DNA of 64,000 bases from Candidatus Saccharimonadales bacterium. Its GTDB lineage: Bacteria; Patescibacteriota; Saccharimonadia; Saccharimonadales; SZUA-47. Position 1 is the first letter of the stretch. Each line of letters opens with the position of its first letter. Made by a program: the position numbers and the translations under genes. Location of the stretch: assembly GCA_041737385.1 (NCBI GenBank), contig JBGSRU010000009.1, positions 7,015 through 71,014 of the forward strand. The letters run 5' to 3'. Positions 1 through 64,000 of this stretch are shown piece by piece. The notes beneath the pieces were generated by a model. The model was not told the DNA's origin, searched no databases, and saw only the letters and a program-made list of their open reading frames with translations.

Positions 1-2
1 CT

Positions 3-428
3 GCAATCAATCAAGAAATCAGTGCAAATCAGCCCGAAGAAAACACTGAAGTTAAAAATGAAGATATTGCTACAGGAACAACCATAACGACTGGTGAAAG
101 CGAGTTTGGGTCAATACTTTTCGACGGTATAGGACAGGCTATCTACATCTGGGAAGTAGAGGAGTCAGCGACAGCTGAGTGTTATGGTGATTGTGCCGAA
201 GCGTGGCCTCCAGTGCTTACTAATGGTTCGCCAATTGCATCTGCCAACGTCAATAGTGAACTGCTATCAACGACTGAACGCACCGATGGTACCACCCAAG
301 TCACCTACAATGGCCACCCGTTATACTACTATGCACACGAGGAAGCTGGTGAAGTGAAGTGTCACAACATTAGCACGCACGGGGGTCTTTGGTGGGTAAT
401 CCAGCCGAGTGGCATTCGGGCAGAGTAA
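3..428 (+). CDS. Secreted repeat protein (COG4315-like, Y/W-rich repeats); N-terminus lies outside the window
   Basis: Frame 3 is open from the window edge. It holds two aromatic repeats (GQAIYIWEVEE..CYGDCAEAWPP and TYNGHPLYYYAHEE..GGLWWV) typical of this family. Confidence 0.5.
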   Translation, partial: AINQEISANQPEENTEVKNEDIATGTTITTGESEFGSILFDGIGQAIYIWEVEESATAECYGDCAEAWPPVLTNGSPIASANVNSELLSTTERTDGTTQVTYNGHPLYYYAHEEAGEVKCHNISTHGGLWWVIQPSGIRAE

Positions 429-464
429 TCAACATTCTCGAATAGCAAACTCAAAGATTTGATC

Positions 465-752
465 ATGAATAAGTTCAAAATCTCAGCTAAAGTGAAACGA
501 TTTCCTAGCCAGAATGGCTGGCACTATGTTGAACTTGGCAATACTCTCAGTACCGACTTTCGGCCACTAATAAACGAGAGATGGCCAGCATTACTCAATG
601 CAACTTTTAAAATTAATTCAACAAAATGGGACAGCTCAATTATGCCGATAAAGGACGGTCCATTATTTATTGCATTGCCTGCAAAAGTGCGTAATGCAGA
701 AGCTATTGAGAAAGGCCAAAATATCAATATTGAGTTTGATTTGAAGCTGTAG
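465..752 (+). CDS. DUF1905-like small protein
   Basis: The ORF track starts at TTG 459, with the first ATG at 465. The pattern GWHYVEL...PIKDGPLFIALPAKVR resembles the DUF1905/YdeI N-terminal barrel. Confidence 0.5.
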   Translation: MNKFKISAKVKRFPSQNGWHYVELGNTLSTDFRPLINERWPALLNATFKINSTKWDSSIMPIKDGPLFIALPAKVRNAEAIEKGQNINIEFDLKL

Positions 753-801
753 GCGCCTTAGTTCAGTTGCAACAGCAATACATACGTCCCTCTAACGAAA
801 C

Positions 802-821
802 GACCTCACGAAAGTGGGGTC
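802..821 (+). terminator. Hairpin downstream of the DUF1905 gene
   Basis: GACCTCAC-GAAA-GTGGGGTC stem-loop followed by TTCTCGTT, about 50 nt after the stop codon. Confidence 0.3.
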
Positions 822-1099
822 TTCTCGTTGGAATGAGCTGGGTGAGACAATCCTTGAAATTGTTGCAAGCAGACTTTCTGAATCAAGCTAGCTTGATGTA
901 ATGAAATCTCGAGGTCGAGGAACATGACTGCAGAATGTGGGCGAGCCCCACTGGACTTTTTAAAATTACAGTATTCATGAGAAATTTTTCGAGTTTGAAG
1001 AAACAATAAGTTTGGAAGCGTCGTTATAATGATCGTAATAAGAACGATAACTCTTTTAAAATGAGCAAACAACTCTCCTAGTTGGTATACTTAGATGTA

Positions 1100-3037
1100 A
1101 TGGGTAAAACACGTAAAACTAAAAAGAAACACGAAAAATTTACAAAGAAAGCTACCAATTTGCGGCGAAGTCGCTGGATAGTCTTTTCTCTCGGCGCTTT
1201 GTTAGTAGTTGGGCTTAGTTTGTATTTGCAGAATAGGGAGGATCTTGGAGAACAGCTACCGCCGCCGCCCACTGATGCACTTTATAAACAAGCAGATCAA
1301 GCTGTGGAGCTACGAGTCGCAGATTTATTGGCTCGCATGACTCTAGAAGAAAAAATCGGTCAGATGTCGCTCGTCGATAAGAATAGTTTAATAAGGACCG
1401 AAGACGTATCTCGCTATAACTTGGGTGCTGTTTTAAGTGGTGCTGGTGCAAAACCAGACAGCAACACGCCTGAAGGCTGGCTCGATCTCACACAAAAAAT
1501 TACTGCTGAAGCTGCAAAATCACGACTCGGCATACCGATATTGTTCGGCACAGATGCAAATCATGGCCACGGTAATGTGCCGAGCGCAACTATATTCCCA
1601 CATGCGATTGGGCTTGGTGCTACCAATGATCCGGAGCTTGTTAAGAAGATTGCGGTTGCTACATCAGACGAACTGCGTGCGACTGGAATTAACTGGAATT
1701 ACTCGCCGTCGCTTGACGGACCAAAGGATATTCGCTGGGGACGAGTCTATGAAGCGTTTTCTGATGATCCAGCACTGATAGCGGCACTAGGATCTGCCTA
1801 TATAACGGGTGCGCAACTGCCACAAGAGGGCACAAGTGTTTTGACTAGCGCAAAGCATTATATCGGAACAGGCTCAATGGGTTGGGACACGTCTAATCAT
1901 AAAACATACAAAATCGATCAAGGTGTGATCATCGCTGATGAAAAGATTTTGCGTGAACAGTATTTGCCACCTTTTCAAGCTGCAGTCACCGCCAATGTAT
2001 CAAGCATTATGGTTGCGTTAACGGACTGGGGTGACGAAAGAATAATAGATAGTAACTATTTAATAACTGATGTTCTGAAAAACGACATGAAGTTTAACGG
2101 CTTTGTTGTTTCTGATTGGTACGGTGTGTATGAGTATGCAGACTCCAGTGATTACGATGCGAATGTATCGGCGATCAACGCTGGGCTCGATATGGCAATG
2201 TTGCCATTTAAGTATAAGTCTTTCTTGAAGGACGTTAAGCGAGCAGTAGAGAAGCAGGATATCTCAATAGAGCGTATTGACGATGCGGTGAGTCGAATTT
2301 TGACAAAGAAGTTTGAGTCGGGGCTTTTTGACACGTCAATTGTGCCCGTGAATGATCAACTTGCAAAAGTTGGCTCCAAAGAGCATCGACTACTTGCTCG
2401 CATAGCAGCAGCTCAGTCTATGACACTTTTGAAAAACGACAAAAAATTACTGCCACTAAATAAAGATGCTAAGCGAATACTTGTAGCTGGAAGTGGTGCA
2501 GACAATGTTGGGAGGCAAGTAGGTGCGTGGACGGTAGAATGGCAAGGTATTGACGGCAATGATTTGCCAGGTGCCACGTCAATCCTGCAAGGCATAAAGG
2601 AAACCGTAAGTTCAGGTACGCAGCTAGAGTACGCACAGAATGGTGTGTTCTCAGAAAGAGCAAGTATTGGTATAGCGATCATCAGCGAAAAGCCGTACGC
2701 TGAAGGCTTCGGTGATAACGAGGAGCCAAAAATTAGTGATGAAGATCTACAAGCTATTGAAAATCTAAAAAAATCAGCTGACCAAGTTGTAGTTGTGCTC
2801 ATATCCGGAAGACCGTTGCTTATTAGTGATGAGATTAATGGATGGGATGCGTTCGTTGCTGCATGGCTACCTGGAAGTGAAGGAGCGGGTGTCGCCGACG
2901 TATTGTTTGGTGATCAGCAGTTCACCGGCCGACTACCATTACCGTGGCCAGCCAGTCTTTCACAACTACCCATTACTGCCAACGGAGACACGCAAGATAG
3001 TTCTATACCGTTGTTCGAGCGTGGTTTTGGTCTATAA
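1100..3037 (+). CDS. Glycoside hydrolase family 3 (beta-glucosidase/beta-hexosaminidase-like) with N-terminal signal anchor
   Basis: GH3 motifs are GTDANHGHGN, KHYIGTG and FVVSDW (nucleophile Asp). A basic N-terminus is followed by a hydrophobic helix. The in-frame ATG at 1100 is preferred over TTG 1082. Confidence 0.85.
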   Translation: MGKTRKTKKKHEKFTKKATNLRRSRWIVFSLGALLVVGLSLYLQNREDLGEQLPPPPTDALYKQADQAVELRVADLLARMTLEEKIGQMSLVDKNSLIRTEDVSRYNLGAVLSGAGAKPDSNTPEGWLDLTQKITAEAAKSRLGIPILFGTDANHGHGNVPSATIFPHAIGLGATNDPELVKKIAVATSDELRATGINWNYSPSLDGPKDIRWGRVYEAFSDDPALIAALGSAYITGAQLPQEGTSVLTSAKHYIGTGSMGWDTSNHKTYKIDQGVIIADEKILREQYLPPFQAAVTANVSSIMVALTDWGDERIIDSNYLITDVLKNDMKFNGFVVSDWYGVYEYADSSDYDANVSAINAGLDMAMLPFKYKSFLKDVKRAVEKQDISIERIDDAVSRILTKKFESGLFDTSIVPVNDQLAKVGSKEHRLLARIAAAQSMTLLKNDKKLLPLNKDAKRILVAGSGADNVGRQVGAWTVEWQGIDGNDLPGATSILQGIKETVSSGTQLEYAQNGVFSERASIGIAIISEKPYAEGFGDNEEPKISDEDLQAIENLKKSADQVVVVLISGRPLLISDEINGWDAFVAAWLPGSEGAGVADVLFGDQQFTGRLPLPWPASLSQLPITANGDTQDSSIPLFERGFGL

Positions 3038-3121
3038 CAAATAATTTCACTATACAACCGCTCAGGTTGTGAGAGACTTTTTATATCTGTTAAAATAGAA
3101 GGAAGAACAACGGAGATACAG

Positions 3122-3823
3122 ATGGCAGGACACAATAAATGGTCAAAGATTAAACGGGGTAAAGAAGTAACCGATGCTAAGCGTGGTGCAACCTTCACGC
3201 GCATTGGTAACCAAATTGCGCTCGCAGCTCGTTCAGGAATAGATCCGTCGATGAATCCAACGCTGGCTCTTGCTATCGAGAAAGCAAAAGCCGCCAATAT
3301 GCCCAACGTTAACATTGAGCGTTCTATAGCCCGTGTGTCTGACAAAAGTGCTGCTCAGCTTCAAGAAGTTGTCTACGAAGGCTACGGACCAGGTGGCCTC
3401 GCAATAATCGTTGAATGTGCAACTGATAATATTAACCGTACTTATCCTGAAGTTCGTACGGTGTTTTCTAAGCGCGGTGGATCAGTGGCTGAAAAAGGCG
3501 CAGTCGCTTATCAGTTTGACCGTAAAGGCGTGATTTTAGTTAAGGCTAGCGGCGAAGACGCACTACTCACCATCCTCGACGCGGGAGCAGAAGATGCAAC
3601 TGAGGACGACGGCGAAATGCGCGTTATCACTGCACACAGCGATTTAGCAAAAGTGCGTGACGCAATAAAAGCAGAGGGCTTAGAAATAACTGAAGCTGAG
3701 CTGTCTTATGAACCTAACACAACTGTAGAGCTAGACGATGAGAAACAAGCAAAAGCTTTTGCGATGCTTGAAGCGTTTGAAGAGCTTGATGACGTAGTGA
3801 ACACGTACACGAACCTTGCATGA
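3122..3823 (+). CDS. yebC: YebC/PmpR family DNA-binding regulator
   Basis: MAGHNKWSKIKR..KRG start and full-length YebC-like sequence, sited immediately upstream of ruvC as in many bacteria. Confidence 0.9.
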   Translation: MAGHNKWSKIKRGKEVTDAKRGATFTRIGNQIALAARSGIDPSMNPTLALAIEKAKAANMPNVNIERSIARVSDKSAAQLQEVVYEGYGPGGLAIIVECATDNINRTYPEVRTVFSKRGGSVAEKGAVAYQFDRKGVILVKASGEDALLTILDAGAEDATEDDGEMRVITAHSDLAKVRDAIKAEGLEITEAELSYEPNTTVELDDEKQAKAFAMLEAFEELDDVVNTYTNLA

Positions 3824-4302
3824 AAATCCTAGGAATTGATCCAGGCTCGGGGATTGTTGGGTTCGGAGTTATTGAAAAAGGCCTGAAGCCTAAAATGCTG
3901 GATGCTGGTGTTATCCGAACGACTTTAGGCGAAGAAACGGCAAAACGCTTGGTCGAAGTCTATGAGGGTATGAAAGAAATCATTGCACAGACAAAACCAG
4001 ATGTGGCCGCGGTGGAAAAATTATTCTTTGCTCAAAACGTAACAACTGCAATGCAAGTGTCGCAGTCCAGAGGAGTAATACTACTAGCTCTCGCTGAAGC
4101 GGGCATACCGATTTATGAATACGCGCCCAATGAAATTAAAATGGCCATGACAGGATATGGTCATGCCAAAAAAGCTCAAATCCAAGAAATGGTTAAAGTG
4201 CAACTAGGACTAAAAAAAAGGCCACAAGATGATGCTGCTGACGCACTAGCGGTTGCGCTCACTCATCTAGGACAACCAGAGTTTCTGACTCAGAAAAAAT
4301 AA
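3820..4302 (+). CDS. ruvC: Crossover junction endodeoxyribonuclease RuvC
   Basis: ILGIDPGS start motif and 160 aa length. There is a 4-nt overlap with yebC. Confidence 0.85.
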   Translation: MKILGIDPGSGIVGFGVIEKGLKPKMLDAGVIRTTLGEETAKRLVEVYEGMKEIIAQTKPDVAAVEKLFFAQNVTTAMQVSQSRGVILLALAEAGIPIYEYAPNEIKMAMTGYGHAKKAQIQEMVKVQLGLKKRPQDDAADALAVALTHLGQPEFLTQKK

Positions 4303-4345
4303 TCCATTTTCTCGCTCATCTTTCTCTCTTTATAAAATCCGCTTT

Positions 4346-4377
4346 AAATCCGCTTTTAAAATTTTAAAAGCGGATTT
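4346..4377. repeat. Perfect 32-bp palindrome in the ruvC-ruvA spacer
   Basis: AAATCCGCTTTTAAAA|TTTTAAAAGCGGATTT, preceded by a partial direct copy (aatccgcttt). It lies 44 nt after the ruvC stop. Confidence 0.6.
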
Positions 4378-4606
4378 AAAATACTAGACGACTTATATGT
4401 AGAACGCTACAGAGAGTGCATAAATGATGTAAACTGTAAGTAATGATTGTAAGCAACCACAGTAGAATATCCTTCTTGCTACAGCAAACAGTTACTGCAC
4501 TAATTGACTGTTTTGTTCCGCACCGTATCTACGGATACGCTTTATCACAAGAACAGCCAACTAGTACTAGTAGACTGTATGCTTCGCCTGAAGAAAGAAA
4601 TTTACG

Positions 4607-5182
4607 ATGATTGCTCGACTACGAGGTGAAGTAATAGAGCACGACAGCACGCAAATTATTGTTGAGTGTGCTGGAGTTGGCTATGGAGTACATGTTTGTG
4701 TTGATGAACAATCAGTTTTGCCAGTTGGGAGTACTTGTGACTTATTCATCGCAGAGCAAATCAAAGAAGATGCACATGAATTATTTGGGTTCAGCAGACG
4801 TTCGCGAAAAGATCTGTTTCTGCTACTAATCAGTGTTAACGGCGTAGGTCCAAAGGCTGCTATGGCGATTATGAATATTGGAACTGAGGCCCACGTACGA
4901 TCTGCGATAGCTTCAGGAGACGTAACATTTATAACTGCAGCAAAGGGTGTTGGTAAAAAAGTTGCAGAGCGTGCAGTGGTTGACCTGAAGAGTAAGGTAG
5001 GGCTGGTTGCAAGCGACGGCGCTACGGACTTTTTGCACGATGCAAGCAGTACTGACGAAGCGGTTGAAGCATTAACTGCGCTTGGTCATACACCTCAAGA
5101 TGCAAGTGAGCTGCTAAGAGGAATCGATCAAAGCCTATCAACTGCTGAGCGAGTGATGCTAGCACTGAAAGGAAAACGATAA
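4607..5182 (+). CDS. ruvA: Holliday junction DNA helicase subunit RuvA
   Basis: MIARLRGEV start, HhH region ([16 protein letters not shown]) and C-terminal domain III. Confidence 0.9.
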
Positions 5183-6231
5183 TGGCTATTGAACGAATAA
5201 TCGATCCGAGCCAAAATAGCGATTCTACTGAAGATAATCAAGAAGAACAGCGGATTGAGAATATTCTGCGGCCAACCGCGTTTGATGATTATGTCGGCCA
5301 AGATCGAATAAAAAAAGTACTAAAAGTAGGTATAGCAGCTGCAAAGAAGCGCGGCGAACCACTTGATCATATTCTGCTATATGGCCCACCAGGATTGGGC
5401 AAAACGACACTTGCTAATATTATTGCTAACGAAATGGGTGCACAAATACGGGTGACGTCAGGTCCCGCTATTGATCGAGCGGCAGATCTCGCAAGTATTC
5501 TTACGAATCTAGGTGACGGTGATGTGTTGTTTATCGATGAAATACACCGATTGAATCGATCAGTCGAAGAAGTTTTGTACAGTGCAATGGAAGACTATGC
5601 GATTGACATCATGCTCGGTAAAGGCCCAAGTGCACGTAGTTTGCGTCTTGACGTCCCTAAGTTCACGCTGATAGGCGCGACAACACGTACAGGAGCGCTT
5701 GCTGCCCCACTTAGAGACCGTTTCGGTATGTTGCACCGACTTGAATATTATAAGCCAGACGAAATAGCCTCAATTCTGCATCGGTCAGCCAAGATCCTCG
5801 AAACAGAAATTAAGCCAGAAGCAGCGCATTCATTATCATCGAGATCGCGACTAACACCCCGCATAGCGAACAGATTATTAAAGCGCGTACGAGACTATGC
5901 TGATGTTAATGGTGACGGCATAATAGACGCCAGCATCACAAAACAGGCGCTAGAGCTTATGGAAATTGATGAACAAGGCTTAGATCCAGCTGACCGTATG
6001 TTGCTGGCTGCAATCATCGATAACCATAATGGTGGGCCAGTCGGACTAAATACACTAGCAGCAGTCCTGGGTGATGAAGTGAGTACTGTTGAGGATTTTT
6101 ATGAACCATATCTCATGCAAATAGGCTTTTTGGAGCGAACCCCGCGCGGTCGAAAAGCAACACATCACGCCTATAAGCATATGGGGAGAGCGCTAAAAAC
6201 GACCGAAGAGAAAAATGAAAAACTGCTATAA
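5182..6231 (+). CDS. ruvB: Holliday junction DNA helicase RuvB
   Basis: Walker [10 protein letters not shown], Walker [10 protein letters not shown] and a RuvB C-terminal winged helix. The start overlaps the ruvA stop. Confidence 0.95.
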
Positions 6232-6239
6232 TAGCCGTA

Positions 6240-6905
6240 ATGCATAGTCGATCAAAAATTATGGAGCAAGTAGATCCGGATGAGGTAAAGCTTGCGGAGG
6301 TGAGTAAGCACCCTATTGGCATCATACTGCTATATGTACAAGCAAGTGTCGGCATGACGCTAGCTGTAGGGCTATCATACTTTTTGTTACCGCTTGTCGT
6401 CACAGATACTGATACGGCGTTCTTCTACGGCAACATCTTTATGGCAATTGCAGTAACGATATCATTTGTCATCGCACTTATTGCGACACATATTTATAGA
6501 GAAAACAGATTAGTGCTTACTGATAGAAATATCACGCAAGTATTGCAGTACGGATTATTTAACCGTAAAGTCTCACAACTAAACGTCAATAATGTAGAAG
6601 ACGTTACAGCGCAACAGCAAGGGGTGCTTGCGACAATGTTTAATTTTGGAACGCTCAAAGTTGAAACAGCAGGAGAGCAAGTTAACTTTAACTTTAACTA
6701 TTGTCCGAACCCAGGGTTCTACGCAAAGATTATACTCGACGCTCGTGAGAAGATGCTTGGTCAGATGGCGCCTGATCATGTTGCTGCCCCACAAATAACT
6801 TTAAACCAGAATAACGGAACGGTAATTACTGCAAAGACAATGAATGATGCGGTGAAAGATCTTGGAGCTGAGACGATAAAGCGTGCAACCAGCTCAAAGG
6901 AATAA
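6240..6905 (+). CDS. Membrane protein with bacterial PH domain (bPH_2/YdbS-YdbT-like)
   Basis: Two TM helices are followed by LVLTDRNITQV...GTLKVETAG, the bPH_2 pattern. Confidence 0.55.
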   Translation: MHSRSKIMEQVDPDEVKLAEVSKHPIGIILLYVQASVGMTLAVGLSYFLLPLVVTDTDTAFFYGNIFMAIAVTISFVIALIATHIYRENRLVLTDRNITQVLQYGLFNRKVSQLNVNNVEDVTAQQQGVLATMFNFGTLKVETAGEQVNFNFNYCPNPGFYAKIILDAREKMLGQMAPDHVAAPQITLNQNNGTVITAKTMNDAVKDLGAETIKRATSSKE

Positions 6906-6907
6906 TA

Positions 6908-7219
6908 CTATTCGTTGAATGGGTTTTTGCGGTCTGGATCAAAGTTTGAGTCTACTTGGATGTCTTTGTCTTGATTGTCGGTTCTGAATTTGTCGAGAGT
7001 TTCCTTGTCAATTTGTTTGTACTGAATTGCTTGTACCTCCTGCTCATATCGCGCTTGATCGCGTGGAATAGTGAGGTAAGAGCCCGTACGAACGAGGGCA
7101 AAGGCAATTGCGGAGCCGAGAATGATGAACAATAAGACAAAGCGGTGGTTAGTCGCAAGTCGGACAATTTTAAGTCCTTTTGCTTGTAATTGATCAGTAT
7201 ATTTTTTTAGTCCGTCCAT
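6908..7219 (-). CDS. Small single-pass membrane protein, last gene of the pilus block (function unknown)
   Basis: 103-aa ORF with one hydrophobic helix, 12 nt downstream of the pilO-like gene on the same strand. Confidence 0.4.
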   Translation of the reverse strand: MDGLKKYTDQLQAKGLKIVRLATNHRFVLLFIILGSAIAFALVRTGSYLTIPRDQARYEQEVQAIQYKQIDKETLDKFRTDNQDKDIQVDSNFDPDRKNPFNE

Positions 7220-7231
7220 GAAATAAGTGCC

Positions 7232-7813
7232 TTATGGTTTAAGAAATGCTTTTAATGATAAACTCACGCTACTAATCTGGCCGGCTACAATTTTATCGGG
7301 AGTAATCTGAAGCGAATCAATCTGCACAAGCCTGCCGTTGTTCTCGATTTCTTTTAGTAAGACAAGCAACGTCTCGTAGCTTATGTCTTGGACAGATATA
7401 GTGAATGGGTAAGTGTATACTCCTGCTATCTCTCCAGTTTCAGTTCCAGAAAGATCGTTTGCTTCGTTACTGCCAGCAAAATTAAGTGCTCCAATATTTT
7501 GTATTGGAATCTCTGATTCAGCTACAGCTGTGTATATAACGTCCGCTACTAATTTTTCCTGTTCTTTTTTCTCTGGAAGTAATGTAGAAAGTAGCTTCTC
7601 AGTTTCTTCTTTAAGTTCCGTACTTTGCTTGGCACCATCAAGTGCTATGAGTTTCTCTTGCGCCACGTCACTATCTGTTTGTAGTCCAGCTAAGACATCT
7701 GCCTTTGCTTGTAGCTGTTGGTTTCCCCAGTAGAAAGCTCCTATAATACCACCAAATGCAAGTAGCATAACACCAATCATAGCGTAGAAAAATTGTTTTG
7801 GTTGTAATCTCAT
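7232..7813 (-). CDS. pilO: Type IV pilus assembly protein PilO-like
   Basis: N-terminal TM helix, then a coiled coil, then an alpha/beta domain. Its start overlaps the pilN stop by 4 nt. Confidence 0.5.
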   Translation of the reverse strand: MRLQPKQFFYAMIGVMLLAFGGIIGAFYWGNQQLQAKADVLAGLQTDSDVAQEKLIALDGAKQSTELKEETEKLLSTLLPEKKEQEKLVADVIYTAVAESEIPIQNIGALNFAGSNEANDLSGTETGEIAGVYTYPFTISVQDISYETLLVLLKEIENNGRLVQIDSLQITPDKIVAGQISSVSLSLKAFLKP

Positions 7814-8463
7814 TGTTCTTTTTCTCCTGCTTCTGCTGCGGCAGCTGCGGCTGCAGCCTTTTTCGCTGCCTCTGCTCGAGCGACTTTTTTCGCTGCCTCT
7901 GCAGTACCTGTGAAGCTTGCAGTGAGCGACGCAGTAAAGTTGTACTGCGTGACTGCTTCATCAGTACTTGCAGCAGCTCCACGTGGTGATAACGACAAAA
8001 TGTCTGCCGCTTCAAATAAGTCAGACTCAACAAGATTACGAATTAATACCGATGCCAGCCCTGCATCGGTCATATCAACATTAAGCTGCAGTGGATCAGT
8101 ATTACCACCGTTTAGAGACAGAGAGTTTAAAATAACACCTTCAGGGAGTACAGCGCCAATTCCAGGTATTAGCTCAGAGAAACTAACAGATTGCTCATTG
8201 ATTAGTTTAGCTGTCTCAAGTCGATCTGCGACAGCCTCTACCGTTTTTACTTCTGATTCTAAAGCAGTTATCTCAGTCTGAGATGTTTGCAGCCCTTCTT
8301 TTAGAGCTGTCTCATCAGTGCCAATGACCTGTAAACTGACAAGCATTATCCCGGTTGTTGCAACTGCTGTAGCGAGCAGCGCTATACTATATCCCAAGAG
8401 AGACACATTGTGACGACCATAAGCCCTTGATTGCTTGAGTTCGGCGGGTATGAGGTTGATCAT
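7810..8463 (-). CDS. pilN: Type IV pilus assembly protein PilN-like, with Ala/Lys-rich C-terminal tail
   Basis: MINLIPAELK start (PilN INLLP motif) and a TM helix. It overlaps the pilM stop. Confidence 0.6.
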   Translation of the reverse strand: MINLIPAELKQSRAYGRHNVSLLGYSIALLATAVATTGIMLVSLQVIGTDETALKEGLQTSQTEITALESEVKTVEAVADRLETAKLINEQSVSFSELIPGIGAVLPEGVILNSLSLNGGNTDPLQLNVDMTDAGLASVLIRNLVESDLFEAADILSLSPRGAAASTDEAVTQYNFTASLTASFTGTAEAAKKVARAEAAKKAAAAAAAAEAGEKEQ

Positions 8464-9533
8464 ATAGTGAGCTCCTGAACGGGCACCATGCTAAGCCCAC
8501 TGGCAGTTGTATAGAGCGTTGTTTCAAGCTCATGCGGAGGTTGAAGGTGCCCAAATGATATATTGTTCCACGGTGCGCAAAGCCTAGTAGGGACGCGAGC
8601 CCGGTCTGTAATGTATGTGCTGAGACCAGGCAGGTTCGCACCACCGCCAAGAATAATGATTTGACCTATAGGATCTCCACTACTCTCACGGTCTGCAAAA
8701 TAACGCATCACTTTACGAATCTCGTTGATTAGCTTATTTAACTCTGGCTCAACAGCTTTAACAATAATATCTTGTTTCTTGCTTAGTTCTAATCCGTAGC
8801 GTGTTTTGATGCTGTGAGCCTGCTGTTGGCTTACTCCAAGTGCGTCTGCTATATGTTGCGTGATTCGTTCACCTGAGCAATCAACCGTACCAGTTGCACG
8901 TATAGCAGAGCCGTCATATATTGACAAATCACATGCTGTTGATCCTATATCTACAATGAGCGTTGAGACATCATGAGCTTCTGCATGAACCACAATTCGT
9001 GTAACAGCGGCAATATTAGACTCAACTAGCGCAACTTCTAGGCCAAGCGCATCGAATACGGTGATGTAAGAATCAACGATATCTCTTGGGCAGGCAACAA
9101 TCTGAATTTCCGAGCTTCCATCATCCAGTTTTCTTACGGTGCTGAAATCATAATACAGCTCGTCGATAGACATAGGAATCGACTGATCTACTTCAAGCCT
9201 AACTGCATTGATGAGGTCCTTGTGGTCCATTGCCGGTAGTGTAATGACTCTGCTGAAACTATGCGCGTTAGGAAGTGACACGGCAACGTGCCTCGTTGTA
9301 AGCTTGCCTATAATATGGTCTTGGATTAGATCATGAGCAGCTTTTATGATTATTTCTGGCTCAATAATTACACCTCTTAGGATGGCTTTCGGATCAAAAG
9401 TTGCCGTCCCATAGCCCACAACTTTTGTTTGTTTGCCGGATTGATCAAGCTGCATAATCTTAATAGAGCTTCGACCAATATCGAACCCAAACATAGGTTT
9501 GTCTTTGTAGAAAATGCCCATCCGTTTTTTCAA
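8460..9533 (-). CDS. pilM: Type IV pilus assembly protein PilM (actin-like ATPase fold)
   Basis: FGFDIGRSSIK start and IVDIGSTACDL, with actin/FtsA-like motifs throughout. Confidence 0.8.
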   Translation of the reverse strand: MKKRMGIFYKDKPMFGFDIGRSSIKIMQLDQSGKQTKVVGYGTATFDPKAILRGVIIEPEIIIKAAHDLIQDHIIGKLTTRHVAVSLPNAHSFSRVITLPAMDHKDLINAVRLEVDQSIPMSIDELYYDFSTVRKLDDGSSEIQIVACPRDIVDSYITVFDALGLEVALVESNIAAVTRIVVHAEAHDVSTLIVDIGSTACDLSIYDGSAIRATGTVDCSGERITQHIADALGVSQQQAHSIKTRYGLELSKKQDIIVKAVEPELNKLINEIRKVMRYFADRESSGDPIGQIIILGGGANLPGLSTYITDRARVPTRLCAPWNNISFGHLQPPHELETTLYTTASGLSMVPVQELTI

Positions 9534-9613
9534 AAATCCTAGTTATGTAACCATAAGTTGTTTATTAGTTATAGTATAGCGTAAAATTCACGATGTCGCG
9601 AGTATTTTAGTGT

Positions 9614-9645
9614 AAAAAAACACCCGGGAATACCGGGTGTTTTTT
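9614..9645 (-). terminator. Rho-independent terminator after the pilin gene (bidirectional shape)
   Basis: AAAAAAACACCCGG-GAAT-ACCGGGTGTTTTTT, 16 nt downstream of the pilin stop. Confidence 0.7.
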
Positions 9646-9660
9646 AAAAGGTCGGCTTGT

Positions 9661-10131
9661 TTAGTTCAAACTAGCTTTTGTGTACTGGCTTTCCTTCTCA
9701 AGATATGAGTACAAGTTGTACTTCAAACAACCTGTAGCTGAACCTGAAACACAACTTCCGGCAGTTCCATCGCCGTAAGCGTTGTAAGCATATTCGTTAG
9801 TGTTTGTGAGCGTTGGAGCTGCTGGAGCGGTTAGTGAGAAAGAACTCACAATTGTTGCACCGTCAGCATCAGTTAGCGCACCTGCATCAATACCTGGGAA
9901 GGTAGCTGCTGCTAGCGCTGAAGATGGGTAAAAACCATTCTCATTGTAGAACTCTTCTAGCTTCTGGTAAACGCTGTTAATATCGTTTTTACGGACGGTA
10001 TCACGTCCTTTTGCTTGTGCGCCTTGGAAGTTAGTAAGTACTAACGTTGCCAAGATACCGATAATTGCAATCACGATCAAAAGCTCGATGATTGTAAAGC
10101 CGGCTTGTAGTTTCTGTTGTAGTTTGAGCAT
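9661..10131 (-). CDS. Type IV (major) pilin with prepilin N-terminal methylation motif
   Basis: Leader MLKLQQKLQAG|FTIIELLIVIAIIGILA. A strong RBS (AAGGAGGTG) lies upstream. Confidence 0.9.
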   Translation of the reverse strand: MLKLQQKLQAGFTIIELLIVIAIIGILATLVLTNFQGAQAKGRDTVRKNDINSVYQKLEEFYNENGFYPSSALAAATFPGIDAGALTDADGATIVSSFSLTAPAAPTLTNTNEYAYNAYGDGTAGSCVSGSATGCLKYNLYSYLEKESQYTKASLN

Positions 10132-10238
10132 TGGAGCCCACCTCCTTATTATTTTTTATAAAGCTTTCTCTCACAAAAGAAGTAAGATGCTTATGTTTAT
10201 AAAGTATCTATCAGGTGGCCTTTAGTGTCAAGTGTTTT

Positions 10239-11459
10239 TTAGATGTTATTTGCAAGCGAGCTTATCGGCCCAATAACGCTGACGGCAATGAGGCCAACCA
10301 TACCGCCCATAACAACGATAAGTATTGGCTCTAGTATTGAACTCAGCCCTTCAACTGCGGCATCAACCTCTTCCTCGTAGAAATCAGCTACCTTGATGAG
10401 AACGGTGTCTGATTGGCCTGTTTCTTCACCAATACTCATCATCTGCCCGACGATAGGGGGGAACACTTTACTAGCGCTTAACGACACACTTAGTTGTTCG
10501 CCGTTTGCAACGTTTTTAGCTGCAGCGATGAGCTCTTTTTCAACAACTGCGTTACCGATTGCCTTAGAAGTTATTTCGAGCGAATCCAGAACACTTACGC
10601 CAGCTGCCATTAAACTAGCAAAAATACGCGCAAAACGAGCGACGACAATCTTCACGACGATTATATTGATACCGGGTAGCTTTAATAATAGACGATCGCG
10701 TGTTTCACGGCCTTTCGCTGTTTTAAGGAATTTACGAAGATATATGGTCCCTCCCACCACGACAAAAAGATGAATAAACCAGTAATTAAGCAATATATCA
10801 CTTATACCGAGCATCACCTTGGTTATGGTAGGTAAGTCACCGCCGGTGAGGTCAGCGATTATTGTGCCGACTTTAGGTACGACAACGGTCATTAACATGA
10901 TGAAGACGCTCACCGTAATACCTATTAGTACCATAGGATAGGTCATTGCGCTCTTGAACTTTGCACGGATACCTGCATCTTTTTCTTGTTGAATCGCTAG
11001 TTTTTTTAGGATTTCATCCAAGATACCACCTGCTTCTCCTGCACGAATCATGTTTACATAGATCGGGTTGAAGACATCACTGTGCTTCTCAAGCGTGTCG
11101 GCAAACGCCATACCACCCTCAACGTCCTTGCTTATCTGAACCAAATGCGCCTTTAGTCCGACGCTTTCAGTTTGTGCCTGCATCGTTGCAAGACTTCTCA
11201 CCAAAGGAACGCCGGCATTAATCATCGTTGCGAGCTGTCTCGTGAATATAACTAGATCTTTCGGCTTGACTCTATTAGCACGCGCCGATAAAAACGGAAG
11301 ATTAATCTCACCTTTTTTCTTACCTATTTTTTTGATAACAAGTGGTTTCAAACGCATCCTCACCAGCGAGCTTCGTGCGGCAGCTTCATCAGCAGCGTCT
11401 AGTACACCTGAATGTTGTTTCTGGTCTTCTCCGGTTGCAGTGTAGTCAAATTTTGGCAT
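10239..11459 (-). CDS. pilC: Type IV pilus platform protein PilC (T2SS F family)
   Basis: Two T2SSF repeats and three TM segments, 406 aa. Confidence 0.85.
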   Translation of the reverse strand: MPKFDYTATGEDQKQHSGVLDAADEAAARSSLVRMRLKPLVIKKIGKKKGEINLPFLSARANRVKPKDLVIFTRQLATMINAGVPLVRSLATMQAQTESVGLKAHLVQISKDVEGGMAFADTLEKHSDVFNPIYVNMIRAGEAGGILDEILKKLAIQQEKDAGIRAKFKSAMTYPMVLIGITVSVFIMLMTVVVPKVGTIIADLTGGDLPTITKVMLGISDILLNYWFIHLFVVVGGTIYLRKFLKTAKGRETRDRLLLKLPGINIIVVKIVVARFARIFASLMAAGVSVLDSLEITSKAIGNAVVEKELIAAAKNVANGEQLSVSLSASKVFPPIVGQMMSIGEETGQSDTVLIKVADFYEEEVDAAVEGLSSILEPILIVVMGGMVGLIAVSVIGPISSLANNI

Positions 11460-11462
11460 AGT

Positions 11463-13226
11463 TTATTCTCTCGTTACTCGTAATATTTCTTCGATACTCG
11501 TCATACCAAGCATCGCCTTAATTAGCCCATCAAGCTGCATAGTTACCATACCACCTGTCACTGCTTGAGCTTGTATCTCTTCGCTTGTGGCGTTTGTGAC
11601 AATTAGTTTTTGGATATCTTCAGAATTTTTCAGCGCCTCGTAGATGCCCATTCGGCCTTTGTAGCCTGTACGGTCATTCGGAAGATCTTGTTTTGGACGC
11701 CAGAAGTTAAGCTTTGTTGATTTTGGTTGTCCAAAATGTTCTTGAGCTTCTGCAAGCAGCTTAAAGATGGCATCCCAATCAGCTTTTGTTTTGATACCGA
11801 AAACACGCTCTATTTCTTTGCGCTCTTCAACTGATGGTGAATACTGCTCACAATCTTCAGGGAAGAGTCGGCGCACCAATCTTTGCCCTATCACTACTCG
11901 CACGACACTGGCAATCAAAAATGGTTCAATATCCATATCAAGCAAACGCGGTAAGCAGGTTGCAGCGTTGTTCGTGTGCAAGGTCGAGAATACGAGGTGT
12001 CCAGTCAGCGCTGCTTGTACGCCCAGTCCTGCTGTTTCGCCGTCACGAATCTCTCCGACCATAATGATGTTTGGATCTTGTCTGAGTAGTGCTCGAAGCC
12101 CGGCAACGAATGTCATACCAGCGGTAGGATTTACTTGAGTTTGGTTGACGCCCTCCAGTTTGTACTCAACTGGATCTTCAATCGTACTAATATTGACGTC
12201 TGGCTTATTCAGGATATGAAGCACACTATGAAGGGTTGTTGACTTACCTGAACCTGTTGGTCCTGTCACCAGAATCATACCGTGTGGTTGATGAGAAGCG
12301 TCTTTGATGTCCGCGAGTGCTTTACCCCAAAAGCCAAGCGTTTCAAGCGATAATGGTTCACTTGACTCGTCTAATACACGCATAACCACCTTTTCACCTT
12401 CAGTGATTGGTAATGTTGAAACACGAAAAGCAAACACGCGTCCGTTCATAGTTATCTTAAATCGGCCGTCCTGAGGGGCACGGCGCTCATCAATTTTTAA
12501 GCTTGAAAGAATTTTGATACGCGACACGAGCGAGTTAAGCGTACGTTTAGGTAAACGGTTGGCTTCCTTCAGGACGCCATCTACACGGTAACGAATGAGC
12601 ACCTGCTTGTCTCTTGGTTCAATATGAATATCGCTTGCGCCTGATTTAACAGCATATTCAATTATCAGATTTACTGTCTGTGCGATTGGCGAGTCTTCTG
12701 CGACATCTTCTTCGCTTATATCTTCATCAGATTCATCTTCATCAGTGCCATCAGTGACGATTTTAGATATCTCGCTACCTATGTTGCCTCTATACTGGTC
12801 TAAAGCTGAGAGCACATTGAAATGTGTCGCGATGTATACTTTTATTTTTTGACCAAACAATTTATGGAGCACGTCAAGCGCTTGTAGATCGTCGGGATCC
12901 TCCATAGCTATGCAGCGCGGTTTGTCCTTTTCGTCTATAGAGCCATCAAACACAACCATGCTATAAAGCTTTGCGATGTGTTCAGGAAGTTGTTTCAGCG
13001 TTTCTTTATTGAGTTCTTTTATATTTATCTCAACATAGGGAACGCCTATTTCTTCGGCATATGCCTTGGTAAGCTCAGAATCACTGAGTACATTCTGCTT
13101 CACAATTAGCTCAAACAGCTCTGTGTTCTCGGTTTTAGCTTGCTCGACTAATTCTGCAATTTTTACTTCGTCAAAAGCATCTGATTTACGGAGTATGTCT
13201 ATAACTGTTTTTTCAGGAATTCTCAT
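11463..13226 (-). CDS. pilB: Type IV pilus assembly ATPase PilB (GspE family)
   Basis: Walker A GPTGSGKSTT, Asp box, Walker B and His box. An N-terminal T2SSE_N domain is present. Confidence 0.9.
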   Translation of the reverse strand: MRIPEKTVIDILRKSDAFDEVKIAELVEQAKTENTELFELIVKQNVLSDSELTKAYAEEIGVPYVEINIKELNKETLKQLPEHIAKLYSMVVFDGSIDEKDKPRCIAMEDPDDLQALDVLHKLFGQKIKVYIATHFNVLSALDQYRGNIGSEISKIVTDGTDEDESDEDISEEDVAEDSPIAQTVNLIIEYAVKSGASDIHIEPRDKQVLIRYRVDGVLKEANRLPKRTLNSLVSRIKILSSLKIDERRAPQDGRFKITMNGRVFAFRVSTLPITEGEKVVMRVLDESSEPLSLETLGFWGKALADIKDASHQPHGMILVTGPTGSGKSTTLHSVLHILNKPDVNISTIEDPVEYKLEGVNQTQVNPTAGMTFVAGLRALLRQDPNIIMVGEIRDGETAGLGVQAALTGHLVFSTLHTNNAATCLPRLLDMDIEPFLIASVVRVVIGQRLVRRLFPEDCEQYSPSVEERKEIERVFGIKTKADWDAIFKLLAEAQEHFGQPKSTKLNFWRPKQDLPNDRTGYKGRMGIYEALKNSEDIQKLIVTNATSEEIQAQAVTGGMVTMQLDGLIKAMLGMTSIEEILRVTRE

Positions 13227-13348
13227 TGTGATTTTTAGATTTTAGCCACCTTTTTCTATGTCTTATCTTATCATGCTTATGTATGTGACGAAATAGCGTC
13301 GGTTATGAGAAAAAGCAAAGGGTACTTTATCAATACTTAACAAGTAAC

Positions 13349-13377
13349 GTGACAGTGTTCGATACATGCGCTATACT
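13349..13377 (+). promoter_or_regulatory. Candidate sigma70-type promoter of recA
   Basis: GTGACA, a 17-nt spacer, then TATACT, ending 27 nt upstream of the recA ATG. Confidence 0.4.
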
Positions 13378-13403
13378 GGTTAAGTATAAAAGAGGATAAC
13401 ATC

Positions 13404-14435
13404 ATGGCTAAGAAAGAAAAAGACGCAAAAGGAATGGGTACAAGGGGTACTGACGCAGATGGCAAGGCAAAAGCACTTGGACTTGCGATGGATCAAATAG
13501 AGAAACAGTTCGGTAAGGGTTCAATCATGCACCTTGCCGGTGATAATAAAATCGATGTTGAGACGATTTCCACAGGTAGCTTGTCGCTTGATTTAGCGCT
13601 TGGTGGTGGAGTCCCTAAAGGCCGAATTATTGAGATCTACGGTCCAGAGTCTAGCGGTAAGACGACATTATCGCTTCACGTTGTCGCCGAAGTCCAAAAA
13701 GAAGGTGGCGTTGCAGCGTTCATTGATGCGGAGCACGCACTTGACCCAGCTTACGCCAAGAAACTTGGTGTTGATATTGAGAAACTGCTCGTCAGCCAAC
13801 CCGATAGTGGTGAGCAAAGCTTAGAGATTGTCGAGACACTCGTTCGCTCTAACGCAGTTGATATCGTGGTGATTGACTCAGTTGCAGCACTCGTCCCGCA
13901 AGCTGAAATCGAAGGCGATATGGGTGATAGTCACATGGGACTTCAGGCGCGTTTGATGAGTCAGGCACTCCGTAAACTAACCGGCATTATCAGTCGTAGT
14001 AAATGTACGGTCATATTCATCAACCAACTGCGTATGAAAATCGGTGTTATGTTTGGCAACCCAGAGACGACAACTGGTGGAAATGCACTGAAATTCTACG
14101 CATCTGTTCGTATGGACATCAGACGAACTTCACAAATCAAAGTCGGCGAAGAGGTGATCGGTAACCGCGTCCGGGTGAAAGTGGTGAAGAATAAAATTGC
14201 GCCGCCATTTAGGCAAGCAGAGTTCGACATCATGTACAATCAAGGTATTTCCACAGAAGGTGATGTATTAGATCTAGCCGCTGAAAAAGGCATCGTCGAA
14301 AAAGCCGGTGCATGGTTCAGCTACAACGGAGAAAATGTTGCGCAAGGTCGTGAAGCCGCCAAACAGTATCTAAAAGACAATCCCAAAGTTCTAAAAGAGA
14401 TAGACAAAAAAGTCAGAGCCGCAGCGGAGGTGTAG
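13404..14435 (+). CDS. recA: Recombinase RecA
   Basis: [10 protein letters not shown] Walker A and canonical RecA sequence throughout. Confidence 0.97.
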
Positions 14436-14438
14436 ATC

Positions 14439-14768
14439 GTGAGCGATAATTTAGAATTACCCAAAAATCCAAAACTTTCTGATTTTCAAACTTATATTGC
14501 CAAAATGATGGAGCAACGAGGGTTTGATAAGAACAGCATAGTCGAGGAAATGCTCTTGCTTACAGAAGAAATTGGTGAACTCGCAAAAGTAGTTCGTCAA
14601 GCGCATGGTATGCATATCGATAAAAATTCATCAGTTGGTGGGGCAGCAGAAGAGCTTGCTGACGTACTGTCTTACGTGTTGTCGCTTTCTAATTATCTCG
14701 GAGTTGATTTGGAAAAAGCATTCCGAGAAAAAGAAGAGAAGAACAAAAAGAGAACTTGGTCAAGATAA
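14439..14768 (+). CDS. Small MazG-like nucleotide pyrophosphohydrolase
   Basis: 109 aa with GTG start. EExGELxxxxR...EELADVL is the all-alpha NTP-PPase pattern. Confidence 0.6.
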   Translation: MSDNLELPKNPKLSDFQTYIAKMMEQRGFDKNSIVEEMLLLTEEIGELAKVVRQAHGMHIDKNSSVGGAAEELADVLSYVLSLSNYLGVDLEKAFREKEEKNKKRTWSR

Positions 14769-14773
14769 CAGCG

Positions 14774-15373
14774 ATGAAAATAACCGCGATTAAAGCGCAG
14801 GTAAAAAGCGAAAATCGTGTGTCGATTTTTGTTGACGAAAAGTACAGCTTCTCTTTGTCGCTTGATCAGCTATTGGATGAAAAGATCAAAAAAGCTGATG
14901 AGATTGACGACGTACGTTTAAAAGAACTCAAGAAACTCTCTGATGAAGGTAAGTTACGACAACGAGCGCTGGAATGGGTGATGGGGCGACCGCACTCTTC
15001 GAGAGAACTACGAGACTATTTATATCGAAAAAAAACAGACAAAGACCACATCGAGGCTTTGGTTGAAGATTTTTTGGACAAAAGATATCTAAATGACGAA
15101 GCTTTTGCTCGTTGGTTTGCAGAGAATCGCCGCCGCAAAAACAAGAGCTCGCGGGCAATTAAATCAGAGCTAATGAGCAAAGGGGTGTCGAGCGTGGTGG
15201 CGGACTCTGCGGTTAAAGAACTCGAAGCGGACGACAACGAAGCGCTTAAAAAACTAATTGAAAAACTAAGCACTAGACTACGCTATAAAGATGAACAAAA
15301 ACTAAAAATGTACTTAGTGAGTAAAGGCTTCAGCTACGATTCTATAAAACGGGCACTGGACGACAGCGTTTAG
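14774..15373 (+). CDS. recX: RecA regulator RecX
   Basis: Helical repeat protein downstream of recA. ATG 14774 is preferred over TTG 14756. Confidence 0.7.
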   Translation: MKITAIKAQVKSENRVSIFVDEKYSFSLSLDQLLDEKIKKADEIDDVRLKELKKLSDEGKLRQRALEWVMGRPHSSRELRDYLYRKKTDKDHIEALVEDFLDKRYLNDEAFARWFAENRRRKNKSSRAIKSELMSKGVSSVVADSAVKELEADDNEALKKLIEKLSTRLRYKDEQKLKMYLVSKGFSYDSIKRALDDSV

Positions 15374-15891
15374 GCTGCGGCAGGCGCTCGGTCACTGACT
15401 TGAGATTTCTGGGTACTTTCTCTCACGACAACGTACTTATCGTTTATCTCCGTAATCTGCGAGCGGTCGATTATAAGCTGCTGAGAGGTGAAGTTTTTCA
15501 GTAAGTTTTGATTGACGTAAAGCTTCTTTATATACATGGAAGAATCATCGACTGCATAATCTGCTATTTTGCCAATTTTACGTTTGCTGTCAGAGATGAC
15601 TTTTTTACCAATGATTTCAAACTGTAATTCGATGATATTTTTTAACCTTACGAGATCTTCGACATGAGTAAGAGACGTATGATCATTGACGACGATACCT
15701 TTTCTGATAATATCTCTCACCTCGCCAGCGGGCACAATCATCGCGTCTTTGCTAGCTCTAGCAGTTGCATACCAGCCTTCAATCTTGAGCGTAGTTGGAT
15801 CGATCACCGGACTCATCGCGTGGCCTATCGGTCCTCCTGTCCTGAGTGATAACACATCACGATCATAATATATTGCTGAAAGCTGTAGCAT
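15370..15891 (-). CDS. PRC-barrel domain protein
   Basis: Two PRC-barrel-like halves (VLSLRTGGPIG... and VISDSKRKIGKIADYAVD). Confidence 0.45.
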   Translation of the reverse strand: MLQLSAIYYDRDVLSLRTGGPIGHAMSPVIDPTTLKIEGWYATARASKDAMIVPAGEVRDIIRKGIVVNDHTSLTHVEDLVRLKNIIELQFEIIGKKVISDSKRKIGKIADYAVDDSSMYIKKLYVNQNLLKNFTSQQLIIDRSQITEINDKYVVVRESTQKSQVSDRAPAAA

Positions 15892-15955
15892 TATAATTCT
15901 ATTATAGCAAGCTTCGCGGTAGCATTATACGGTAATCATCGGTATGATATAACAG

Positions 15956-16441
15956 ATGAAATACGAGATAAAAAGCCTAAACGCGCAAGACACTATGTGT
16001 ATTGGAGAGACTATCGGCAGCAACTTGCGCGGCGGAGAGTTGATTGTACTTGAAAGTGATCTTGGAGGTGGAAAGACGACACTCACACAAGGTATAGCCA
16101 AAGGGATCGGCTCGTCTGAACATGCATCAAGCCCAACGTTTACTATTTCTCAGCTGTATAGTGGCTCACAGTTTGAACTGCATCATTATGATTTCTACCG
16201 ACTTGGGAGTGATATAGGTTTAATGCAGCAGGAGCTTGAGGATGTATTAAGCGATTCACGAAACATAGTTGTTGTTGAGTGGCCCCAAGCATCGATTGAT
16301 AAAATCGGAGTAGATCGAATTGTACATATTACACTAGCTCCAGTTAGAGAATCCGAAGAGCAGCGTGTCGTTAAAATCAGCTATCCAGAGATGCTGGAGT
16401 ACTGTGCTGGTGAGAAGCTAATAGAGGTGCGAAAATGCTAA
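15956..16441 (+). CDS. tsaE: tRNA t6A37 biosynthesis ATPase TsaE
   Basis: P-loop GDLGGGKTTLTQG followed by SPTFT. Confidence 0.85.
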   Translation: MKYEIKSLNAQDTMCIGETIGSNLRGGELIVLESDLGGGKTTLTQGIAKGIGSSEHASSPTFTISQLYSGSQFELHHYDFYRLGSDIGLMQQELEDVLSDSRNIVVVEWPQASIDKIGVDRIVHITLAPVRESEEQRVVKISYPEMLEYCAGEKLIEVRKC

Positions 16442-16821
16442 CTTTACTAATTCGGTCTGACAAACCAGAGGCAGAATTATATCTCTATAAAGGTAGTAAA
16501 AAAGTCGCTGAAAAAGTATGGGAAGCACATCGACAACTCGCGGACACACTCCATATATCCATTGAATCTTTATTGGTAGAAGCAGGATATTCATTGAACG
16601 ATGTAGAGCGAATTGGTGTGTATGAAGGCCCTGGATCTTTCACTGGACTTAGAATCGGCATGACCGTAGCGAATTCGTTGGGCTATAGCTTGAATATTCC
16701 TGTAGCTCAAGCGGGCGGCGAACTGTGGATAGTTGAGTGTTTAAAGTCGACAGAAACAGCGTTTCAGCCAGCTAGCCCTATTTACGGTAGCGATCCACAT
16801 ATCACCTCACCGAAGAAGTAA
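16435..16821 (+). CDS. tsaB: Short TsaB-like protein (N-terminal domain only, 128 aa)
   Basis: GPGSFTGLRIG motif. It overlaps the tsaE stop and is about half the usual TsaB length. Confidence 0.65.
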   Translation: MLTLLIRSDKPEAELYLYKGSKKVAEKVWEAHRQLADTLHISIESLLVEAGYSLNDVERIGVYEGPGSFTGLRIGMTVANSLGYSLNIPVAQAGGELWIVECLKSTETAFQPASPIYGSDPHITSPKK

Positions 16822-16851
16822 CGCTCTGAATTGACAGAAGCACAATTACAT

Positions 16852-16880
16852 TTTTTGCAAAGGTCAGACCTTTGCAAAAA
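16852..16880. repeat. 29-bp perfect palindrome, copy 1 of a shared TGCAAAGGTC-A-GACCTTTGCA motif
   Basis: TTTTTGCAAAGGTCAGACCTTTGCAAAAA. The same 21-nt core recurs at 58819-58839. Confidence 0.8.
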
Positions 16881-16939
16881 GAAAAGCAGGGAGTATAAGT
16901 GGTAGTGATGTAGAATTATCAACAATAAGCATAAACAAC

Positions 16940-16968
16940 TTGACACGCAATACAGATAGAAGTAAAGT
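16940..16968 (+). promoter_or_regulatory. Candidate promoter of the surface-protein/sortase operon
   Basis: TTGACA, a 17-nt spacer, then TAAAGT, about 90 nt upstream of the 17061 start. Confidence 0.4.
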
Positions 16969-17060
16969 CAAAGTTGTAGTAATAAAAAATACAAATCTAA
17001 AAAGAAAAATAAAAAGCTAAGCAAGCTTGTTCTTTTTAGAAAGAAGGGCGTACCCAGAAC

Positions 17061-18887
17061 ATGAAAATAAAACAACTTATCAACAAAGTGACTCTAAGCT
17101 CAATGTTCGTGAGCTTGTTAACACCTATGGCGCTGTTTGTGCCAGTAGCAAATGCAGCAGCAGATACTTGTACGTGGGTAGGAGCTAGTGGTGCTGAAGA
17201 TACCGTAGCAAAAACATGGACTTTTAATGTTACAGATGCTGCAAACTGGGCTGGATGCGATAATGGAAACGTGCCAGAAGCTGGTGATTCGCTAGTGTTT
17301 CCAGCAAACTTAGCAGATGTTGATCCTGATGATTCTGAAACTGACGATTGGAGTTGGAAGTATATTGTAAACAACGACTTACCGGTTGATTCTGACATCA
17401 ACGGCATAGTTTTTAGCGCTGATACAGGGACCGATTGTCAAGTTTACGATGATAAATATACAATAGCCGGTAATAGTATTTCTTTAAGTGGTGATATTGA
17501 GGTAACTACGACAGGTACCTGCACCTATAATACTAGTGCAGTAGATATGTCAATAACAACAACTGCTGATGTAAAGATATCTACTGGCATAGAAGACCAA
17601 GTTAGTCCTTTTACTGTCAACACACTAACATTCGGAGCGAATGCGCTTAGCTTTTGTGATTTAACAGATGGTACACGATTAAATAAGAGCTTGTATCCTA
17701 ATAATTTACAACTTACAGGCACTGGCACTGTAACTATAGCGTGTGGAACATTCTCTTTACAAAATGTTTCATCCAATACATTTGGCAATGTCATCGTAGA
17801 AAATGGTAGTAGTATAAGTGGACCTCCACAAATATGGGGATACTCAGCAGCAAACACTTTCACGTTCAAAGACAATGCAACATTTTCATTTAATGACTAC
17901 AGTGTAGCTACTCAACTAGAGTTCTTGTCAGACATCGTTTTCGAAGGCACTGGTGGGTCATCTGCGTACTGTACTTCAACAGCTTGTACTGGAGCGGCAT
18001 ACGTGCAGATAAGCGACTATAGAGGTTATATAGCGAATTCTAGCGGTGGATATGAAGAGCCTACTGTTTATCATAAGACAGTTTTCTCAGGAGACGTTAC
18101 ATTGGTTGAAGACACCACTTTGGGCCTTAGCTCAAACGTAGATTTTACGGGTACTATTACAGGTGGAGCTTTCAAGCTGCTACCTGGTGGCAGGGGTGAG
18201 CTTAAGACAGCAAGCGGCACAGTGATGCCTACAAAAATAAATAAGACTCTAACTGATAATACGCGCGATCAATATATTTCTTACGGAACTGTTGGCATCC
18301 TTAGTTCTGACCAGACCATTACCAAAAAAATTACTGTAAATGAAGGTGGAACATTAAAAGGGAAAGGTTCAGTTGCCGGAATCGAGATTGAAACAGGAGG
18401 TACGCTTGCTCCTGGTGATAGCCCTGGATGTATTATTTCAACAGGTGATTTAACACTTGCAGGATCTTATGATGTTGAGATTAACGGAGCGACTGCTTGT
18501 ACAGAATACGATCAAACAGATGTCACTGGTGCAGTAGACGTAACTGGCGGCACGCTGAACGTAGCAATACTCCCAGCGTACACGCCTGCCCTAAATACAG
18601 AATTTGTGATCATTAAAAATGATGCAGCTGACGGAGTCACCGGAGTGTTTGCAAACTACGCACAGGGTGCACGATTTGACGTCGCTGGTGTCACCTACGA
18701 AGTATCCTATAAAGGTGGTGATGGAAACGATGTGACGCTAACTGCCGTTGCAGTTCCAGCTGCTGCAAAAACTCCTGATACTGGAGTTGGAAGCTTACTC
18801 TCAAGCCCGTTTGCTAGCCTAACAGCGATGATTATGGTCGCAGGCGCTCTCTATTCGTCAAGAAAATTTAACGGCTCTAAGAAGTAA
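17061..18887 (+). CDS. Secreted beta-helix-type surface protein with C-terminal xPDTG cell-wall sorting signal
   Basis: Signal peptide, then Gly/Thr-rich beta-strand repeats of the kind seen in autotransporter-associated repeats (GGTLKGKGSV, GGTLAPGDSPG, YKGGDGNDVTLT). The tail is KTPDTG, a hydrophobic helix, then RKFNGSKK. Confidence 0.75.
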   Translation: MKIKQLINKVTLSSMFVSLLTPMALFVPVANAAADTCTWVGASGAEDTVAKTWTFNVTDAANWAGCDNGNVPEAGDSLVFPANLADVDPDDSETDDWSWKYIVNNDLPVDSDINGIVFSADTGTDCQVYDDKYTIAGNSISLSGDIEVTTTGTCTYNTSAVDMSITTTADVKISTGIEDQVSPFTVNTLTFGANALSFCDLTDGTRLNKSLYPNNLQLTGTGTVTIACGTFSLQNVSSNTFGNVIVENGSSISGPPQIWGYSAANTFTFKDNATFSFNDYSVATQLEFLSDIVFEGTGGSSAYCTSTACTGAAYVQISDYRGYIANSSGGYEEPTVYHKTVFSGDVTLVEDTTLGLSSNVDFTGTITGGAFKLLPGGRGELKTASGTVMPTKINKTLTDNTRDQYISYGTVGILSSDQTITKKITVNEGGTLKGKGSVAGIEIETGGTLAPGDSPGCIISTGDLTLAGSYDVEINGATACTEYDQTDVTGAVDVTGGTLNVAILPAYTPALNTEFVIIKNDAADGVTGVFANYAQGARFDVAGVTYEVSYKGGDGNDVTLTAVAVPAAAKTPDTGVGSLLSSPFASLTAMIMVAGALYSSRKFNGSKK

Positions 18888-18911
18888 AAAATAAACAGGA
18901 GAGTAACTCTC

Positions 18912-20117
18912 ATGAAAAAACAACAAATAAAAACAGCCATTAGCGCCGCAATACTCGGTGTTATGTCACCCCTCGCTATGGCTATACCAGCTAGTGCAGC
19001 AACAGTCACGTGGAACGGCCTCGGTGATAGAGGATTTGATAGCGGACTAAACTGGCAAGCAGGTGGAATCCTTGCAAACGGTGACACGGCTGTTTTCCCA
19101 GCATCTGCTAACGTAACCACGGCCAATAATGATATGCCAAGTCTATCTCTCGTTAAAATACTCTTTAACGGCGAATCAACGGTTCCTACAAGCTCAAAAA
19201 GCTTCACCATAAACGGCAACGCTCTTACAATCACTGAAGGGATTGAAGCGGTCATGACAGGACTAGGTGGTACTCACGCAGTCAATACAAGTGTTACCTT
19301 GGGGGGTAATGCTACTTTCAAAACAACGGGTGCTAATACGCTATCAGTTGGTGGTACAGAAACGACGCTCGCGCTTGGCACAAATAATCTCACGCTTGAT
19401 GCTAGCGGTGGATCAATTTCGCTTCTCGGCAAGATAACTGGATCAGGAAATATTGTGAAATCAGGAGCTGGAAAAGCAATGATCGCCACAACTCCTGGAA
19501 CAGGTGGCTACAGCGGTACTTTGACGGTACCTGCTGGTGAAATCAATGCGACCGGTACGCTCGGTAATGTCTCACTAACTGGTGGAACACTAAAAGGTGC
19601 TGGAACTGTTGGTAGTCTAACGATGAGCTCGGGCTCAGTCTCGCCCGGCAATAGCCCTGGTGTTATCAATACGGGTAATATCGCCTATACAGGTGGCTCG
19701 TTTGATGTTGAACTTGGCGGCAAGGCTGCTGGACAGTTTGACCAGACGAGCGTAACAGGTACAGTGAAACTTGGCACAGAAACCACACTCAACATCAGTC
19801 TTGTCAATAGCTACACTCCAGCAGTGAATGACTCATTTGTCATTGTTAACAATGATGCTGAAGACGCTGTCGAAGGGACGTTTAAGGGACTTGCAGATGG
19901 TTCTAAGACCACACTCGGAGCATACACGTACCAAATAAACTATGATGGTGGTACTGGTAACGATGTTGTACTACTAGTGACTGGCACGCCAAGCGCCCCA
20001 GATACAGGAGTTGGTTCTATCATCAGTAGCCCTCTTGCAACACTTATTGCTGCAATGGCAGTAGCAGGTTCAGTTGCTGGGTATCGATTCTACGAGCTCA
20101 AAAAAGCTCGACGTTAA
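18912..20117 (+). CDS. Paralogous surface protein with xPDTG sorting signal
   Basis: Same C-terminal module as 17061-18887 (SPGVINTG.., YDGGTGNDVVLL). The tail is SAPDTG, a hydrophobic helix, then KKARR. Confidence 0.75.
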   Translation: MKKQQIKTAISAAILGVMSPLAMAIPASAATVTWNGLGDRGFDSGLNWQAGGILANGDTAVFPASANVTTANNDMPSLSLVKILFNGESTVPTSSKSFTINGNALTITEGIEAVMTGLGGTHAVNTSVTLGGNATFKTTGANTLSVGGTETTLALGTNNLTLDASGGSISLLGKITGSGNIVKSGAGKAMIATTPGTGGYSGTLTVPAGEINATGTLGNVSLTGGTLKGAGTVGSLTMSSGSVSPGNSPGVINTGNIAYTGGSFDVELGGKAAGQFDQTSVTGTVKLGTETTLNISLVNSYTPAVNDSFVIVNNDAEDAVEGTFKGLADGSKTTLGAYTYQINYDGGTGNDVVLLVTGTPSAPDTGVGSIISSPLATLIAAMAVAGSVAGYRFYELKKARR

Positions 20118-20198
20118 AAAGTATATTGTTGTAGTAGACACCCATCCCGGGCGCAACTAGGGGTGGGTGTTAGCTCAAGTAAAAGGAACCTATCATAA

Positions 20199-21254
20199 AT
20201 GAATTCATCACGTCTTTCTCTCAGCAGTCCGAGCCTGAATAGTCGTATCAAAAAATTTGATACTTATCAGCGTAACAATCGAACTTCTAAGATAACGACG
20301 AGACCGCAACTGAAAATAGTAAATTCTCACCACCTTCAATCGACGAGTACACCTTCTAACGTCATTTTTAAATCGACGAAATCATATGCGCCTACAGCCG
20401 CAGTAGAAAGCCGTAGCAACTCGCCTGTGCAACCTCGAATTCTGCCGATACAACCTTCTACTCGATCAAATTTTACAAAAAAGCTTGCACTCGATGCAGT
20501 ACAAAAGTCACCGCGTGTTGAGCGAACTATAGAAAGTCAGTTTGTTGAGCCAGTCGTAACTAAAAGTAGAAAAGCAACATTGTTTCAAAGAGCTTTCTAC
20601 ACTTTAGGTGCAGTTATATTTTTGTTTGCTGGCGGGGTGAGCGTTCAGACTTTGATTAATAATCAAAACGCAAAAGAACAATTAGGTGTGCTTGGCGAAC
20701 AAACACAAACAACCGACGAACAAGGAGCTGCAGAAGGCACTGGTAGTGATCCTGCAGAAGGTGAAGTTAGCGCCCAAGCGATAGCAAATTACAAAGTCCA
20801 CCCAGAGCTTCCGCGCTACTTACGAATACCTGAGATTGGTGTATTTGCTCGTATAAAACATACCGGGGTGACCAAAGAAGGTGCTGTTGATGCACCAAAG
20901 AATATAAATGATGTTAGCTGGTATAACGAAGGCGCTGCACCAGGGAATTCTAGAGGCTCATCATTGCTACTAGGGCATGTTTCAGGGTGGACAGGCCCAG
21001 GAGTATTTAAGAAAATTGATACTTTGAAGCCTGGAATGCGTTTCGAAATTGAAAAGGGAAGCGGTGAGAAATTAACTTATGAAGTTACAAGAGGTGAAAA
21101 AATCCCACTCGATCAAGTTGATATGTCAAAAATTCTAGGCGTAGAAGTAGCCGGCGAACATGACTTAAAAATGATGACGTGCTCAGGGCGCTACAACAAA
21201 GATACCGACCAGTTTGAAGAGCGCTACGTCGTCTACGCAAAAATTATAAGATAA
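20199..21254 (+). CDS. Class F-type sortase with long N-terminal linker and TM anchor
   Basis: LRIPEIGV..., LLLGHVSG (His), MMTCSG (Cys) and ERYVVYA (Arg). Confidence 0.8.
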   Translation: MNSSRLSLSSPSLNSRIKKFDTYQRNNRTSKITTRPQLKIVNSHHLQSTSTPSNVIFKSTKSYAPTAAVESRSNSPVQPRILPIQPSTRSNFTKKLALDAVQKSPRVERTIESQFVEPVVTKSRKATLFQRAFYTLGAVIFLFAGGVSVQTLINNQNAKEQLGVLGEQTQTTDEQGAAEGTGSDPAEGEVSAQAIANYKVHPELPRYLRIPEIGVFARIKHTGVTKEGAVDAPKNINDVSWYNEGAAPGNSRGSSLLLGHVSGWTGPGVFKKIDTLKPGMRFEIEKGSGEKLTYEVTRGEKIPLDQVDMSKILGVEVAGEHDLKMMTCSGRYNKDTDQFEERYVVYAKIIR

Positions 21255-21434
21255 TCGTGCTTGCAAGAAGCCAGTATAACTGCGTATTATAAGGGTACGA
21301 TTGTTATTCAAAATGTGTGAAAACAAGCGTTTTGATACTTTATATTATTTATTTTTCGATTTATTGTACTACTTTTAGCAGGCTAAAGAAGTGATAGTGA
21401 TGTTTGTAGATGTAGAACAGCTCGATAGAAGGGA

Positions 21435-22958
21435 ATGGTCCTTATTATGGGTCCTGTTATTGCAGCAGCGTTAATTTCGCTAGGTGTTGGCTTTGGAGTT
21501 AGTAGCTACACAACAAAAAAGAAGCTCGGAAGTGCAGAGGAAGAGGCAAAAAAAGAGTTAGACAAAGCAAAAAAAGAATCAGCTAAACTTGTTGATGAGG
21601 CAAAAGAAGAAGCAAATAAGCTTGCTGAAGAAGCACGAAAAGAAGAGCAGCAACGACGCAACGAGTCAAAAGATATCGAAAGGCGGTTGATTGATCGTGA
21701 GACAAATCTTGATAAAAAGCTCGATGAGCTTGATAAACGTACAGAAAAATTACGTGCTGGTGAAGACGAAGTCGAAGCGCTGAAAAATGAGATTCGTGAT
21801 ATTCGTACCAAGCAACAAGATAAGCTAGAAAAGATAGCGAAGCTTACCAAAACTGATGCAGCTGACAAGCTCATGAAAATGACTGAGCGAGATATCAAAA
21901 ATGATCTAGAGGGCCTAGTCCACAAGTTACAAAATGAGGCAAAAGAGAACGCTGAAGAACTCGCAGGAACGATTCTCGTCACTGCTATGGAGCGAATGGC
22001 AAGCGAAGTGACTGCAGAACGAACAGTGTCTGCTTTGAAGCTTTCTGACGAAGAAATGAAAGGCCGCATAATTGGGAAAGAGGGGAGAAACATCCAAGCA
22101 ATCCAAAAAGCAACCGGCGTAGATATTATGGTTGATGACACGCCAGGAATGGTTGTTATAAGCTCATTTGATCCAATTAGGCGTGCGGTGGGTGTTAAAG
22201 TCATGGAAATGCTCATGAAAGATGGGCGTATTCATCCAGGTCGAATTGAAGAAGTTGTTGAAAAAGCACAAAAAGAAGTGCAAAAAGACGTTATGCGCGC
22301 TGGCGAAGATGCGGCTCGTGAAGTTGGTATCGTTGGGATTCCGAAAGAAGTGCTGCAACTTGTTGGGGAGTTAAAATTCCGCACAAGCTATGGCCAGAAC
22401 GTTTTGAAACATTCAACTGAAATGGCGCATATAGCTGGAATATTGGCTGAGCAGCTTGGCGCGGATGTAAAAGTAGCGAAATATGCTGCACTTATTCACG
22501 ACATGGGCAAAGCCTTGACGCACAAGATGGAAGGTAAACACCACCATATTAGTGGTGAAATGGCCCGTAAGTACGGCGTCCCTGAAGCAGTTGCTCTTGC
22601 AGCCGAACAACATCATGATGACGTTGAAGCAACATCCGTTGAAGCCTTGATTGTGCGTGTCGTTGATGCTATTTCGGCAGCGCGCCCGGGTGCGCGTAAT
22701 ATTTCAGCAGAAAACTTCTCAGAAAGGATGAAAGATCTAGAAAATACTGCACTTGGTTTCGACGGTGTCGAAAAAGTATACGCAATCAGTGCCGGTCGTG
22801 AAATTCGTGTATTTGTGAAGCCAACTAAGCTTGATGATCTTGGTGCTATCAAGCTTGCTCGAGACGTCGCCAATAAAATCGAATCAACTATGCAATACCC
22901 TGGAACGATCAAGGTGAATGTAATCAGAGAAACTAGAGCTATAGAATTTGCCAAGTAA
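21435..22958 (+). CDS. rny: Ribonuclease Y
   Basis: N-terminal TM helix, Lys/Glu coiled coil, KH domain (GRIIGKEGRNI) and HD domain (LIHDMGKA). Confidence 0.95.
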   Translation: MVLIMGPVIAAALISLGVGFGVSSYTTKKKLGSAEEEAKKELDKAKKESAKLVDEAKEEANKLAEEARKEEQQRRNESKDIERRLIDRETNLDKKLDELDKRTEKLRAGEDEVEALKNEIRDIRTKQQDKLEKIAKLTKTDAADKLMKMTERDIKNDLEGLVHKLQNEAKENAEELAGTILVTAMERMASEVTAERTVSALKLSDEEMKGRIIGKEGRNIQAIQKATGVDIMVDDTPGMVVISSFDPIRRAVGVKVMEMLMKDGRIHPGRIEEVVEKAQKEVQKDVMRAGEDAAREVGIVGIPKEVLQLVGELKFRTSYGQNVLKHSTEMAHIAGILAEQLGADVKVAKYAALIHDMGKALTHKMEGKHHHISGEMARKYGVPEAVALAAEQHHDDVEATSVEALIVRVVDAISAARPGARNISAENFSERMKDLENTALGFDGVEKVYAISAGREIRVFVKPTKLDDLGAIKLARDVANKIESTMQYPGTIKVNVIRETRAIEFAK

Positions 22959-23006
22959 ATTAGAGCTTCCTAATTTAAAGTTCTAGCGTCAATAGTTTCT
23001 GCAACA

Positions 23007-23049
23007 CCAACTAAAAAGACCACCTATAAAAAGTGGTCATTTTAGTTGG
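23007..23049 (+). terminator. 17-bp hairpin downstream of rny; part of repeat R1
   Basis: CCAACTAAAAAGACCAC..GTGGTCATTTTAGTTGG with one mismatch. It sits 49 nt after the rny stop. Confidence 0.4.
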
Positions 23050-23182
23050 TCGAGACCCACGCATTTTACTTGAATTGTTCAAATACATCTGTGAGAATCC
23101 TGAAAGTTCTAATAGGTTACTAGCTCGACTAAAACGAGAGCCTGTAAAAAGTACTGTCAAGATTGAGAACCTTGTATATTAG
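23033..23182 (+). CDS. 49-codon ORF inside R1 (possible small ribbon-helix-helix-like protein or conserved gene 3' end)
   Basis: GTG start. Compared with the R2 copy, nearly all differences are synonymous, including TTA/CTA and TTG/CTG Leu changes and six consecutive synonymous codons before different stop codons. Confidence 0.4.
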   Translation: MVILVGRDPRILLELFKYICENPESSNRLLARLKREPVKSTVKIENLVY

Positions 23183-23224
23183 CGATAAAGTGATATAATT
23201 TATACCAAAGATTGGAGTATTAAT

Positions 23225-23998
23225 GTGTCTACTTTGAGAATGTATGAAGCCGTTCGTGAAGAAGGTGCTGGTTTATGGGTTGGTGCAAACCAATATGGTC
23301 AGGAATTACCTAATGAAACAGAAGCTAATTTTATAGTACAAAAAACAGCCAAAGGTCTATGGCGAGTTGCTGTAAAGGGCTATAACGGAGGCAAGTTCTT
23401 TCCTACCTTAGTCAATACAAACGGTGAAGTTGCCGCACAAATAGGTGACCAGCATTACCCTGCAATGGACTCTCACCAAAGACTTATATCAGTTGATGAC
23501 GAAACTATGCAACTGTACGAAGAATCTTTAAGAGATACAGATGACAAAGATAGAGGATTGCTACTTAATGTTCTTGAAGGCGAAAAGCAAGGGCTATGGA
23601 GCTTGAGTGGTCCTGCCGAATATAACATTTATGAGGAGTTCGCTCAACTACTATATGGTGACGCAAGCCAAGTAGGACTTAGCTGGGGTGAATGGAGAGA
23701 ATGGGATGATAACAATCCTGACCAGTCTGGATACCACGTAAAAAAACCAGTTGCTGCCCAAGTAGTAGTAGATGGTCCTGAATTTCACGTTAGACCATAC
23801 GACCATAATGTTAGTGGTGTGACTGCGTCAGCGATTAAAGACAGGATTAAATACTTTCCTACAGCTACGAATCTAGTTAGAGACTTATCTGATGCTGATA
23901 CTATTGCTTTACGTTATATGAATGATGACTTTGCTTACGGCTCGCCAGCAGTAGAAACACAGAAAACTAATGTACTTGAAACAATTTACGGGAAGTAA
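23225..23998 (+). CDS. Hypothetical protein (257 aa, acidic, Trp/Tyr-rich)
   Basis: Long ORF with GTG start preceded by TTGGAG. I recognised no family. Confidence 0.5.
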   Translation: MSTLRMYEAVREEGAGLWVGANQYGQELPNETEANFIVQKTAKGLWRVAVKGYNGGKFFPTLVNTNGEVAAQIGDQHYPAMDSHQRLISVDDETMQLYEESLRDTDDKDRGLLLNVLEGEKQGLWSLSGPAEYNIYEEFAQLLYGDASQVGLSWGEWREWDDNNPDQSGYHVKKPVAAQVVVDGPEFHVRPYDHNVSGVTASAIKDRIKYFPTATNLVRDLSDADTIALRYMNDDFAYGSPAVETQKTNVLETIYGK

Positions 23999-24004
23999 CT
24001 TCAG

Positions 24005-24058
24005 TACGTCACACAATGACATTGTACGACATGCTCTAACAGGGATAGAGTGATTTAT
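24005..24058 (+). repeat. Direct repeat R3a (pairs with 26289-26343)
   Basis: TACGTCACACAATGACATTGTACGACATGCTCTAACAGGGATAGAGTGATTTAT versus a roughly 85 percent identical copy upstream of arsR. Confidence 0.7.
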
Positions 24059-24119
24059 GTCCTAGAGGACGTTCCTCTATAGGTGTAAAATCGTGTAACT
24101 TTGTATTTGAGAGGACTTG

Positions 24120-24204
24120 GTCACTTTCAGCGACCCCGAGATTTCATTGAATCAAATAAGTTTGATGAAGAAAGTCTCCTTCCGAAAGTCCACTGGACTT
24201 TCTC
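24120..24204 (-). repeat. Three-hairpin module, copy A (inserted in a tRNA-Pro-derived T arm)
   Basis: The minus strand reads GAGAAAGTCCAGTGGACTTTCGGAAGGAGAC...CGGGGTCGCTGAAAGTGAC. It is flanked by GAGAGGACTTG (24109-24119, identical to the tRNA-Pro T stem/loop) and ACCTCCAACC. Confidence 0.7.
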
Positions 24205-24255
24205 ACCTCCAACCTCTTCTCGGTCGGAGCTTCAAAGCCTCTCACGCCCAATGGT

Positions 24256-24431
24256 ACCAACTAAAAAGACCACTCGTGAAAGTGGTCATTTTAGTTGGTC
24301 GAGACCCACGCATTCTACTTGAACTGTTCAAATACATCTGTGAGAACCCTGAAAGTTCCGACAGGTTACTTGCTCGACTTAGACGTGAACCAAAACCTAG
24401 AATGGTCCAAATAGAAAATCTGGTGTACTAA
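24256..24431 (+). repeat. Direct repeat R2 (pairs with R1)
   Basis: Starts at the ACCA end of the degenerate tRNA-Pro 3' copy and includes the hairpin CCAACTAAAAAGACCAC..GTGGTCATTTTAGTTGG. Confidence 0.85.
24282..24431 (+). CDS. 49-codon ORF inside R2 (paralog of 23033-23182)
   Basis: It is in frame with the 104-aa track ORF 24117-24431, but only the last 49 codons are conserved with R1. Confidence 0.4.
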   Translation: MVILVGRDPRILLELFKYICENPESSDRLLARLRREPKPRMVQIENLVY

Positions 24432-24521
24432 TCTAGCGTGTTGACTTAAAACTGTCTTGTGTAAAGACTTCCTGATCCCTTTTTAGCGCATTAACAACAA
24501 TTTGGGCACATGTTTTGACTC

Positions 24522-25925
24522 CTATACGCAACAACTTAGTTTTGATATATCATTCTTGAACGAAAGAGCGGCGTACTTTATACCCTCAGATATGGTTGGG
24601 AACATTGGGATTGTATCTGTGACGTCATCAATTGTGTTTTTATTCTTAACAATCATCATAACCTCAGCAATCAGCTCACTTGCATGGGGTGCGACAATGG
24701 TCATGCCTTCAATAACTTCTGTCTTAGGATTAGCTGAAATGTTGAACAAGCCCTCGGTTTGCCTAGTTATGCCAGCTTTAGGTACTACTTCAAGCTGAAC
24801 TGTACGACACAAACACAGATTGTATCTACTCATCTGTTCTTCTTCGGTTAAACCAACACCTGCTAGTTGTGGGCTTGTGAATACAGCGAATGGAACAGTA
24901 TCATAATCTATTGAATTATTCTCGCTTTTAAGTGCGTTCAAGGTTGCAAGCGTTCCCTCACGACCAGCGGTCGTTTCTTGTCTTAGTGGAAGGTCAACGA
25001 CGTCCCCAACTGCAAATATATTCTTATTGTTGGTACTGTACGTGTTAGAAACCTTGATTGCTCCGTTTTTTGATAACTCAACGTTTGCCTTTTCGATGTT
25101 CATTTTGTCGGTATTAGGCGTTCTGCCAGAAGCAAGCAGTATCTCATCGACTACAAGTGTCTTTGATTCTTCGCCTACAGTGTAAGTTAGGTGTTTCTTC
25201 CCGTTCTTTGCCTCGACAGATTCAAGATTAGAACTGGTGATTATTTCGATACCTTCTTCTGATAGAATACCCTGTAGCCGAAATGCAGAACCTGTATCTA
25301 CTCTAGGCAGTATTCGTTCTGCTCGTTGCAAGATTGTAACTTTGCTTCCGAAACGAGAGAACATTTGTCCCCATTCCAATCCTTGTGCACCAGCACCAAC
25401 AACAGCTAATGACTTCGGTAGTTCTTTAAGCTCAACTGCATCAATGTGAGTTATATATCCAGCTTCTTCTAGCCCCTTTACGTCTGGTATCCGTGTTCGT
25501 GAGCCTGTTGCTATGATTATTTTTGGTGCTGTAAATGTTTCATTTTCAACAGCAACAGTTTTTTCGTTTTCAAAAGTGGCGTGCCCCTCAAGATAAGTTA
25601 CATGTTCAAGCTCGCCTAAGACGTCTTTATACTTCTTAGTTCGCATCTTCTCAACCATGGCTTGCTCATCAGCAATAACTTTGGCAAAATCAGCCTCTCT
25701 GACGTTAAACTCTAAACCAGGCACACCGTGATGTGTAGCATTGTGAACAAGTTCGGCTGCGTGAATAAGTGTTTTTGACGGGACACAGCCCACATTAACG
25801 CACGTACCGCCTAAAGGTAAGCCAGCATTGACCATCAAAGTCTTTGCTTTAAGTGTGTTGGCTTTAATGGCTGCAGAAAACGCTCCTGCACCGCCACCAA
25901 TAATAATAAGGTCGTATTGTTTCAT
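24522..25925 (-). CDS. merA: Mercuric reductase MerA (core enzyme, no N-terminal HMA domain)
   Basis: FAD motif IIIGGGAGAF, redox disulfide GGTCVNVGCVPSK and a C-terminal vicinal Cys pair (..KLSCCV). Confidence 0.8.
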   Translation of the reverse strand: MKQYDLIIIGGGAGAFSAAIKANTLKAKTLMVNAGLPLGGTCVNVGCVPSKTLIHAAELVHNATHHGVPGLEFNVREADFAKVIADEQAMVEKMRTKKYKDVLGELEHVTYLEGHATFENEKTVAVENETFTAPKIIIATGSRTRIPDVKGLEEAGYITHIDAVELKELPKSLAVVGAGAQGLEWGQMFSRFGSKVTILQRAERILPRVDTGSAFRLQGILSEEGIEIITSSNLESVEAKNGKKHLTYTVGEESKTLVVDEILLASGRTPNTDKMNIEKANVELSKNGAIKVSNTYSTNNKNIFAVGDVVDLPLRQETTAGREGTLATLNALKSENNSIDYDTVPFAVFTSPQLAGVGLTEEEQMSRYNLCLCRTVQLEVVPKAGITRQTEGLFNISANPKTEVIEGMTIVAPHASELIAEVMMIVKNKNTIDDVTDTIPMFPTISEGIKYAALSFKNDISKLSCCV

Positions 25926-25926
25926 T

Positions 25927-26247
25927 TTATGCTCCTAACATCTTAGCTACGTTTTGAAACTCTTTTTTATTGAGAGAGTAGAAGTTGTGCTTACCGTCCT
26001 TACGAACAGTCACAAGTTCCACATCTTTAAGACGAGCTAAACTATGTGAAGCATTGGAAATGCTTGTACCTACTAGTTCGGCTATGACTGTTACGTTAAG
26101 CTCGGGGTGGTGTCTGAGAAGGTAGCATATTTTTAATTTGGTCTGGTCACCAATGACACCGCATTGTCTGGCACATCTGTCGATTGCAACATTATCTACA
26201 AGTTCTTTTTTGATGTTATTGAGTTGAACGTTTGAACGCATATTCAA
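25927..26247 (-). CDS. ArsR/SmtB family metal-responsive transcriptional regulator
   Basis: Winged HTH (KLKICYLL...VTVIAELVGTSISNASHSLARLKDVELV). It sits 1 nt upstream of merA. Confidence 0.8.
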   Translation of the reverse strand: MNMRSNVQLNNIKKELVDNVAIDRCARQCGVIGDQTKLKICYLLRHHPELNVTVIAELVGTSISNASHSLARLKDVELVTVRKDGKHNFYSLNKKEFQNVAKMLGA

Positions 26248-26288
26248 ATGATACCATTACTTAAGCCCTGATTCAACAAGGCTTGTGC

Positions 26289-26343
26289 TACGTCGCACAA
26301 TCAACATTCTACGACATGCTCTAACAGGGGTAGAGCCATTTAT
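26289..26343 (+). repeat. Direct repeat R3b
   Basis: Copy of R3a. It overlaps the -10 and 5' UTR of the candidate arsR-merA promoter. Confidence 0.7.
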
Positions 26344-26366
26344 TTAGCGACTCGGGGCTTTGTCAA
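26338..26366 (-). promoter_or_regulatory. Candidate promoter of arsR-merA
   Basis: On the minus strand, TTGACA, a 17-nt spacer, then ATAAAT, about 90 nt upstream of the arsR start. Confidence 0.45.
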
Positions 26367-26444
26367 GTGCTAGTGTTGTTTTCGCCCACCCCTGTTAAAA
26401 AACCTACTACACCATAATAGGAATTTGCATACGTTTCATTAGGA

Positions 26445-27392
26445 TCAGACGTATATTCCTTGCTTAACTTTTATTGGGTCTAAAGGTTCGTTAGTAAACG
26501 GGTTAGTATAGCTGGTTAAGGGTGGTTCATCGGGTAAAGGAAACTTGCCAACCAGCCGAAATGGCTGTTTTGGCGGTGTTTCGTCACCTAGTTCTTCCCA
26601 TTCGCTTATCTTGCTAATTTCAATAGGCTCAAATACTATATCTTCCGATGACGTGAACGACTTGTCGCTTAGGTCATAAAAGCCACGAGCCATTTGCCCA
26701 ACAGCAGAACCTTTTCGCTTATTAGCCTTAACTACATACCTGTAAGTAAGGTCTACTATTATCGTGTCTCCACGTAGGTCAATTATTGGAACTTGTTCAA
26801 ATCTGTACTGGTATGAGCCTTCTTTGATAATGTCTATAGTATCGTCACTCCAATGGTCTCTAAATAATTCGTATATATTTCTTGGTGGCTCTGAGCCGTC
26901 AGATATTTTCATGTCCCATACTAGTGGCGAGAATCTAAAGTCTTGTCCTGTTTGTTCAAGACCATAAGAGATTGAATCAAGGTAAAATCCTTCCGCAATC
27001 ACTGGTGCTTTAATCATAAAGTTACTTGTATCTGCATGACCTTTATCTATTAGTACCACTGTCTTAATCTTGTAATGCTTGGCAGTTCGTAGGGCAGACT
27101 TAGTAAAGCCTGCATTTGAAATCATTATTCCGCTTTTTGCATTCTCATCCTTTAGCTTATTTGCAAATTGCTCAACCTTTGGCAGGTCTACTGGCTTTGA
27201 ATGATCCTTGCACTCAATATCAATGAAATCTTTGTCGCCAACCTTTATATCTATTTGTCTTGGAGCTTGGCTAATCACGCCAGTCACTTTTTGATTTGGT
27301 TTTACAATCTGATTACTAAAAACCTTGGAACTAGTCTGCATTGCACTTTCTTCAAAGCTTTTCCATTTAGGTTTCTTGGTGTTATCAGGCAT
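26445..27392 (-). CDS. Mrr-like restriction endonuclease domain protein (PD-(D/E)xK) with uncharacterised C-terminal domain
   Basis: N-terminal WKSFE...IDIKV...IDIECKDH...GIMISNAGFTKSA matches the Mrr_cat pattern. The C-terminal ~170 aa is unassigned. Confidence 0.6.
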   Translation of the reverse strand: MPDNTKKPKWKSFEESAMQTSSKVFSNQIVKPNQKVTGVISQAPRQIDIKVGDKDFIDIECKDHSKPVDLPKVEQFANKLKDENAKSGIMISNAGFTKSALRTAKHYKIKTVVLIDKGHADTSNFMIKAPVIAEGFYLDSISYGLEQTGQDFRFSPLVWDMKISDGSEPPRNIYELFRDHWSDDTIDIIKEGSYQYRFEQVPIIDLRGDTIIVDLTYRYVVKANKRKGSAVGQMARGFYDLSDKSFTSSEDIVFEPIEISKISEWEELGDETPPKQPFRLVGKFPLPDEPPLTSYTNPFTNEPLDPIKVKQGIYV

Positions 27393-27413
27393 TTACATAT
27401 CCTCAAGGATTAT

Positions 27414-27806
27414 CTATAAACTCGCAAGCACAATCGCTTCTTTAATCTCTTTTTCAATGCTATCGCCATATTTCTCAAGTTCTTCTAAAGTAACCCAAGA
27501 AAACTCTTGGTGCTCATCACTTAATACCACGTCATTGGTATTGGTGTCGCAAAGAAAGAACAATGCAACTATATGCTTAAGTTCACCTTCTGGTTTTGCG
27601 AACCACTCGTCAACGTGAATAACCTTACCTACAACTAAATCTGTAATACCAGTTTCCTCACTAGCTTCTCGGCGTAGACCGTCTTCCAGCTTTTCACCTT
27701 TTTCAAGTCTTCCGCCGACTGCTTGCCATCTTTCACCTTCACGAACAATAAGAAACTTTCCATCTTGATTTTTAATTACTGCTTTTACGGCTACTTGTGT
27801 ATCCAT
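27414..27806 (-). CDS. NUDIX hydrolase
   Basis: Nudix box GGRLEKGEKLEDGLRREASEETGI. Confidence 0.85.
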   Translation of the reverse strand: MDTQVAVKAVIKNQDGKFLIVREGERWQAVGGRLEKGEKLEDGLRREASEETGITDLVVGKVIHVDEWFAKPEGELKHIVALFFLCDTNTNDVVLSDEHQEFSWVTLEELEKYGDSIEKEIKEAIVLASL

Positions 27807-28612
27807 TATTGTTTCTGCTCCATTGTTAAATAAGTGTTTCGAATAGCTTCAATTAGATCGTTATCTAGCTCATTACTCCTAGCCATTTCTGATAGTAGAG
27901 CTAGGTCTTTTTTGGGTACTTGGCTTGGCTTGAATGCTATATTGGCTGTCATCATCTCCGCTAAGTCTTCTTTCCATACTTGTCCAAAATTATCTAATGA
28001 TTGCTCGCTCATGAAATCGTAAACAGCAGGTATATTTGCACCATACTTACTTAGTAGCCTGTGGGCTTCTACTCCGACTGCTAGGTTTGCATATCTAGCA
28101 AGGTTAAATGTGAGCTTTGCGAGTGTAGCAGAAGGAATATCTCCCATATATCGTGTACTACCCATAGCCTCAAACACTTCTTTATTATCTTCAAATGCTT
28201 TTTTTGAACCCTCAACTAAAAACTCAATTGTTCCACTAGTTGCATGGTTCTTGCCACCAATCATAGGTGAACTTAAAAATTGTTTGCCTTTAGACTCAAA
28301 TATACTCGCAAACTCTTTAGCTATTTCAGGTGTTAATGTACTTGTCTCAATAATCGTCACGATGTTGTTGTTTTCGGCGAGTAATTCTTCAATAACTGTT
28401 CGAGAAGCATCTGGATTAGGTAAACAGAGTATGACAACTTCACTAACATTAGCAATGTCGGTAACACTATTCGCCTTTTGAATACCAAATTGTTGAAGCT
28501 TAGTTGTTTGTTCATTATCAGTATCGAAGCCTATTAAGCTAAAGTCCTTAGAAAGTATGTTTTTCGCCATACCACTTCCCATGTTTCCTAGACCTACAAA
28601 ACCAATTTTCAT
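27806..28612 (-). CDS. NAD(P)-dependent oxidoreductase (3-hydroxyisobutyrate/6-phosphogluconate dehydrogenase-like)
   Basis: MKIGFVGLGNMGSGMAKN Rossmann start. ATG 28612 is preferred over the 30-codon upstream extension in the track. Confidence 0.75.
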   Translation of the reverse strand: MKIGFVGLGNMGSGMAKNILSKDFSLIGFDTDNEQTTKLQQFGIQKANSVTDIANVSEVVILCLPNPDASRTVIEELLAENNNIVTIIETSTLTPEIAKEFASIFESKGKQFLSSPMIGGKNHATSGTIEFLVEGSKKAFEDNKEVFEAMGSTRYMGDIPSATLAKLTFNLARYANLAVGVEAHRLLSKYGANIPAVYDFMSEQSLDNFGQVWKEDLAEMMTANIAFKPSQVPKKDLALLSEMARSNELDNDLIEAIRNTYLTMEQKQ

Positions 28613-28876
28613 AACTACATAATAACAGGGCAAAATTGGAATAGCCACACAATACCTCAACATATACCTTAAAGCTTGTCCAGTGCTCTTAGGATGCTTC
28701 ACAGAGCAACTTTTAACTAAGGGTTCTTGTTCATCTTTTGCATTGTACGAATACCGAGCGACTGCTCACGATTTTTTTTCTTAGATTTTCTACCCTCAAC
28801 GCCATTTATTCACGCAACAATACTATTATTATCTGACAGTGGTTTTCTTAAAAACTCAGTAAACGTATGAGAGTTC

Positions 28877-29107
28877 TTAGGCAATTGTCCAGAAATTCAT
28901 CGTAACTTTGGTTTGGTTTTCTTTGGCGGTAGTTATTCTTTCGGCGAATACCTGATTGTTCTTCAGATAGTAATAAAAACTACTCCTCGAAATCCCTGCA
29001 AAGCGACAACTGTCGGTAATGTTGGTGTTATGGGATATTGCGTCAGCCAAGATAATGACTGTACGCATAGTTATAATTTGTGGTCTTCCTACTGATTTCT
29101 TAATCAT
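28877..29107 (-). CDS. Small helix-turn-helix protein (candidate element regulator or directionality factor)
   Basis: 76 aa. ITDSCRFAGISRSSFYYYLK is a resolvase/transposase-type HTH. Confidence 0.45.
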   Translation of the reverse strand: MIKKSVGRPQIITMRTVIILADAISHNTNITDSCRFAGISRSSFYYYLKNNQVFAERITTAKENQTKVTMNFWTIA

Positions 29108-29192
29108 TAAACTCCTTTTGTTTTGATATGTATCTATTTTAATTATCTCATTTACACTATTTTGGGTAGGTAACCTATAATATTAAATAATT

Positions 29193-30041
29193 ATGGGTAC
29201 TCCAAAACCGAAGAAAGCTAACGACTATGCAGTAGCAAAAGCACTGAACGAGGTGGTCTATAGTATATTGGTCTTTGTATATGCGGGATGGGGTACTGAT
29301 CTATATAAAGAACATGAAATTGCGGAGATTAACCGCACATACATTCTGATAACGCACGAATTAGAAAAAATATACGCACGTAACCCCGAATTACTTGCAA
29401 TAAAGCCCGATCCGATTTGGAGACTTTTTGAAGTACTGAAAAACACCACGGAGACTATAGCCGACCACTTTAGTGATTCCGACGACCATGGTGCAGAGCA
29501 TACAGTAAGGGTAGAAAAGTTATGTATCCTTGCTGGTGTAGATGAGCCAAGTTATACACCAGAGCAACAGAAATTGGTGGATAATTCTAAAGTGGCAATT
29601 AGTAATTATGCTGCGTTGGTCAAGAAGGAAGGCGAGAAATTGTTAGCAGTAAAAAAAGAATACGGCTGGGAGATGATGAATTACTATCTGACTTACAAAC
29701 CAGACGGCACAATCTTGATAAACGACGTATTGAAACTTAAGAAAGTTCATGCAGGATCCATCACGGAAAAGTTGCTAGAACAATCCATAAAGAATCCTAA
29801 TACTAAATTCAAGCCAGAACTCGGAAAGACAGCGAGAAATATCAGCACAATAGTTAGTAGTGCTGGCTTTACGCCTGTTCTAAGGGATTTGTTTTTCCCA
29901 ACTGTTAGTGGTGACACCGTCGTATTCCGTCCATTTGTATCTAAATTACAGGCAGATACAGAACGCATAGATAGAGATGAACTAGATTTGCAGCTCAGAG
30001 AAAACGGTGCTATCTGCAGAGTAGTATTTGAACCAAAGTGA
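29193..30041 (+). CDS. Hypothetical protein (282 aa) within the island
   Basis: Long ORF in which I recognised no family. Confidence 0.45.
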   Translation: MGTPKPKKANDYAVAKALNEVVYSILVFVYAGWGTDLYKEHEIAEINRTYILITHELEKIYARNPELLAIKPDPIWRLFEVLKNTTETIADHFSDSDDHGAEHTVRVEKLCILAGVDEPSYTPEQQKLVDNSKVAISNYAALVKKEGEKLLAVKKEYGWEMMNYYLTYKPDGTILINDVLKLKKVHAGSITEKLLEQSIKNPNTKFKPELGKTARNISTIVSSAGFTPVLRDLFFPTVSGDTVVFRPFVSKLQADTERIDRDELDLQLRENGAICRVVFEPK

Positions 30042-30182
30042 ACCGAAAAGAACCATATGAAACGACATCAAACTGATACAGCGACTTAAAGATATATAAG
30101 TTCTTTAATGGTGATAGGACGAATAATCCGAGTTCACCTAACTATAATCGTCTTGTTAGGAGGGCTCGAATACGGAGCCGAT

Positions 30183-30368
30183 ATGTCATTAAGTAATGAG
30201 CAAGAAAATAAGAATGTTACCAGTCAAGAAACTAACAGCATAAGCGATACAAGAATAAACCTAGCTGCCGTTGTCATTGGGCTAGAAAAAACTAGAGCCA
30301 CAATACAAGATTTAACAGATAACGAACTGTATGTATTCGATTTGCACGGGAACAAAGTATTACTATAA
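30183..30368 (+). CDS. Small hypothetical protein
   Basis: An internal ATG with a GGAG-like RBS is preferred over the 30108 start. Support is weak. Confidence 0.25.
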   Translation: MSLSNEQENKNVTSQETNSISDTRINLAAVVIGLEKTRATIQDLTDNELYVFDLHGNKVLL

Positions 30369-30420
30369 ATATTTAGCAAGAGTCTACACGAACTATTGAA
30401 TCAGTCTATAATACGACTAA

Positions 30421-32085
30421 ATGAATGATGATATAGCAACAACCAAACAATTATTACAGATGATGCAGACCTTGTATCCTAATCAGGATCCAAGAGATAT
30501 TGACCCAACAACTTTGCGATATGTCATATATGCTAGAAAATCTACTAGAAGTGAAGAACGACAAGAACGAAGTATACCTGACCAGATTGCAGACTGTTAT
30601 CTCAGAGAGGTAGACCTATACGGGTTAACCGTTATTGGTAAGCCAATCCGTGAGAAGCAAAGTGCAAAAGAACCAGATATACGACCTAAGTTTCGACAGA
30701 TGATTGATGACATAAAAGCTGGTAAGTATGACGGTATCATCGCATGGCACCCTGATAGGCTTGCAAGGAATATGAAAGAGGCAGGAGAGATAATTGACCT
30801 ACTGGACAAGGGCATTCTTAAAGACATACGCTTCGCTACAAGTAGCTTTGAAAACAGCCCAACAGGTAAGATGTTACTCGGCATATCTTTTGTTCTATCT
30901 AAACAGTATTCAGAGCACTTGAGTGAAAGCGTAACAAGAGGTAATAGACGTAAGACAGAAGGTGGTGTGTTCTTCGCTGATATGAAGCACGGTTACTACA
31001 TAGGGGACGGTAAGCTGTTTCCTGACGGCAATAACTTCATACTTATTAGACAAGCATTTGAGAAACGTCTTGAGGGTTGGGGTCAGAAAGAAATAGCTAA
31101 CTGGCTAAATACTCAAGGCTATATGATTAGAAAAAAGAACAAAAAGCCCCAAACATTCAAGTGGGACAAGGACAATATTAGTAAGCTATTTCGTGATACG
31201 ACTAATGCTGGAGTTCTTAAATACGGTCAGACATTCACTGACCTGACAGACTTTTATGATTTTGAAGCTGTTGTATCTGTTGAAGAGTTTCTTAAAATCA
31301 ACAAGGTCAAAGACTTGTCTGATCCTAAGCTAATGTCATCAATCTTGGTCAAGTCTAGAGAAGCCACGAAAGCAAATCTGTTAAGGGGTATGGTGTATTG
31401 TGGTTTTTGCGGTAAATCTTTTAGCTCTGGAATAACTGTCAAAAAAGACAAAGAAACTAGAAAGATACTCACTAGTCGTTACTTTTACCGATGTGAAAAC
31501 GAAGAATGTGAATTTAAGAATAAAAGTGTCAGAGCAAAAACTGTAATAGAGGTTGCAATCAAGTTCCTGTCTGAGCACCTGTACACGACTAAAGATAACT
31601 ATGATAGATATGTCTCTGACGCTAAAGAGTACGCTTCTACACAAGCCAAAGCTCTTGATGGCGACATTGCCAGCTTAGCTCGACAAATAGGCAATAAGAA
31701 AGCCGAGTACAGTCGCACAAAAGAGATTATCAGAGACAAGCCAGCTCTTGCCAAGCACTACAACTTAGATGAGATTGAAGCTGAGCTAAAAGCCATTACT
31801 ACTGACCACGACAAGCTTGCTAAGAGCCGTAAAGACCTCAAGCAATCGGTTTTGGAATATTCTGAATATCTCGAACTTTTTGAAAACATAGGTGTTATTT
31901 TAACAAAAACGCATGATATGGGGTTATTAGACGAGAACATCAAAAAGTTCTTCTTGAACTTTTCTGTGAAGCAATGGGGACTAGGTAAAAAACAGAGGTC
32001 AGAAGTTACCTTCAACTTAAATGAACCCTTCGCAGGGTTCATAAAATCGAACAATTTCGTTCATGGTCGGGGTGAGAGGACTTGA
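30421..32085 (+). CDS. Large serine recombinase (integrase)
   Basis: Resolvase catalytic domain (YVIYARKSTRSEERQERSIPDQ, DGIIAWHPDRLARN), recombinase domain, zinc ribbon (CGFCGK...CENEEC) and a coiled coil. The last 22 nt overlap the 3' end of tRNA-Pro. Confidence 0.9.
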   Translation: MNDDIATTKQLLQMMQTLYPNQDPRDIDPTTLRYVIYARKSTRSEERQERSIPDQIADCYLREVDLYGLTVIGKPIREKQSAKEPDIRPKFRQMIDDIKAGKYDGIIAWHPDRLARNMKEAGEIIDLLDKGILKDIRFATSSFENSPTGKMLLGISFVLSKQYSEHLSESVTRGNRRKTEGGVFFADMKHGYYIGDGKLFPDGNNFILIRQAFEKRLEGWGQKEIANWLNTQGYMIRKKNKKPQTFKWDKDNISKLFRDTTNAGVLKYGQTFTDLTDFYDFEAVVSVEEFLKINKVKDLSDPKLMSSILVKSREATKANLLRGMVYCGFCGKSFSSGITVKKDKETRKILTSRYFYRCENEECEFKNKSVRAKTVIEVAIKFLSEHLYTTKDNYDRYVSDAKEYASTQAKALDGDIASLARQIGNKKAEYSRTKEIIRDKPALAKHYNLDEIEAELKAITTDHDKLAKSRKDLKQSVLEYSEYLELFENIGVILTKTHDMGLLDENIKKFFLNFSVKQWGLGKKQRSEVTFNLNEPFAGFIKSNNFVHGRGERT

Positions 32086-32140
32086 ACCTCCGACCTCGCG
32101 GTCCCAAACCGCGCACTCTAGCCAACTGAGCTACACCCCG
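32064..32140 (-). tRNA. tRNA-Pro (anticodon UGG), CCA encoded
   Basis: CGGGGTG-TA-GCTC-AGTTGGCTA-GAGT-G-CGCGG-TTTGGGA-CCGCG-AGGTC-GGAGG-TTCAAGT-CCTCT-CACCCCG-A-CCA. A TATAAT box lies at 32154-32159. Confidence 0.92.
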
Positions 32141-32188
32141 ATGATGTATATGTATTATAACTTATAAAGGTTCAAATCTGAGGACTTG

Positions 32189-32275
32189 GTCACGTACCGC
32201 GACCCCGTCGCCACTTCTTTGAAAACAAGTTTACAAGAGTGAACTCCCTTGCGAAGTGCGCAATCGGCACTTCTC
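32189..32275 (-). repeat. Three-hairpin module, copy B
   Basis: The minus strand reads GAGAAGTGCCGATTGCGCACTTCGCAAGGGAG...CGGGGTCGCGGTACGTGAC, flanked by a tRNA 5' fragment and CAAGTCCTCA. Confidence 0.7.
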
Positions 32276-32302
32276 ACTCTAGCCAACTGAGCTACACTCT
32301 GG
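32276..32302 (-). pseudogene. tRNA 5' fragment (acceptor plus D arm only)
   Basis: CCAGAGTGTAGCTCAGTTGGCTAGAGT. Its 21-nt D-arm region is identical to tRNA-Pro, the acceptor strand differs, and there is no anticodon arm. Confidence 0.7.
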
Positions 32303-32435
32303 AATCAGCGTGTGATGATTCGGTTGCTGTTCCGCTCACAAAACAAGTTTGATGAACGAATCAAGCAACCGAATTAAGCCACTGATTCTTCAAATTCGAA
32401 AACCCTCTCTCAAATTTGGTTTAGCTACGAATATC
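32303..32435 (-). repeat. Conserved structured region, copy 1 (pairs with 46887-47020)
   Basis: Shared blocks are CGTGTGATGATT, GCC..GATTC and AGCTAC.AATA. The 11-bp stems covary, and the terminal hairpin at 32391-32418 pairs fully only on the minus strand (two G-T pairs). Confidence 0.6.
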
Positions 32436-32492
32436 TTCGGAATTTACTTCGGTAATTATAACGCAGTTAGAAGTCTTTTTCCAGTGGTATAA

Positions 32493-33158
32493 TTGGGAGC
32501 AATGATACCAGAACTATTACTCGCCGTTGTTCCTGTTGCGCTTATATTAGTTATATCAGAATATCTTTGGCGAAAAAAAATTGCAAAAGGTGAGCGTGCA
32601 AGAAAATTTATTCATATACTTTCCGGAGTGTGGATGGCATTTTGGCCTTTGTATCTGCCATATGAGGGAATTTTTATTTTAGGAACTGCAGCGCTATCAC
32701 TTCTTATATACTCACGTATAACGAATCTATTCCACGCAATTTATGCGGTAAAACGAAAGACTTACGGAGACGTGTTGTTTGCTGTTGCAATAATGGTATG
32801 TGCATATTTAGCCAAAGCAGACTGGATTTTCACTACTTCTATTCTATTCATGGCGCTTGCTGATGGAGGCGCTGCTGTTGCTGGGAGACTTTGGGGCGTC
32901 TCTAATCAGTATTTTGTACTTGGATATAAAGCACTCAAAAAAAGTGTTGCTGGAACAATGGCCTTTATCGTTCTTGCGTACGTAGCGATTGCTTGTGGAT
33001 GGATACTGGGCGGTGAAGAAATTATACGAAGTAACACAATAGTCGTTTTAATTACCCTACCGATAGTCGCGACATTACTTGAGAACTTTGCACCATATGG
33101 TTTAGATAATTTATTATCGCCTGTATTTGTGACTATACTACTGAATTCTTTGCAATAA
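32493..33158 (+). CDS. Polytopic membrane protein, phosphatidate cytidylyltransferase/polyprenol kinase superfamily-like
   Basis: 6-7 TM helices, with KFIHILSG and a C-terminal region that resemble this superfamily. Confidence 0.4.
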   Translation: MGAMIPELLLAVVPVALILVISEYLWRKKIAKGERARKFIHILSGVWMAFWPLYLPYEGIFILGTAALSLLIYSRITNLFHAIYAVKRKTYGDVLFAVAIMVCAYLAKADWIFTTSILFMALADGGAAVAGRLWGVSNQYFVLGYKALKKSVAGTMAFIVLAYVAIACGWILGGEEIIRSNTIVVLITLPIVATLLENFAPYGLDNLLSPVFVTILLNSLQ

Positions 33159-33197
33159 TTTCTCATAGAGCTGGGATCTATTCGAACTAATAAGTAT

Positions 33198-33683
33198 TTA
33201 GTTGTCTCGGTGTACTCCGTCAGTGTGTCGCTTGCCCTTGCCTAAGTATTTCTGCTCGATACCACCTACAGCAGCATTGACAAGTACAACAAGAATTGTA
33301 AGAGAGATTGCTAAGAAGTATTTTTCAAGAGAAACAGTAATTCCTATACCTGCTGCGAAAAGGATTGAAGCTGCAGTAGTCAGATAATATACTTGATGAT
33401 CTTTCTCGCTTTTTAATACAGTACCTGCGCCTATAAAGCTAATACCGACAATAATAGCCTCTAGTACGCGCACCGGATCAGCAGAAACATTATCATAAGT
33501 TTGGTTAAAGTCTTGAATGAGGAGATTGCTAAGCGCAATGACGAGCGCAGCGGTACCAGTGACAAACATGTGAGTTCTAATTCCTGCTGGCTTCCTCGCA
33601 AGTTCTCGCTCAATGCCAATAACACCGCCAAGGCAGACTGCTACGATAACCTTCAAAAGAATATCTAGTTCATCGGTGCTCAT
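33198..33683 (-). CDS. MgtC/SapB family membrane protein
   Basis: GIERELARKPAGIRTHMFV motif, 161 aa. Confidence 0.8.
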   Translation of the reverse strand: MSTDELDILLKVIVAVCLGGVIGIERELARKPAGIRTHMFVTGTAALVIALSNLLIQDFNQTYDNVSADPVRVLEAIIVGISFIGAGTVLKSEKDHQVYYLTTAASILFAAGIGITVSLEKYFLAISLTILVVLVNAAVGGIEQKYLGKGKRHTDGVHRDN

Positions 33684-33793
33684 CCCAGTAGTAATCTTTC
33701 TGTGTTATTACATATTATGATGTCCATAGTTCAGCGAACTTACTACGGGACACGTTGAGCATAAGTATTACAGAACCAAAATAATTTAGCAAC

Positions 33794-33822
33794 AAAAAAG
33801 CCTGAAAATTTTTCAGGCTTTT
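33794..33822 (-). terminator. Terminator directly after tRNA-His
   Basis: AAAAGCCTGAAAA-A-TTTTCAGGCTTTTT on the minus strand. Confidence 0.7.
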
Positions 33823-33824
33823 CT

Positions 33825-33900
33825 TGGGGCGAATGAGGAGAATCGAACTCCCGTCTTCTGAACCACAACCAGACGTTCTAACCGTTGAACTACATCCGCC
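33825..33900 (-). tRNA. tRNA-His (anticodon GUG) with encoded G-1 and CCA
   Basis: G-GCGGATG-TA-GTTC-AACGGTTA-GAAC-G-TCTGG-TTGTGGT-TCAGA-AGAC-GGGAG-TTCGATT-CTCCT-CATTCGC-C-CCA. Confidence 0.9.
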
Positions 33901-33994
33901 ATAACTATTAATGGAACAGGGGTAATTTTACCTTTTTCTGCGCAAAATTGCAATCTTTGCTACACTATCTGCATAGCTAGGAAAAAACAAACAT

Positions 33995-34624
33995 ATGAAA
34001 ATTGCAATTGATGAATCCGGTGATAGTGGACGTAAGTTCTGGAGAGGTTCTAGTAGATGGTTTATTTTAACGGCTGTAATTGTCTCTGATAGTGAATACT
34101 GTGGCCCAACCTGTCAGGCTGTAGATCAATACAGAAAAATTAATGGGAACGGTGCAGAGCTGCATTTTGCGCATAATTCTCATTTGCAGCATACAGAGTT
34201 CTTGTCTTATATGCATGATAAAGAATTTGTCTTTGCGAGCGTTGTCATAGACAAAAAGTTGTTGTTTAGACGCAAGCCACAATTGTTCCGGAGTAAAATG
34301 ATATTTTTACAATTTGCATTTGACCGACTTTTTCAAGAACTGCACCCATGGCTAGATAATCCTGTGGTACTTATAGATACCGCGGGCCCCAAGCATTTTA
34401 ATCGTGCATTGTCTCGTCACTTGATGAGACTATTTGGCCCAAAGCATAAAGGCGATATCAGCTCGATCTCACAAGCAAAAGCAGTAGATAGTAGAAGCGA
34501 GCCACTTGTTCAGCTTGCGGACTATGTTTGTGGAGCAATTCACCACCATGTTGACGGAGCGCATCCTACGAGTAACACATTTGAAAATCTTCTTAGCGAT
34601 AAAGGGAAGATATTCTACGTTTAA
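33995..34624 (+). CDS. DUF3800 domain protein
   Basis: MKIAIDESGDSG start and LVQLADYVCGAI near the C-terminus, both typical of DUF3800. Confidence 0.7.
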   Translation: MKIAIDESGDSGRKFWRGSSRWFILTAVIVSDSEYCGPTCQAVDQYRKINGNGAELHFAHNSHLQHTEFLSYMHDKEFVFASVVIDKKLLFRRKPQLFRSKMIFLQFAFDRLFQELHPWLDNPVVLIDTAGPKHFNRALSRHLMRLFGPKHKGDISSISQAKAVDSRSEPLVQLADYVCGAIHHHVDGAHPTSNTFENLLSDKGKIFYV

Positions 34625-34787
34625 GACGGTAGTTATGGCTTCATAACAGACTTTTTTTACATTTGTTTCTATATTGAGCCGCAACTTTTTGTATTCTCAC
34701 TAGATCGGTTTATATGAAGGTTGTCTTGGTTAATTCAACCGGCATCTGCCACGGTCTTACTCGCAACAAGTTACAAATCAGCCGCAG

Positions 34788-34858
34788 CCCCGCCTCGCGC
34801 TTGGCATTGCCCGGCTCTTATATTGGTATGCCGGGAGGGATAAGAAGAATCCGCGGGG
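34788..34858. ncRNA. Candidate structured RNA (GC-rich nested helices), strand undetermined
   Basis: CCCCGC (34788-34793) pairs with GCGGGG (34853-34858) and CCCGGC (34810-34815) pairs with GCCGGG (30-35). The segment is a locally GC-rich island with no credible ORF. Confidence 0.3.
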
Positions 34859-34882
34859 TTTCTAACTCGGTTTGCCTTAAAC

Positions 34883-35110
34883 TCAAGGAATGAGGTGAAG
34901 TAGAATCCAGCCGAATGCGTCCCATACGCTGTTTGAGCCACGTCGTAGTAGCCACCAACCAAAAACTGTCACACTCAAACCAATACATACGGCTAGAATT
35001 TTATCACCTAACTCAATATTGCCAATAAGTATAAAAATGACAGAAACACCTATACCAATAAGAAACATAGGAACACCAAGGATTATGCAAAGTGCTTTTT
35101 TGACTGTCAT
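34883..35110 (-). CDS. Small two-TM membrane protein
   Basis: The internal start MTVKKALCIILG is preferred. The ORF is hydrophobic and I recognised no family. Confidence 0.35.
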   Translation of the reverse strand: MTVKKALCIILGVPMFLIGIGVSVIFILIGNIELGDKILAVCIGLSVTVFGWWLLRRGSNSVWDAFGWILLHLIP

Positions 35111-35170
35111 GAGTATATTGTAACAAACAAAAATACCTCCGTTGGGGGTATTTTTAAGATACATAGAAAT

Positions 35171-35359
35171 TAGTACCTCAGGAGGGAATCGATCTACCTT
35201 CGGCAGCCCCGAAACTACATCTATGAAAGCAATCTTTCAAGTGAAGGTTTCCTTACAAACTGCCACAGGCAGTTTTCACCCCGACCTTTTTGGTCGGGCG
35301 TTCGACTCGCTTCGCGAGTACCAAACTAAAAACCAGCCTAGAAAGGCTGGACTTTAGTT
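35171..35359. mobile_element. Miniature cargo-less insertion at the 3' end of tRNA-Arg(UCU)
   Basis: It begins with a 19/22 copy of the tRNA-Arg 3' end (35171-35192). It then carries module C1, an inverted degenerate copy of the tRNA 3' part ending in ACCA (35292-35323), and a hairpin. Confidence 0.5.
35193..35277 (-). repeat. Three-hairpin module, copy C1
   Basis: The minus strand reads GAAAACTGCCTGTGGCAGTTTGTAAGGAAAC...CGGGGCTGCCGAAGGTAGA, flanked by GGTCGGGGT and TCGATTCCCTCC. Confidence 0.7.
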
Positions 35360-35362
35360 TGG
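35321..35362 (-). terminator. Hairpin/terminator abutting the CCA end of tRNA-Arg(UCU)
   Basis: An 18-nt-arm stem, CCAAACTAAAAACCAGCC..GGCTGGACTTTAGTTTGG, with two mismatches. Confidence 0.55.
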
Positions 35363-35436
35363 TACCCCGGGAGGGAATCGAACCCCCGACCTGTGGGATA
35401 GAAGCCCATTGCTCTAATCCGCTGAGCTACCGGGGC
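35360..35436 (-). tRNA. tRNA-Arg (anticodon UCU), CCA encoded
   Basis: GCCCCGG-TA-GCTC-AGCGGATTA-GAGC-A-ATGGG-CTTCTAT-CCCAC-AGGTC-GGGGG-TTCGATT-CCCTC-CCGGGGT-A-CCA. A TATAAT box lies at 35452-35457. Confidence 0.9.
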
Positions 35437-35480
35437 GAGTACCAGATAAGTATTATAACAGGGGTTCGATCCAGAATCGA

Positions 35481-35566
35481 GCCACCTTTGGCGGCCCTGA
35501 AACTTCATGATTGAAAAACAAGTTTTCATCAGAAGATTTCCTTGCAAAATGCTACCAGCATTTCTC
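35481..35566 (-). repeat. Three-hairpin module, copy C2
   Basis: The minus strand reads GAGAAATGCTGGTAGCATTTTGCAAGGAAATC...CAGGGCCGCCAAAGGTGGC. Confidence 0.7.
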
Positions 35567-35620
35567 ACCCCGACCTGTGGGATAGAAGCCCATTGCTCTA
35601 ATCCGCTGAGCTACCGGGGC
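35567..35620 (-). pseudogene. Truncated second copy of tRNA-Arg(UCU), positions 1-54 only
   Basis: It is 100 percent identical to 35383-35436, and the identity continues through the 10-nt upstream flank. It ends at the T-loop where module C2 begins, with no matching 3' acceptor strand downstream. Confidence 0.75.
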
Positions 35621-35645
35621 GAGTACCAAATCGCTTAAAATCAAT

Positions 35646-35720
35646 TGGTGCGGGTGGCGAGAGTCTAACTCGCGTCGCCTGCTTGGAAGGCAGGAATAAT
35701 GAACGTTATACCACACCCGC
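35646..35720 (-). tRNA. tRNA-Gly (anticodon UCC) with atypical D and T loops
   Basis: GCGGGTG-TG-GTAT-AACGTTCA-TTAT-T-CCTGC-CTTCCAA-GCAGG-CGAC-GCGAG-TTAGACT-CTCGC-CACCCGC-A-CCA. The D loop has no GG, and T-loop position 56 is A rather than C. Confidence 0.7.
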
Positions 35721-35768
35721 ATGAGCATGATTTTCAGAGGTGATTATACGCTAAACCGTAGCACATTG

Positions 35769-37292
35769 CTAGAGGTCGTGGACAACTTCTATCTGTGCAC
35801 CGAGACTATTAAGACGCTCTGCAAGATCTTCGTAGCCTCTATTTATCGTATAAACATTGCGCAACATTGATTTGCCTGGAGCAGCGAGCATCCCAATGAG
35901 CAATAAGCTTGCTGGCCGCAACGCAGGCGGGCAGGCCAAGTCAGCTCGCGTGAATTTAGTGATTCCTGTAATATAGACGCGGTGCGGATCAGCTAATTCT
36001 ACGTTTGCACCAATTTTAGTCATCTCTGTGTAGTAGATTGCTCTGTTCTCATAGGTCCAATCGTGAATTAGAGTGCGACCTTTAGCCACGGCGCAAATTG
36101 GGACGAAATACGGAAGATTATCTTGATTTAGCCCTGGATAAATATTGGCATGAATCTTATCTTCGAGCGAGATAAGCGAGCCATTATGTTTATGAACGGT
36201 TATATCAACGAGATCAGTAAATCCATTTTTTGCTTTATAGCGCCCACTTTGATCATAGATGAGTCCCATTTTTTTCAGTTTGAGCATTTCTAGAGTCATA
36301 AAATCAATCGGCACACGCTTAATTGTTATTTGTGAGTTGGTTGTTACTGCTGTACTTACAAAAAACATTGCTTCAATTGGATCTTCTGCTGGCGCATAGA
36401 CGACGTTTTGTTTGATCTCTTTTGCTGATCCGGTAATCGTGAGTGTCATAGAGCCGATGCCGTCAATTTTCACCCCAAGCTTTTCCAGATATCCGCAGAC
36501 ATCCTGCACCATGTAATTCGCACTTGCCATTTGAATTATAGTTTTCCCAGGGGCTTTTGCTGCAGCCATAACGACATTTTCAGTCACAGTATCTCCTGAT
36601 TCATACAAGGTTATGTGCTCAGGTTGCATAGGCTTACAGTTGATTTGGTAGAATCTATTTTTTGCTTCAATTGATACGCCAAACTCTTCTAGCCCGTATA
36701 AATGAGGCTTTACCGTGCGCTCGCCGAGTTTACAGCCCCCGGCATATGGTATTTTGAATTCTTTTAGCTCATGCATCAGGGGACCTATCATCATCAGTAC
36801 GGAACGGGTTTTTCGAGCTGCTTTAGCATCCAGATTTTCCATTTTCAGATGAGCTGGTCGCTTTATCTCGAGGTCGTTACCTTCGAGCCAACGTACTTTA
36901 ACTCCTATACTCTCAAGCACTTCAATAATTCGGAATACTTCTTCAATGCGCGGAAATGATTTAAATGTTGTCGTACCTTTGTTTAGCAGACTAGCGCATA
37001 GCAGCCCTACAGCCGCGTTTTTACTGGTTTTAAGAGTGATTGTGCCAGCGAGCTCATGCCCGCCATCAATTGAGAGGTTTACTCCTTGATTACCAACAGA
37101 TATTAACGGCTTCTCTAGTACTTCACTGATACGGCTCAACATATCTAGGCTGAGGTTCTGGTTGCCTTTTTCAATACGATTGATAGCAGATTGTGACGTA
37201 CCGAGCTTACTGGCAAACTCGGACTGAGTAAGCCCTCGTATCTGTCGCAACTCAGATATAAGAGAACCGATGCGTTCGTTTGTTTCTTTCAT
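35769..37292 (-). CDS. murA: UDP-N-acetylglucosamine 1-carboxyvinyltransferase MurA fused to an N-terminal XRE-type HTH domain
   Basis: Residues ~10-65 form an HTH (LRQIRGLTQSEFASKLGTSQSAINRIEKGNQNLSLDML). The rest is full-length MurA, including YAGGCKLGERTVKPH with the active-site Cys. Confidence 0.85.
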   Translation of the reverse strand: MKETNERIGSLISELRQIRGLTQSEFASKLGTSQSAINRIEKGNQNLSLDMLSRISEVLEKPLISVGNQGVNLSIDGGHELAGTITLKTSKNAAVGLLCASLLNKGTTTFKSFPRIEEVFRIIEVLESIGVKVRWLEGNDLEIKRPAHLKMENLDAKAARKTRSVLMMIGPLMHELKEFKIPYAGGCKLGERTVKPHLYGLEEFGVSIEAKNRFYQINCKPMQPEHITLYESGDTVTENVVMAAAKAPGKTIIQMASANYMVQDVCGYLEKLGVKIDGIGSMTLTITGSAKEIKQNVVYAPAEDPIEAMFFVSTAVTTNSQITIKRVPIDFMTLEMLKLKKMGLIYDQSGRYKAKNGFTDLVDITVHKHNGSLISLEDKIHANIYPGLNQDNLPYFVPICAVAKGRTLIHDWTYENRAIYYTEMTKIGANVELADPHRVYITGITKFTRADLACPPALRPASLLLIGMLAAPGKSMLRNVYTINRGYEDLAERLNSLGAQIEVVHDL

Positions 37293-37467
37293 GTGTTTCA
37301 GATTATATCACACACGATATATTGTGTATTTGTTCTGGTGTCTACCGCTACGGATGGGGTACAATTATCACTATGATATAGCTTGTGCGAAAATAACTAC
37401 TAACACGTACACCAGCGCTGCTGGTAGTAATAGATTTCGTAAAAAAAGTAAAAAGAGGGGTTCAACA

Positions 37468-38745
37468 ATGAAAGATTTTCCGTTCATTAAAGATGAAGAG
37501 ATTCGAGAACTAGCGAGAAAAGAAGCAGCGCGTCAAGCAGATGGTTTAGAAATGATTCCTTCAGAAAATCATACTTCGCAAGCTGTTTTAGATGTGCTAG
37601 GCTCACGACTAACTGACAAGTATTCTGAGGGCTATCCAGGAGCACGCTATTATGGCGGTTGTGAGTTTGTCGATCAGGTAGAAAATATCGCTATTGCCAG
37701 AGCAAAAGAACTATTTGGTGTGACGCATGCAAATGTACAGGCATATTCTGGCTCGCCAGCTAATCAAGCAGTGTATTTTGCGTTGCTAGAGCCAGGAGAC
37801 ACCGTGTTAGGGCTACATTTATTCTACGGTGGCCATATGACACACGGACTAAAGGTCAATTTTTCAGGTACACTCTATAACTCAGTGCAGTATATGACTG
37901 ATAAAAGTGGCTTTATAGACTACGATGAAGTTGCTAAAATGGCGCTTGAACATAAACCAAAACTTATAGTCGGTGGTTATACAGCCTATCCTCGAACAGT
38001 AAACTGGAAGAAGCTAAGAGAAATTGCTGATTCAGTTGACGCCTTCCTACTTGCTGATATTTCGCACATTAGTGGACTTGTTGTGAGTGGTGATCACCCA
38101 AGCCCTGTCGGTATCGCCGACGTCATCATGACGACTACCCATAAAAGCCTTCGAGGGCCACGAGGAGCCTTGATTCTATGTAACGGAAACCCATCAACGC
38201 CGCTGAAGAAATTAGAGAAAACGAAAGAAAATATTCCTTCACTGATAGATAGAGCTATTATACCCGGGTTGCAGGGAGGTCCTCACAATCACCAAACAGC
38301 TGCAATTGCAGTTGCGTTGAAGCAAGCATTGCAACCTGAATTCAAAGAATACGGTCACCAAGTAGCTAAAAACGCCAAAGTATTGTCGCTTGAGCTCATT
38401 GATAGAGGCTTTGAACTAGTGACAGGAGGCACGGACACGCATCTCATGGTTATCGACATGAACAATAAGGGCTTGAGTGGAAAAGAAGCTGAAAAAGCTC
38501 TCGGTCTCGCCGGTATTACTGTTAACAAAAACACTGTTCCGTTCGATCCGCGTAGCCCGTTTGATCCAAGTGGTATTCGTCTCGGCACTCCTGCTTTGAC
38601 AACTCGCGGAATGAAAGAAGCTGAGATGAAGCAAGTTGCTGCATGGATTGACGAAGCAGTGCAACATGCGACAGACGAAAAATATCTCAAGAACATGCAT
38701 GAAGAAATCACAAAATTCACGAAAGATTTCCCACTCCCTAACTAG
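37468..38745 (+). CDS. glyA: Serine hydroxymethyltransferase
   Basis: SGSPANQAVY and TTTHKSLRGPRG (PLP Lys). ATG 37468 with an AGAGGGG RBS is preferred over the track start at 37270. Confidence 0.93.
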   Translation: MKDFPFIKDEEIRELARKEAARQADGLEMIPSENHTSQAVLDVLGSRLTDKYSEGYPGARYYGGCEFVDQVENIAIARAKELFGVTHANVQAYSGSPANQAVYFALLEPGDTVLGLHLFYGGHMTHGLKVNFSGTLYNSVQYMTDKSGFIDYDEVAKMALEHKPKLIVGGYTAYPRTVNWKKLREIADSVDAFLLADISHISGLVVSGDHPSPVGIADVIMTTTHKSLRGPRGALILCNGNPSTPLKKLEKTKENIPSLIDRAIIPGLQGGPHNHQTAAIAVALKQALQPEFKEYGHQVAKNAKVLSLELIDRGFELVTGGTDTHLMVIDMNNKGLSGKEAEKALGLAGITVNKNTVPFDPRSPFDPSGIRLGTPALTTRGMKEAEMKQVAAWIDEAVQHATDEKYLKNMHEEITKFTKDFPLPN

Positions 38746-38752
38746 TAGTATT

Positions 38753-39403
38753 TTAAAAACTAGTTAATGAGTCAATCGGATCACCTAAAATAGTTTTTTC
38801 ACCAATGATGTATTTATTGAAAATAGCTTTGTTGCTTGCAAGGACTTCTCGCCATCGTTGACCAATTTGTAGCCCAGAAGCGGACTTTCCATCGCTTGCA
38901 ACTCCAAGAGCCTCAACACCAAAGCTCTCGCATAAATAAATCGCACGTGGCAAATGTGCACGCTCAGTAATTAATACCCCACGCTTTACTCCGAAAATTT
39001 TCTGAGCACGCTCGCAGGTTTCGTAGGTACTTCTACCGGCAAAGTCTCGTTGTAGTTCAGTACTATCAACTCCATTCTTGATGAGATACCAAAACATGAT
39101 GTTGGGTTCGTTATAGTCTAGTGTTCGATTGTCGCCGGATAGTAACACCTTGTCAATCACTCCACTATCCAAGAGTCGCTTCGCAGTGTCTAGTCGATCT
39201 TTCAGAAGGGGTAATGGCTCGGTATCCGTCACGCCACCACCGAACACAATGCCGATTTGTCCATTTGAAATATCTTCAGGCTGGACAGTCTGGGATGAGT
39301 AGCGCTGCACGATTACATAATTCGCAAGCATGACACTAAGAACAAAAAAACCAGCACCGCTTAAGCTTATAGTCATATTTCTTTTCGACAGGAAACGATT
39401 CAT
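38753..39403 (-). CDS. SanA/YdcF (DUF218) family protein
   Basis: N-terminal TM helix, then IVFGGGV...LLSGDN...ERAHLPRA. Confidence 0.7.
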   Translation of the reverse strand: MNRFLSKRNMTISLSGAGFFVLSVMLANYVIVQRYSSQTVQPEDISNGQIGIVFGGGVTDTEPLPLLKDRLDTAKRLLDSGVIDKVLLSGDNRTLDYNEPNIMFWYLIKNGVDSTELQRDFAGRSTYETCERAQKIFGVKRGVLITERAHLPRAIYLCESFGVEALGVASDGKSASGLQIGQRWREVLASNKAIFNKYIIGEKTILGDPIDSLTSF

Positions 39404-39408
39404 AACAC

Positions 39409-40422
39409 CTAGTCTACCAGTTCTGGCTCCTGTATAAGCGTTATGTCGAACATCCCCTCAACTGCTTGTACGATTTTTGTTTTAAATCGCTGTAAATCAG
39501 CAGTAGATTTTGCATGTTCATTAATAAGCACTAGTGGTTGTGTTGCCCATGTTGCCATACCAGTTTCGGCGTCGTGAAAATCTTTAAACCCAGCTTGTTC
39601 AATAAGCCACGCCGCTGAAAGTTTAACGCTCTCACCGTGCTTCCAAGACACAATTTGAGGATATTTTTCAACAAGTTTTTTGAACTCGTCGGTGTCAATA
39701 ATTGGATTGGCAAAAAACGAACCGTTGTTGGAAATAACATCTGGATCGGGTAATTTTGCTGTTCGTACAGCAATGACTGCATCTCGAATATTCTGCGGTG
39801 TATAGTTACTGATATCGTGCTCATCCAAGTAGCGTTGTAAGCTGTCATAGAACGGAGGCTTTGGATGCTCAGTAGTGAGCTGAAGTGTGATAGAAATTAT
39901 GATAAAGCGTCCTTCGTCATCTCCATTAAACCTGCTCGATCTATACCCAAAATCACAATCTGAACTTGATAGCGTATCAAAACACTCAAGTTGACTGTCA
40001 TAGACACGCAAACTTATGAGTACGTCGCTGATTTCTCGACCGTATGCCCCAACATTTTGTACGGGAGTTGCACCAGTTGTTCCGGGGATAAGGCTTAATT
40101 GTTCTATTCCTGAGAGTCCTGAGTCGACAGTTTTCATTACTGCTTCGTCCCAAGACATCCCAGCGCCAATTGTGACAACTGACTCTTTATTGCTATAGCC
40201 ACTGATTTTATTAACGATAATTAAGCCAGAGTAGCCATGGTCAGGCCAGATAAGATTACTGCCCGAGCCGATAACTTTGTACTTCAGCGAGGCATTTTTT
40301 GCGTAATCTAAAGCTTCAATTAGTCCTTCTTCATTGTAGATTTCACACAAAAACCGAGCGCTCCCACCGAGGCGCATTGTTGAGTATTCTTTTAACGATA
40401 TGTTGTCTTTAATTTCAAGCAT
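39409..40422 (-). CDS. murB: UDP-N-acetylenolpyruvoylglucosamine reductase MurB
   Basis: FAD-binding domain (GGSARF, IGSGSNL) and the MurB C-terminal domain. Confidence 0.85.
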   Translation of the reverse strand: MLEIKDNISLKEYSTMRLGGSARFLCEIYNEEGLIEALDYAKNASLKYKVIGSGSNLIWPDHGYSGLIIVNKISGYSNKESVVTIGAGMSWDEAVMKTVDSGLSGIEQLSLIPGTTGATPVQNVGAYGREISDVLISLRVYDSQLECFDTLSSSDCDFGYRSSRFNGDDEGRFIIISITLQLTTEHPKPPFYDSLQRYLDEHDISNYTPQNIRDAVIAVRTAKLPDPDVISNNGSFFANPIIDTDEFKKLVEKYPQIVSWKHGESVKLSAAWLIEQAGFKDFHDAETGMATWATQPLVLINEHAKSTADLQRFKTKIVQAVEGMFDITLIQEPELVD

Positions 40423-40487
40423 AATCTCTACTAGTATACCTCGGTTGCGACTATAGGGGTAAGTTTCGTATAATAGACCTACAACTT

Positions 40488-41057
40488 ATGAAAAAAGTCG
40501 AACAACAACCATTTTCAAATTTTGGCGCCAAGCTCAAATGTTTGCGTGAGCAGGAAAGTAAATCTTGGGTAGAAGTCTCTGGTGCTGTTGAAATTGATGA
40601 GCAAAAACTCAAAGATTATGAACTAGGCAAAATACGACCACCAGAAGATGTATTGCTTTTGTTGATCCAGCATTTTGATCTTAACGATGCGCAAGCCAAA
40701 GAGCTGTGGCGACTTGCTGGCTACGGTGATCTAGAAGAATCAACTTCACACTTCGGGGATGACTTGAGTAGTAATCAGAGCACTAAAACTATTATGGTGT
40801 CGTCTCATGATGCGAGAATTGTCTATACTGATCTCGTGCAAGTTATAGTAAACAACTACGGGGTAATCGTGAATTTTATGCAAGGAGCTGGTGTTAATAA
40901 CCAGCCACTGGCGGTGTCTAGAGTTGGCATGAGCATAGAACACGCTCGTAGTGTGATTGATGTTCTCACAAAAACACTCGAACAAGCAAACGATGTGCAG
41001 ACAAAAAGTGAACCAAAACAACTACCGGCTACAAGCAGCAAAGAACAACAAGGCTAA
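40488..41057 (+). CDS. HTH (XRE-like) protein with DUF3467-like C-terminal domain
   Basis: N-terminal FGAKLKCLREQ...HTH. The C-terminal part, ARIVYTDLVQVIVNNYGVIVNFMQ...SRVGMSIEHARSVIDVL, is DUF3467-like. Confidence 0.5.
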   Translation: MKKVEQQPFSNFGAKLKCLREQESKSWVEVSGAVEIDEQKLKDYELGKIRPPEDVLLLLIQHFDLNDAQAKELWRLAGYGDLEESTSHFGDDLSSNQSTKTIMVSSHDARIVYTDLVQVIVNNYGVIVNFMQGAGVNNQPLAVSRVGMSIEHARSVIDVLTKTLEQANDVQTKSEPKQLPATSSKEQQG

Positions 41058-41063
41058 CAAAGA

Positions 41064-42527
41064 ATGACCGACAATTTTGATGTTGCGCCGTATCTTGCAA
41101 CTCTTCTCGTGGCGGAATGGTTTTTGCGGTTATTGATGCTATTCATCGTCCCGCGTGACCGGAAGCCCTCAAGCGCAAACGCTTGGCTACTACTTATCAT
41201 GGTGATACCCACGGCAGGGACATTACTTTTTTATATGTTTGGCAACCCAAAGCTCCCGAAATCGCGTCGTGCGAGGCGATTCGCGGTTGATAAAATGTCC
41301 CAAAAAGAAATCACAGAGTTACGTTCTTCGCACAAAGATTTATTTGCTTTTTTTGATAACGAAGATCACAAGACACTTGCACGCCTAGCAACGAGCTTAG
41401 GTGGTATGCCGCCCATGACTGGAAACGATGTAACGCTAATTTCAGATTACGATGAGACCTTTAAGGTACTCGCTGATGAAATCAACAAAGCACGAAGCTA
41501 TATCCATATTGAGTTATTTATTGCAACATATGATAATGCGACAAAAGAAGTATTTGTCGCACTCGAAGCAGCAGTAAATAGAGGCGTAAAAGTACGGTTT
41601 TTGTATGACCGTGTCGTATCGATTAGATACAAAGGGCAGCGAAAAATGCGCAGTGAGCTAAAAAGAATTGGAGTAGATCTTCATGAGATGCTGCCGCTGA
41701 ATCTAGTACCTGGTAAACACTTCACAAGACCAGATCTTAGAAATCATCGCAAAATTGTGGTTATAGACGGGCAAACAGCTTTCAGTGGCTCGCAAAATTT
41801 AATCGATAAATCGTACAATCGTAAAGATGGCTTGTTGTATGAAGAAATTTTTATGAAATTACGCGGTCCGATTGTTTGGCAATTTAACAACATATTCCGG
41901 GCTGACTGGTACGCTGAAACAGAAGAACCATTATTGGAGCTTGTTGAAGATGCCGATATGCCAGCACCAGAAGGATCTGTAGTTGCACAGGTTTTACCTA
42001 GCGGCCCAACACACGAGCATGATAATAATCTCAAATTCTATACCAGTATGGTGCATTCTGCTAAAAAGAAAGTTGGCATTGTCGTCCCTTATTTCATTCC
42101 AGATGAATCATTTCTAGATGCTTTAACTGCAGCGGCTCAACGAGGTGTTGAAGTTACTATGATTAATTCAGAATCGATCGATAAACTTCTCGCAGGTCAT
42201 GCACAGAGATCTTATTATGATGAACTTCTCTCAGTAGGTGTGCATATTTACCTCTACAATAAACCGGTTTTTTTACATGCAAAACAAGTGCTCATTGACG
42301 GGCAAGTTGCTATTGTTGGTTCTAGCAACTTAGACATTAGATCATTTGAACTAGATCTAGAAATAACAACAGTTATATATGACAAAGGTATTACAGAGAA
42401 GCTTGAAAAAATCGAAAATAGCTACCTCAAAAAATCTAGAAAACTTACATTAAGAAAATGGCGCCAGCGATCTCTAAAACACAAGATGTTAGACAGTATT
42501 GCACGCTTAACAGCTGCGCTACTATGA
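41064..42527 (+). CDS. cls: Cardiolipin synthase (PLD superfamily)
   Basis: Two N-terminal TM helices and two HKD motifs (HRKIVVIDG, LHAKQVLIDG). Confidence 0.9.
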   Translation: MTDNFDVAPYLATLLVAEWFLRLLMLFIVPRDRKPSSANAWLLLIMVIPTAGTLLFYMFGNPKLPKSRRARRFAVDKMSQKEITELRSSHKDLFAFFDNEDHKTLARLATSLGGMPPMTGNDVTLISDYDETFKVLADEINKARSYIHIELFIATYDNATKEVFVALEAAVNRGVKVRFLYDRVVSIRYKGQRKMRSELKRIGVDLHEMLPLNLVPGKHFTRPDLRNHRKIVVIDGQTAFSGSQNLIDKSYNRKDGLLYEEIFMKLRGPIVWQFNNIFRADWYAETEEPLLELVEDADMPAPEGSVVAQVLPSGPTHEHDNNLKFYTSMVHSAKKKVGIVVPYFIPDESFLDALTAAAQRGVEVTMINSESIDKLLAGHAQRSYYDELLSVGVHIYLYNKPVFLHAKQVLIDGQVAIVGSSNLDIRSFELDLEITTVIYDKGITEKLEKIENSYLKKSRKLTLRKWRQRSLKHKMLDSIARLTAALL

Positions 42528-43765
42528 TTACTTCAATTCAGCAGGCTGAAGATTATTTTGCTCACTTCATAGCTAAAACGGCACAAATAACAGGCAAAGA
42601 TATTACGGTTGATCGGATGTGGCCGCTTCTTATACGCGTCGGAAATCCTCAAGAAAAATTACGCGTTATACATATAGCTGGTACAAGCGGTAAAACTTCT
42701 ACGGCTTATTTTATAGCATCGTTATTACATCAAAGCGGAGCTCATGTCGGGCTTACTGTTTCGCCGCACGTTAGCAGCATCACTGAGCGACTACAGCTAG
42801 ATGGTCACCCTATAAGCGAACTAGAATTCTGCGGCTTGCTTTCGAGGTTTATAGACGAAATCGGTGATGATCCTGATGCCAGCTATTTTGAGTTGTTGAT
42901 TGTTTTCATATTTTGGGCATTTGTAGAAAGCAATGTCGATTATGCAGTTGTTGAAACAGGGTTAGGCGGTCTTCACGACAGCACTAACGTTTGTCGAAGA
43001 AAAGATAAAATTTGTGTTATTACAGATATTGGCATGGACCACCAACATGTACTCGGTAATACAATTGCAGCTATCGCTGAACAAAAAGCAGGTATTATAC
43101 ACGAAGATAATATTGTATTTAGCTACCTCCAAAACGGCGAGATTATGGAACAGATAAATGATCAAGTTATAAAAACGAATACAAAACTGCACACTGTTAC
43201 CTCAGGGCTAATTGCGACAAAATCGCAATTAGCAATCTTTCAACAAAAGAACTGGCACTTAGCCAAAACTGTCTACGAATATATTGCCCAAAGAGATGGT
43301 TTGTCGTATCTGACTAGTGCACAACTACAAGCTTCACAAGTTCAGGTTCCAGGAAGAATACAAGAAATTACGGCTAATAATAAAACTTATGTGCTTGACG
43401 GCGCCCATAACGAGCAGAAAGTTGCTGCATTTTTAAATAGTTTCATTGCTAAATACTCTGACAAGAGAGTACCGATACTCCTTGGGATGAAAGAAGGTAA
43501 AGAATATATAAAAGTAATTGAGCTGCTGCAGCCTATAGCTTCAGAAATCATATGTGTTGGTTTTAGTACAAGGCAAGATACACCTATCCACTCTATAGAC
43601 CCACAAATGCTCGCAGAAGAGTGCAGACGCGCAGGAATTACAAGAGTCACCATTGCAGATTCTCTAGAAGACGGATTAAGGATACTTACTGACACAAAAA
43701 ACGGAACGTGTATTATAACTGGATCATTTTATTTGCTTGGTTCAACCATAGAGCTATTGAAGTAA
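42524..43765 (+). CDS. folC: Mur ligase family protein, folylpolyglutamate synthase/dihydrofolate synthase-like
   Basis: P-loop IAGTSGKTST. ATG 42524 overlaps the cls stop (ATGA) and is preferred over 42458. Confidence 0.7.
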   Translation: MITSIQQAEDYFAHFIAKTAQITGKDITVDRMWPLLIRVGNPQEKLRVIHIAGTSGKTSTAYFIASLLHQSGAHVGLTVSPHVSSITERLQLDGHPISELEFCGLLSRFIDEIGDDPDASYFELLIVFIFWAFVESNVDYAVVETGLGGLHDSTNVCRRKDKICVITDIGMDHQHVLGNTIAAIAEQKAGIIHEDNIVFSYLQNGEIMEQINDQVIKTNTKLHTVTSGLIATKSQLAIFQQKNWHLAKTVYEYIAQRDGLSYLTSAQLQASQVQVPGRIQEITANNKTYVLDGAHNEQKVAAFLNSFIAKYSDKRVPILLGMKEGKEYIKVIELLQPIASEIICVGFSTRQDTPIHSIDPQMLAEECRRAGITRVTIADSLEDGLRILTDTKNGTCIITGSFYLLGSTIELLK

Positions 43766-43837
43766 TACGCTATCTTGTTGTATAAAATATAAAAACCAGT
43801 TATGCTTTAACTAGCTTAATAAATTTAAAAAATCAAA

Positions 43838-44914
43838 ATGAAAAAATTTCATGTAAGTAGTGGAGTAGAGCAACGCTTTTGGCGAACGTCCAGGATTGTG
43901 GTGGGCATTTTTGTTATGTTCCAGCTTGTGGTTTTGCAACATGTCTATTTATTAAACCAGCATGTATCAGCAGTAGCTGTTGATACATTATATATCGAGA
44001 AGTTACTTTCAAAAAGAGATGTCGAGTTACAGCTTAAAACGAGTCTTGTGTTCATGGGCGATATTATGTTGGCGCGTAGTATAGGTATCGGTATTGAGAG
44101 CGGAGAGAATCCGTTCATCCACGTTAAAGAAATACTAAAAAGCCATGATGTTCGTATCGGTAATATCGAAACAACAATTGCTGATCCGGCTTTCCAAACT
44201 CAAGCAACTAAAGCATATACATTTAATGCACCACTGAGCTCACTGCAAACGCTTAAAGATATAGGGATGGACGTTTCTAGTTTAGCCAACAATCATACAG
44301 GTGATTATGGCAGGTCAGCTACTAGCGACACACTGCAACAGTTCAAAAAAGCCGGTTTATTGAGCGTTGGCGCTGGTAATACTGTTGAAGAGGCTTTTTC
44401 TCCTCTGTATGTCGACTCTAACGGTATCCGCATCGGATTTATTGCTGTTAACGATATAGAACTAGCATATACAAAAGTCGGTCGTGACACTCCAGGATCA
44501 GCATACCTAGATGAGACGCTGATTGCGCAATCTATAAGATTAGCTCGTGATGGTGGTGCGGACGTTGTAGTTGTGTTGCCGCACTGGGGGACAGAATATA
44601 GCACTACTCAAAACAGCAGACAAACACAGTGGGCACATTTTATGATTGATGCCGGAGCTGATGTAGTGGTTGGCGGACATCCTCACGTCGTCCAGCCAAC
44701 TGAAATATATAAAGGCAAGCAGATAGTATATTCACTAGGTAACTTTATCTTTGACGGGATGAGCGGAGAAGCACTAAACGGTCAAATGATAAGTATTGCT
44801 GTTTCGGTTTCTAAAACTGTAACGGCAGGAAAGACTGTTAGTTCAGTGGTGAGTATCGATGATGCGGTAAAAATTCCTGTAAGGATTGATGCCAGTGGAT
44901 ACCCTAGACCATAG
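43838..44914 (+). CDS. CapA/PGA_cap family metallophosphatase-like protein
   Basis: FMGDIMLAR, NNHTGDYG and VLPHWGTEY motifs, with an N-terminal TM anchor. Confidence 0.75.
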   Translation: MKKFHVSSGVEQRFWRTSRIVVGIFVMFQLVVLQHVYLLNQHVSAVAVDTLYIEKLLSKRDVELQLKTSLVFMGDIMLARSIGIGIESGENPFIHVKEILKSHDVRIGNIETTIADPAFQTQATKAYTFNAPLSSLQTLKDIGMDVSSLANNHTGDYGRSATSDTLQQFKKAGLLSVGAGNTVEEAFSPLYVDSNGIRIGFIAVNDIELAYTKVGRDTPGSAYLDETLIAQSIRLARDGGADVVVVLPHWGTEYSTTQNSRQTQWAHFMIDAGADVVVGGHPHVVQPTEIYKGKQIVYSLGNFIFDGMSGEALNGQMISIAVSVSKTVTAGKTVSSVVSIDDAVKIPVRIDASGYPRP

Positions 44915-45092
44915 AGGACTAAACAGCAAAAGTGATTGGTACTTCTTTACAATTATATTACTCACATGACGAGGCGCGTATTTTGATTTGGGGGCTTTTA
45001 GCCTTGTTTATCACAAACTATAATTAAGTGTAACGGCGAATGCATATATCAATCTTTATACGAATTCACAAACAATGTTTTAAAATAGGTAG

Positions 45093-45947
45093 ATGGAAAC
45101 TACTTCTAATAAGTTTAAAGCTAGAATAGCTGCACTTGGGACAATGCATCAAAAGGAAAAGGTAATCTCTCCTTTGTTCGACAAAGAGCTAGGAATCAAA
45201 ATACAAGTTCCCGTAGGTCTAGATACTGACAAATTCGGCACCTTCACTATGGACAAAAAGAGGACAGGTAGTCAAAAAGAAACAGCTATTGTTAAAGCTA
45301 CAGCTGCTATGGAGTTACTGGGGGTAGACATAGGTGTTGCGAGCGAGGGTAGTTTTGGTCCTCACCCCGCTGCACCATTTGGAATTGCCAATATCGAGCT
45401 TGTGGTCTACGTAGACAAGAAATTAAACTTAGAGATTTTTGGCGGACATATAGAAATAGTTAATTTTGCCCACAACACGGTCGCACACTCAATCGAAGAG
45501 GTACTGGAGTTCGCGCAGAAAATAGATTTTCCAAAACACGGCGTAGTGATTAGACGCTCTGACGAAGACTATGCAGACATGGTAAAAGGCATAACAAACA
45601 AAGATCAACTAATAGTGACTGCAACGATTTTTTTAAACAAATACAAATCTATTTGGCTTGAGACGGATTTCAGAGCCCATGTAAATCAGTCTAGGATGAA
45701 AAATATTAAGCTAGCTACAATAGATTTAATCGAAAACATAAAGAGAGAGTGCCCTAACTGTCATAGTCCAGGATTTCATAAGATTTCACCAAAACCAGGC
45801 CTGCCATGTGAGCAGTGCGGCAGACCAACAGATATCCCTTTATACGATGTGTATGAATGCAGCAAATGCAGTTTTATAAAAGATATTTTATTTCCTAATC
45901 AAAAAGAGACAGCGTACGCAGGTTATTGTGATTATTGCAATCCTTAG
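45093..45947 (+). CDS. Hypothetical protein with C-terminal Cys-rich zinc-ribbon region
   Basis: Four CxxC pairs near the C-terminus (CPNC, CEQC, CSKC, CDYC). Confidence 0.5.
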   Translation: METTSNKFKARIAALGTMHQKEKVISPLFDKELGIKIQVPVGLDTDKFGTFTMDKKRTGSQKETAIVKATAAMELLGVDIGVASEGSFGPHPAAPFGIANIELVVYVDKKLNLEIFGGHIEIVNFAHNTVAHSIEEVLEFAQKIDFPKHGVVIRRSDEDYADMVKGITNKDQLIVTATIFLNKYKSIWLETDFRAHVNQSRMKNIKLATIDLIENIKRECPNCHSPGFHKISPKPGLPCEQCGRPTDIPLYDVYECSKCSFIKDILFPNQKETAYAGYCDYCNP

Positions 45948-46023
45948 CCTGTAGAGAAATTTTTTGTAATCGAGAGTATAATGGAAGTATTAATAAGAGA
46001 GTATATAGATATGATACGAATTA

Positions 46024-46341
46024 TTGCTTGATGGCTTTTCTATTGGTAGTGTGGCCTTTGTTGTATCTGTAGCAATATTTACAGCTGCTACAGCGATACT
46101 TGGACCTTTTATTGCAAAATTGGCGCTTAAAAATGCTAACTATCTTATGGGTGGTATTGCGCTGGTTAATACGCTCGTTGCGCTTTTACTTACTGATATT
46201 TTCTCTTCTGGTATATCAATCGAAGGCTTGTCAACATGGATACTAGCTACACTAATCGTATGGTTATTCTCAATTATAGGCAGCTTGCTATTGCCGCTGT
46301 TTTTGTTTAAAAAAACACTTAATAAAATCAAAGAAGATTAA
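46024..46341 (+). CDS. Small 3-4 TM membrane protein (DUF360/phage-holin-4-like)
   Basis: TTG start and a hydrophobic profile. The family assignment is tentative. Confidence 0.4.
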   Translation: MLDGFSIGSVAFVVSVAIFTAATAILGPFIAKLALKNANYLMGGIALVNTLVALLLTDIFSSGISIEGLSTWILATLIVWLFSIIGSLLLPLFLFKKTLNKIKED

Positions 46342-46486
46342 CTACGATTCTTGATATTGCTACAAGTTTTTAAAGTAAAATTTATCAATGAAATTAATTC
46401 GGAATTTCAGCCAGTATTGTTATAAACAATTCTAATTGCTAGGTTGACTAAAAGAGCTTCACCCTACTCGCGTGAGGCTCAAGAAT

Positions 46487-46682
46487 TGGAGGGCCAGCGT
46501 GGACTTGACTCACCTTTGGCGAGCCCCGAACTTCGTCTTTGCAAACCAGTTTGCAAGAGAAGATTCGTTTCCAAAATGCCACCGGCACTTTTCACCCCAG
46601 GCACCCTTTTGGCGTGTCCGATGTTCAAGTTCCACCAACCCTACCATATGAAAATACCCACGGCGAGGTGGGTATTTTCATA
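46487..46682. mobile_element. Miniature cargo-less insertion at the 3' end of tRNA-Lys
   Basis: It begins with a 22/24 copy of the tRNA-Lys 3' end including CCA (46487-46510). It then carries module D, an inverted degenerate tRNA-Lys T-arm copy, and a 16-bp perfect hairpin. Confidence 0.55.
46509..46593 (-). repeat. Three-hairpin module, copy D
   Basis: The minus strand reads GAAAAGTGCCGGTGGCATTTTGGAAACGAATC...CGGGGCTCGCCAAAGGTGAG, flanked by CCTGGGGT and TCAAGTCCACGCTGGCCCTCCA. Confidence 0.7.
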
Positions 46683-46683
46683 T
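46646..46683 (-). terminator. Perfect 16-bp hairpin abutting the CCA end of tRNA-Lys
   Basis: ATATGAAAATACCCAC-GGCGAG-GTGGGTATTTTCATAT. Confidence 0.65.
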
Positions 46684-46759
46684 GGAGGGCCAGCGGGGAC
46701 TTGAACCCCGGACACCCTGCTTAAGAGGCAGGTGCTCTAACCAGCTGAGCTACTGGCCC
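46683..46759 (-). tRNA. tRNA-Lys (anticodon CUU), CCA encoded
   Basis: GGGCCAG-TA-GCTC-AGCTGGTTA-GAGC-A-CCTGC-CTCTTAA-GCAGG-GTGTC-CGGGG-TTCAAGT-CCCCG-CTGGCCC-T-CCA. Confidence 0.92.
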
Positions 46760-46868
46760 TTAATTTGAATGATATAGTAATGTGCTACTTGTAACTATAG
46801 CTTGCGGTAACTTTTGGTTAGAGCACCGGTGCTTGTAGTTATCTTGTCTTGGCATAGAATACCTCGGG

Positions 46869-46886
46869 CAGCTGAGCTACTGGCCC
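46869..46886 (-). pseudogene. 18-nt duplicate of the tRNA-Lys 5' end
   Basis: GGGCCAGTAGCTCAGCTG is identical to 46742-46759. A sense-on-plus GGTTAGAGCACC piece within the palindrome AGCACCGGTGCT lies nearby. Confidence 0.65.
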
Positions 46887-47020
46887 GTCGTTATCGTGTG
46901 ATGATTGTCTAGCCACACTACCAGCAAAATAAATTTACTGGTACTGTTGACTACACAATCAGGCCGATTCCTCTCAATTTCGAGAATCCTCTCTCGAAAT
47001 TGTTAAGCTACAATAGCAAC
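46887..47020 (-). repeat. Conserved structured region, copy 2
   Basis: See 32303-32435. It has a perfect hairpin at 46975-47002 (CAATTTCGAGA-ATCCTC-TCTCGAAATTG). Confidence 0.6.
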
Positions 47021-47142
47021 AAGGTATATATTATATTCAAATCGTATTCTACCCCTGTTATAGCTAAATGTCAAATGAACAACCATCTACGAGACTTGTT
47101 TTCTTAACGCAAGCTTTACGAACATGATGATATAGTTTAAGT

Positions 47143-47550
47143 ATGACAACATTACAAATTTTCTACACATATTTATTAATGATACCTGCATTTTTTGCAG
47201 TCGATCTTGTTTGGCTAGGGGTTGTCGCAAAAGACCTCTATGCCAAGGAGATGGGTGACCTGCTCGCTAAAACAATTAATTGGCCTGCAGCGCTTGCGTT
47301 TTACTTTATATTTATATTTGGCGTACTCTATTTCGCAGTTTTGCCAGCTGTCGAAAAAGATTCGTTTACAACAGTTCTTAGAAACGGCGCATTATTTGGC
47401 TTTTTTGCGTATGCAACGTACGACCTGACAAACCTAGCAACGACTGAGGGATGGCCAACTAAACTTGTGTTTATAGACATGGCGTGGGGAACAGTACTTA
47501 GCTTATCTGTTGCTACCGCAGGATGGTATATAGCGCAGTGGGTTCGATAG
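47143..47550 (+). CDS. DUF2177-like membrane protein
   Basis: Four TM helices, with a FAVDLVWLGVVAKDLY start region. Confidence 0.5.
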   Translation: MTTLQIFYTYLLMIPAFFAVDLVWLGVVAKDLYAKEMGDLLAKTINWPAALAFYFIFIFGVLYFAVLPAVEKDSFTTVLRNGALFGFFAYATYDLTNLATTEGWPTKLVFIDMAWGTVLSLSVATAGWYIAQWVR

Positions 47551-48311
47551 TAGTTTTTTCAAGTGTTGTCATACTAAGCTATTTCACACTATTTTACGCA
47601 TCAGCTGTCATACGCAAGAGAAACGACATTGCTGATGTTGCTTGGGGACTTGGGTTTACTACTCTAGCCTGGGCTCTATTTATTCGAAGCGGCTTTGAAG
47701 TCGATACAAGAACTATCATTACGTTACTCATGGTGAGTCTGTGGGGAGTTCGACTCGCAACCCACATCGGCCAAAGACATTTTTTGCACAAGGAGGAAGA
47801 CGGCAGATATCAAGACATGCGAAAAAAATGGAGCAATCCACTGCTTCGCTCCTACACCGATGTGTTCCTAACCCAAAGCTTCTTCATGCTACTCGTCTCT
47901 GCACCGATTATTCTATTTTTCTACGATGCATCTACACCACTACAGTGGTTTAACATAGTCGGTCTCGTTATATGGGTTGTAGGCTTTGTATTTGAGGCAG
48001 TCGGTGATTATCAACTTAAAATGTTTATAAAGCACGACAAAAAAGACGGCAAAATTATGAAATCTGGCTTGTGGCAATATACGCGTCATCCGAATTATTT
48101 TGGTGAGATTAGTTTATGGTGGGGCTTTTTTATCTTCACTCTGTTTACACCGTACTGGTACATCGGGATTATCGGCCCGCTAACTATCACCTACCTAATT
48201 ATCGGTGTATCAGGCATTCCGATGCTTGAAAAACGCTACAAAGGCAACAAAGAGTACGAAAAATACCAAGAAACCACGAACGCATTCTTCCCAGCCCCTC
48301 CAAAACGGTAA
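47523..48311 (+). CDS. DUF1295/steroid 5-alpha-reductase-like membrane protein
   Basis: YTRHPNYFGE..WWG motif in a polytopic protein. The start is uncertain because it overlaps the previous gene by 28 nt. Confidence 0.7.
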   Translation: MVYSAVGSIVVFSSVVILSYFTLFYASAVIRKRNDIADVAWGLGFTTLAWALFIRSGFEVDTRTIITLLMVSLWGVRLATHIGQRHFLHKEEDGRYQDMRKKWSNPLLRSYTDVFLTQSFFMLLVSAPIILFFYDASTPLQWFNIVGLVIWVVGFVFEAVGDYQLKMFIKHDKKDGKIMKSGLWQYTRHPNYFGEISLWWGFFIFTLFTPYWYIGIIGPLTITYLIIGVSGIPMLEKRYKGNKEYEKYQETTNAFFPAPPKR

Positions 48312-48358
48312 ATAGTTTTTTAAATAAAAAAGACTTAGTAATCTAAGTCAGTTTATAG

Positions 48359-48433
48359 TGGTGCACCCACAGGGACTCGAACCCCGAATAACGGTTCCGA
48401 AGACCGTTGTGATATCCATTTCACCATGGGTGC
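48359..48433 (-). tRNA. tRNA-Arg (anticodon UCG), CCA encoded
   Basis: GCACCCA-TG-GTGA-AATGGATA-TCAC-A-ACGGT-CTTCGGA-ACCGT-TATT-CGGGG-TTCGAGT-CCCTG-TGGGTGC-A-CCA. Confidence 0.9.
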
Positions 48434-48485
48434 GCAAAAGGAATAGTACCATAATAACAGATAAAAATGCTAGAATTAGTGCACA

Positions 48486-49181
48486 ATGAAAAAAGAATTA
48501 GATGGTGCAGAACTCGCTGAGTTTGTGAAAGAACGACAGGCAAAAGCAGTGAGAGGACTACTCCAGCAATGGAAAATCCAACCGAAGTTAGTAATTATTA
48601 GTGAAGACGATAACGGTGACTTTGTGAAAAAAGCTATTGAATACGCTGAGGATATTCTTGTAACAGTTGAAACGTATTCACAAAAAGACTTATCTACTAG
48701 AGAAACCATTGATGCGCTCTACAGCGATAATTCTGTGCACGCCATATTCATATCTGCAGATAATGAAAGCGACGCCAAGCTTATTGAGCACCTACCAGAG
48801 AGTAAAGATGTCGGAGGAATCCTTGATGGTTCAAAGTTTGAACCTCCGATGATGACGTCAGCCGAATGGTTGTTAACGGGATATAACATTAATCTTGCTG
48901 AAATGAAAATACTAGTACTTGATGATACATCGGTGGCGTCTCGCAAATTAGTAGAGAAGTGGGCATCTATGAATTATGACGTAGCGCTCGCTGAGAATGC
49001 GACAGATAACTTGGATAGCGATGTCGTTATTTTAGTGAACGGTAGTGTCGATGAACTCGGACAGTTTAGCCCAGAATCCATTGTTGTGGACGAGAAATGT
49101 AATCTTGCCACTTTATCTGCTGCAGCCTTGTTAGAAAACGTTATTACGGCTGCTCGACCGACTCTTAACCCAGCAGATTAA
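48486..49181 (+). CDS. Short, divergent FolD-like (methylene-THF dehydrogenase/cyclohydrolase fold) protein
   Basis: The layout is collinear with FolD (LDGAELA.., PKLVIISEDDNGDFVKKA.., KDVGG). It is only 231 aa, and the Tyr-x3-Lys and GxSxxxG motifs are not preserved. Confidence 0.45.
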   Translation: MKKELDGAELAEFVKERQAKAVRGLLQQWKIQPKLVIISEDDNGDFVKKAIEYAEDILVTVETYSQKDLSTRETIDALYSDNSVHAIFISADNESDAKLIEHLPESKDVGGILDGSKFEPPMMTSAEWLLTGYNINLAEMKILVLDDTSVASRKLVEKWASMNYDVALAENATDNLDSDVVILVNGSVDELGQFSPESIVVDEKCNLATLSAAALLENVITAARPTLNPAD

Positions 49182-49189
49182 TCATGAAT

Positions 49190-50449
49190 TTATGTAGGTA
49201 GTGCGAGCACAGCTTCCTGAAAGAGGCTTCCTTTTTCCTCGAAGCTTGACCAGATAACGGTACTTGGTGCTGCTGTTGAAAGTAAACAAATGCTGCCGCT
49301 CGGCGTATGCTCAGCTGCCCACTCGACCGCAGTTTTCATATCTTTGGTTTCGAATAACTCGGGCGTATAGTTCGACGGTAACATCTCTTTTATCATCATT
49401 CCTGTGTCTGGAAACAGTACAAGCTTTGGAACTGCTAAAACCGAAAGAAGCTTTACGAGTTCAGTAAAGTCGTAGTGCCTATCATTGCCGCCTAGAAACA
49501 CACATCCAACTGGCCCTCTATTGCGAACGAGTGCCTGAATACCTGCAATGGTAGCTTCTGGGGTGGAGCCTATAGCGTCGTCAACGTAGGTGATACCCTT
49601 TACTTTTTTAACGGGTTGCAAGCGATGTCTAACTGGTTCAAAATTCTCCATTGATGTACGTGCTGTCATATGGTCTATGCCAAAAAGTTCGCAGACTTTC
49701 TGCACCATTAGATAATTCAGTTTGTTATGGTCGCCAATAAGCTTTGCTTTGGACATATCGACAGCTTCATTGGGGTCAATTGGTAGAGATCTTGCTTTGC
49801 TTGCAGCAAGCCAATGTAATAATATTTCAGTGTCTGGGTTGTACACCACAGTTCCGCTCTCATCCATGAACCGCATGATGTTTCGCTTTGCTTCCCAGTA
49901 AGATTCTAGGTTGCCGTGATAGTCAGTATGATCTCGGTAGAGATTTGTGATAATTGCGACATTCGGGCTTTGGCTGAGTTCGGCAAGTTGATAGCTTGAA
50001 AGCTCAACAATAAATACGGTGTTTTCATTTGCGCCATCGAGCGCTTCTAGCATCGGATGACCGACATTGCCACACAACCTCGCATCTAAACCACTATTTT
50101 TAAGCGTTGCTGCGAGCAGGCTTGACGTTGTTGTTTTGCCTTTTGTCCCCGTTATTCCAACAGTTTTACTGCGAAGTTGGTTGGCACAGTCAAAAAACAC
50201 TCTTGTAGGCGTTGTGTATGGTACGGACATAAGCCGTCCCGGGCAACCAGGAGTTTTGACAATGATAGTTTGCGTTAGATCAAGTTCTTTTAAGCTTTCT
50301 AGATACTGTGGATCGTCTTTTTCGTCTACAAACTTAAAAGAGCTGATATTCCCATAAGTTTCTATAAAATTCTGAAAACTTACTCCTTCTTTCCCTCGGC
50401 CAACGAATACGACTGCTTTATTAAAAAAATCTGGCAACTCATAATTCAT
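49190..50449 (-). CDS. murD: UDP-N-acetylmuramoyl-L-alanine--glutamate ligase (MurD family)
   Basis: GITGTKGKTTTSSLLA P-loop, CGNVGHP, and a MurD-type N-terminal Rossmann domain. Confidence 0.85.
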   Translation of the reverse strand: MNYELPDFFNKAVVFVGRGKEGVSFQNFIETYGNISSFKFVDEKDDPQYLESLKELDLTQTIIVKTPGCPGRLMSVPYTTPTRVFFDCANQLRSKTVGITGTKGKTTTSSLLAATLKNSGLDARLCGNVGHPMLEALDGANENTVFIVELSSYQLAELSQSPNVAIITNLYRDHTDYHGNLESYWEAKRNIMRFMDESGTVVYNPDTEILLHWLAASKARSLPIDPNEAVDMSKAKLIGDHNKLNYLMVQKVCELFGIDHMTARTSMENFEPVRHRLQPVKKVKGITYVDDAIGSTPEATIAGIQALVRNRGPVGCVFLGGNDRHYDFTELVKLLSVLAVPKLVLFPDTGMMIKEMLPSNYTPELFETKDMKTAVEWAAEHTPSGSICLLSTAAPSTVIWSSFEEKGSLFQEAVLALPT

Positions 50450-51801
50450 GCTAACTTCTCCTTGAGTTTTTCAATCACTTTGTTTTTAAGTTCAGGAGGG
50501 AGTGCATCTTCTGCAGCGATTTCAAGCGCTGCAGCAAGCGGAGCTTGAAAATTCCCAAGTAGCAACTGTTCAATTTTTGCTGTCTGCATCATTGCACTGT
50601 TTATCGAACGGTCCTGACTTGCGAGTAATGACAGGCTAACGCGTAGTTCGTCTGGTGTTCCCACGCAATCTAAGACAGGTGTGTCGCCGCGACCGAGCAA
50701 GTTTAAGAATAACTCTTCCAGCTCTTTTTTGTTAAGAAAGTCTTGACCGAAAGTTTTCTCAAGTGCTTCGTCACTCAACCATGGTGCGAGTAAAATATAA
50801 CTACTTAGTGATTTGGGGCTATCATCGCTCCATCTTGGGTGAGAGCGTTCCTGCTGTGTAATCTTAAACAGAGAGTTGTCACTCGTAAACACTTCGAAAT
50901 ACTGCGGGTAGCCTGCAAAAATCTTAGCTACGGCAACGGAAGTTAATGGTCGAATAATACTGGTGTAAGTGAGCGTTGGTGAGATATATGTATGGACATA
51001 CGACTGGAATAGCTTTTCAAACTCAAGTGATTTACTCCACTGATGATTTACTGAAGCCCCTTCATGAGTGGCGTGTGGAATGCTAGCGCTCGCCTCGTTT
51101 GCAACGATAACGTACTTTGATGCTTCACTGCAGGCCAAAAGGCTCCCGATAAGTGCGAAGACGAGTGATATCGGAACGTGACCGTTATAGGCACCTTTGA
51201 TTGTGTTTAGCGTCAAAATCTGTTGATCAAGCTGCCGTTCCACCCCGAGTAAAGCAATTCCCATAGTGTCGGCCACAGCTTGAGATTGGCCTCGATTTTC
51301 TCCAGTTGCTAGCACAAATCCGGTTGTTTCTATCGCTAATTCTTTTAGTAGCTCTCCGGCTACAATTGAATCTTTGCCTCCACCAATACCGAGCAGTGCT
51401 TTTTCTTGCCACTGTATATCGTCTTCTTTTTCAGGGTTTACGGTTCCTTCTTGAGCACTGAAAGTAGCTAGTGAATCTCTTGATAGTTTATTTTTGTAGA
51501 GAAACTCACCGAGTCCATTTGAAAAAACTGTATTCCAGAATGTTGCCTCCTCGGCGTCCATACTATAGGCGTGATTTATCTCAGGCGGTATAAATGTCTT
51601 GTAGTAACTAATTCCTAGTGCAATATGGAGCGCGCGTAGCAAACGATCGACTGTATGGCTCTGCGGTAGTGCTACAGGCAGAGTTAGCGTTTCACAGAGG
51701 CTATAAGTCTCATTATCAGTGACAATACTATAATCAAAGCTTACTTTTTGAAGATTTTCATCGACACGCACATTCTCATAAATAAATTGTTTTCCACTCA
51801 T
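50446..51801 (-). CDS. PP-loop (SGGxDS-like) ATP pyrophosphatase superfamily protein, translationally coupled to murD; candidate MurL-type partner
   Basis: GIGGGKDS motif in a 451-aa protein. Its stop overlaps the murD start (ATGA). Confidence 0.5.
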   Translation of the reverse strand: MSGKQFIYENVRVDENLQKVSFDYSIVTDNETYSLCETLTLPVALPQSHTVDRLLRALHIALGISYYKTFIPPEINHAYSMDAEEATFWNTVFSNGLGEFLYKNKLSRDSLATFSAQEGTVNPEKEDDIQWQEKALLGIGGGKDSIVAGELLKELAIETTGFVLATGENRGQSQAVADTMGIALLGVERQLDQQILTLNTIKGAYNGHVPISLVFALIGSLLACSEASKYVIVANEASASIPHATHEGASVNHQWSKSLEFEKLFQSYVHTYISPTLTYTSIIRPLTSVAVAKIFAGYPQYFEVFTSDNSLFKITQQERSHPRWSDDSPKSLSSYILLAPWLSDEALEKTFGQDFLNKKELEELFLNLLGRGDTPVLDCVGTPDELRVSLSLLASQDRSINSAMMQTAKIEQLLLGNFQAPLAAALEIAAEDALPPELKNKVIEKLKEKLA

Positions 51802-51826
51802 GCTTTTAAGTATACGGCAAACACCT

Positions 51827-52195
51827 CTAAGAGTTTAAGTGTTCTTTTACCATTTCAGCTACTTGTCTCGGCGTCATGTTGGCTTTTAGGATGAATGCTT
51901 CAACGTTTAGCTCTTTAATGATGTCTGGAGCTTCGCTTTCGCCCATATTAGTCAGTACGATTACTTTGATATCTTTACCCCAAGTGGTTGCACGTAACTT
52001 CTGAAGCATTTCATCGCCATTCATCTCTGGCATCATGAGATCGAGTAAGACAATATCTGGCTTCATTTCCTCTATAAGCGCAAGTCCAAGTTTGCCGTTT
52101 TCTGATGTTTCGACTTCGTAACCCTCTGCTTCGAACTTGATTCGATACATTTGGCTGATAGCAGCATCATCTTCAATAATGGCAACTTTACTCAT
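51827..52195 (-). CDS. Stand-alone response regulator receiver domain (CheY-like)
   Basis: DD..D (DLMMPEMNG)..T..K pattern, 122 aa. Confidence 0.85.
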   Translation of the reverse strand: MSKVAIIEDDAAISQMYRIKFEAEGYEVETSENGKLGLALIEEMKPDIVLLDLMMPEMNGDEMLQKLRATTWGKDIKVIVLTNMGESEAPDIIKELNVEAFILKANMTPRQVAEMVKEHLNS

Positions 52196-52340
52196 GATGA
52201 TAATTCCTTTAACTTATAATTTTAAGAGTCCATATCTTATAATACTTCCTCATAGAATAAATTACAAAATACAAACGTTTATGTTTGCTAATATTTAAAT
52301 ATTATGTTATTTTATATAAAATAATAAAAAAGAGAACATT

Positions 52341-52976
52341 GTGGCTGCAGAAGACATTAGTAATGAAGCACATATAAATAACGGTAATCGTAATTGGACC
52401 AGCACTTCGATGGGCAGGTTGATTGCCGGTAGCGTTATAGTTGCTGAAGTAACCCCTGTAAACGAGTTACTTCGATATGGAGCGTTTGGTCTTGCTGTCG
52501 CATCTCAGGACAATCCAGTTGTTTCTGCTGCTGTGCTTGCTTTTACTACTCTTGGTATAGAAGGAGCTGCAGCCTTTGTAGCAGCAGACATATTGGACAC
52601 GGACAGAGGGAATAAAACAACTGCAAAAATAAATGACGTAATTGATAGGAGAAATCTGAATGGAGTGCTCAGAACTGGTCCAGTATCTGAATTTTCGGTA
52701 GCCCTAATTGGAGGTTCAGCGATTACGACATTTGTTAAGCATAGGCAAGACCCTAGTCGAACGAGAAGACAAAATAGAAGATTTGGAGTTCTTACAACTG
52801 TAGAGATGACAGCGACGATGGGAGCAACAGGTTATTTAACTGCGAGAGGTATTGAAACACCCAATGTACAAACAATTGGTGCCGCATTGCTTTCTGGAAC
52901 TGGGGTATTCTATGGCGTGAAGAGAGCTTTAGCGAGGGCAAAGCAACGTGGCAGCAAACAATCTGAATCTGAATAA
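52341..52976 (+). CDS. Hypothetical membrane protein
   Basis: GTG start, several Ala/Gly-rich TM segments and a basic C-terminus. Confidence 0.4.
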   Translation: MAAEDISNEAHINNGNRNWTSTSMGRLIAGSVIVAEVTPVNELLRYGAFGLAVASQDNPVVSAAVLAFTTLGIEGAAAFVAADILDTDRGNKTTAKINDVIDRRNLNGVLRTGPVSEFSVALIGGSAITTFVKHRQDPSRTRRQNRRFGVLTTVEMTATMGATGYLTARGIETPNVQTIGAALLSGTGVFYGVKRALARAKQRGSKQSESE

Positions 52977-53104
52977 AGTTGGTTCATTTTAGTGATAGAG
53001 CAGTAAAGGTTACTAGACAAATACATATGATAAGATAACAAGTGGAATTAAATCCAAACTAAAAATGTATTTTCTTGGTATCATATACTTCAAGTGTATA
53101 AAAT

Positions 53105-54163
53105 ATGAATGTCATACAAAAAATAAATAAAACTATACAAAAAAATCTTTTGCAACTTGGAGCTAACGAAGTTGAAGTACGAAAAATAAGCCTCGTAAGA
53201 CAACGTAGAGCTATTAAAGTCGGTGAACTGAAGTATATAGATTTTGCATTGCCGTGTTTCAAGATGGCAAAGCTACTAAATATAAAGCTTAATGATCTAA
53301 CTCAAACTATAACTGATCAATTAGAAGAAAGCTTCGCGGGTATTGCTCACTTTGAAGCAGTAGCTGGCTACGTAAATGTTGAGCTAAGTAGCAAAGAAAT
53401 TAAACATTTAGTTGATGAATCTTTAGATTCTAAGGCTTTAGCAAGTTCTAAAATCCAACCATGTTATGAAGCCATATTCTATATTCTAGATACTGATGAG
53501 GAGCTTAGAAAATTGTTTGCTAACATCATTGGAGCACTGGAGTCTGCCTTAGATATCAAAAAATCTAAATGGGAAAGTATCTACTACGATGTTAACTCCG
53601 ACACTATTTTAATCGATGACTTCATAGAATGGTTTAATGCTCACCATCCAAATACACTGGTGTACAATCCTCATAGTTCAGCAATTTATGCTGCAATTAA
53701 TGGGAACAACTACTCAATTAGAGATATAAGAGGTAGATATAAGAGTAATGCATATCTGATCCAAGCTTTTTTCAGCAATAAAAGAACCGAAAAAATACAA
53801 TGTATTGTAGCTCGGCAAGAATACATAGATTTAGCTCACCAGTTGAATGAATTTACAGGAGATAAGAGCTCTTTAGTAAATCATTTTTTCAATCCGTTTG
53901 TTGTCAAGACTGACACTGATGAAATTATAAAAAAGATAAAAAATATGGAATCAATTAGCCATTCAATTTATGATTTGACTAATAAATATAGAGGTTTTAT
54001 TAAAGATCGCAAATCGAGGCTTGAAGTGTTAGATCTATTGTTTTTCAATTATGATATAAGTAATTCTTTTTCTGATTTAAACGTACCACTTTTATTTGAT
54101 AGGATAAATCAGGCGCTAGATTCTATTTATTACTTGAAAAGTGTCGATGCAAATCGCGGCTGA
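53105..54163 (+). CDS. Truncated arginyl-tRNA synthetase-like protein (no HIGH motif, no anticodon-binding domain)
   Basis: Its N-terminal part resembles the ArgRS add-1 domain (DFALPCFKMAKLL..LTQTI..AGYVNVEL). Later segments (AIYAAINGNNYSIRDIRGRYKSNAYLIQAF, IQCIVARQEYIDLAHQL) are collinear with ArgRS core blocks. Confidence 0.45.
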   Translation: MNVIQKINKTIQKNLLQLGANEVEVRKISLVRQRRAIKVGELKYIDFALPCFKMAKLLNIKLNDLTQTITDQLEESFAGIAHFEAVAGYVNVELSSKEIKHLVDESLDSKALASSKIQPCYEAIFYILDTDEELRKLFANIIGALESALDIKKSKWESIYYDVNSDTILIDDFIEWFNAHHPNTLVYNPHSSAIYAAINGNNYSIRDIRGRYKSNAYLIQAFFSNKRTEKIQCIVARQEYIDLAHQLNEFTGDKSSLVNHFFNPFVVKTDTDEIIKKIKNMESISHSIYDLTNKYRGFIKDRKSRLEVLDLLFFNYDISNSFSDLNVPLLFDRINQALDSIYYLKSVDANRG

Positions 54164-55337
54164 TAAGTATTGGACCAGATTTTTTATTGTTTCTAAATTT
54201 AACAAAGTTTGATTTTTGACCATAGCCCCCGTATTCTTCATTACCCATTTCAATATCGTTAACGATTTTATTTTTGAGAATTTTGGCGTGCTTCATGATA
54301 GTGTTTTCATGCTTCTGGTCATGCCCAAAGACACTTACATACATTGCTCTATCATTGAAGGCTCTACTATTTAGTAATTTGTCTAATTCCGAATCATTTT
54401 CGTACCAAAGCACATAGAAAACAGGCGCGAAAAATTCGTGGAAATCATCTTGTGAGTGTTCCGTGACTTTCTTTGAAATAATTGTTGGGTAGACTATTTT
54501 GCTATCCTCCATAACGTCACCACCGTAGACAATACTAGTTATGTCGTTATTTAAGAATGACAACACTTCTTCAATGTATGAATTTTTCATAACTCTACTC
54601 ACTCTAACGTTTTTATCGTGTGAGTCGCCGACTTTTATGCTGTCTAGCTCTGATTTTAGCTTATATATGAATTCGTTTCTAAGTGACATGGGTACAATAA
54701 AAGCGTCTGGACCCGCGCAATCTTGTCCGCTATTAAAACATCGCATTTCAACAGCTTTTTGTGCGGCTAAGTTAGGATCTGCGTTGTCTAATATTACGAA
54801 CGGATTTACTCCACTTCCGTTGTACAACAATAGAGAATCGGGACATTTGTTGCTCACGTCAATTGCGTTTTTGTATTTACCAGTGAACAATATCACGTCG
54901 CTCGGCGCGGCATAGAGCTCTACAAATATATGTCGTTGTGAAGCGTGAATAGAAATTGCTGGAAAATTTTTATTAACTTCAAGTATTTCGCAGATTTCTT
55001 CAAGTAAGTGATTCATTATTTCTGGCGGTCTAATAAATACTTTTTTAGCGAAGAAACAAGGGGCAATTCCAAACAAAACCAGAGAATATATTGGCAAATT
55101 GAGCGGAAAAAAGGTTGCAATGAACAAATCTTCCCTCCTATTTTGAATGCCAGTATGTTCCTTCTTTAACCCTCGAAGTGTTTCCACGCTTCTATCGAAC
55201 TCATCAATTGCAGTTTCATAGGTCTCATAATCAAGGAGCAAATTTACTAGTTTTGTCTTGTTCCGCTTAAGATTTCTTATTGTTTGGTCGACCTTTTCGT
55301 AAAAAACTTGGTCTGTTTGTCTATTGCTTTTTATCAT
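54123..55337 (-). CDS. Aldehyde dehydrogenase superfamily protein (atypical; general-base Glu position not conserved)
   Basis: ILFTGKYKNAIDV, LLYNGSGVNPFVILDNAD, FNSGQDCAGPD (catalytic Cys) and EFFAPVF. Confidence 0.6.
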   Translation of the reverse strand: MIKSNRQTDQVFYEKVDQTIRNLKRNKTKLVNLLLDYETYETAIDEFDRSVETLRGLKKEHTGIQNRREDLFIATFFPLNLPIYSLVLFGIAPCFFAKKVFIRPPEIMNHLLEEICEILEVNKNFPAISIHASQRHIFVELYAAPSDVILFTGKYKNAIDVSNKCPDSLLLYNGSGVNPFVILDNADPNLAAQKAVEMRCFNSGQDCAGPDAFIVPMSLRNEFIYKLKSELDSIKVGDSHDKNVRVSRVMKNSYIEEVLSFLNNDITSIVYGGDVMEDSKIVYPTIISKKVTEHSQDDFHEFFAPVFYVLWYENDSELDKLLNSRAFNDRAMYVSVFGHDQKHENTIMKHAKILKNKIVNDIEMGNEEYGGYGQKSNFVKFRNNKKSGPILISRDLHRHFSSNK

Positions 55338-55397
55338 ATAATATTATAAAATTATAGACGTAAGTAATTCATTTTTCAAGCGCAAAATTAGAATATC

Positions 55398-56519
55398 ATG
55401 CAAATAAACTTAGAACACGAACTATATAGAGACTTAACATTTCCAAAACCTGCAGAACATCCACAACGTCAAGGAATGTCGCAGGATGAGTTTGAAGCAG
55501 CTCTAGACGATCCTATGTCTGTAATTAGCGATGTTGCTACACCTGACGGGCTGGTTAGAATACCTCAAATAGTTGGTTTAGATATGTGCTCTTGGAATAA
55601 TACAGGCTTTTATAGAACCAGATATCCGCGAACAGACATAAGGCAGCTTTTTGTACCCTTACATTCGGGGGAGATGCCCGAGAACGTACTGTCAGGCGTG
55701 CAGGAATTGGTTGGATCTGGAGGGGTGTTGATTGTAGAAGTTCCTTCAACGGCCTTAGGAGGTATAGAAGCAATAACTACTAGGCTAAGATCAGGCGGTG
55801 TTGATTTAGGTGAACCTGATCTTTTAGGAACTCAAACGTATTTTGAAGGTAAAATTTCGCTTAATGATCAATCGAAAGTCTCATCAACACCGACAAGATT
55901 CACCGAAATTTTTACAGCAGCAGCGCGGGAAGGAGTCGATAGTTTCGGTAAAAGGGCATCTGTAGATAGAGAAAATGGCGTTTGGGCTCACCAAACCTTA
56001 CCTACAGATGACGCTGATGAGCTATTTGAATTCTATGAAGACGCTTACGTTGTACTGAATAATAGCCCACTTCATCAAGGACTTGATCCTGATATGTTTA
56101 GAGAAATGATAGCAACTGACACAACCGCAACTAAGTTTGTATATAGAATAGACGGTAAAGCTCAAACGTTGTTTATTTCAACAGAAGATATTGACGGCTT
56201 AGATTGGGTTAGCTCAGATTATTATAGAGAACACTTCCACGACGATTACACCAACAAGGACTTATTATGGTTTCCAGGTATCGCAACAGACCCACATGCA
56301 AAATCTTTGCACAACGGCCAGAGAATAACTCATTTAATGACGAAGCTCTCAGAAATGGGCGGATATGAGCCTCGTATTGTATTCGATTTTTGCGACTTTA
56401 ATACAGATATTGGGCTTCATAATGTAATTGCTAGATGGGTTAATAATACCGCCGAAGCTTCAGTAGCATTCTCGGCAATAGCAAACCAAAAGTACTACGG
56501 TCTACGCTTAAATAAGTAA
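55398..56519 (+). CDS. Hypothetical protein (373 aa)
   Basis: Long ORF divergent from the ALDH-like gene. I recognised no family with confidence. Confidence 0.45.
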   Translation: MQINLEHELYRDLTFPKPAEHPQRQGMSQDEFEAALDDPMSVISDVATPDGLVRIPQIVGLDMCSWNNTGFYRTRYPRTDIRQLFVPLHSGEMPENVLSGVQELVGSGGVLIVEVPSTALGGIEAITTRLRSGGVDLGEPDLLGTQTYFEGKISLNDQSKVSSTPTRFTEIFTAAAREGVDSFGKRASVDRENGVWAHQTLPTDDADELFEFYEDAYVVLNNSPLHQGLDPDMFREMIATDTTATKFVYRIDGKAQTLFISTEDIDGLDWVSSDYYREHFHDDYTNKDLLWFPGIATDPHAKSLHNGQRITHLMTKLSEMGGYEPRIVFDFCDFNTDIGLHNVIARWVNNTAEASVAFSAIANQKYYGLRLNK

Positions 56520-56599
56520 CGTTGTCTTCCGTTTTTTCCTTAACTTTTAAGATATTAGCCCAGCATGTAAATTATGCTATATACTAACTATTAACGATT

Positions 56600-58774
56600 A
56601 TGGTTAATATTCTACTCACAATAACTGCTTCTCTTACGCTAATGCTAGCAATACTAACTGTCATCAATGGTCAAAAGAAAGCCTTGAACATTGTACTTTT
56701 CTTTTTTTCAATATCAATTTTTTTGTGGCTTGTTTTTAGTTTATTAACAAATCTATCATCTAACCCAGATATTGCTCTTCATTTTGCAAGATTATCACTC
56801 GTAGGTCCCTTGCTTAGCTCTTTTTTCTTTAGTGTGTTTATAAAACTCTTTTTATCAGATAAGAGACGGGAAATATCGTATTGGGTACGCCTGTCGCTTC
56901 CAATGGTGCCAGTATTACTGCTCACCCCCACGAAACTCAACATTTCAAGCATTGATAGCTATGGAGCTAATACTCAGGTAGGTCTACTTTATCTGCTCGC
57001 AATACCAATTATTGCTATTTATAGTTTTTCAGGTGTACTTGAGCTCGTAAAATATTTTCGTCACACAAAGGATAAGGCACTCAGGAGCCAGATTTTTTAT
57101 ATAATTGTAGGTATCAATCTTACAATTATTCCAGGAATAATTGTAAACGGTCTATTACCGATAATAGGCTGGAACGAAGCTTATTTGTATGGACCGAATT
57201 TTGCAATTTTCATGGTTCTTTTCTTTTCAGTTTCAATATTAAAACATGGATTGCTCAATATTCGGTTCATAGCAGTACGTGCTCTTACATATGTAGGATT
57301 GCTCGCAAGCCTTACGGCCATCTACGTAATTCTGGCAGATTACGTAGCTAGGAAATTATTTGACAACGAACAATTCCCACAGTTAGTGCTCCAAGTATCG
57401 GCCGTGATAATACTGGTATTTATCTTTGAACCGTTAAGGAAATTACTCGATAACCTAACTAGAAATGTTTTTTTTCAAGATAATTACGATCCTCAATCAT
57501 TCATCGAAGACGTTAATAAAATTTTAGTAGATAATTTAGAAGTTGAAACGTTACTAAACAAAATAGTGAATACCATAGAAAATAATCTTAAGTCTGATTT
57601 TTGCAGCTTTTACATAAGAGACACATCTTACTACAAAAGTCGGACAATCGGCGATGGACAATCTGGATTTAATGAAAAAGAAAGCAATAAATTGAAAGAA
57701 TTACTTCCGAAGATTAGAAAAAAGACTATTTCAATTTATGACTCTTCTGCTACAAAAGAAGAAGCTGAAGTTGTTGATATAATGAAAAACGCAAACGCAG
57801 AGGTTCTTGTTCGATTAGTTAGTACATTAGAATATGAAGTTCATGGGGTAGGCTACCTTTTTATTGGCCCGAAAAAAACCGGAAAATTATACAATGACCA
57901 GGATTTAAAAATCCTAGAAATTATTAGTAACGAGTTGGTCATTGCAGTTCAAAATGCGCTGAGATTTGAAGAAATAGAGCAGTTTAACGTGACACTGCAG
58001 AAGAAGATTGATGACGCAACGAAAGAGCTTAAGGCTTCTAACGACAAATTAAAGGCGTTGGACGAGGCAAAAGACGAATTCGTGTCTATGGCGTCTCACC
58101 AGCTTCGGACGCCTCTGACGAGCATTAAAGGCTATGTAAGCATGGTTTTAGAAGAAGACGCCGGCAAGATCAACGAACAACAAAAACAAATGCTCGGTCA
58201 GGCAATGTTCAGCTCACAAAGAATGGTCTATCTCATCTCTGACTTGTTAAATGTATCACGACTGAAAACTGGGAAGTTCATCATAGAGTCGAAACCGGTG
58301 TATCTGCCTGATCTAGTGGAGTCAGAAATGAGCCAGTTATACGATGGTGCTGCTGCCAAAAACATCACGCTCTCTTTTGATAAGCCTAAATCATTCTCAA
58401 CGCTTAGTCTCGACGACATAAAACTTCGTCAAGTGGTCATGAACTTTACCGATAATGCAATTTACTACACTCAAAGTGGCGGAAAAATCAACGTTTCGCT
58501 CAAAGACAAGAAAGATTCAGTCGAATTCACTGTCGAAGATAACGGTATGGGCGTACCAAAAGCCGAGCAACATAAACTGTTCGCAAAGTTCTACCGAGCA
58601 GATAATGCCCGTAAAGCTCGCCCAGATGGTACTGGATTAGGTCTATTTATGGCCAAAAAGGTCATTGTTGCTCAGGGTGGATCGCTGATATTCGACTCAA
58701 AAGAGGGCAAAGGCAGCACCTTTGGTTTTAGCTTCCCCAAAGAAAAACTAGAAATCACCACAACAGAAGGATAA
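56600..58774 (+). CDS. Sensor histidine kinase with multi-TM N-terminal sensor domain
   Basis: About 7 TM helices, a coiled coil, an H box (SHQLRTPLTSIKGY), and N/G1/G2 boxes (DNGMGV, GTGLGL). Confidence 0.9.
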   Translation: MVNILLTITASLTLMLAILTVINGQKKALNIVLFFFSISIFLWLVFSLLTNLSSNPDIALHFARLSLVGPLLSSFFFSVFIKLFLSDKRREISYWVRLSLPMVPVLLLTPTKLNISSIDSYGANTQVGLLYLLAIPIIAIYSFSGVLELVKYFRHTKDKALRSQIFYIIVGINLTIIPGIIVNGLLPIIGWNEAYLYGPNFAIFMVLFFSVSILKHGLLNIRFIAVRALTYVGLLASLTAIYVILADYVARKLFDNEQFPQLVLQVSAVIILVFIFEPLRKLLDNLTRNVFFQDNYDPQSFIEDVNKILVDNLEVETLLNKIVNTIENNLKSDFCSFYIRDTSYYKSRTIGDGQSGFNEKESNKLKELLPKIRKKTISIYDSSATKEEAEVVDIMKNANAEVLVRLVSTLEYEVHGVGYLFIGPKKTGKLYNDQDLKILEIISNELVIAVQNALRFEEIEQFNVTLQKKIDDATKELKASNDKLKALDEAKDEFVSMASHQLRTPLTSIKGYVSMVLEEDAGKINEQQKQMLGQAMFSSQRMVYLISDLLNVSRLKTGKFIIESKPVYLPDLVESEMSQLYDGAAAKNITLSFDKPKSFSTLSLDDIKLRQVVMNFTDNAIYYTQSGGKINVSLKDKKDSVEFTVEDNGMGVPKAEQHKLFAKFYRADNARKARPDGTGLGLFMAKKVIVAQGGSLIFDSKEGKGSTFGFSFPKEKLEITTTEG

Positions 58775-58817
58775 CGTAACAGCTCCTAAGAAATTGCATT
58801 TAAACAAACATTATGTT

Positions 58818-58840
58818 CTGCAAAGGTCAGACCTTTGCAG
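58818..58840. repeat. 23-bp perfect palindrome, copy 2 of the TGCAAAGGTC-A-GACCTTTGCA motif
   Basis: CTGCAAAGGTCAGACCTTTGCAG, sited 44 nt after the kinase stop and about 80 nt upstream of a promoter. Confidence 0.8.
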
Positions 58841-58921
58841 AGGGGATTATCGCTGTTTTTGGGCAATATTCATCGGTTTAAGGGGTTGTTTAAGCATAAG
58901 TAGTGTTTTCATACAATACTA

Positions 58922-58950
58922 TTGACATTTATTACAGCTTGTGGTAATAT
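58922..58950 (+). promoter_or_regulatory. Candidate promoter of the 59013-63143 surface-protein operon
   Basis: TTGACA, a 17-nt spacer ending in TGG (extended -10), then TAATAT. Confidence 0.5.
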
Positions 58951-59012
58951 CAGTGCAATACATTCATTTATACGAATGGGTGGGAGATAATAATCAAAGG
59001 AGATTTAGGATT

Positions 59013-59504
59013 ATGGGAAAAGTATTAGGAGCAGCAATAGGACTAGGTTTAACAGCTGGAGCACTATATGGTGCTGAAAAACTAAATGATAACTATGCAT
59101 GGGCAAGTGTGCCTGTTGTTGATGTGCCTGGTGACCGTGTTATAGGCTTTGACGGAGTCGGCGATGGCGAGTTAACACTTGCAGAACGAGTTGAAGACGG
59201 TGTTAAGGGTGTAAGCAAAGAAGTTGCTGAAGCTACTGGACTCGTTGCTGAAGTAGCAGAAGGTTGTGGTGCGCTTGCACTTCAAACAGCTGCAGACACA
59301 CTTATATTTGACCAAGAAGGTGAACTTGTAGAGCTAACAGCAGAACAACTTTCAGCTGCACGAGGAAACATTGCAGAAACAACATTTGACTTCTGTATGG
59401 ACGAACGAGCAAGTGACCTTACAGGTATCGATGGTGTGACATATGACACAGGTGCATATTCAGCTGAAGCATTCACAGCACAAATCGAAGCAATAAGTAA
59501 TTAA
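59013..59504 (+). CDS. Small acidic membrane-anchored or secreted protein
   Basis: ATG 59013 with an AAGGAG RBS is preferred over GTG 58941. There is an N-terminal hydrophobic segment. Confidence 0.5.
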   Translation: MGKVLGAAIGLGLTAGALYGAEKLNDNYAWASVPVVDVPGDRVIGFDGVGDGELTLAERVEDGVKGVSKEVAEATGLVAEVAEGCGALALQTAADTLIFDQEGELVELTAEQLSAARGNIAETTFDFCMDERASDLTGIDGVTYDTGAYSAEAFTAQIEAISN

Positions 59505-59527
59505 GTAGGAAATAAGGAGAAACAGCA

Positions 59528-60943
59528 ATGGATACAATTCAACCAACTGGCCCAAACCGAATGCACGGAATGCGGATGCGACTTACAGCCCTTACAGTGG
59601 CCGGTGCATCAGTATTAGCAGCGTGTGGTGGCGATAATGGCGCAGAAAATGATGGTTTCAGCGAACTATCAATGGGTGCAGCTGTTGCTGTTGACCAAGG
59701 TAATACTGACCCAACTACACCTGATTCAACGAGTACTACTAGTACTACTGAAGCTACAACTACAACTACATCAACTTCAACTCCAGAAGCACCTGCTCCC
59801 GGATCAAATGAAAAGCTTATAGATAACATTTTTTATAACACTGACGGTGAATTCAAATGTCTTGTAGACGGTAAAGCAACAGGCACTATGCTCACAGAAA
59901 TTGATCCAGAAAGCGGTGAAGAATATGTTGGTCAGGTAAGACTTGCGAACTTGGATGTAGGCGCTGATAAAATCGGCGACGGTAATCACCGTATTACCTC
60001 TGACGCTATAGGTACATCACTTAGAACTGCTGGAGACACTAATGAAGCAGCCGCTCAAAACCTATTTGCCAACTGGTGTGAACAGCCAGTTGCACTAGCT
60101 GCTGCGACTATTGCTACTGCTAACGCACCATTTGGAGAAGTAGTACCAGCTGATCGTATCGATTGGTTAAGTGACCAAAAAGGCAAAGACGCGAGTGATG
60201 TAGCTGAACTAGCCGATAGTTTGACCACTCCTCACTTAGGTGAAAGACTAACTCCAGAGCAAGTTGAAGAGAATATTGCAGCAACCGATAGACGAGTTGC
60301 ACTTGCAGAGAACATGGCAAATGCGTTCATGAATACTCAGAATCAAGGTATCAAGCAAGATGCTGATCTGTACTACAGAATGGGGCTTGTTCTACCTGAT
60401 GGACTTGATACTTCAGGCTTGACACCACCACTCGAATACAAGCAACTATATATTGGTGATGCTCTTGTGATGGGTGCAACTCAAAAAGGACTCGGATGTA
60501 CTTTAGTGGAGTTTGCTTTCAATGCAGACGATAGTGCTCCTGTATACATTATTACTGAAGATAACTGTGCATACGAACCCCCAACAACTGATACCCCAAC
60601 AACCCCAGGAACCTCAACAACCCCAGGAACATCTAATATCCCAGTAATACCTTGGAAGGTTCAACCACCACTCTCTAGAGGAACAGAGCATGGTGATAAT
60701 GAGCGGGGTAACGGCACTGACGTAGGTGGAGAGGGCCCAGCAGGACGGCCACGCGACGAGACAACTGGAACAATCGCAACTGAAGACACAGTACCCGATC
60801 AGATTCCTGATGGAACAGTTGCTCCTACAACGGCTACGCCTAACACTGCTCCTGCGACAACTGGCGTGCAAGTGACTGCACCTCCACAAACTGCACCAGT
60901 AACTTCAATGGCAAATGGTGGCTCAACTGGGACACCAGGTTAA
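59528..60943 (+). CDS. Putative lipoprotein with Thr/Pro-rich linkers
   Basis: Lipobox-like signal (VLAAC|GG), poly-Thr/Ser stretches and a Pro/Thr-rich C-terminus. Confidence 0.6.
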   Translation: MDTIQPTGPNRMHGMRMRLTALTVAGASVLAACGGDNGAENDGFSELSMGAAVAVDQGNTDPTTPDSTSTTSTTEATTTTTSTSTPEAPAPGSNEKLIDNIFYNTDGEFKCLVDGKATGTMLTEIDPESGEEYVGQVRLANLDVGADKIGDGNHRITSDAIGTSLRTAGDTNEAAAQNLFANWCEQPVALAAATIATANAPFGEVVPADRIDWLSDQKGKDASDVAELADSLTTPHLGERLTPEQVEENIAATDRRVALAENMANAFMNTQNQGIKQDADLYYRMGLVLPDGLDTSGLTPPLEYKQLYIGDALVMGATQKGLGCTLVEFAFNADDSAPVYIITEDNCAYEPPTTDTPTTPGTSTTPGTSNIPVIPWKVQPPLSRGTEHGDNERGNGTDVGGEGPAGRPRDETTGTIATEDTVPDQIPDGTVAPTTATPNTAPATTGVQVTAPPQTAPVTSMANGGSTGTPG

Positions 60944-60968
60944 TAGAAAGGATATAAGGAGATATATT

Positions 60969-63143
60969 ATGAAATTACTACAATCAATCAAGACCCTTAC
61001 ACAAAAACTTCAAAAGAAATCTTTTCTAGCAGCTGGAATAGTCGCACTCGGTGCTGGTATGGCACTCGGTGCTGTACAAGCTGAGTTCTACCCTGATAGA
61101 CAACCGTTTGACTATAACCAACCGTGTAACCCAGACGACGGGAATATCTATGACCGCTGTGGTTCACTAACTGGACCTGTATTCAACTCTTTCATCAACA
61201 CACCATATTATGGTGATGAGCGACAATTCGCAGACGCAAAACGAACCGATCAGAACACGGGTGATGTCTATAAAAACGTCCTACCTGACGTAACAGATGG
61301 CAGCCGTGAAGTAAGAATCCGTGTTTATGTACACAACAACGCTAACCAAAGCACAAATGCTTCTGGTCAAGGTGTTGCAACAGGCGCAAAAGTACGGATC
61401 GCTCTACCTACGGGCACCGAAGGCTCACTACGAGCTCGAAGCTACATAAGTGCGGACAACGCAGCGCTTGTAGAAGACACAGTAGACTTCACGAGCACGC
61501 AGAAATTCCGAATGGAATACATCCCTGGTTCTGCAACATTGTTTAACAACATTGCATACGGCGGAGGAGTAAAACTTTCTGATAGCATTGTTACTACTGG
61601 TGCTCTAATAGGTGATGATGCACTTGATGGTCAGCTACCTGGTTGTTTCGACTACCAAGCAACTGTTTTCATCAATGTGAAAATCATCCCTGAAGAAAAA
61701 CCAGCTGTAGAGCTTACTAAAGTGACCAAAGATAACAAAACTGGTTCAGCGTGGGGCGAAGTCTCTACAGTCGCTCCAGGTGAGACAATCAACTGGTTAG
61801 TCGGATTTAAAAACGCCGGTAACCAAAACCTTACGAACGTAACGTTAAATGACCGTCTTCCACCACACATGAACGTTATCCCAGGAACGATACGGTATAT
61901 TGACTCGGGTCAAGACACGGTACTCCCTGATAATGGACAGTTCTTTACGACAGGTGGATACGACTTTGGTACCTGGTTACCTGGAGCGAACTTCTACGTT
62001 AGGTTCCAGACAACAGCACTTGGTGACTTCGAAGGTTGTGAAGTACGAGTACGAAACATTGCTACTCAAAAAACAACCCAACTTCCATCAACAGAAGATA
62101 GCGCAGACACGATCATTAAGAAAACTGACTGTGTGCCAACAGAGCAAACAGTCGTATGTAATTCGCTTACTGCGCCAACGCTTGCACTAAAAAAGGGTGA
62201 ATCAACAGTATTCACTGCAACTGGTACTGCTACAGGAACAACTATTGACGGTTATATCTTTACGGTAAATGGAGAAGAAGTGCAGAATTCAGCAGCTAAC
62301 ACCTATACATTTACTGCTGGAAACGTCGGCACCTATATCGTTGTCGCAACAGTTAAGTCACCTATTGGTAACCGAACGAGCAACGAATGCGTGAAAGTAC
62401 TTACTGTAGAAGAAGAGCCTGAAATGGTAGTTGTCTGTGAATCACTGACCGCTCCTCGGCTTAGCTTAAAGAAGGGTGAGTCTACTACTCTAACTGTTAA
62501 AGCGTCAGCAACGAATGCAACAATTACAGGATACGTCTTTACTGTAAACGGTCAAGAAGTTCAAAACTCAACCAGCAACAAGTATGAGTTCAAAGGCGAC
62601 AAAGCCGGCAAATACGACATAGTCGCAACAGTAAAAAGCTCTATAGGTAACGTATCAAGCGAAACTTGTGCTACAGCAGTAGACATCATAGAAGAAATAG
62701 TTCCTATCTACCGATGCGAATCATTCACGCTCAACAAGAACAAAGTGCAAATTGGCGAAAGCTTTACAGCGACTGTTCGAGTAACTGCGAAAGATGGTGC
62801 AACATTCAAACAAGCAACATTCACTTTCGGTGATGAAGCCTCAGTTCAAGACAAAACTATCGTGAACACAATAAACAACGGAATAGTAACTGCTAACCAC
62901 ATTTACTCAAAGTCTGGTGACTATGGACCTCGTGTCAAGCTAGCCTTCATGGTTAATGACAAGATGGTAGAAGTAGAAGATCCAGCATGTGTCGCTCAGA
63001 TTAACGTTACTCCAACAGAAGTTAAGGGAGTTAAAACAACAACTTTACCTAACACTGGTGCAGGAAGTATCGCAGGAATCTTCGCGGCAGTTACTGTTGC
63101 AGGAACAGCTCTACACAGACGCTTTACCCTAAGCCGACAGTAG
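60969..63143 (+). CDS. LPXTG-anchored surface protein with DUF11-like region and three tandem ~93-aa Ig-like repeats
   Basis: Signal peptide, tandem repeats starting at about 62151, 62430 and 62706, and a tail of LPNTG, a hydrophobic helix, then HRRFTLSRQ. ATG 60969 with an AAGGAG RBS is preferred. Confidence 0.8.
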   Translation: MKLLQSIKTLTQKLQKKSFLAAGIVALGAGMALGAVQAEFYPDRQPFDYNQPCNPDDGNIYDRCGSLTGPVFNSFINTPYYGDERQFADAKRTDQNTGDVYKNVLPDVTDGSREVRIRVYVHNNANQSTNASGQGVATGAKVRIALPTGTEGSLRARSYISADNAALVEDTVDFTSTQKFRMEYIPGSATLFNNIAYGGGVKLSDSIVTTGALIGDDALDGQLPGCFDYQATVFINVKIIPEEKPAVELTKVTKDNKTGSAWGEVSTVAPGETINWLVGFKNAGNQNLTNVTLNDRLPPHMNVIPGTIRYIDSGQDTVLPDNGQFFTTGGYDFGTWLPGANFYVRFQTTALGDFEGCEVRVRNIATQKTTQLPSTEDSADTIIKKTDCVPTEQTVVCNSLTAPTLALKKGESTVFTATGTATGTTIDGYIFTVNGEEVQNSAANTYTFTAGNVGTYIVVATVKSPIGNRTSNECVKVLTVEEEPEMVVVCESLTAPRLSLKKGESTTLTVKASATNATITGYVFTVNGQEVQNSTSNKYEFKGDKAGKYDIVATVKSSIGNVSSETCATAVDIIEEIVPIYRCESFTLNKNKVQIGESFTATVRVTAKDGATFKQATFTFGDEASVQDKTIVNTINNGIVTANHIYSKSGDYGPRVKLAFMVNDKMVEVEDPACVAQINVTPTEVKGVKTTTLPNTGAGSIAGIFAAVTVAGTALHRRFTLSRQ

Positions 63144-63197
63144 AAAAAAGAACAAGTTTTAAATAAAAGACTGACCGCTTAAATTAAAACAGATAAA

Positions 63198-63223
63198 AGA
63201 GCAGGAGGAATCCTGCTCTTTTT
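63198..63223 (+). terminator. Rho-independent terminator of the LPXTG gene
   Basis: AGAGCAGGA-GGAA-TCCTGCTCT followed by TTTT. Confidence 0.75.
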
Positions 63224-63542
63224 GTATTGAAATTAATCTATACTGTTGCGAAAAGCGAAAGGCTGGCTGTGGATAACTAGTGGGTTAGATAGATTCTTTA
63301 TGGTACTGTGAATGTAGGTTTACAAAAAGCACTCTTCTCCAGAGTGCAAGCCGAGCAAAGACTGACCGCTCTAAACCAACACAAACAGTAAAATCAAAAA
63401 CAAACCTGACTCTGAGTGCAACCAATAAGTTTCGGGCTTGTTTTAAAAGCTCCCTTTCCTCCAAAAAAGGTAAGGTAGTTACGGCCCCTTATCTGTAAAA
63501 GGACATGGGGCTTTTTGTTTTAATTTTCTATATACTAGTGGT

Positions 63543-64000
63543 ATGAAGTTACAACCATATGAAAGCAAAAACATAATATTTATTGATACAGAGTTCTCAG
63601 ATCTTGATCCCTACAAGGGCGAGATACTTTCTATCGGTATCGTGAAACTGAACGGCGAAGAATTGTATGTTGAGCTGGAAAGTCAAGGTATAGAGTGTAC
63701 GGATTGGGTAAAACGAAATGTCCTCAAAATGCTAGATGGGCCAAAGTTCAGTAGGGTTCAGGCAATGCAACAAGTGCAAGAATTCTTAGGCGATTCGCAG
63801 CCTTTTGCAGTCGCATTCGTCGATAACTATGATGTTATATACCTGACTAAATTATTCGGCTACGGTAAGTTACCGTTTAAATGGATGACGGTTGATTTTG
63901 CAAGTGTGTTGTTCGCTATGGGCGTTAATCCAGTAAAGTTCCAACAAGACAGCGACAGCGCCAAAGAGTTCTATAAAACACTTGGTATCGATACGAAAAA
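63543..64000 (+). CDS. DEDD-type 3'-5' exonuclease-like protein; C-terminus lies outside the window
   Basis: This ORF is absent from the track because it runs off the window end. My translation is MKLQPYESKNIIFIDTEFSDLDPYKGEILSIGIVKL..., where FIDTEFS is an Exo I-type D-x-E motif. Confidence 0.55.
   Translation, partial: MKLQPYESKNIIFIDTEFSDLDPYKGEILSIGIVKLNGEELYVELESQGIECTDWVKRNVLKMLDGPKFSRVQAMQQVQEFLGDSQPFAVAFVDNYDVIYLTKLFGYGKLPFKWMTVDFASVLFAMGVNPVKFQQDSDSAKEFYKTLGIDTK

Follow-up and report, generated by a model that had tools for sequence, protein, structure and literature searches.

An 86-nt strand-specific structured module in partial tRNA gene copies of Saccharibacteria, a candidate core of small mobile elements

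Analysis of a 64-kb stretch of Saccharibacteria DNA (the window) and of related genomes identified an 86-nt structured module which lies, almost always, inside a partial copy of a tRNA gene placed beside the intact gene. The distribution of the copies suggests, with a probability that we put at about one half, that the module forms the conserved core of a family of small mobile elements which have a single-strand structure, encode no protein and are non-autonomous. No description of such an element was found in the literature searched.

The module is composed of TGAGAA, hairpin 1, GCAAG, the long hairpin 2, GGG and hairpin 3, which ends in GTGAC. It is a discrete unit with fixed ends: T1 G2 A3 at the 5' end and GTGAC at the 3' end are invariant, 3 nt separate hairpin 1 from the 5' terminus, and the 3' terminus is also the end of hairpin 3. 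The loops of hairpins 2 and 3 vary in length by expansions around a conserved core. A search for an autonomous version, with the module ends around an ORF, found only expanded-loop variants of about 105-110 nt.

Covariation was analyzed for the 113 distinct module sequences among the matches listed. Standard pairs occupied 95.2% of the pair cells, compared with 76.8% when partners were shuffled and 25-47% when they were slid by 1-3 columns; double changes were found at 26 of the 31 pairs, and the observed values were reached in none of 500 shuffles. RNAalifold independently gave the same fold (30 pairs, 25 of them compensatory). This is in agreement with the first-pass annotation of the window, which had described three hairpins kept by compensatory changes. 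The wobble pair of hairpin 3, on which that annotation had based a strand argument, is G-U in 110 of the 113 sequences and A-U in the other 3; the opposite strand would have a C-A mismatch there, and the argument therefore holds. A single-stranded fold of the module is under selection on one strand. The fold may be that of an RNA or of folded single-stranded DNA, and the new structured family that had been proposed is real, strand-specific and maintained by covariation.

As the annotation had supposed, the module matches no known RNA family: at gathering thresholds Rfam 15 gave only tRNA in the whole window, and in E-value mode, up to 10, the regions of C1, C2 and D yielded only chance miRNA-type matches on the terminator palindrome. 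Known ribozymes (hammerhead, hairpin, twister and similar) were rejected, as the CUGAUGA of copy C2 is not conserved across the family and nothing was found in Rfam. A retron-type non-coding RNA was also rejected, no reverse transcriptase adjoining any copy in the window.

The covariance-model search that had been recommended was performed with R1, a model built from 113 family members. The five copies already described (A, B, C1, C2 and D) were recovered at their places on the minus strand, with 80-92 bits and E-values of 1e-18 to 1e-21, the best boundaries counting the conserved leading T. A sixth, degenerate copy on the plus strand had been missed, bringing the total to six modules in 64 kb (Table 1). 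Around this copy are the remnants of another module and a 3' fragment resembling tRNA-Lys, into which it is nested; no tRNA gene is nearby.

Table 1. Module copies in the window and the tRNA-derived parts of their units
Feature	Coordinates	Strand	Basis or remark
Module D	46509..46594	-	86 nt, TGAAAAG...GGTGAG; type I unit, tRNA-Lys(ctt); R1 92.2 bits
Unit D antisense piece X' TGGTAGGGTTGGTGGAACTTGAACATCGG and short hairpin	46595..46646	-	Sequence, unit fold
Displaced copy of tRNA-Lys positions 55-76, TCAAGTCCACGCTGGCCCTCCA	46487..46508	-	Sequence, flank mapping
Intact tRNA-Lys(ctt) (46683-46759) and palindromic terminator CCATATGAAAATACCCAC..GTGGGTATTTTCATATGG	46647..46759	-	ARAGORN, Rfam tRNA
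Module C1	35193..35278	-	Type I unit downstream of tRNA-Arg(tct); R1 84.0 bits
Rest of unit C1	35279..35359	-	Terminator, X', T-stem repeat
Unit C1 terminator	35333-35350	-	Terminator scan
Unit C1 antisense piece X' TGGTACTCGCGAAGCGAGTCGAACGCCCGACC	35292-35323	-	X' alignment score 36
Unit C1 repeat of T-stem 5' strand	35279-35286	-	Sequence
Displaced, diverged copy of tRNA-Arg 3' part, TCGATTCCCTCCTGAGGTAC	35173..35192	-	Sequence, flank mapping
Intact tRNA-Arg(tct)	35360..35436	-	ARAGORN, Rfam tRNA; C2 on upstream side, C1 downstream
Module C2	35481..35567	-	Type II unit upstream of tRNA-Arg(tct); R1 92.5 bits
Partial tRNA-Arg(tct) copy, positions 1-53	35568..35620	-	Identical to intact gene
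Type II tail of C2	35437..35480	-	Sequence; layout common to other type II loci
Module B	32189..32276	-	Type II unit upstream of tRNA-Pro(tgg); R1 80.5 bits
B tail: CAAGTCCTC, antisense piece AGATTTGAACC, TATAAT (32154-32159)	32141..32188	-	Sequence
Intact tRNA-Pro after B tail	32064-32140	-	Sequence
Partial tRNA-Pro copy GTGTAGCTCAGTTGGCTAGAG, about positions 5-26	32277..32298	-	Mapping stops at tRNA position 26
Module A	24120..24205	-	Type I unit of tRNA-Pro; R1 90.8 bits
Unit A: terminator hairpin, X', repeat GGTTGGAGG	24206..24287	-	Sequence, fold
Shortened displaced copy of tRNA-Pro T loop and T stem, CAAGTCCTCTCA	24108..24119	-	Sequence
Sixth module copy, degenerate	843..928	+	R1 52.9 bits, E 1e-11; sequence

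Between the partial copy that bears the module and the intact tRNA lies a short antisense tRNA piece, and the resulting units, of about 175-200 bp, occur in two orders. In type I, the intact tRNA and its terminator are followed by the reverse complement of the 3' half of the tRNA, then by positions 44-53, the module and positions 56-76. In type II, the promoter and the tRNA as far as the insertion site come first; the module, a few bases of tRNA and a short antisense piece are next, and a new -10 box precedes the intact tRNA. The repeat of tRNA positions 55/56-76 downstream of the module in type I matches the intact gene exactly over its first 16 nt in more than 20 loci. Palindromes mark the turn-arounds: one is the hairpin of the terminator, the other a short hairpin close to tRNA position 44. 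This sense-antisense-sense layout recurs at about 90 independent tRNA loci among the matches listed, each with a module.

Unit D shows the type I layout, which recurs in at least about 50 loci. All three module hairpins are present in its MFE fold, X' is the reverse complement of the tRNA-Lys 3' half, the short hairpin after X' repeats the variable loop and T-stem 5' strand (GGGTGCCTGGGG) in its 3' strand, and the displaced copy is identical to the intact gene at 21 of 22 positions. Three G-U pairs in this unit had prompted the idea that the acceptor helix of a tmRNA-like or tRNA-like RNA is under selection. The idea was rejected because the mismatches of the helix formed by the antisense piece are G-T and A-C in equal number across loci (16 each); such a lack of strand-specific selection fits a scar and not a functional helix.

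In the type II unit of C2, the partial tRNA copy was detected by Rfam as a partial tRNA match (35566-35620, 30.6 bits). Its tail consists of the rest of the T loop (TCGATTC), a loop TGG, the antisense piece Y ATCGAACCCC, which is the reverse complement of the uninterrupted GGGGTTCGAT, the -10-like TGTTATAAT and a leader repeat TGGTACTC. Module B is flanked by a D arm at its left and a T loop at its right. Its tail region is 83% identical to locus L017 over 216 nt. L017 carries two modules, and B could derive from such a two-module version by deletion between the modules. In unit A, X' (24222-24259) is a diverged reverse complement of the tRNA-Pro 3' half, and an island of about 8 kb now separates the unit from its tRNA-Pro.

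Mapping of the flanks onto the neighboring intact tRNA showed that the module replaces 2 nt at RRG^NN^Y sites, at tRNA positions 53/54-56, 24|27 and 37|40 and in the D loop. Purines occupied -2 and -3 at essentially all of the 110 distinct sites among the matches listed, with no C or T, and the +1 base was C in 80% and T in 16% of them; the G at -1 was forced by the search pattern, and the 5' flank is read as RRG with that limit. The site classes are the T loop, the D loop, the position after the D arm (26/27) and the anticodon loop. Modules were also found in antisense tRNA sequence (L014, L121, L055 and L109) and in the single-stranded linker of another module; in the latter case the module alone is inserted into CGGGG^T^CGCGG (L037, L019, L048, L097, L112 and 843-928 of the window). 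Tandem and truncated copies occur as well. As judged from the mapped flanks, the sites correspond to exposed loops and junctions of the tRNA sequence.

The first-pass annotation had placed the insertion after the T that follows the 5' strand of the T stem, splitting the T loop. This is correct for A, C1, C2 and D, but the T loop is one site among those listed above, and B, which had been taken for an exception, represents a second recurrent site, many other genomes having modules joined to a D arm in this way. In each bearer copy the tRNA is incomplete at its 5' or its 3' side, and one base is missing at every mapped junction. We know of no transposition chemistry that matches an exact 2-nt replacement. 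By hand modelling, the junctions did not fit a serine-recombinase crossover with a 2-bp core, an IS110-type CT core or a classical target duplication. A classical MITE was excluded too: the ends TGAGAA.../...GTGAC are not inverted repeats, and the target loses 2 nt with no duplication.

A pattern scan of reference genomes yielded at least 116 loci, about 107 of which have true copies among the matches listed; nearly all of these loci belong to Saccharibacteria MAGs, and among these matches the family is confined to Saccharibacteria. The module is present in more than 100 related genomes, and the scan loci and the window together hold at least 144 copies. Because the pattern was taken from the window copies, with the G preceding the module and a number of core bases fixed, the search itself has partly shaped both the module diversity and the target motif. 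For nearly all of about 115 copies among the matches listed, an intact tRNA gene was found within 100 nt on the same strand and, where mapped, it was the same tRNA as the bearer copy. At least 17 tRNA identities are used, at four tRNA positions. The proposed association with tRNA-derived sequence is thus near-universal, with the correction that the bearer is never a whole tRNA but a partial copy beside the intact gene; as to whether further copies abut T-loop fragments, nearly all lie near a tRNA and not always at the T loop. Six pattern matches in viral contigs were all due to chance, with no hairpins, and gave no sign of a phage-borne module.

Near-identical copies have different tRNAs as neighbors, whether they come from a single genome or from several. 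Module pairs at least 90% identical and with known sites shared the tRNA isoacceptor in 3 of 65 cases among the matches listed, and two copies on one contig, beside tRNA-Arg and tRNA-Gly, are 98.8% identical with no other common flank. The tRNA-His gene bears a module in 9 syntenic relatives but not in the window; the reverse holds for tRNA-Arg(tct), which has two modules in the window and lacks them in the 9 relatives. Look-ups of the exact proteins of three neighbors of unit D returned no empty and filled pair of one locus in close strains. Neither the window nor the recurrent neighbors of the scan loci gave a transposase, reverse transcriptase or nuclease that could be linked to the module, and mobility is therefore deduced only from the distribution. 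These data appear to fit the module itself as the mobile unit better than a recombination site of tRNA-targeting elements.

Movement could proceed through a single-stranded intermediate, either single-stranded DNA or an RNA copied back to DNA, with a trans-acting enzyme, encoded elsewhere, that would recognize the invariant termini together with the hairpins. A working tRNA gene would be destroyed by an insertion, and therefore the only events to persist would be those which leave an intact gene and a partial, module-bearing copy. The layout may have been left by repair or replication of the broken target through fold-back or template switching; equally possible is a small circular intermediate in which tRNA arms enclose the module and which recombines with the gene by a crossover. 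More speculatively, and with considerable doubt on our part, the insertion pathway itself might write the templated sense-antisense-sense tRNA copy and so rebuild the essential gene. The module would then be a ribozyme-like or protein-binding-RNA-like core of an undescribed transposition or retro-homing system, whose pathway would be shared by a second family, M2.

Some observations are less easily reconciled with a mobile module. At orthologous loci the module is better conserved than its flanks (0.85-0.97 versus 0.62-0.73 identity), and the slower module evolution, together with the abundance at L024, where most tRNA genes in 8 kb bear a module, would also fit a host function. The layout also recurs too faithfully for an easy explanation as accidental repair.

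A host function could be that of a cis-acting structured RNA domain, co-transcribed with the tRNA, in type II as its 5' leader and in type I as a 3' trailer reached by read-through; it might serve as a processing, decoy or protein-binding element or be a small ribozyme, the tRNA-like flanks helping to present the module. The proximity of nearly all copies among the matches listed to an intact tRNA on the same strand, the RNA-like covariation and conserved G-U, the loop expansions around a conserved core, as in functional RNAs, the retention at the orthologous tRNA-His in 9 species, the slow evolution of the module relative to its flanks and the situation at L024 all speak for it. We nevertheless consider it unlikely: high-scoring intact copies are antisense to, and convergent with, tRNA-Phe (L014, L121 and L109), nested, tandem and truncated copies exist, unrelated tRNAs bear near-identical copies, occupancy varies among orthologous tRNAs, the flanking helix has no G-U bias and half of the tRNA genes of the window have no module. 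An intron of tRNA genes, self-spliced or protein-spliced like archaeal introns at non-canonical positions, would account for related insertions in D, anticodon and T loops and for nested, twintron-like copies, but is effectively refuted and deserves hardly any credence. Removal in silico with five junction variants gave an ARAGORN tRNA in at most 3 of 115 cases among the matches listed, bearers are incomplete, one base is absent at each mapped junction and an intact gene adjoins in nearly all loci among the matches listed. [quoted passage not shown]

The first-pass annotation had considered a recombination site of tRNA-targeting elements, and the module could accordingly be the arm or attachment-site region of integrase-driven elements, the units of about 175 bp being deletion derivatives still mobilized in trans by a recombinase, for example one of the large serine recombinases found at tRNA 3' ends. 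Type I units do contain the direct repeat of the tRNA 3' part that such elements leave, as an intact tRNA with element-supplied 3' end and terminator followed by the displaced repeat of positions 55-76; there are tandem arrays, the partial tRNA copy of L027 looks foreign, its identity with the resident gene being, by eye, only roughly 70%, and in the window and at L043, L077, L114 and L122 genes of large serine recombinases run convergently toward the 3' ends of tRNAs. Yet an integrase (serine recombinase) occurs within 8 kb in only 6 of 116 loci among the matches listed, one site-specific recombinase would not explain at least 17 tRNA identities and four positions, the module interrupts the displaced copy in its T loop, at a place where an unbroken crossover region would be expected, and nested copies are bare modules with no att repeats. 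The large serine recombinase of the window was likewise rejected as the module enzyme: its homologs are near few loci, and its island has its own junction, TTTGAACaGTTCAAGT (24316-24331), only lies between unit A and tRNA-Pro and is a separate, later insertion. We hold this reading to be quite improbable, and slightly more so a specific version of our preferred explanation, a miniature IS200/IS605-type derivative (PATE or REP-like) moved by an HUH (Y1) transposase encoded elsewhere. As in PATEs, strand-specific hairpins adjoin both ends with no terminal inverted repeats and no target duplication; the 5' flank has a short conserved motif, target loops are single-stranded in folded DNA and G-T pairs are tolerated. 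Against this, no Y1 transposase or TnpB was found in the 64-kb window or among the recurrent neighbors of the 8-kb loci, insertion of IS200/IS605 elements entails no loss of target bases and no duplication or inversion of the flanks, and the 5' motif is only RRG, its G at -1 being set by the search pattern.

Several described systems share features with the module. Mobile tRNA introns at non-canonical positions of Thermoproteales archaea have reportedly been described by Fujishima and colleagues, with transposition between tRNA genes; those introns sit in complete genes, with bulge-helix-bulge motifs cut by the splicing endonuclease. They too are short related sequences in D, anticodon and T loops of many tRNA genes in one lineage, but here the host is bacterial, the bearers are incomplete with an intact gene alongside and removal restores no tRNA. 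PATEs and REP/BIME sequences, which are moved by Y1 HUH transposases, are likewise small and protein-less, with strand-specific end hairpins, no inverted repeats or duplication and single-stranded targets; for the module, however, no transposase was found in the window or its recurrent neighbors, two target bases are replaced, the target is partially duplicated in sense-antisense-sense order and the interior is strongly conserved with RNA-like covariation. Campbell-type integrative elements in tRNA genes resemble type I units in supplying the tRNA 3' end and terminator, in the displaced direct repeat and in tandem arrays, and real serine-recombinase islands use the same tRNA genes as the modules. 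Unlike them, the units have 175-200 bp and no integrase, a 5'-type (type II) exists, the displaced T loop is interrupted and an antisense piece is always present.

Rickettsia palindromic elements and Neisseria Correia elements, which have inverted ends or insert in frame into proteins, are also hairpin repeats of roughly 100 nt with many copies in small genomes, some inside RNA genes; they are not known to be associated with tRNA loops or with a partial duplication of the target. Template switching or hairpin-primed repair gives rise to DUP-TRP/INV-DUP and fold-back inverted duplications, which in known cases are sporadic rearrangements. The module flanks show the same exact sense-antisense-sense order with turn-arounds at palindromes, but at about 90 independent tRNA loci among the matches listed and always with the module as cargo. 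In Patescibacteria, group I introns occur at position 35/36 of tRNA genes (PMC13011429), and that report does not mention T-loop insertions or pseudogenes. Both cases concern insertions in tRNA genes of the same superphylum that standard annotation misses (PMC13011429), but the module has no Rfam match of any kind, group I included.

Saccharibacteria genomes are very small and streamlined, yet many of their tRNA genes bear one or two units. If the module is mobile, a selfish element would colonize essential, universally conserved genes without killing the host, and this would point to an enzyme acting on tRNA-gene loops; if it is a host RNA, Rfam would lack a structured RNA that occurs throughout the phylum and covaries strongly. 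Partial tRNA copies should be expected in tRNA annotation of these genomes. The near-palindromic blocks of tRNA, terminator and antisense piece may affect assembly and, possibly, tRNA transcription and processing. In the window, the tRNA genes that carry no module have plain terminators, and the gene content around the modules is that of ordinary chromosomal genes.

The sequence of the window confirmed the five copies of the three-hairpin module that the first-pass annotation had placed on the minus strand (A, B, C1, C2 and D). The alignment of these copies, flanks included, showed a mean column identity of 58%. A covariance model of the module (R1) scored them at 80-92 bits and detected a sixth, degenerate copy that had been overlooked; a terminator precedes this copy, and no tRNA gene is close by.

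Positions of modules and associated features in the window (module boundaries include the leading T)
Feature	Position	Strand	Remarks
Module A	24120-24205	-	type I
Module B	32189-32276	-	type II
Module C1	35193-35278	-	type I
Module C2	35481-35567	-	type II
Module D	46509-46594	-	type I
Sixth module copy	843-928	+	inside remnants of another module and a tRNA-Lys-like 3' fragment
Island, about 8 kb	24316-32140		in tRNA-Pro T loop; far junction TTTGAACaGTTCAAGT at 24316-24331
Large serine recombinase ORF	30421-32085	+	converges on tRNA-Pro, overlapping its 3' end
DUF3800 protein gene	33995-34624	+	between tRNA-His and tRNA-Arg cluster
TGGTACTC, two copies	35437-35448; 35621-35632	-	precedes intact and partial tRNA-Arg(tct)
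HTH_3 domain fused to EPSP-synthase/MurA-like enzyme	35769-37292	-	

Reference genomes, one per species, were scanned with a pattern of the positions conserved in the window's own five copies. Since several bases were forced in this pattern, the true diversity of the family is underestimated. The scan returned at least 116 loci; among the matches listed, about 107 of the 116 held true copies, nearly all in MAGs of Saccharibacteria or Saccharimonadales or in unnamed bins. The same scan of viral contigs gave six matches only, all due to chance and hairpin-free. An alignment of 113 distinct copies among the matches listed (A2) had a mean column identity of 76%. No match to the module was obtained from Rfam 15, and no description of it was found in the literature searched. 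The module family is real and large, and it appears to be limited to one phylum and undescribed.

On the minus strand each of the five window copies formed three hairpins, as had been proposed, and RNAalifold predicted the same structure unaided. In A2 (copies among the matches listed), 95.2% of pair cells were standard, against 76.8% for shuffled partners and 25-47% for partners slid by 1-3 columns; none of 500 shuffles attained the observed pairing values. The compensatory changes seen by eye were borne out, both sides being altered at 26 of the 31 pairs. In hairpin 3, the pair third from the loop was G-U in 110 copies; the other 3 had A-U. The pairing statistics and the retained G-U pair assign the fold to the module strand, as RNA or single-stranded DNA.

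The window is a stretch of ordinary Saccharibacteria chromosome (RecA, RuvB, type IV pilus genes, Mur ligases, RNase Y, SHMT), its housekeeping genes showing 65-72% nucleotide identity to those of Saccharibacteria MAGs. The association with tRNA genes held widely: nearly all of the approximately 115 modules among the matches listed share the strand of an intact tRNA gene. Module-free tRNA genes, such as tRNA-His and tRNA-Arg(tcg) of the window, are followed by plain terminators.

Mapping of the module flanks onto the adjoining intact tRNA showed that two target bases are replaced by the 86-nt unit T-GAGAA...GTGA-C. The T loop is indeed used (after G52/G53 and before T55/C56), but it is not the only site: modules were also found after the D arm (between 24 and 27), in the D loop and in the anticodon loop of tRNA-Pro(GGG) (between 37 and 40). 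Copy B, previously taken as an exception because of its D-arm junction, occupies a normal second insertion site; it would be derivable, by deletion between the modules, from a tRNA-Pro copy like that of L017, which carries one module after the D arm and one in the T loop. The G at target position -1 was forced by the scan pattern and is uninformative. Among the matches listed (110 distinct sites), the two bases 5' of this G included a pyrimidine in none, and the base 3' of the module was C in 80% and T in 16%. Target sites of the same type are also occupied within antisense tRNA-Phe copies (L014, L121, L109), within an antisense tRNA 3'-end piece (L055) and inside other modules, at CGGGG^T^CGCGG (L037, L019, L048, L097, L112 and the sixth window copy). 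These nested copies consist of the module alone, so the module can move without tRNA arms.

Two layouts were recognized. In type I (about 50 loci among the matches listed), the intact tRNA is followed by a palindromic terminator, an antisense copy of the tRNA 3' half (X'), a small loop, a second copy of tRNA positions ~44-53, the module and a copy of positions 55/56-76, often accompanied by another terminator; 62-92 nt separate the tRNA 3' end from the module. The tRNA 3' half, terminator and X' form a single long hairpin (-50 to -72 kcal/mol). In type II (about 35 loci among the matches listed), the module is preceded by a tRNA copy that begins at the tRNA start and breaks off at the insertion site, in some cases including the promoter; then come 5-17 more tRNA bases, a short antisense piece, a TATAAT box and the intact gene, which starts 37-79 nt after the module. 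At L075 up to about 55 nt of upstream sequence is duplicated. Tandem arrays exist (L082, L113, L022), the outermost unit ending at arbitrary points. At L066 (after tRNA-Gly 7244-7320) and L022 (~2960-2990), a terminator is followed by an antisense tRNA 3'-half copy with no module; these units appear to be truncated directly after the antisense piece.

Whatever the layout, the antisense piece separates the intact gene from the module-bearing copy. It is complementary to the uninterrupted target (in type II typically ...TTGAACC, the complement of the T-stem/T-loop junction) and never contains the module complement. Where X' and the downstream tRNA copy failed to match, G-T and A-C occurred equally often (16 each), hence the long X' helix is free of strand-specific selection; given this balance, the three G-U pairs of unit D, considered as a sign of a selected helix, are anecdotal. 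In our reading, the antisense piece is a trace left by unit formation and not a functional RNA helix. A sense-antisense-sense order with turn-arounds at palindromes is the expected product of fold-back priming or template switching. Alternatively, a small circle with tRNA arms around the module might cross over with the gene, in the 3' arm to give type I and in the 5' arm to give type II.

Several comparisons point to movement of the module itself. Module pairs at least 90% identical and with known neighbours adjoined the same tRNA isoacceptor in only 3 of 65 cases among the matches listed. Two modules on one contig (L058 and L066), 98.8% identical, flank tRNA-Arg(tcg) and tRNA-Gly(gcc) and share no other flanking sequence. 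A module next to tRNA-Pro(cgg) in another genome shares 91% identity with module D; the housekeeping genes of that genome share about 70% with those of the window. Within the syntenic HTH-MurA/SHMT neighbourhood, nine relatives have a module at tRNA-His, which is module-free in the window; the window has two modules at tRNA-Arg(tct), where these relatives have none. At L026, tRNA-Gly and tRNA-Arg are 1 nt apart. At most orthologous loci module identity was 0.85-0.97 against 0.62-0.73 for the surroundings; at some the module had diverged more strongly than the sequence around it, an indication of replacement. An 8-kb stretch of a related genome (L024, 4422-7949) has three tRNA genes, all of them module-bearing: both sides of tRNA-Pro are occupied, as are tRNA-His and tRNA-Arg(tct). 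The majority of tRNA genes may be occupied in some genomes.

We put at about even odds (0.5) that the module is a non-autonomous mobile element, structured as a single strand, which colonises tRNA-derived loops and whose fixed copies always come with an inverted-then-direct partial duplication sparing the intact tRNA. An intron was rejected: in silico removal of the module, with five junction variants, gave a tRNA across the junction by ARAGORN in at most 3 of 115 cases, and the bearer copies lack one tRNA end and one base at every junction. That the folded module serves the host as an RNA seems unlikely to us.

That the module is an arm region of integrase-driven elements we regard as quite improbable. 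The window does hold a large serine recombinase, in an island inside the tRNA-Pro T loop, and recombinase homologs lie near modules at 6 of the 116 loci among the matches listed, four of the six converging on a tRNA 3' end; these recombinases have the same target as the module yet fail to explain it. Past the far junction of the island come a decayed tRNA 3' end and then the terminator, X' and module of unit A. Judged from this junction and the order beyond it, the island is a later, classical insertion that displaced unit A from tRNA-Pro. Its cargo includes a pyridine-nucleotide disulphide oxidoreductase, an ArsR-type regulator and an Mrr-like nuclease.

The synteny of the HTH_3-EPSP-synthase/MurA-like gene with the tRNA-Gly/His/Arg cluster is kept in nine related loci. 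Candidate structured RNAs have been reported close to DUF3800 genes; Rfam gave no match of this kind in the window. The sequence preceding tRNA-Arg(tct), TGGTACTC, is complementary to the GTACCA 3' end of this tRNA, which would allow pairing between leader and CCA end within the precursor.

Another module family, M2, is unrelated to the first and measures about 75-95 nt (...GGTTCGG|CGTAGCG..AAAAAGTGTTTACATTTTTTCG..GAGCGGAGGAGC-hairpin-GCGATAT|CC...). Its layout is identical (tRNA, terminator, antisense piece, cargo, tRNA 3' copy), and it lies later in the T loop. It was seen at L022 (~3640-3760), L032 (~2480-2560), L037 (~4040-4150), L048, L054, L055, L059, L094 and L113, and not in the window. 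Other short cargos, about 55-70 nt long and arranged in this way, follow tRNA-Tyr (L099, 2031-2116) and tRNA-Ser (L118, 2072-2161), which suggests a wider set of T-loop-resident modules. Variants of the module of about 105-110 nt (L115 5882-5990, L109 3915-4021 and L019 7345-7450) keep the usual 5' part, but their hairpin 2 differs (CCGGAAAC...) and the loop of hairpin 3 is far longer.

Follow-up and report, generated by a model that had tools for sequence, protein, structure and literature searches.

The locus around tRNA-Arg(UCU) described here consists of one working gene between two dead partial copies of itself, each of which carries a module (M). M probably represents a new, orientation-specific, non-autonomous insertion element that targets tRNA genes, its mobility being suggested by the pattern of the copies rather than directly seen. 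The locus, which had been presented as a one-off peculiarity in an earlier note on this DNA, is an example from a large family of elements that share a stereotyped insertion signature, and this family of 86-nt structured modules is apparently specific to Saccharibacteria, abundant, and undescribed. No described bacterial transposon, intron or integrase system has this signature, which combines sense orientation, replacement of 2 nt, and a partial duplication with fold-back.

Anatomy of the tRNA-Arg(UCU) locus

The general arrangement, an intact gene between a 5'-type and a 3'-type unit that both bear the module, was as the earlier note had described it, and all nine sequence items listed there were present at the same positions or at most 1–2 nt away. 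The parts of the locus within the window (the whole 64-kb stretch of DNA that was analysed) are as follows, with the evidence in brackets:

35646-35720, minus strand: tRNA-Gly(UCC) (ARAGORN and Rfam)
35568-35631, minus strand: truncated 5' copy of tRNA-Arg(UCU) (repeat search, blastn, Rfam)
35481-35567, minus strand: module C2, 87 nt, of the upstream or type U unit (cmsearch, 101 bits; covariation; fold)
35474-35480, minus strand: tRNA sequence resumed after C2 (TCGATTC, linear positions 56–62; flank anchoring)
35461-35471, minus strand: fold-back of inverted T loop and T-stem 5' strand (GATCGAACCCC; sequence, MFE fold)
35452-35460, minus strand: extended -10 promoter TGtTATAAT of the intact tRNA-Arg (sequence)
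35360-35436, minus strand: intact tRNA-Arg(UCU) with encoded CCA (ARAGORN; Rfam, 64.6 bits)
35333-35350, minus strand: intrinsic terminator hairpin of tRNA-Arg (terminator scan)
35292-35323, plus strand: inverted, decayed 3' part of tRNA-Arg, variable loop to CCA (25/32 identity)
35279-35291, minus strand: second turn-around, hairpin P0 (sequence, fold)
35193-35278, minus strand: module C1, 86 nt, of the downstream or type D unit (cmsearch, 91.5 bits; covariation)
35171-35192, minus strand: decayed direct copy of the tRNA-Arg 3' end (repeat search; flank anchoring)

The tRNA-Gly(UCC) gene lies upstream of the truncated tRNA-Arg copy and is probably co-transcribed with it. In relatives, the Gly and Arg genes are direct neighbours, with a gap of 17 nt in L004 and of 3 nt in L103, hence the truncated copy occupies the ancestral Arg slot. 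This copy comprises linear positions 1–53 of the tRNA (35568–35620; 100% identical to the intact gene by blastn) and a leader of about 10 nt, ends after the fourth G of the T-stem 5' strand, and reaches a tRNA score of 30.6 bits in Rfam. A second copy of tRNA positions 1–54 plus 10 nt of flank at full identity had been claimed; the repeat itself is real (64 nt, 35384–35447 against 35568–35631, 1 mismatch, 98%), but it includes 53 nt of the tRNA and not 54, as position 35567 is the first module base and the identity of the leader extends over 8 nt, followed by one mismatch and 2 more nt.

From 5' to 3', C2 is composed of UGAGAA, P1, UUGCAAG, P2, GG, and P3. At its junction, exactly 2 nt (gt, i.e., G54 and T55) are absent between the flanks AGGTCGGGG and TCGATTCCC (flank anchoring). 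The inverted T-arm piece as a whole spans 35459–35472, and its fold-back portion pairs in the MFE fold with the GGGG located 5' of C2, thereby closing the module; an equivalent fold-back was found in the T-arm type U units of L020, L034, L050, L062, L063, L088, and L118. The TATAAT box of the intact gene (35452–35457, minus strand) is accompanied by an extended TG, and this promoter is native to the tRNA-Arg gene rather than module-borne, since the tRNA-Arg of L006 has the same ctgttataatacatctctggtactc upstream and no intact module there. The intact gene is presumably functional.

Downstream, the terminator forms the centre of a palindrome with 48-nt arms (35292–35339 and 35344–35391) that are 81% complementary (repeat search). 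This palindrome is extended by the inverted copy, which matches the reverse complement of tRNA positions 46–77 at 25/32 nt and has equivalents in the other type D units. The second turn-around is made up of an AAAAA loop (35287–35291) and a direct copy of tRNA positions 46–53 (GGTCGGGG, 35279–35286), and P0 is formed with the end of the inverted copy; the hairpin reads CCCGACC-AAAAA-GGTCGGG, and its stem covaries in L006 (CACCTTGGCC / GGTTGGGGTG). The copy of the tRNA 3' end behind C1 corresponds to linear positions 56–77 with a terminal ACTA instead of ACCA and displays the same 2-nt gap (flank anchoring); for this copy, previously given as 19/22 over 35171–35192, a match of 20/23 was obtained over 35170–35192 (repeat search), and 18/20 in another comparison. 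Each partial tRNA-Arg copy is thus interrupted by a module in the T arm, and the two modules are direct repeats with 77–79% identity.

An intron or split-tRNA origin, with M spliced from tRNA-Arg or with the 5'- and 3'-type units as trans-joined halves, had been rejected earlier and is very improbable. Like tRNA introns (group I, archaeal BHB, or split), M is structured, sense-oriented and situated at loop or junction positions of the tRNA, which resemble those of non-canonical archaeal introns, and it occurs in the same host phylum as the group I introns at tRNA position 35/36 of Patescibacteria, a group rich in tRNA introns (PMC13011429). Moreover, the acceptor strand of C1 (CTGAGGT), which had been regarded as simply incompatible with GCCCCGG, pairs with this 5' strand at 6/7 positions if G.U is counted and is a decayed version of CCGGGGT. 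However, both copies are incomplete, and joining positions 1–53 to 56–77 would leave a product 2 nt short, the T54/Psi55 equivalents included. Deletion of the module from 45 instances with six filler variants restored no complete interrupted gene; ARAGORN reported a junction-spanning tRNA in four of them (L020, L034 twice, and L096), but these calls drew on residual parts of the T arm and lacked an acceptor 3' strand of their own, and an intact gene stood beside the module in 33 of these 45 modules of the genome set. In addition, the modules have neither a group I or II ribozyme core (Rfam) nor a BHB motif, the 3' copy is without CCA, and C1 and C2 are parallel homologues instead of complements.

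Fold, distribution and insertion signature of the module

Early pattern searches of the window (up to 3 mismatches; 2 observed, 0–0.1 in shuffled sequence) returned the same two modules that had been noticed before, a misleading number compared with the six found by a covariance-model search. The four additional modules are:

46505-46598, minus strand: type D module downstream of tRNA-Lys(CUU) at 46683-46759 (cmsearch, 93.8 bits)
32185-32280, minus strand: type U module upstream of tRNA-Pro(UGG) (cmsearch, 68 bits)
24116-24209, minus strand: type D module of a divergent subfamily, with Pro-like flanks (cmsearch, 83.6 bits)
839-932, plus strand: module of a divergent subfamily, nested in the remains of another module's P3 (cmsearch, 53 bits)

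The tRNA-Lys(CUU) unit contains the terminator, the inverted copy, and a 21/22 copy of Lys positions 56–77 (blastn). The tRNA-Pro(UGG) module is flanked by Pro positions 5–27 on the 5' side (the junction follows linear position 25 and lies in the D stem) and by Pro positions 57–64 on the 3' side, with 31 nt (2 + 27 + 2) absent at the site; it is a deletion derivative of the two-module arrangement found in L020. There is no intact tRNA alongside the module at 24116–24209. This module probably marks where tRNA-Pro formerly ended on its 3' side, before an island (~24.3–32.06 kb) whose large serine recombinase abuts tRNA-Pro became integrated and displaced that end. The module at 839–932 follows the terminator of a protein gene. 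Partial tRNA copies in the window occur only beside inserts; tRNA-His, tRNA-Gly, and tRNA-Arg(UCG) have none.

Beyond the window, cmsearch yielded 120 matches in 100 metagenome loci, and 67 matches were obtained in 395 kb comprising 48 other Saccharibacteria loci and the window itself, with bit scores forming a continuum from 112 down to 30. Approximately 190 copies lie on Saccharibacteria contigs outside the window. In the shared fold, a UGAGAA tail at the 5' end is followed by P1, which GCC-NGU-GGC closes, then by the joiner UYGCAAG, P2 (variable), GG(G), and P3 (UCGC...GUGAC), in which a G.U pair is conserved. The sequence of P1 varies freely, and the joining sequences are nearly invariant. 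In the alignment, 97.7% of the cells were paired, compared to 27–52% with the partner slid, and 15 of 31 pairs had changed on both sides; in a wider alignment, 96.4% were paired and 29/31 pairs had changed on both sides. The G.U pair was conserved in 37/40 and 57/65 sequences, which leaves the tRNA-sense strand as the only one able to fold. Whole units fold as closed multi-helix structures (z = -3.9 and -2.6).

Rfam 15 returned only tRNAs for the window at the gathering threshold and nothing on the modules for 35000–35800 at E ≤ 10, and the literature search produced no description of M, its sole result being the unrelated group I intron paper (PMC13011429). Viral contigs contained no match to a stricter M pattern (five matches to the first pattern were due to chance), and phage and plasmid collections none by blastn. 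An all-against-all blastp of the open reading frames within 3.5 kb around 43 module loci revealed no recurrent protein family, only a spurious reading frame across the module and MurA from synteny. Neither a recurring recombinase nor a reverse transcriptase gene nor TnpA was seen in the module flanks, and a regex search for long, ORF-bearing variants of M was uninformative.

M had the same orientation as the nearest tRNA in 129/130 cases (47:0 and 82:1). The target reads RG-NN-Y, in which M replaces exactly the 2 nt NN; the dinucleotide upstream is constrained only to RG (GG, AG, and CG were seen), and the target-derived nucleotide after M usually pairs with G79 of M. Sites were located in the D loop, in the 3' strand of the D stem, in the anticodon loop, and where the T stem meets its loop; others lay in another M, at the beginning of P3. 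Exactly 2 nt were absent at 26/27 genome sites and 28/38 metagenome sites, and a site with none absent was never seen. The target motif is far too common to account alone for the restriction to tRNA.

Two layouts recur, and both retain one intact gene. Type U (as C2) runs from a promoter through the tRNA 5' part, M, a few tRNA nucleotides, and a loop-less inverted T-arm to the native promoter and the intact gene. Type D (as C1) runs from the intact gene through its terminator, an inverted tRNA segment (77 to 45) that continues the terminator palindrome, a short loop, tRNA 45–53, M, and tRNA 56–77 to a second terminator. The genomes contained 14 type U and 19 type D units, the metagenomes 41 and 32, respectively, plus two loci with both, and the intact partner tRNAs represent at least 28 anticodon types. 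About half of the sampled tRNA genes bear one or two units, the other half being without any. Certain pairs of tRNA and layout recur across species (type D: Arg-UCU, Lys-CUU, His, Val-UAC; type U: Pro-UGG, Gln-CUG, Gly-GCC), and inserts of at least two further families occupy this tRNA architecture; L221, L050, L028, L216, L144, L170, L191, and L235 contain such other inserts. Signs of mobility and turnover include M nested in M with 2 nt of P3 replaced, several Ms sharing one pseudo-copy (L098 and L020), the deletion derivative at the tRNA-Pro of the window, decayed or truncated remnants (L004 and L002), the continuum of bit scores, and recombined copies.

That the repeated tRNA segments are an assembler collapse or expansion is extremely improbable. 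The contig is metagenome-assembled and the 64-nt repeat exceeds common k-mer sizes, but both layouts were found with 28 anticodon types in over 100 assemblies that different projects had produced independently, and with differences at ~22% of their positions C1 and C2 cannot be collapsed copies. An independent Logan unitig (SRR28170464) is identical to the window from 47292 to 35599 and stops 22 nt into the truncated copy, where the true repeat starts; such a break is expected, as a de Bruijn unitig breaks on entering a real repeat.

The identical tRNA segments had been explained by very recent duplication or ongoing gene conversion. Recency alone is unlikely to account for everything, because C1 and C2 are only ~78% identical and other species share the layout at tRNA-Arg(UCU) (L006 and L103; L004 retains a remnant). 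Throughout the family, direct tRNA-derived copies usually match the gene next to them at 100% (~97% overall), whereas inverted copies (~78%), promoters, leaders, and modules have diverged, which argues for continuing homogenisation (gene conversion, or loop-out and re-integration) or for selection.

Origin of the units and relation to known systems

If M is an insertion element, it would move via a strand-specific intermediate (RNA or single-stranded DNA) with the enzyme supplied in trans. The inverted segments would then be generated at palindromic turning points (the T loop TTCGAA/TCGA and the terminator), where a broken or stalled 3' end could anneal to the wrong strand (snap-back) in repair synthesis after insertion. 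Only outcomes restoring an intact tRNA would survive, and gene conversion, or loop-out followed by re-integration, would later prevent the direct copies from diverging from the gene. Such a snap-back model would require several template switches.

Alternatively, the type U and type D units could be host-selected functional RNAs or cis-regulators, with M as a protein- or ligand-binding domain on a tRNA-derived scaffold, a reading that we consider rather unlikely. Such an RNA could act as a tRNA-mimic decoy or as a switch, in which the inverted "anti-tRNA" strand would pair with the 3' half of the real tRNA or with the decoy copy and thereby control tRNA maturation or stability. The strong covariation and invariant joiners, the closed folds of whole units, the gene-like direct copies next to drifting inverted copies, leaders, and promoters, the pairs of tRNA and layout shared across species, and the presence of different insert families in one and the same architecture are in line with this reading, as is the retention of the elements in streamlined genomes: Saccharibacteria genomes comprise ~1 Mb with very little non-coding DNA, and yet six modules are present in the 64-kb window. 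On the other hand, in close relatives many of the copies have decayed or are truncated, nested, or missing, type D units sit behind a terminator without a promoter of their own, the tRNA copy of C1 and its CCA are decaying in the window (ACTA), about half of the tRNAs manage without any unit, and nested insertion destroys the P3 of the host M. The recurrent pairs of tRNA and layout, the often 100% identical direct copies, and the nearly invariant joiners also weigh against the insertion-element reading, and long-term retention in genomes of ~1 Mb could point to a host-level function. The selected feature may be the architecture rather than M, because at least two other insert families occupy it.

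Scars of integrases, with the tRNA fragments as attL/attR-type remnants of phage or island integration and M as the conserved end (arm) of the element, are improbable. As with integrative elements that use tyrosine or serine integrases, tRNA genes, the classical integration sites, are preferred, a partial copy lies beside a reconstituted intact gene, and the displaced copy decays. The genuine island next to tRNA-Pro would likewise suit such a history, as would L198, in which three type D units alternate with single small genes flanked by 9-bp GGCCCTCCA repeats. However, only ~120–190 nt lie between the repeats, the insert being 86 nt plus local sequence with no recombinase inside, and no recombinase recurs near M. 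The 5' parts of tRNAs are duplicated as often as 3' parts, and the junctions fall at four positions of the tRNA, a loss of precisely 2 nt accompanying each, rather than at a shared core. Furthermore, conservative site-specific recombination yields no inverted copies such as the fold-back pieces seen here, M is absent from viral and plasmid collections, its orientation strictly follows that of the tRNA, and its conserved fold is RNA-like. Compared with an integron attC array, M is a three-helix junction instead of a single hairpin and has no integrase nearby, but the type D units of L198 do alternate with single small genes flanked by 9-bp repeats.

Among bacterial repeats, the small non-autonomous ones (MITEs, REP/BIME, Correia/NEMIS, RUP, ERIC, and PATEs) are comparable to M, with which they share its short, structured, high-copy, and non-coding nature, the nested and decayed copies, and presumably mobilisation in trans. 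Unlike in a MITE, the ends of M (5'-TGAGAA and GTGAC-3') are not inverted repeats, and the target loses 2 nt without being duplicated. The PATEs of IS200/IS605 resemble M in strand specificity (129/130) and in the absence of target-site duplications, but a 2-nt deletion is not a feature of this family, P1 and P3 of M are unrelated, and only RG upstream takes the place of a fixed 4–5-nt target. In contrast to all of these repeats, the target of M is tRNA-derived and insertion is accompanied by a fold-back partial gene duplication.

In eukaryotes, the non-LTR elements R2, with its SIDEs, and TRE5/TRE3 of Dictyostelium insert in a fixed orientation, have a structured RNA that is recognised, and give rise to non-autonomous short forms. 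R2 causes a small precise target deletion of 2 bp, and TRE5/TRE3 occupy positions upstream or downstream of tRNA genes. M resembles them in its fixed orientation, small target deletion, and up- and downstream tRNA positions, and its sense-strand fold with G.U pairs is compatible with a SINE/SIDE-like element; it differs in being bacterial, in having no poly(A) or 3' tail repeat, and in its inverted local duplications at the flanks, and no reverse transcriptase was found within the module flanks. It is conceivable, though doubtful, that M is an RNA-level mobile element, ribozyme-like or dependent on a ligase or reverse transcriptase, that enters exposed loop nucleotides of the folded tRNA transcript (17, 24, 37, and 53) and then becomes established in DNA when the palindromic T loop or the terminator gives rise to self-primed (snap-back) copying. 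If so, it would be a tRNA-homing, non-coding element of the retro type in bacteria, whose integration would produce a spare partial copy of the gene, a mobility mechanism without a described prokaryotic counterpart.

Consequences for tRNA loci and minor observations

An insertion element of this kind would reveal a new way in which tRNA genes can be reshaped and yet retained. Where tRNA loci contain the units, short-read assemblies break; the units also give rise to pseudo-tRNA calls, the truncated copy exceeding the Rfam threshold, and supply homology for deletions and island shuffling. Should they be functional RNAs, they would constitute a new tRNA-scaffolded RNA class in a lineage of episymbionts that are difficult to approach by experiment. 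For a survey of all CPR genomes, the covariance model together with the pair of layouts provides a direct handle.

Several further candidates were considered and set aside. TIGR arrays, retrons, bridge RNAs, and omega RNAs were discarded for want of an associated protein or array structure. A hammerhead motif (CUGAUGA/GAAA) in C2 is not conserved across copies, and guide-like pairing of P1 with the flanks was dropped since the P1 strands pair with each other in the alignments. A T-armless tRNA, as suggested by the Rfam pairing of GCCCCGG with UCGGGGU in the truncated copy, has no equivalent pairing in the tRNA-Gln unit of L034. Finally, unrelated sequence interrupts P2 in one of the L198 modules, and this module resembles a truncation rather than an autonomous copy.

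The tRNA-Arg(UCU) locus and its assembly

The window comes from the chromosome of a Saccharimonadales bacterium (CPR/TM7), and all six of its tRNA genes lie on the minus strand. The tRNA-Arg(UCU) locus neighbours genes for an HTH-fused MurA (35769-37292), SHMT and MurB. MurA homologues from Saccharibacteria MAGs were 73-100% identical (73-86% without the window's own protein), and the fusion of the N-terminal helix-turn-helix (HTH_3) domain is kept in at least 120 Saccharimonadales homologues. Every piece of the locus was confirmed by repeat finding, blastn and alignment, in the following minus-strand order:

tRNA-Gly(UCC), minus strand
25-nt spacer
tRNA-Arg positions 1-53 (truncated copy)
35481-35567, minus, module C2
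TCGATTC, where tRNA sequence restarts, then TG
inverted T-arm piece GATCGAACCCC
extended -10 box TGtTATAAT, then leader
35436-35360, minus, intact tRNA-Arg(UCU)
terminator
decayed inverted copy of tRNA 77->46, then AAAAA loop
GGTCGGGG
35193-35278, minus, module C1
decayed 22-nt copy of the tRNA 3' end

The arrangement described in the earlier note is thus real, and its coordinates were correct to within 1-2 nt. A Logan unitig assembled independently from the same sample agrees exactly with the window between 47292 and 35599 and breaks off 22 nt inside the truncated tRNA-Arg copy, as expected on entering a true repeat; with this agreement, and with layouts recurring in more than 100 independent assemblies, an assembly artefact was rejected. 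Logan contigs from independent short-read assemblies of three related genomes (L001, L003, L005) all end 100-170 nt downstream of MurA, at tRNA-Gly or just beyond; L001, for which the repeat check was made, demonstrably stops on reaching the duplicated tRNA-Arg block.

The identical block is a real repeat, but spans tRNA 1-53 rather than 1-54, plus 8 leader nt, followed by one mismatch. Its near-perfect identity over 64 nt had been read as very recent duplication; it is better explained by continuing homogenisation, because C1 and C2 are old (about 78% identical, with compensatory differences in three hairpins) and the same contrast is found across the family. An intron or split tRNA, already dismissed in the earlier note, was likewise rejected, as the interrupted copies are not whole, lack 2 nt and yield no complete gene once the module is removed.

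The promoter of the intact gene has the same sequence in a related locus without an intact module there (L006, which carries a C1-type unit behind its own tRNA-Arg), and it is therefore native; another relative (L004) retains just a 5'-truncated remnant of a C1-type unit. Since Gly and Arg tRNA genes adjoin each other in L004 and L103, the truncated copy occupies the ancestral Arg slot. Partial tRNA copies in the window occur only beside an insert, with none for tRNA-His, Gly or Arg(UCG). The truncated copy (35566-35620) scored 30.6 bits in Rfam, pairing GCCCCGG with UCGGGGU; as this is just over the tRNA gathering threshold of 29, annotation pipelines may call it a T-armless pseudo-tRNA.

The module family and its fold

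A scan with a 24-nt core pattern (one genome per species) returned about 45 true modules, all on Saccharibacteria or Patescibacteria contigs. In an alignment of 40 modules, 31 base pairs form three helices (P1-P3), with 97.7% of cells paired versus 27-52% when the 3' partner was slid; 15 pairs were altered on both sides, and none of 500 shuffles matched the observed values. In a 67-sequence alignment including divergent subfamilies, fitted to the covariance model, double changes were found in 29 of the 31 pairs. In 37/40 and 57/65 sequences a G.U pair is conserved in P3, which assigns the fold to the tRNA-sense strand. P2 and P3 differ greatly between copies in both length and sequence; 5' UGAGAA, the P1 top GCC-NGU-GGC, the joiner UYGCAAGG and GGGG-UCGC...GUGAC are nearly invariant. 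The covariance model detected six modules in the window, 67 in 395 kb (the window and 48 other Saccharibacteria loci) and 120 in 100 metagenome loci. No Rfam family matched the module, nothing was found in viral, phage and plasmid collections, no description was found in the literature, and no protein families recurred within 3.5 kb of modules.

Insertion sites and layouts

Modules share the orientation of the nearest tRNA (47:0 in genomes, 82:1 in metagenomes). Where both module flanks could be anchored in the adjacent intact tRNA gene, 26 of 27 genome sites lacked exactly 2 tRNA nt; so did 28 of 38 anchored sites in the independent metagenome set, where no site lacked 0 nt. The sole genome exception, upstream of the window's tRNA-Pro (2 + 27 + 2 nt missing), arose by deletion from the two-module arrangement that locus L020 still shows. 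Sites follow the context RG|NN|Y, NN being the missing nucleotides, and lie after linear tRNA position 17 in the D loop, 24 in the D stem, 37 in the anticodon loop or 50-54/62-64 at the T stem/loop junction, or else after GTTTCGGG within another module. The first nucleotide kept 3' of the module derives from the target and as a rule forms a pair with module G79. Two loci (L176:1660-1900, L100:600-830) carry the module in an antisense tRNA T-arm copy (...GAACTGGG|GA|CACAAGG), there too with 2-nt loss; hence the cut is defined by local RG|NN|Y context and not by tRNA sense as such.

Two layouts recur. In type U (C2), the tRNA 5' part up to the site is followed by the module, 7-10 further tRNA nt, a nearly loop-less inverted T-arm copy, the promoter and the intact gene. 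In type D (C1), the intact gene and terminator are followed by an inverted tRNA 77->45 copy prolonging the terminator palindrome, a 3-7-nt loop, tRNA 45-53, the module and tRNA 56-77; a second terminator usually comes after these, and in L064, L212, L215 and L240 it matches the first exactly. Genomes gave 14 type U and 19 type D cases; metagenomes gave 41 and 32, plus 2 with both, and 28 anticodon types are represented. Identity to the gene is typically 95-100% for direct tRNA copies and about 78% for inverted ones, which carry indels. At 46800-46886 (minus), a copy of Lys 1-18 is found 110 nt upstream of intact tRNA-Lys; some 40 nt without relation to the module come next, then Lys 19-30 in inverted form, making a type-U-like fold-back whose insert is different or deleted.

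Origin, turnover and related inserts

These features fit a non-autonomous, orientation-specific insertion element targeting tRNA-derived sequence. Movement via a strand-specific intermediate (RNA or single-stranded DNA) is suggested by the folding of the sense strand, its G.U pairs and the constant orientation relative to tRNA. Inverted pieces would arise from snap-back or wrong-strand annealing; their turning points, the terminator and the T loop (TTCGAA/TCGA), are both palindromic. Products without an intact tRNA gene would then be lost to selection. Integrase scars were rejected, given the lack of a recombinase, the duplication of 5' parts as well, the lost bases and the inverted copies.

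The main rival, that the units are host-selected, tRNA-scaffolded RNAs, is unlikely but deserves serious consideration in view of the recurrence of the same tRNA/layout pairs across species, the invariant joiners, the good folding of whole units, and other, unrelated 100-130-nt inserts sharing the inverted-copy/direct-copy architecture. Several observations argue against it: many module copies are decayed, nested or deleted, a terminator precedes type D units, and the CCA end of C1's own tRNA copy is decaying. Modules are nested in modules at 839-932 of the window and in L083, L098, L119 and L091, remnants and truncations are present, and bit scores grade without a gap between 112 and about 30. 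Around one tRNA-Leu up to five modules occur, its upstream pseudo-copy being hit at both G37 and the T stem. No described bacterial element unites a conserved fold of three helices in 86 nt, a strictly sense position in tRNA sequence, precise 2-nt replacement and fold-back partial gene duplication. The insertion element was rated as new in kind, with the caveat that it may yet prove a derived form of a known transposition system.

The low-GC segment at 24300-32140 (0.38-0.39) encodes a mercuric-reductase-like oxidoreductase, an ArsR regulator, an Mrr-type restriction enzyme, a NUDIX protein, a dehydrogenase and the following recombinase:

30421-32085, large serine recombinase (554 aa), gene overlapping the tRNA-Pro 3' end

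The segment has the appearance of a genomic island that entered at tRNA-Pro; its arrival would have moved the former 3' end of Pro, together with the terminator and type D module, to about 24100-24330.

Inserts of 100-130 nt that escape the regular expression written for the 5' part of the module lie downstream of tRNA genes at nine loci (L221, L050, L028, L216, L144, L170, L191, L235, L233), in the order tRNA, terminator, inverted tRNA copy, insert and a direct copy of the tRNA 3' part that ends in CCA. At least two further families appear among them, one starting with a P1-like hairpin with CAGUG loop and one holding GCGGAGGAGCGAA. A cassette-like array at L198:11160-12800 consists of three type D units of Lys type and, in alternation with them, single small genes (172, 117 and 140 aa); each gene lies between 9-bp GGCCCTCCA repeats (the tRNA-Lys 3' end) and ends in a TAGTTCYAATAGA motif, and the 14 kb contain no intact tRNA. 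A short repeat, AAATTTGAGAGAGG(G/A)TT(T)TCGAA(A/T)TTGA(A/G)(G)GAATC(A/G)G..., which may be a decayed tRNA fragment plus module, occurs on the window's minus strand at ~32370-32420 and ~46950-47005, upstream of the tRNA-Pro and tRNA-Lys units, and in the Gly-Arg spacer of a related genome (L002:5700-5745).

Follow-up and report, generated by a model that had tools for sequence, protein, structure and literature searches.

A family of units with a covarying 91-nt module inside partial tRNA copies at tRNA genes of Saccharibacteria

The small unit next to the tRNA-Lys(CTT) gene belongs to a family, widespread in Saccharibacteria and so far uncatalogued, whose members have a conserved 91-nt module embedded in a copy of part of the neighboring tRNA. 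Six copies of the module, four of them alignable, occur in the window (the whole 64-kb stretch of DNA that was analyzed), and about 150 further copies were found in Saccharibacteria genomes and metagenomes. Literature searches found no description of such units. We give roughly even odds to their being a non-autonomous, tRNA-targeted duplicative insertion element, of which the tRNA-Lys interval would be one old copy. The island with a large serine recombinase gene at tRNA-Pro of the same window is a separate element and not part of the module family. The coordinates of all features are collected in Table 1.

Table 1. Features of the tRNA-Lys locus and related features of the window
Feature	Position	Strand	Evidence
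Intact tRNA-Lys(CTT), CCA encoded	46683..46759	-	ARAGORN and Rfam tRNA, 70.2 bits
Terminator-type hairpin, a perfect palindrome, immediately 3' of the tRNA-Lys CCA	46649..46682	-	Sequence, inverted repeat, fold
Degenerate antisense copy of the tRNA-Lys 3' half (complement of CCA to variable loop)	46614..46648	-	Inverted-repeat analysis
Sense copy of tRNA-Lys variable loop and T-stem 5' strand (GGGUGCCUGGGG), abutting the module	46595..46606	-	Sequence
Conserved 91-nt module (helices P1, P2/P3, P4)	46509..46599	-	Covariance model R1, 101.6 bits; covariation
Second tRNA-Lys 3' end, displaced or duplicated, from T-loop to CCA (21/24 identity)	46487..46510	-	Mismatch search
Distal hairpin and U-run, closing the tRNA-Lys unit	46450..46480	-	Sequence, fold
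109-nt segment from intact tRNA-Lys to displaced 5' fragment, without module	46760..46868	-	Sequence, model scan
Exact copy of tRNA-Lys nt 1-18	46869..46886	-	Equals 46742-46759
Conserved ~130-nt tRNA 5' leader element	46888..47022	-	nhmmer, E=1e-31
Promoter-like site upstream of the tRNA-Lys leader	47046-47074		11/12 matches
Downstream unit of tRNA-Arg(TCT), tRNA-Lys-type architecture; module 35193-35283	35161..35359	-	Repeat analysis, model match
Upstream unit of tRNA-Arg(TCT); module 35481-35572	35437..35631	-	Rfam tRNA, direct repeat, model match
Upstream unit of tRNA-Pro; module 32189-32281	32158..32297	-	Direct repeat, model match
Original downstream unit of tRNA-Pro (hairpin, antisense half, module 24120-24210)	24094..24303	-	Model match; collinear with L011
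Sixth module copy, no tRNA nearby	838..928	+	Covariance model, 69.5 bits
Island with large serine recombinase gene (30421-32085), between tRNA-Pro CCA and its hairpin	24304..32063	.	L011 comparison

Architecture of the tRNA-Lys unit

In support of the original prediction, the interval at tRNA-Lys behaves like a small insertion unit without genes that has the tRNA 3' end directly repeated at its borders. When up to 3 mismatches are allowed, the window contains no further match to this end besides the distal copy, and shuffled sequences gave an expectation of 0. A match of 22 out of 24 positions including CCA had been claimed; our count is 21 of 24, while over the first 22 nt, CCA included, 21 positions agree. 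The perfect palindrome abutting the tRNA is indeed present, but it spans 15 bp inside its interval, or 18 bp when CCA/TGG is counted, instead of the 16 bp given before. The degenerate copy of the tRNA 3' half in opposite orientation is also where it had been placed, and the inverted repeat of the unit has 48-nt arms that are 79% complementary. On the plus strand, the antisense segment reads like a tRNA 3' half. The module is the "module D" of the original prediction.

The terminator lies between tRNA-Lys and its downstream unit, and the distal hairpin was not called by a strict terminator scan. The whole unit folds well (z = -4.8). A cloverleaf-like fold of the downstream unit, with the antisense T-arm replacing the D-arm, was considered by eye from the predicted fold and found unsupported in the tRNA-Lys copy.

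On the 5' side, the exact repeat of the first 18 nt of the tRNA, which had been noticed before, was confirmed, with 0.01 such matches expected by chance, and it marks the ancestral tRNA-Lys 5' end. The 109-nt segment in between contains an inverted piece of the tRNA D-arm region at 46815-46828. The relative L001 was tried as a strict empty site for this 127-bp 5' insertion and rejected, as the upstream flanks are not significantly similar; we therefore relied on the conserved leader element, which abuts intact tRNAs in other genomes and abuts 5' fragments in the window.

Other units and their insertion points

The downstream unit of tRNA-Arg(TCT) has the same internal order as the tRNA-Lys unit and nearly the same size, as had been described. 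In the upstream unit of this tRNA, 11 leader nt and tRNA nt 1-53 are copied at 35568-35631 with 98% identity, and the tRNA 5' copy is followed by the module and then by a T-loop fold-back with a TATAAT box. At tRNA-Pro, the upstream unit consists of an exact 23-nt tRNA 5' fragment (32275-32297) fused to the module, and the original downstream unit today lies 7.8 kb from the tRNA.

By comparing the units, we found that the module is embedded in the partial copy of the adjacent tRNA after G18, G25, G37, or G52/53 (most often G52/53), so that the nucleotide before it is in every case a G from a cloverleaf loop or junction; judged by eye in a few copies, about 1 to 3 tRNA nt are apparently lost at the junctions. 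In downstream units, the tRNA and a terminator hairpin are followed by a decayed antisense copy of the tRNA 3' half, and then by the variable loop and T-stem 5' strand, the module, and a near-exact copy from the T-loop to CCA. The hairpin after the tRNA recurs in other units with an A-tract/GC hairpin/U-tract design. The 3' copy is identical to the tRNA at 21 to 22 of 22 positions in 35 of the 64 downstream units, and the antisense half has a mean identity of 75% to the exact antisense. Wobble bias in the antisense half was considered as a sign of RNA pairing and set aside as weak (108 G.U mismatches, 71 A.C, and 255 others). In upstream units, it is the 5' part of the tRNA that is duplicated, and the old 5' end has been displaced. 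Duplication lengths run from 18 to 64 nt across the units; tandem arrays occur in L054, L192, and L123, and L130 has a gene-carrying variant. In L016, a hairpin homologous to the tRNA-Pro hairpin of L011 and of the window sits beyond the unit, where entry of the unit between the tRNA body and its terminator would place it.

The relatives are polymorphic in presence and size. tRNA-Lys(CTT) stands without a unit in L011, L062, and L073, has only a downstream unit in L001, and has only an upstream unit in L060, which is the full upstream form, pseudo-tRNA-Lys(1-25) plus module. In L014, a sequence-identical tRNA-Arg(TCT) lacks a unit. Synteny is not kept in the flanks of these tRNA-Lys and tRNA-Arg genes, which are thus unit-less tRNAs and not strict allelic empty sites. 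The uniform arrangement that would have spoken against insertion, with no empty sites and no size polymorphism, was therefore not what we observed.

The module is a covarying three-hairpin structure

The module has three hairpins within 91 nt, starting with UGAGA and ending with GUGAC. Among the 18 unselected genomic copies, 93.9% of the cells pair, compared with 71% after shuffling and about 40% for slid controls, and compensatory changes occur at 26 of the 32 pairs; in 118 metagenomic copies the corresponding values are 95.7% and 31 of 32. The unpaired bases GUGA, GCAAG, and GGG are conserved. Within helices P1-P3, G.U accounts for 1.4% (41) and A.C for 1.1% (32), whereas the tRNA stems of the same loci show 7.6% G.U (248) and 0.2% A.C (7); the exception is one conserved G.U in P4, found in 15 of the 18 unselected copies. 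With G.U hardly more frequent than A.C in P1-P3, the spectrum agrees with hairpins acting at the DNA level or with copies decaying after insertion, and not with an RNA kept folded in place. Degenerate and truncated copies are common (L001, which lacks P4; L019; L050).

At the gathering threshold, Rfam returned only tRNA models over the whole window, and a permissive search of Rfam 15 gave no family over the module at E<=10 (positions 46300-47000) or E<=1 (four L012 copies). Resemblances to the hammerhead, the K-turn, and other ribozymes were weighed by eye and rejected, as the apparent CUGAUGA motif sits in a covarying helix.

Distribution of the family

The covariance model gave 21 matches in 12 of 84 genomic sources; all matched sources with names are Saccharibacteria, and none was found among the sources titled as other candidate phyla. 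Metagenomes contributed 140 module matches in 109 loci. A tRNA lies within 300 nt of 108 of these 140 copies and is co-oriented in 106 of the 108, at least 16 tRNA types adjoin modules, and in all cases that were checked the flanks correspond to the tRNA next to them. Thirty-two metagenome copies, some of which may be near contig ends, and two window copies have no tRNA within 300 nt; it is on these copies that the second objection foreseen with the original prediction, duplicated 3' ends away from tRNAs, would bear. In unselected loci, 18 of 178 tRNAs carry a module.

Pairwise module identity is about 67% whether copies from one contig, from different contigs, or from different tRNA types are compared, and clustering by tRNA type or contig, with respect to vertical descent versus recent bursts, gave no signal. 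The copies are old, and no more than a few near-identical pairs (L130, L205) show recent mobility. A scan of 2.9 million viral contigs with the module pattern gave a single match, which we judged to be chance because it lies inside a GC-rich coding region with no tRNA.

The serine recombinase island is a separate element

According to the original proposal, the units derive from the tRNA-Pro element with the serine recombinase, as miniatures comparable to CIMEs, and the module is a part of the end of this element distal to the integrase. Both claims conflict with L011, in which the hairpin, unit, and module follow tRNA-Pro directly and the island is absent. In the window, the 7.8-kb island lies exactly between CCA and the hairpin, bounded by CCA on one side and by CGACCA and the hairpin on the other, and its two junctions share only the 6-nt CGACCA; it therefore inserted beside a pre-existing unit. 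The module at 24120-24210 does sit at the far end of the island, and a module with a serine recombinase gene less than 2.5 kb away occurs in the window and at a handful of the about 120 metagenome module loci (L139, L156, L184, L189, L196, and L210; about seven cases in all); in L189 and L196, the gene is convergent and lies just past the 3' copy of the unit. However, the recombinase is absent from most module loci, and L024 and L068 have it without a module. Moreover, large serine recombinases use a 2-bp crossover and leave neither 22-nt repeats nor target duplications of 18 to 64 nt. Derivation of the units from the tRNA-Pro element is accordingly very improbable.

All open reading frames within 2.5 kb of modules were clustered in search of a partner protein. 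Those recurrent clusters that were annotated comprised housekeeping genes, spurious antisense reading frames, and serine recombinases, and for two there was no match in Pfam; none of the enzymes sought (recombinase, transposase, or reverse transcriptase) was consistently present within 2.5 kb of the approximately 150 modules, and no circular or autonomous form was found. A DUF2177 protein of the window had no exact match on record. As for the island itself, its recombinase-proximal junction motif also follows the CCA of other tRNAs in L139 and L156, and this serine recombinase family appears to integrate exactly after tRNA CCA, with GGGTCTCGACCA/TGAACGAAATTG as the putative island-side site.

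Discussion

Several readings of the units have to be weighed. The module could be a functional structured RNA resident at the tRNA loci and transcribed together with the tRNA, either as a 5' leader or as a 3' trailer, with a four-way junction closed by the T-stem and, in downstream units, a tRNA-like acceptor strand ending in CCA; it would act in cis or in trans in tRNA processing, stability, or mimicry and spread by duplication and gene conversion. The strong covariation, the invariant junction nucleotides together with the conserved P4 G.U, the maintained T-stem pairing, and the fold of the whole unit all agree with such a role. So does the position of upstream units inside the tRNA transcription unit, some of them only 12 to 40 nt from the tRNA, so that their module must belong to the precursor transcript. 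In addition, the 3' copy stays nearly identical to the tRNA while the adjoining tRNA-derived parts drift, and the upstream tRNA-Arg copy of the window differs from L042 by compensatory changes at what is apparently the same site. Strict co-orientation with tRNAs also fits, but it would arise automatically for an element that integrates at an asymmetric core. The missing G.U tolerance in P1-P3, the canonical terminator between tRNA and downstream units, the patchy occurrence among close relatives and in the unselected loci, and the frequency of truncated and degenerate copies all argue in the other direction, and on balance we find a functional RNA rather unlikely.

The units could also be scars of a conventional tyrosine-integrase element (prophage, integrative conjugative, or mobilizable) that lost its genes and left the module as an attachment-arm residue. 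The tRNA 3'-end direct repeat begins in the T-loop, and the stretch from the T-loop to the 3' end is a known sublocation of integrase crossover; the restored tRNA with a new terminator, the tandem accretion, the polymorphism among relatives, and the gene-carrying variant of L130 are further points in common. We consider this origin quite improbable, nevertheless, because we know of no attachment arms that keep three covarying hairpins, a conventional attachment site has no inverted target copy, and one module occupies four positions of the tRNA copy at so many tRNA types with cognate flanks each time; neither a recurrent integrase family near the modules nor a real match to the module pattern in the viral contigs was found. 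That the modules are tRNA intron remnants or split-tRNA pieces removed at the RNA level is scarcely credible. In L146, a module interrupts the T-loop of a complete tRNA-Ser(CGA) that has no intact counterpart within 300 nt, loops are where the insertions fall, and Patescibacteria are rich in tRNA introns (PMC13011429); yet the introns described there are group I introns of the anticodon loop, and the module units are not covered. As a general explanation introns were rejected, since excision in silico followed by ARAGORN restored a tRNA in just 2 of 156 copies, one of them apparently spurious. An intact copy of the same tRNA adjoins the module in almost all cases, 91 nt is far below the size of group I or group II introns, no Rfam intron family matches, and the few tRNA nucleotides that seem to be missing at the junctions also count against splicing.

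For the duplicative insertion element, we propose the following course of events. The units would be created by duplicative insertion at the tRNA, and in the downstream type recombination would take place within the approximately 22-nt core from T-loop to CCA. The incoming DNA would rebuild an intact tRNA with its own terminator and move the old 3' end (46487-46510) and the old terminator distally, and the 5' fragment at 46869-46886 would be what is left of an upstream-type event after the loss of its module. The substrate was probably a folded single-stranded nucleic acid, in which the inverted arm would pair with the core and mimic the duplex of the tRNA T-arm and acceptor, and the module hairpins would serve as recognition features; catalysis would come in trans from an enzyme not encoded in the unit. 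The tRNA-Lys copy is probably no longer mobile. Several observations count against the insertion element: the lack of a consistent enzyme gene nearby or of a circular or autonomous form, the age of the copies, the flanks of each unit from its own tRNA, which an element with a fixed attachment site does not explain, the conserved unpaired bases and P4 G.U, which resemble a functional RNA core, and the nearest upstream units, whose module must belong to the tRNA precursor. Formation in one step predicts equal divergence of the inverted half and the 3' copy, and the observed unequal divergence counts against it.

An RNA route, in which the module would be a small structured RNA that is joined to tRNA fragments, copied into DNA, and recombined beside the cognate tRNA gene, seems unlikely to us. 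It would start from an RNA with the defined ends 5'-UGAGA...GUGAC-3', joined by ligation or by template switching of a reverse transcriptase to fragments cut after G in the D-, anticodon, or T-loop. Such boundaries would be those of tRNA-derived fragments, including the 22-nt piece from T-loop to CCA, and snap-back during copying into DNA could give the inverted tRNA half. Such a route would amount to a tRNA-centered bacterial equivalent of the formation of SINEs or retro-pseudogenes. In a bolder variant, the module with its exact 22-nt tRNA tail may be a guide-like RNA that marks tRNA CCA ends, the landing site of serine recombinase islands.

If the units are mobile, they represent a new way for DNA to colonize tRNA genes, by an element that recognizes tRNA loops instead of a fixed sequence, copies part of its target in both orientations, and rebuilds the gene it entered, and this in bacteria whose genomes are among the smallest known. 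If they are functional RNAs, the candidate phyla radiation has a new RNA class that is abundant and fused to tRNA ends. Under either reading, they account for the pseudo-tRNA fragments and unusual tRNA surroundings that complicate the annotation of Saccharibacteria genomes. Their tRNA-like CCA ends may be extra landing sites for gene-carrying islands (L130; possibly L189 and L196), and large serine recombinases that appear to target tRNA CCA ends are of practical interest as tools for site-specific integration.

Comparison with known systems

The units share much with tRNA-targeting integrative elements and their remnants, namely streptococcal CIMEs and the Prochlorococcus tycheposons, which leave partial-tRNA scars (bioRxiv 10.1101/2020.12.28.424599). 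In both cases, direct repeats of the tRNA 3' part stand at the two ends (21/24 at tRNA-Lys), the incoming DNA restores the tRNA, and tandem accretion, gene-less derivatives, and presence or absence among relatives are seen, here as unit-less tRNAs in L011, L062, L073, and L014 without conserved synteny around them. In contrast, the constant part of our units is a 91-nt covarying three-hairpin module, each unit has an inverted copy of its target, one module serves four positions of the tRNA copy at 16 or more tRNA types with cognate flanks, and in upstream units the 5' part of the tRNA is duplicated instead. We found neither a cognate integrase nor an autonomous parent; the island, the 2.5-kb neighborhoods of the approximately 150 modules, and the viral contigs yielded no integrase-bearing relative with the same ends. 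Resemblance to large-serine-recombinase islands is confined to 24304-32063, where the gene abuts the tRNA 3' end, the core is short (6-nt CGACCA), and cargo genes are present, whereas the units have duplications of 18 to 64 nt in place of a short core. The sole link between island and unit is that the island lands at a tRNA-type CCA end, possibly that of a unit (L189, L196).

Like MITEs and REP-like repeats, the units are short, gene-less, multicopy, and hairpin rich, with old diverged copies. They differ in that UGAGA...GUGAC are not terminal inverted repeats, the inverted arms being local tRNA copies, in that target-site duplications have no fixed length, and in that the units are confined to tRNA loci, embedded in tRNA copies, and co-oriented with the tRNA. 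The Mauriceville retroplasmid incorporates tRNA 3' ends, and tRNA-derived SINEs and other retro-copied chimeras of eukaryotes similarly join tRNA pieces to a conserved core, with fold-back copies, apparently imprecise junctions, and fragment boundaries in the D-, anticodon, and T-loops as in tRNA-derived fragments. Our units, however, are not dispersed (108/140 metagenome copies within 300 nt of a tRNA) but stand beside the cognate tRNA gene, and they have no tail or poly(A).

Recombination of folded single strands is known from integron attC sites, from the attachment site of CTX phage with XerCD, and from the hairpin ends of IS200/IS605-type elements. The module itself has hairpins near both ends (P1, P4). 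No integron integrase, Xer-type context, or TnpA/TnpB gene or family was found near the module copies; the left flank is constant only at a G, in place of a fixed 4- to 5-nt target motif; and the units make long target duplications and have no R'/R'' core sites. As in these systems, structure is conserved over sequence, strand and orientation are specific, a conserved mismatch persists in a hairpin, an inverted repeat can mimic a duplex target, and the mismatch spectrum of the units fits DNA better than RNA.

tRNA-associated units in the window and in relatives

At the tRNA-Lys(CTT) locus, the original prediction described a gene-less insertion that duplicates the tRNA 3' end, plus a copy of the tRNA 5' end on the other side, and our analysis confirmed it except for a one-position miscount: the 3'-end repeat at 46487-46510 is real but matches in 21 of 24 positions, not 22. 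It is the only other match in the window to the tRNA-Lys 3' end at three or fewer mismatches, where none is expected by chance. Positions 46869-46886 are an exact second copy of tRNA-Lys nt 1-18; the palindrome abutting the tRNA, the degenerate opposite-orientation 3' half (46614-46648) and the small hairpin were all found, and the downstream unit of tRNA-Arg(TCT) matches this one in order and size. Folding of the tRNA-Lys unit gave the expected shape, with the antisense half pairing with the 3' copy (z = -4.8).

We compared these loci with genome and metagenome loci of relatives, here designated by L numbers. The orthologous tRNA-Lys locus of another species (L001, neighbors 68-74% identical) has this same downstream unit, but there the flanks fit L001's own tRNA-Lys T-arm and the module has lost helix P4. 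Loci lacking the unit, the search suggested with the original prediction, were found in L011 (the closest well-assembled relative), L062 and L073, where a plain terminator follows tRNA-Lys(CTT). L060 has no downstream unit at tRNA-Lys and a full upstream one, running from tRNA-Lys nt 1-25 through the module, an anticodon-arm remnant and a TATAAT box to the intact tRNA. The identical tRNA-Arg(TCT) of L014 carries neither of the window's two tRNA-Arg units.

Coordinates of the tRNA-Lys locus, modules and associated elements
Feature	Locus	Position	Strand
tRNA-Lys(CTT)	window	46683-46759	minus
Standard downstream unit of tRNA-Lys	window	46487-46682	minus
Module	window	46509-46599	minus
Module	window	35481-35572	minus
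Module	window	35193-35283	minus
Module	window	32189-32281	minus
Module	window	24120-24210	minus
Module	window	838-928	plus
Leader element	window	46888-47022	minus
Leader element	window	32301-32439	minus
Leader element	L011	1125-1262
Leader element	L011	11695-11817
Leader element	L014	11703-11828
Leader element	L123	196-315
Leader element	L153	3810-3942
Leader element	L096	2079-2169
Upstream-unit spacer with TATAAT	window	35437-35460
Upstream-unit spacer with TATAAT	window	32141-32165
Upstream-unit spacer with TATAAT	L060	about 1356-1380
Two-module pseudo-tRNA	L211	2696-2923
Two-module pseudo-tRNA	L156	182-378
Two-module pseudo-tRNA	L188	about 60-216

A conserved three-helix module

Four alignable copies of the module were evident in the window, and profile and covariance-model searches raised the number to six. 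The plus-strand copy follows a hairpin, lies downstream of a short ORF (459-752) and has no tRNA within 30 kb; either it is left over from a tRNA locus since lost, or it breaks the rule that modules accompany tRNAs. The window belongs to a Saccharibacteria chromosome: one neighboring protein is 100% identical to a protein on an NCBI contig, and relatives of that protein are named Candidatus Saccharibacteria. Scanning species-representative genomes with the adjacent EPSP-synthase fusion gave 80 loci, mostly titled Saccharibacteria or Saccharimonadales. This fusion (35769-37292, minus strand), an EPSP synthase with an N-terminal helix-turn-helix, is conserved in Saccharibacteria and other Patescibacteria.

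An alignment of eighteen copies, drawn from the window and from unselected genome loci, resolves three helices: P1, a long P2/P3 and P4. In it 93.9% of cells pair, versus 71% in column shuffles and about 40% with slid partners, and 26 of the 32 pairs change on both sides. A degenerate pattern scan of metagenomes yielded at least 120 loci; the first 100 of these supplied 118 distinct copies aligned to the model, in which 95.7% of cells pair and 31/32 pairs covary. The unselected set is the cleaner evidence, because the metagenome alignment follows the model and P4 is partly dictated by the scan pattern. Unpaired GUGA, GCAAG and GGG are nearly invariant, a G.U in P4 is conserved (15/18 unselected copies), and no family of Rfam 15 matches the module. 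Identity is about 67% alike within a contig, between contigs and between tRNA types, so that most copies are old, and lineages are not confined to a single tRNA.

Architecture of the units

Among the metagenome matches listed, a tRNA lies within 300 nt of 108 of the 140 copies and is co-oriented with the copy in 106 of these, and the set covers 16 amino-acid types. The module always lies inside a partial copy of its own neighboring tRNA. By matching the left flank to that tRNA, we placed the insertion point in most cases after G52/53, where the T-stem meets the T-loop, and otherwise after position 25 (about 15 times), after G37 of the anticodon loop (8) or after G18 of the D-loop (5). The last base of the left flank is G in unambiguous cases, the module starts with UGAGA and ends with GUGAC, and 1-3 tRNA nt are apparently missing in the copies so read by eye.

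In downstream units, the intact tRNA is followed by a terminator, an antisense tRNA 3' half, a short loop, the sense variable loop and T-stem 5' strand, the module, and then the T-loop, T-stem 3' strand, acceptor strand, CCA and a second terminator. The first terminator is canonical (A-tract, GC-hairpin, U-tract), and its symmetry runs into CCA/UGG. In 35 of 64 such units, the 3' copy agrees with the tRNA at 21-22/22 positions; the antisense half averages 75% identity over the 64. Upstream units begin with the original leader, continue with the 5' part of the tRNA as far as the insertion point and then the module, and end with a few T-loop/T-stem nt or an anticodon-arm remnant, a short spacer and the intact tRNA. 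Tandem arrays occur in L054, L192 and L123. Some pseudo-tRNAs hold two modules; in L211, a pseudo-tRNA-Leu upstream of the intact tRNA carries them after the D-stem (around position 25) and in the T-loop.

A second conserved element, a hairpin-rich 5' leader of about 130 nt, lies directly upstream of tRNA genes. It stands 1-4 nt from the mature 5' end of intact tRNAs in the relatives (L011, L014, L123, L153, L096), while in the window it adjoins an 18-nt tRNA-Lys fragment and a 23-nt tRNA-Pro fragment instead; the fragments therefore mark where the tRNAs ancestrally began. Between the 18-nt fragment and tRNA-Lys lie 109 nt of inserted DNA, probably a remnant of an upstream unit that lost its module and kept an inverted D-arm piece. 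The leader has no Rfam match, its tRNA-Lys copy is closely preceded by a strong, near-consensus promoter-like site (47046-47074), and the element may be a structured tRNA leader of its own or a promoter-proximal element. Spacers of upstream units contain good TATAAT boxes 15-20 nt ahead of the mature 5' end of the tRNA, so that the rebuilt tRNA may gain a new promoter from such a unit.

The units predate the serine-recombinase islands

The original prediction derived the units from the tRNA-Pro element with its large serine recombinase (30421-32085), which our comparison contradicts. In L011, the tRNA-Pro CCA is followed directly by a hairpin, the antisense half, the module and the T-loop copy. 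The window has the matching hairpin and unit (24303-24094), with the 7.8-kb island (24304-32063) wedged exactly between the tRNA-Pro CCA and this terminator hairpin. The units are thus older than the islands and independent of them. CGACCA occurs at both island junctions, and the recombinase ORF extends 22 nt into tRNA-Pro on the opposite strand. The recombinase-proximal junction motif also follows the CCA of tRNA-Gly(GCC) in L139 and tRNA-Pro(GGG) in L156; in L189 and L196, a convergent serine recombinase gene lies just past a unit's 3' copy. In L130, two 99% identical units (4593-4751 and 6468-6626, 1875 bp apart) flank two cargo genes, one for a phosphotransferase (APH) and one for a P-loop kinase, with a 10-nt repeat of the tRNA-Lys end (TGGCCCTCCA) at the cargo borders and no recombinase present. 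Together these junctions point to an island family that lands at CCA ends of the tRNA type, some of which units may supply. Only housekeeping families, a few unannotated clusters and serine recombinases recur near modules.

A 152-nt direct repeat (23030-23181 and 24279-24430, 82% identical) encloses the downstream unit of tRNA-Pro together with one gene (23225-23998). Both copies close with ...GGGTCTCGACCA and a near-identical hairpin, and the repeat may represent the end of a previous island of this type.

Origin of the units and comparison with known systems

The best-supported reading, to which we give about half of our belief, is that the units are a non-autonomous insertion element specific to tRNA loci that duplicates part of its target. 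In L016, a homologue of the hairpin directly following tRNA-Pro in L011 and the window lies distal to the unit, which supports entry between the tRNA body and the old terminator. The process would act on a folded, single-stranded tRNA-like molecule, as suggested by insertions after G in four different loops or junctions, an inverted arm able to pair with the core, and a DNA-like mismatch spectrum. That the module is instead a resident functional RNA seems unlikely. Covariation, invariant junction bases and the P4 G.U speak for it, as does orientation strictly that of the tRNA, and some upstream units begin so near the tRNA (12-40 nt) that the two must share a transcript. However, co-orientation is automatic for anything integrating at an asymmetric core, downstream units are cut off from the tRNA by a canonical terminator, and degenerate copies occur. 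Moreover, P1-P3 mismatches comprise 41 G.U, no commoner than A.C (32), and 111 others, whereas in 272 tRNAs of these loci the acceptor and T stems show 248 G.U versus 7 A.C; copies are patchy among relatives, and in unselected loci a module lies beside only 18 of 178 tRNAs. The terminators, degenerate copies, mismatches and patchiness argue against an RNA that stays folded where it is encoded.

In target choice, restored tRNA, direct repeats and accretion, the units resemble scars of integrative elements (CIMEs, tycheposon partial tRNAs), and we consider a conventional integrase scar improbable. The recombinase-derived CIME of the original prediction is very improbable; the defining test of that class failed, no parent element having been found. 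Intron remnants are the least probable reading, since excision does not restore the tRNA. In L146 (1513-1636, minus strand), a module breaks the T-loop of a complete tRNA-Ser(CGA) gene that has an upstream region and a terminator of its own, and a second, intact copy is absent for 300 nt around. This is the only convincing case in which the module could be an intron or the tRNA dispensable. The units lack the own inverted repeats and fixed target duplication of MITEs and the dispersed copies of SINEs. Like folded single-strand recombination sites, they are conserved in structure only. We found no description of such units in the searchable literature, and a study of Patescibacteria tRNA introns does not cover them. 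Judged by these failed class tests and the failure to match any Rfam family, we rate the unit family, whose mechanism is only a proposed one, as lying outside the known kinds.
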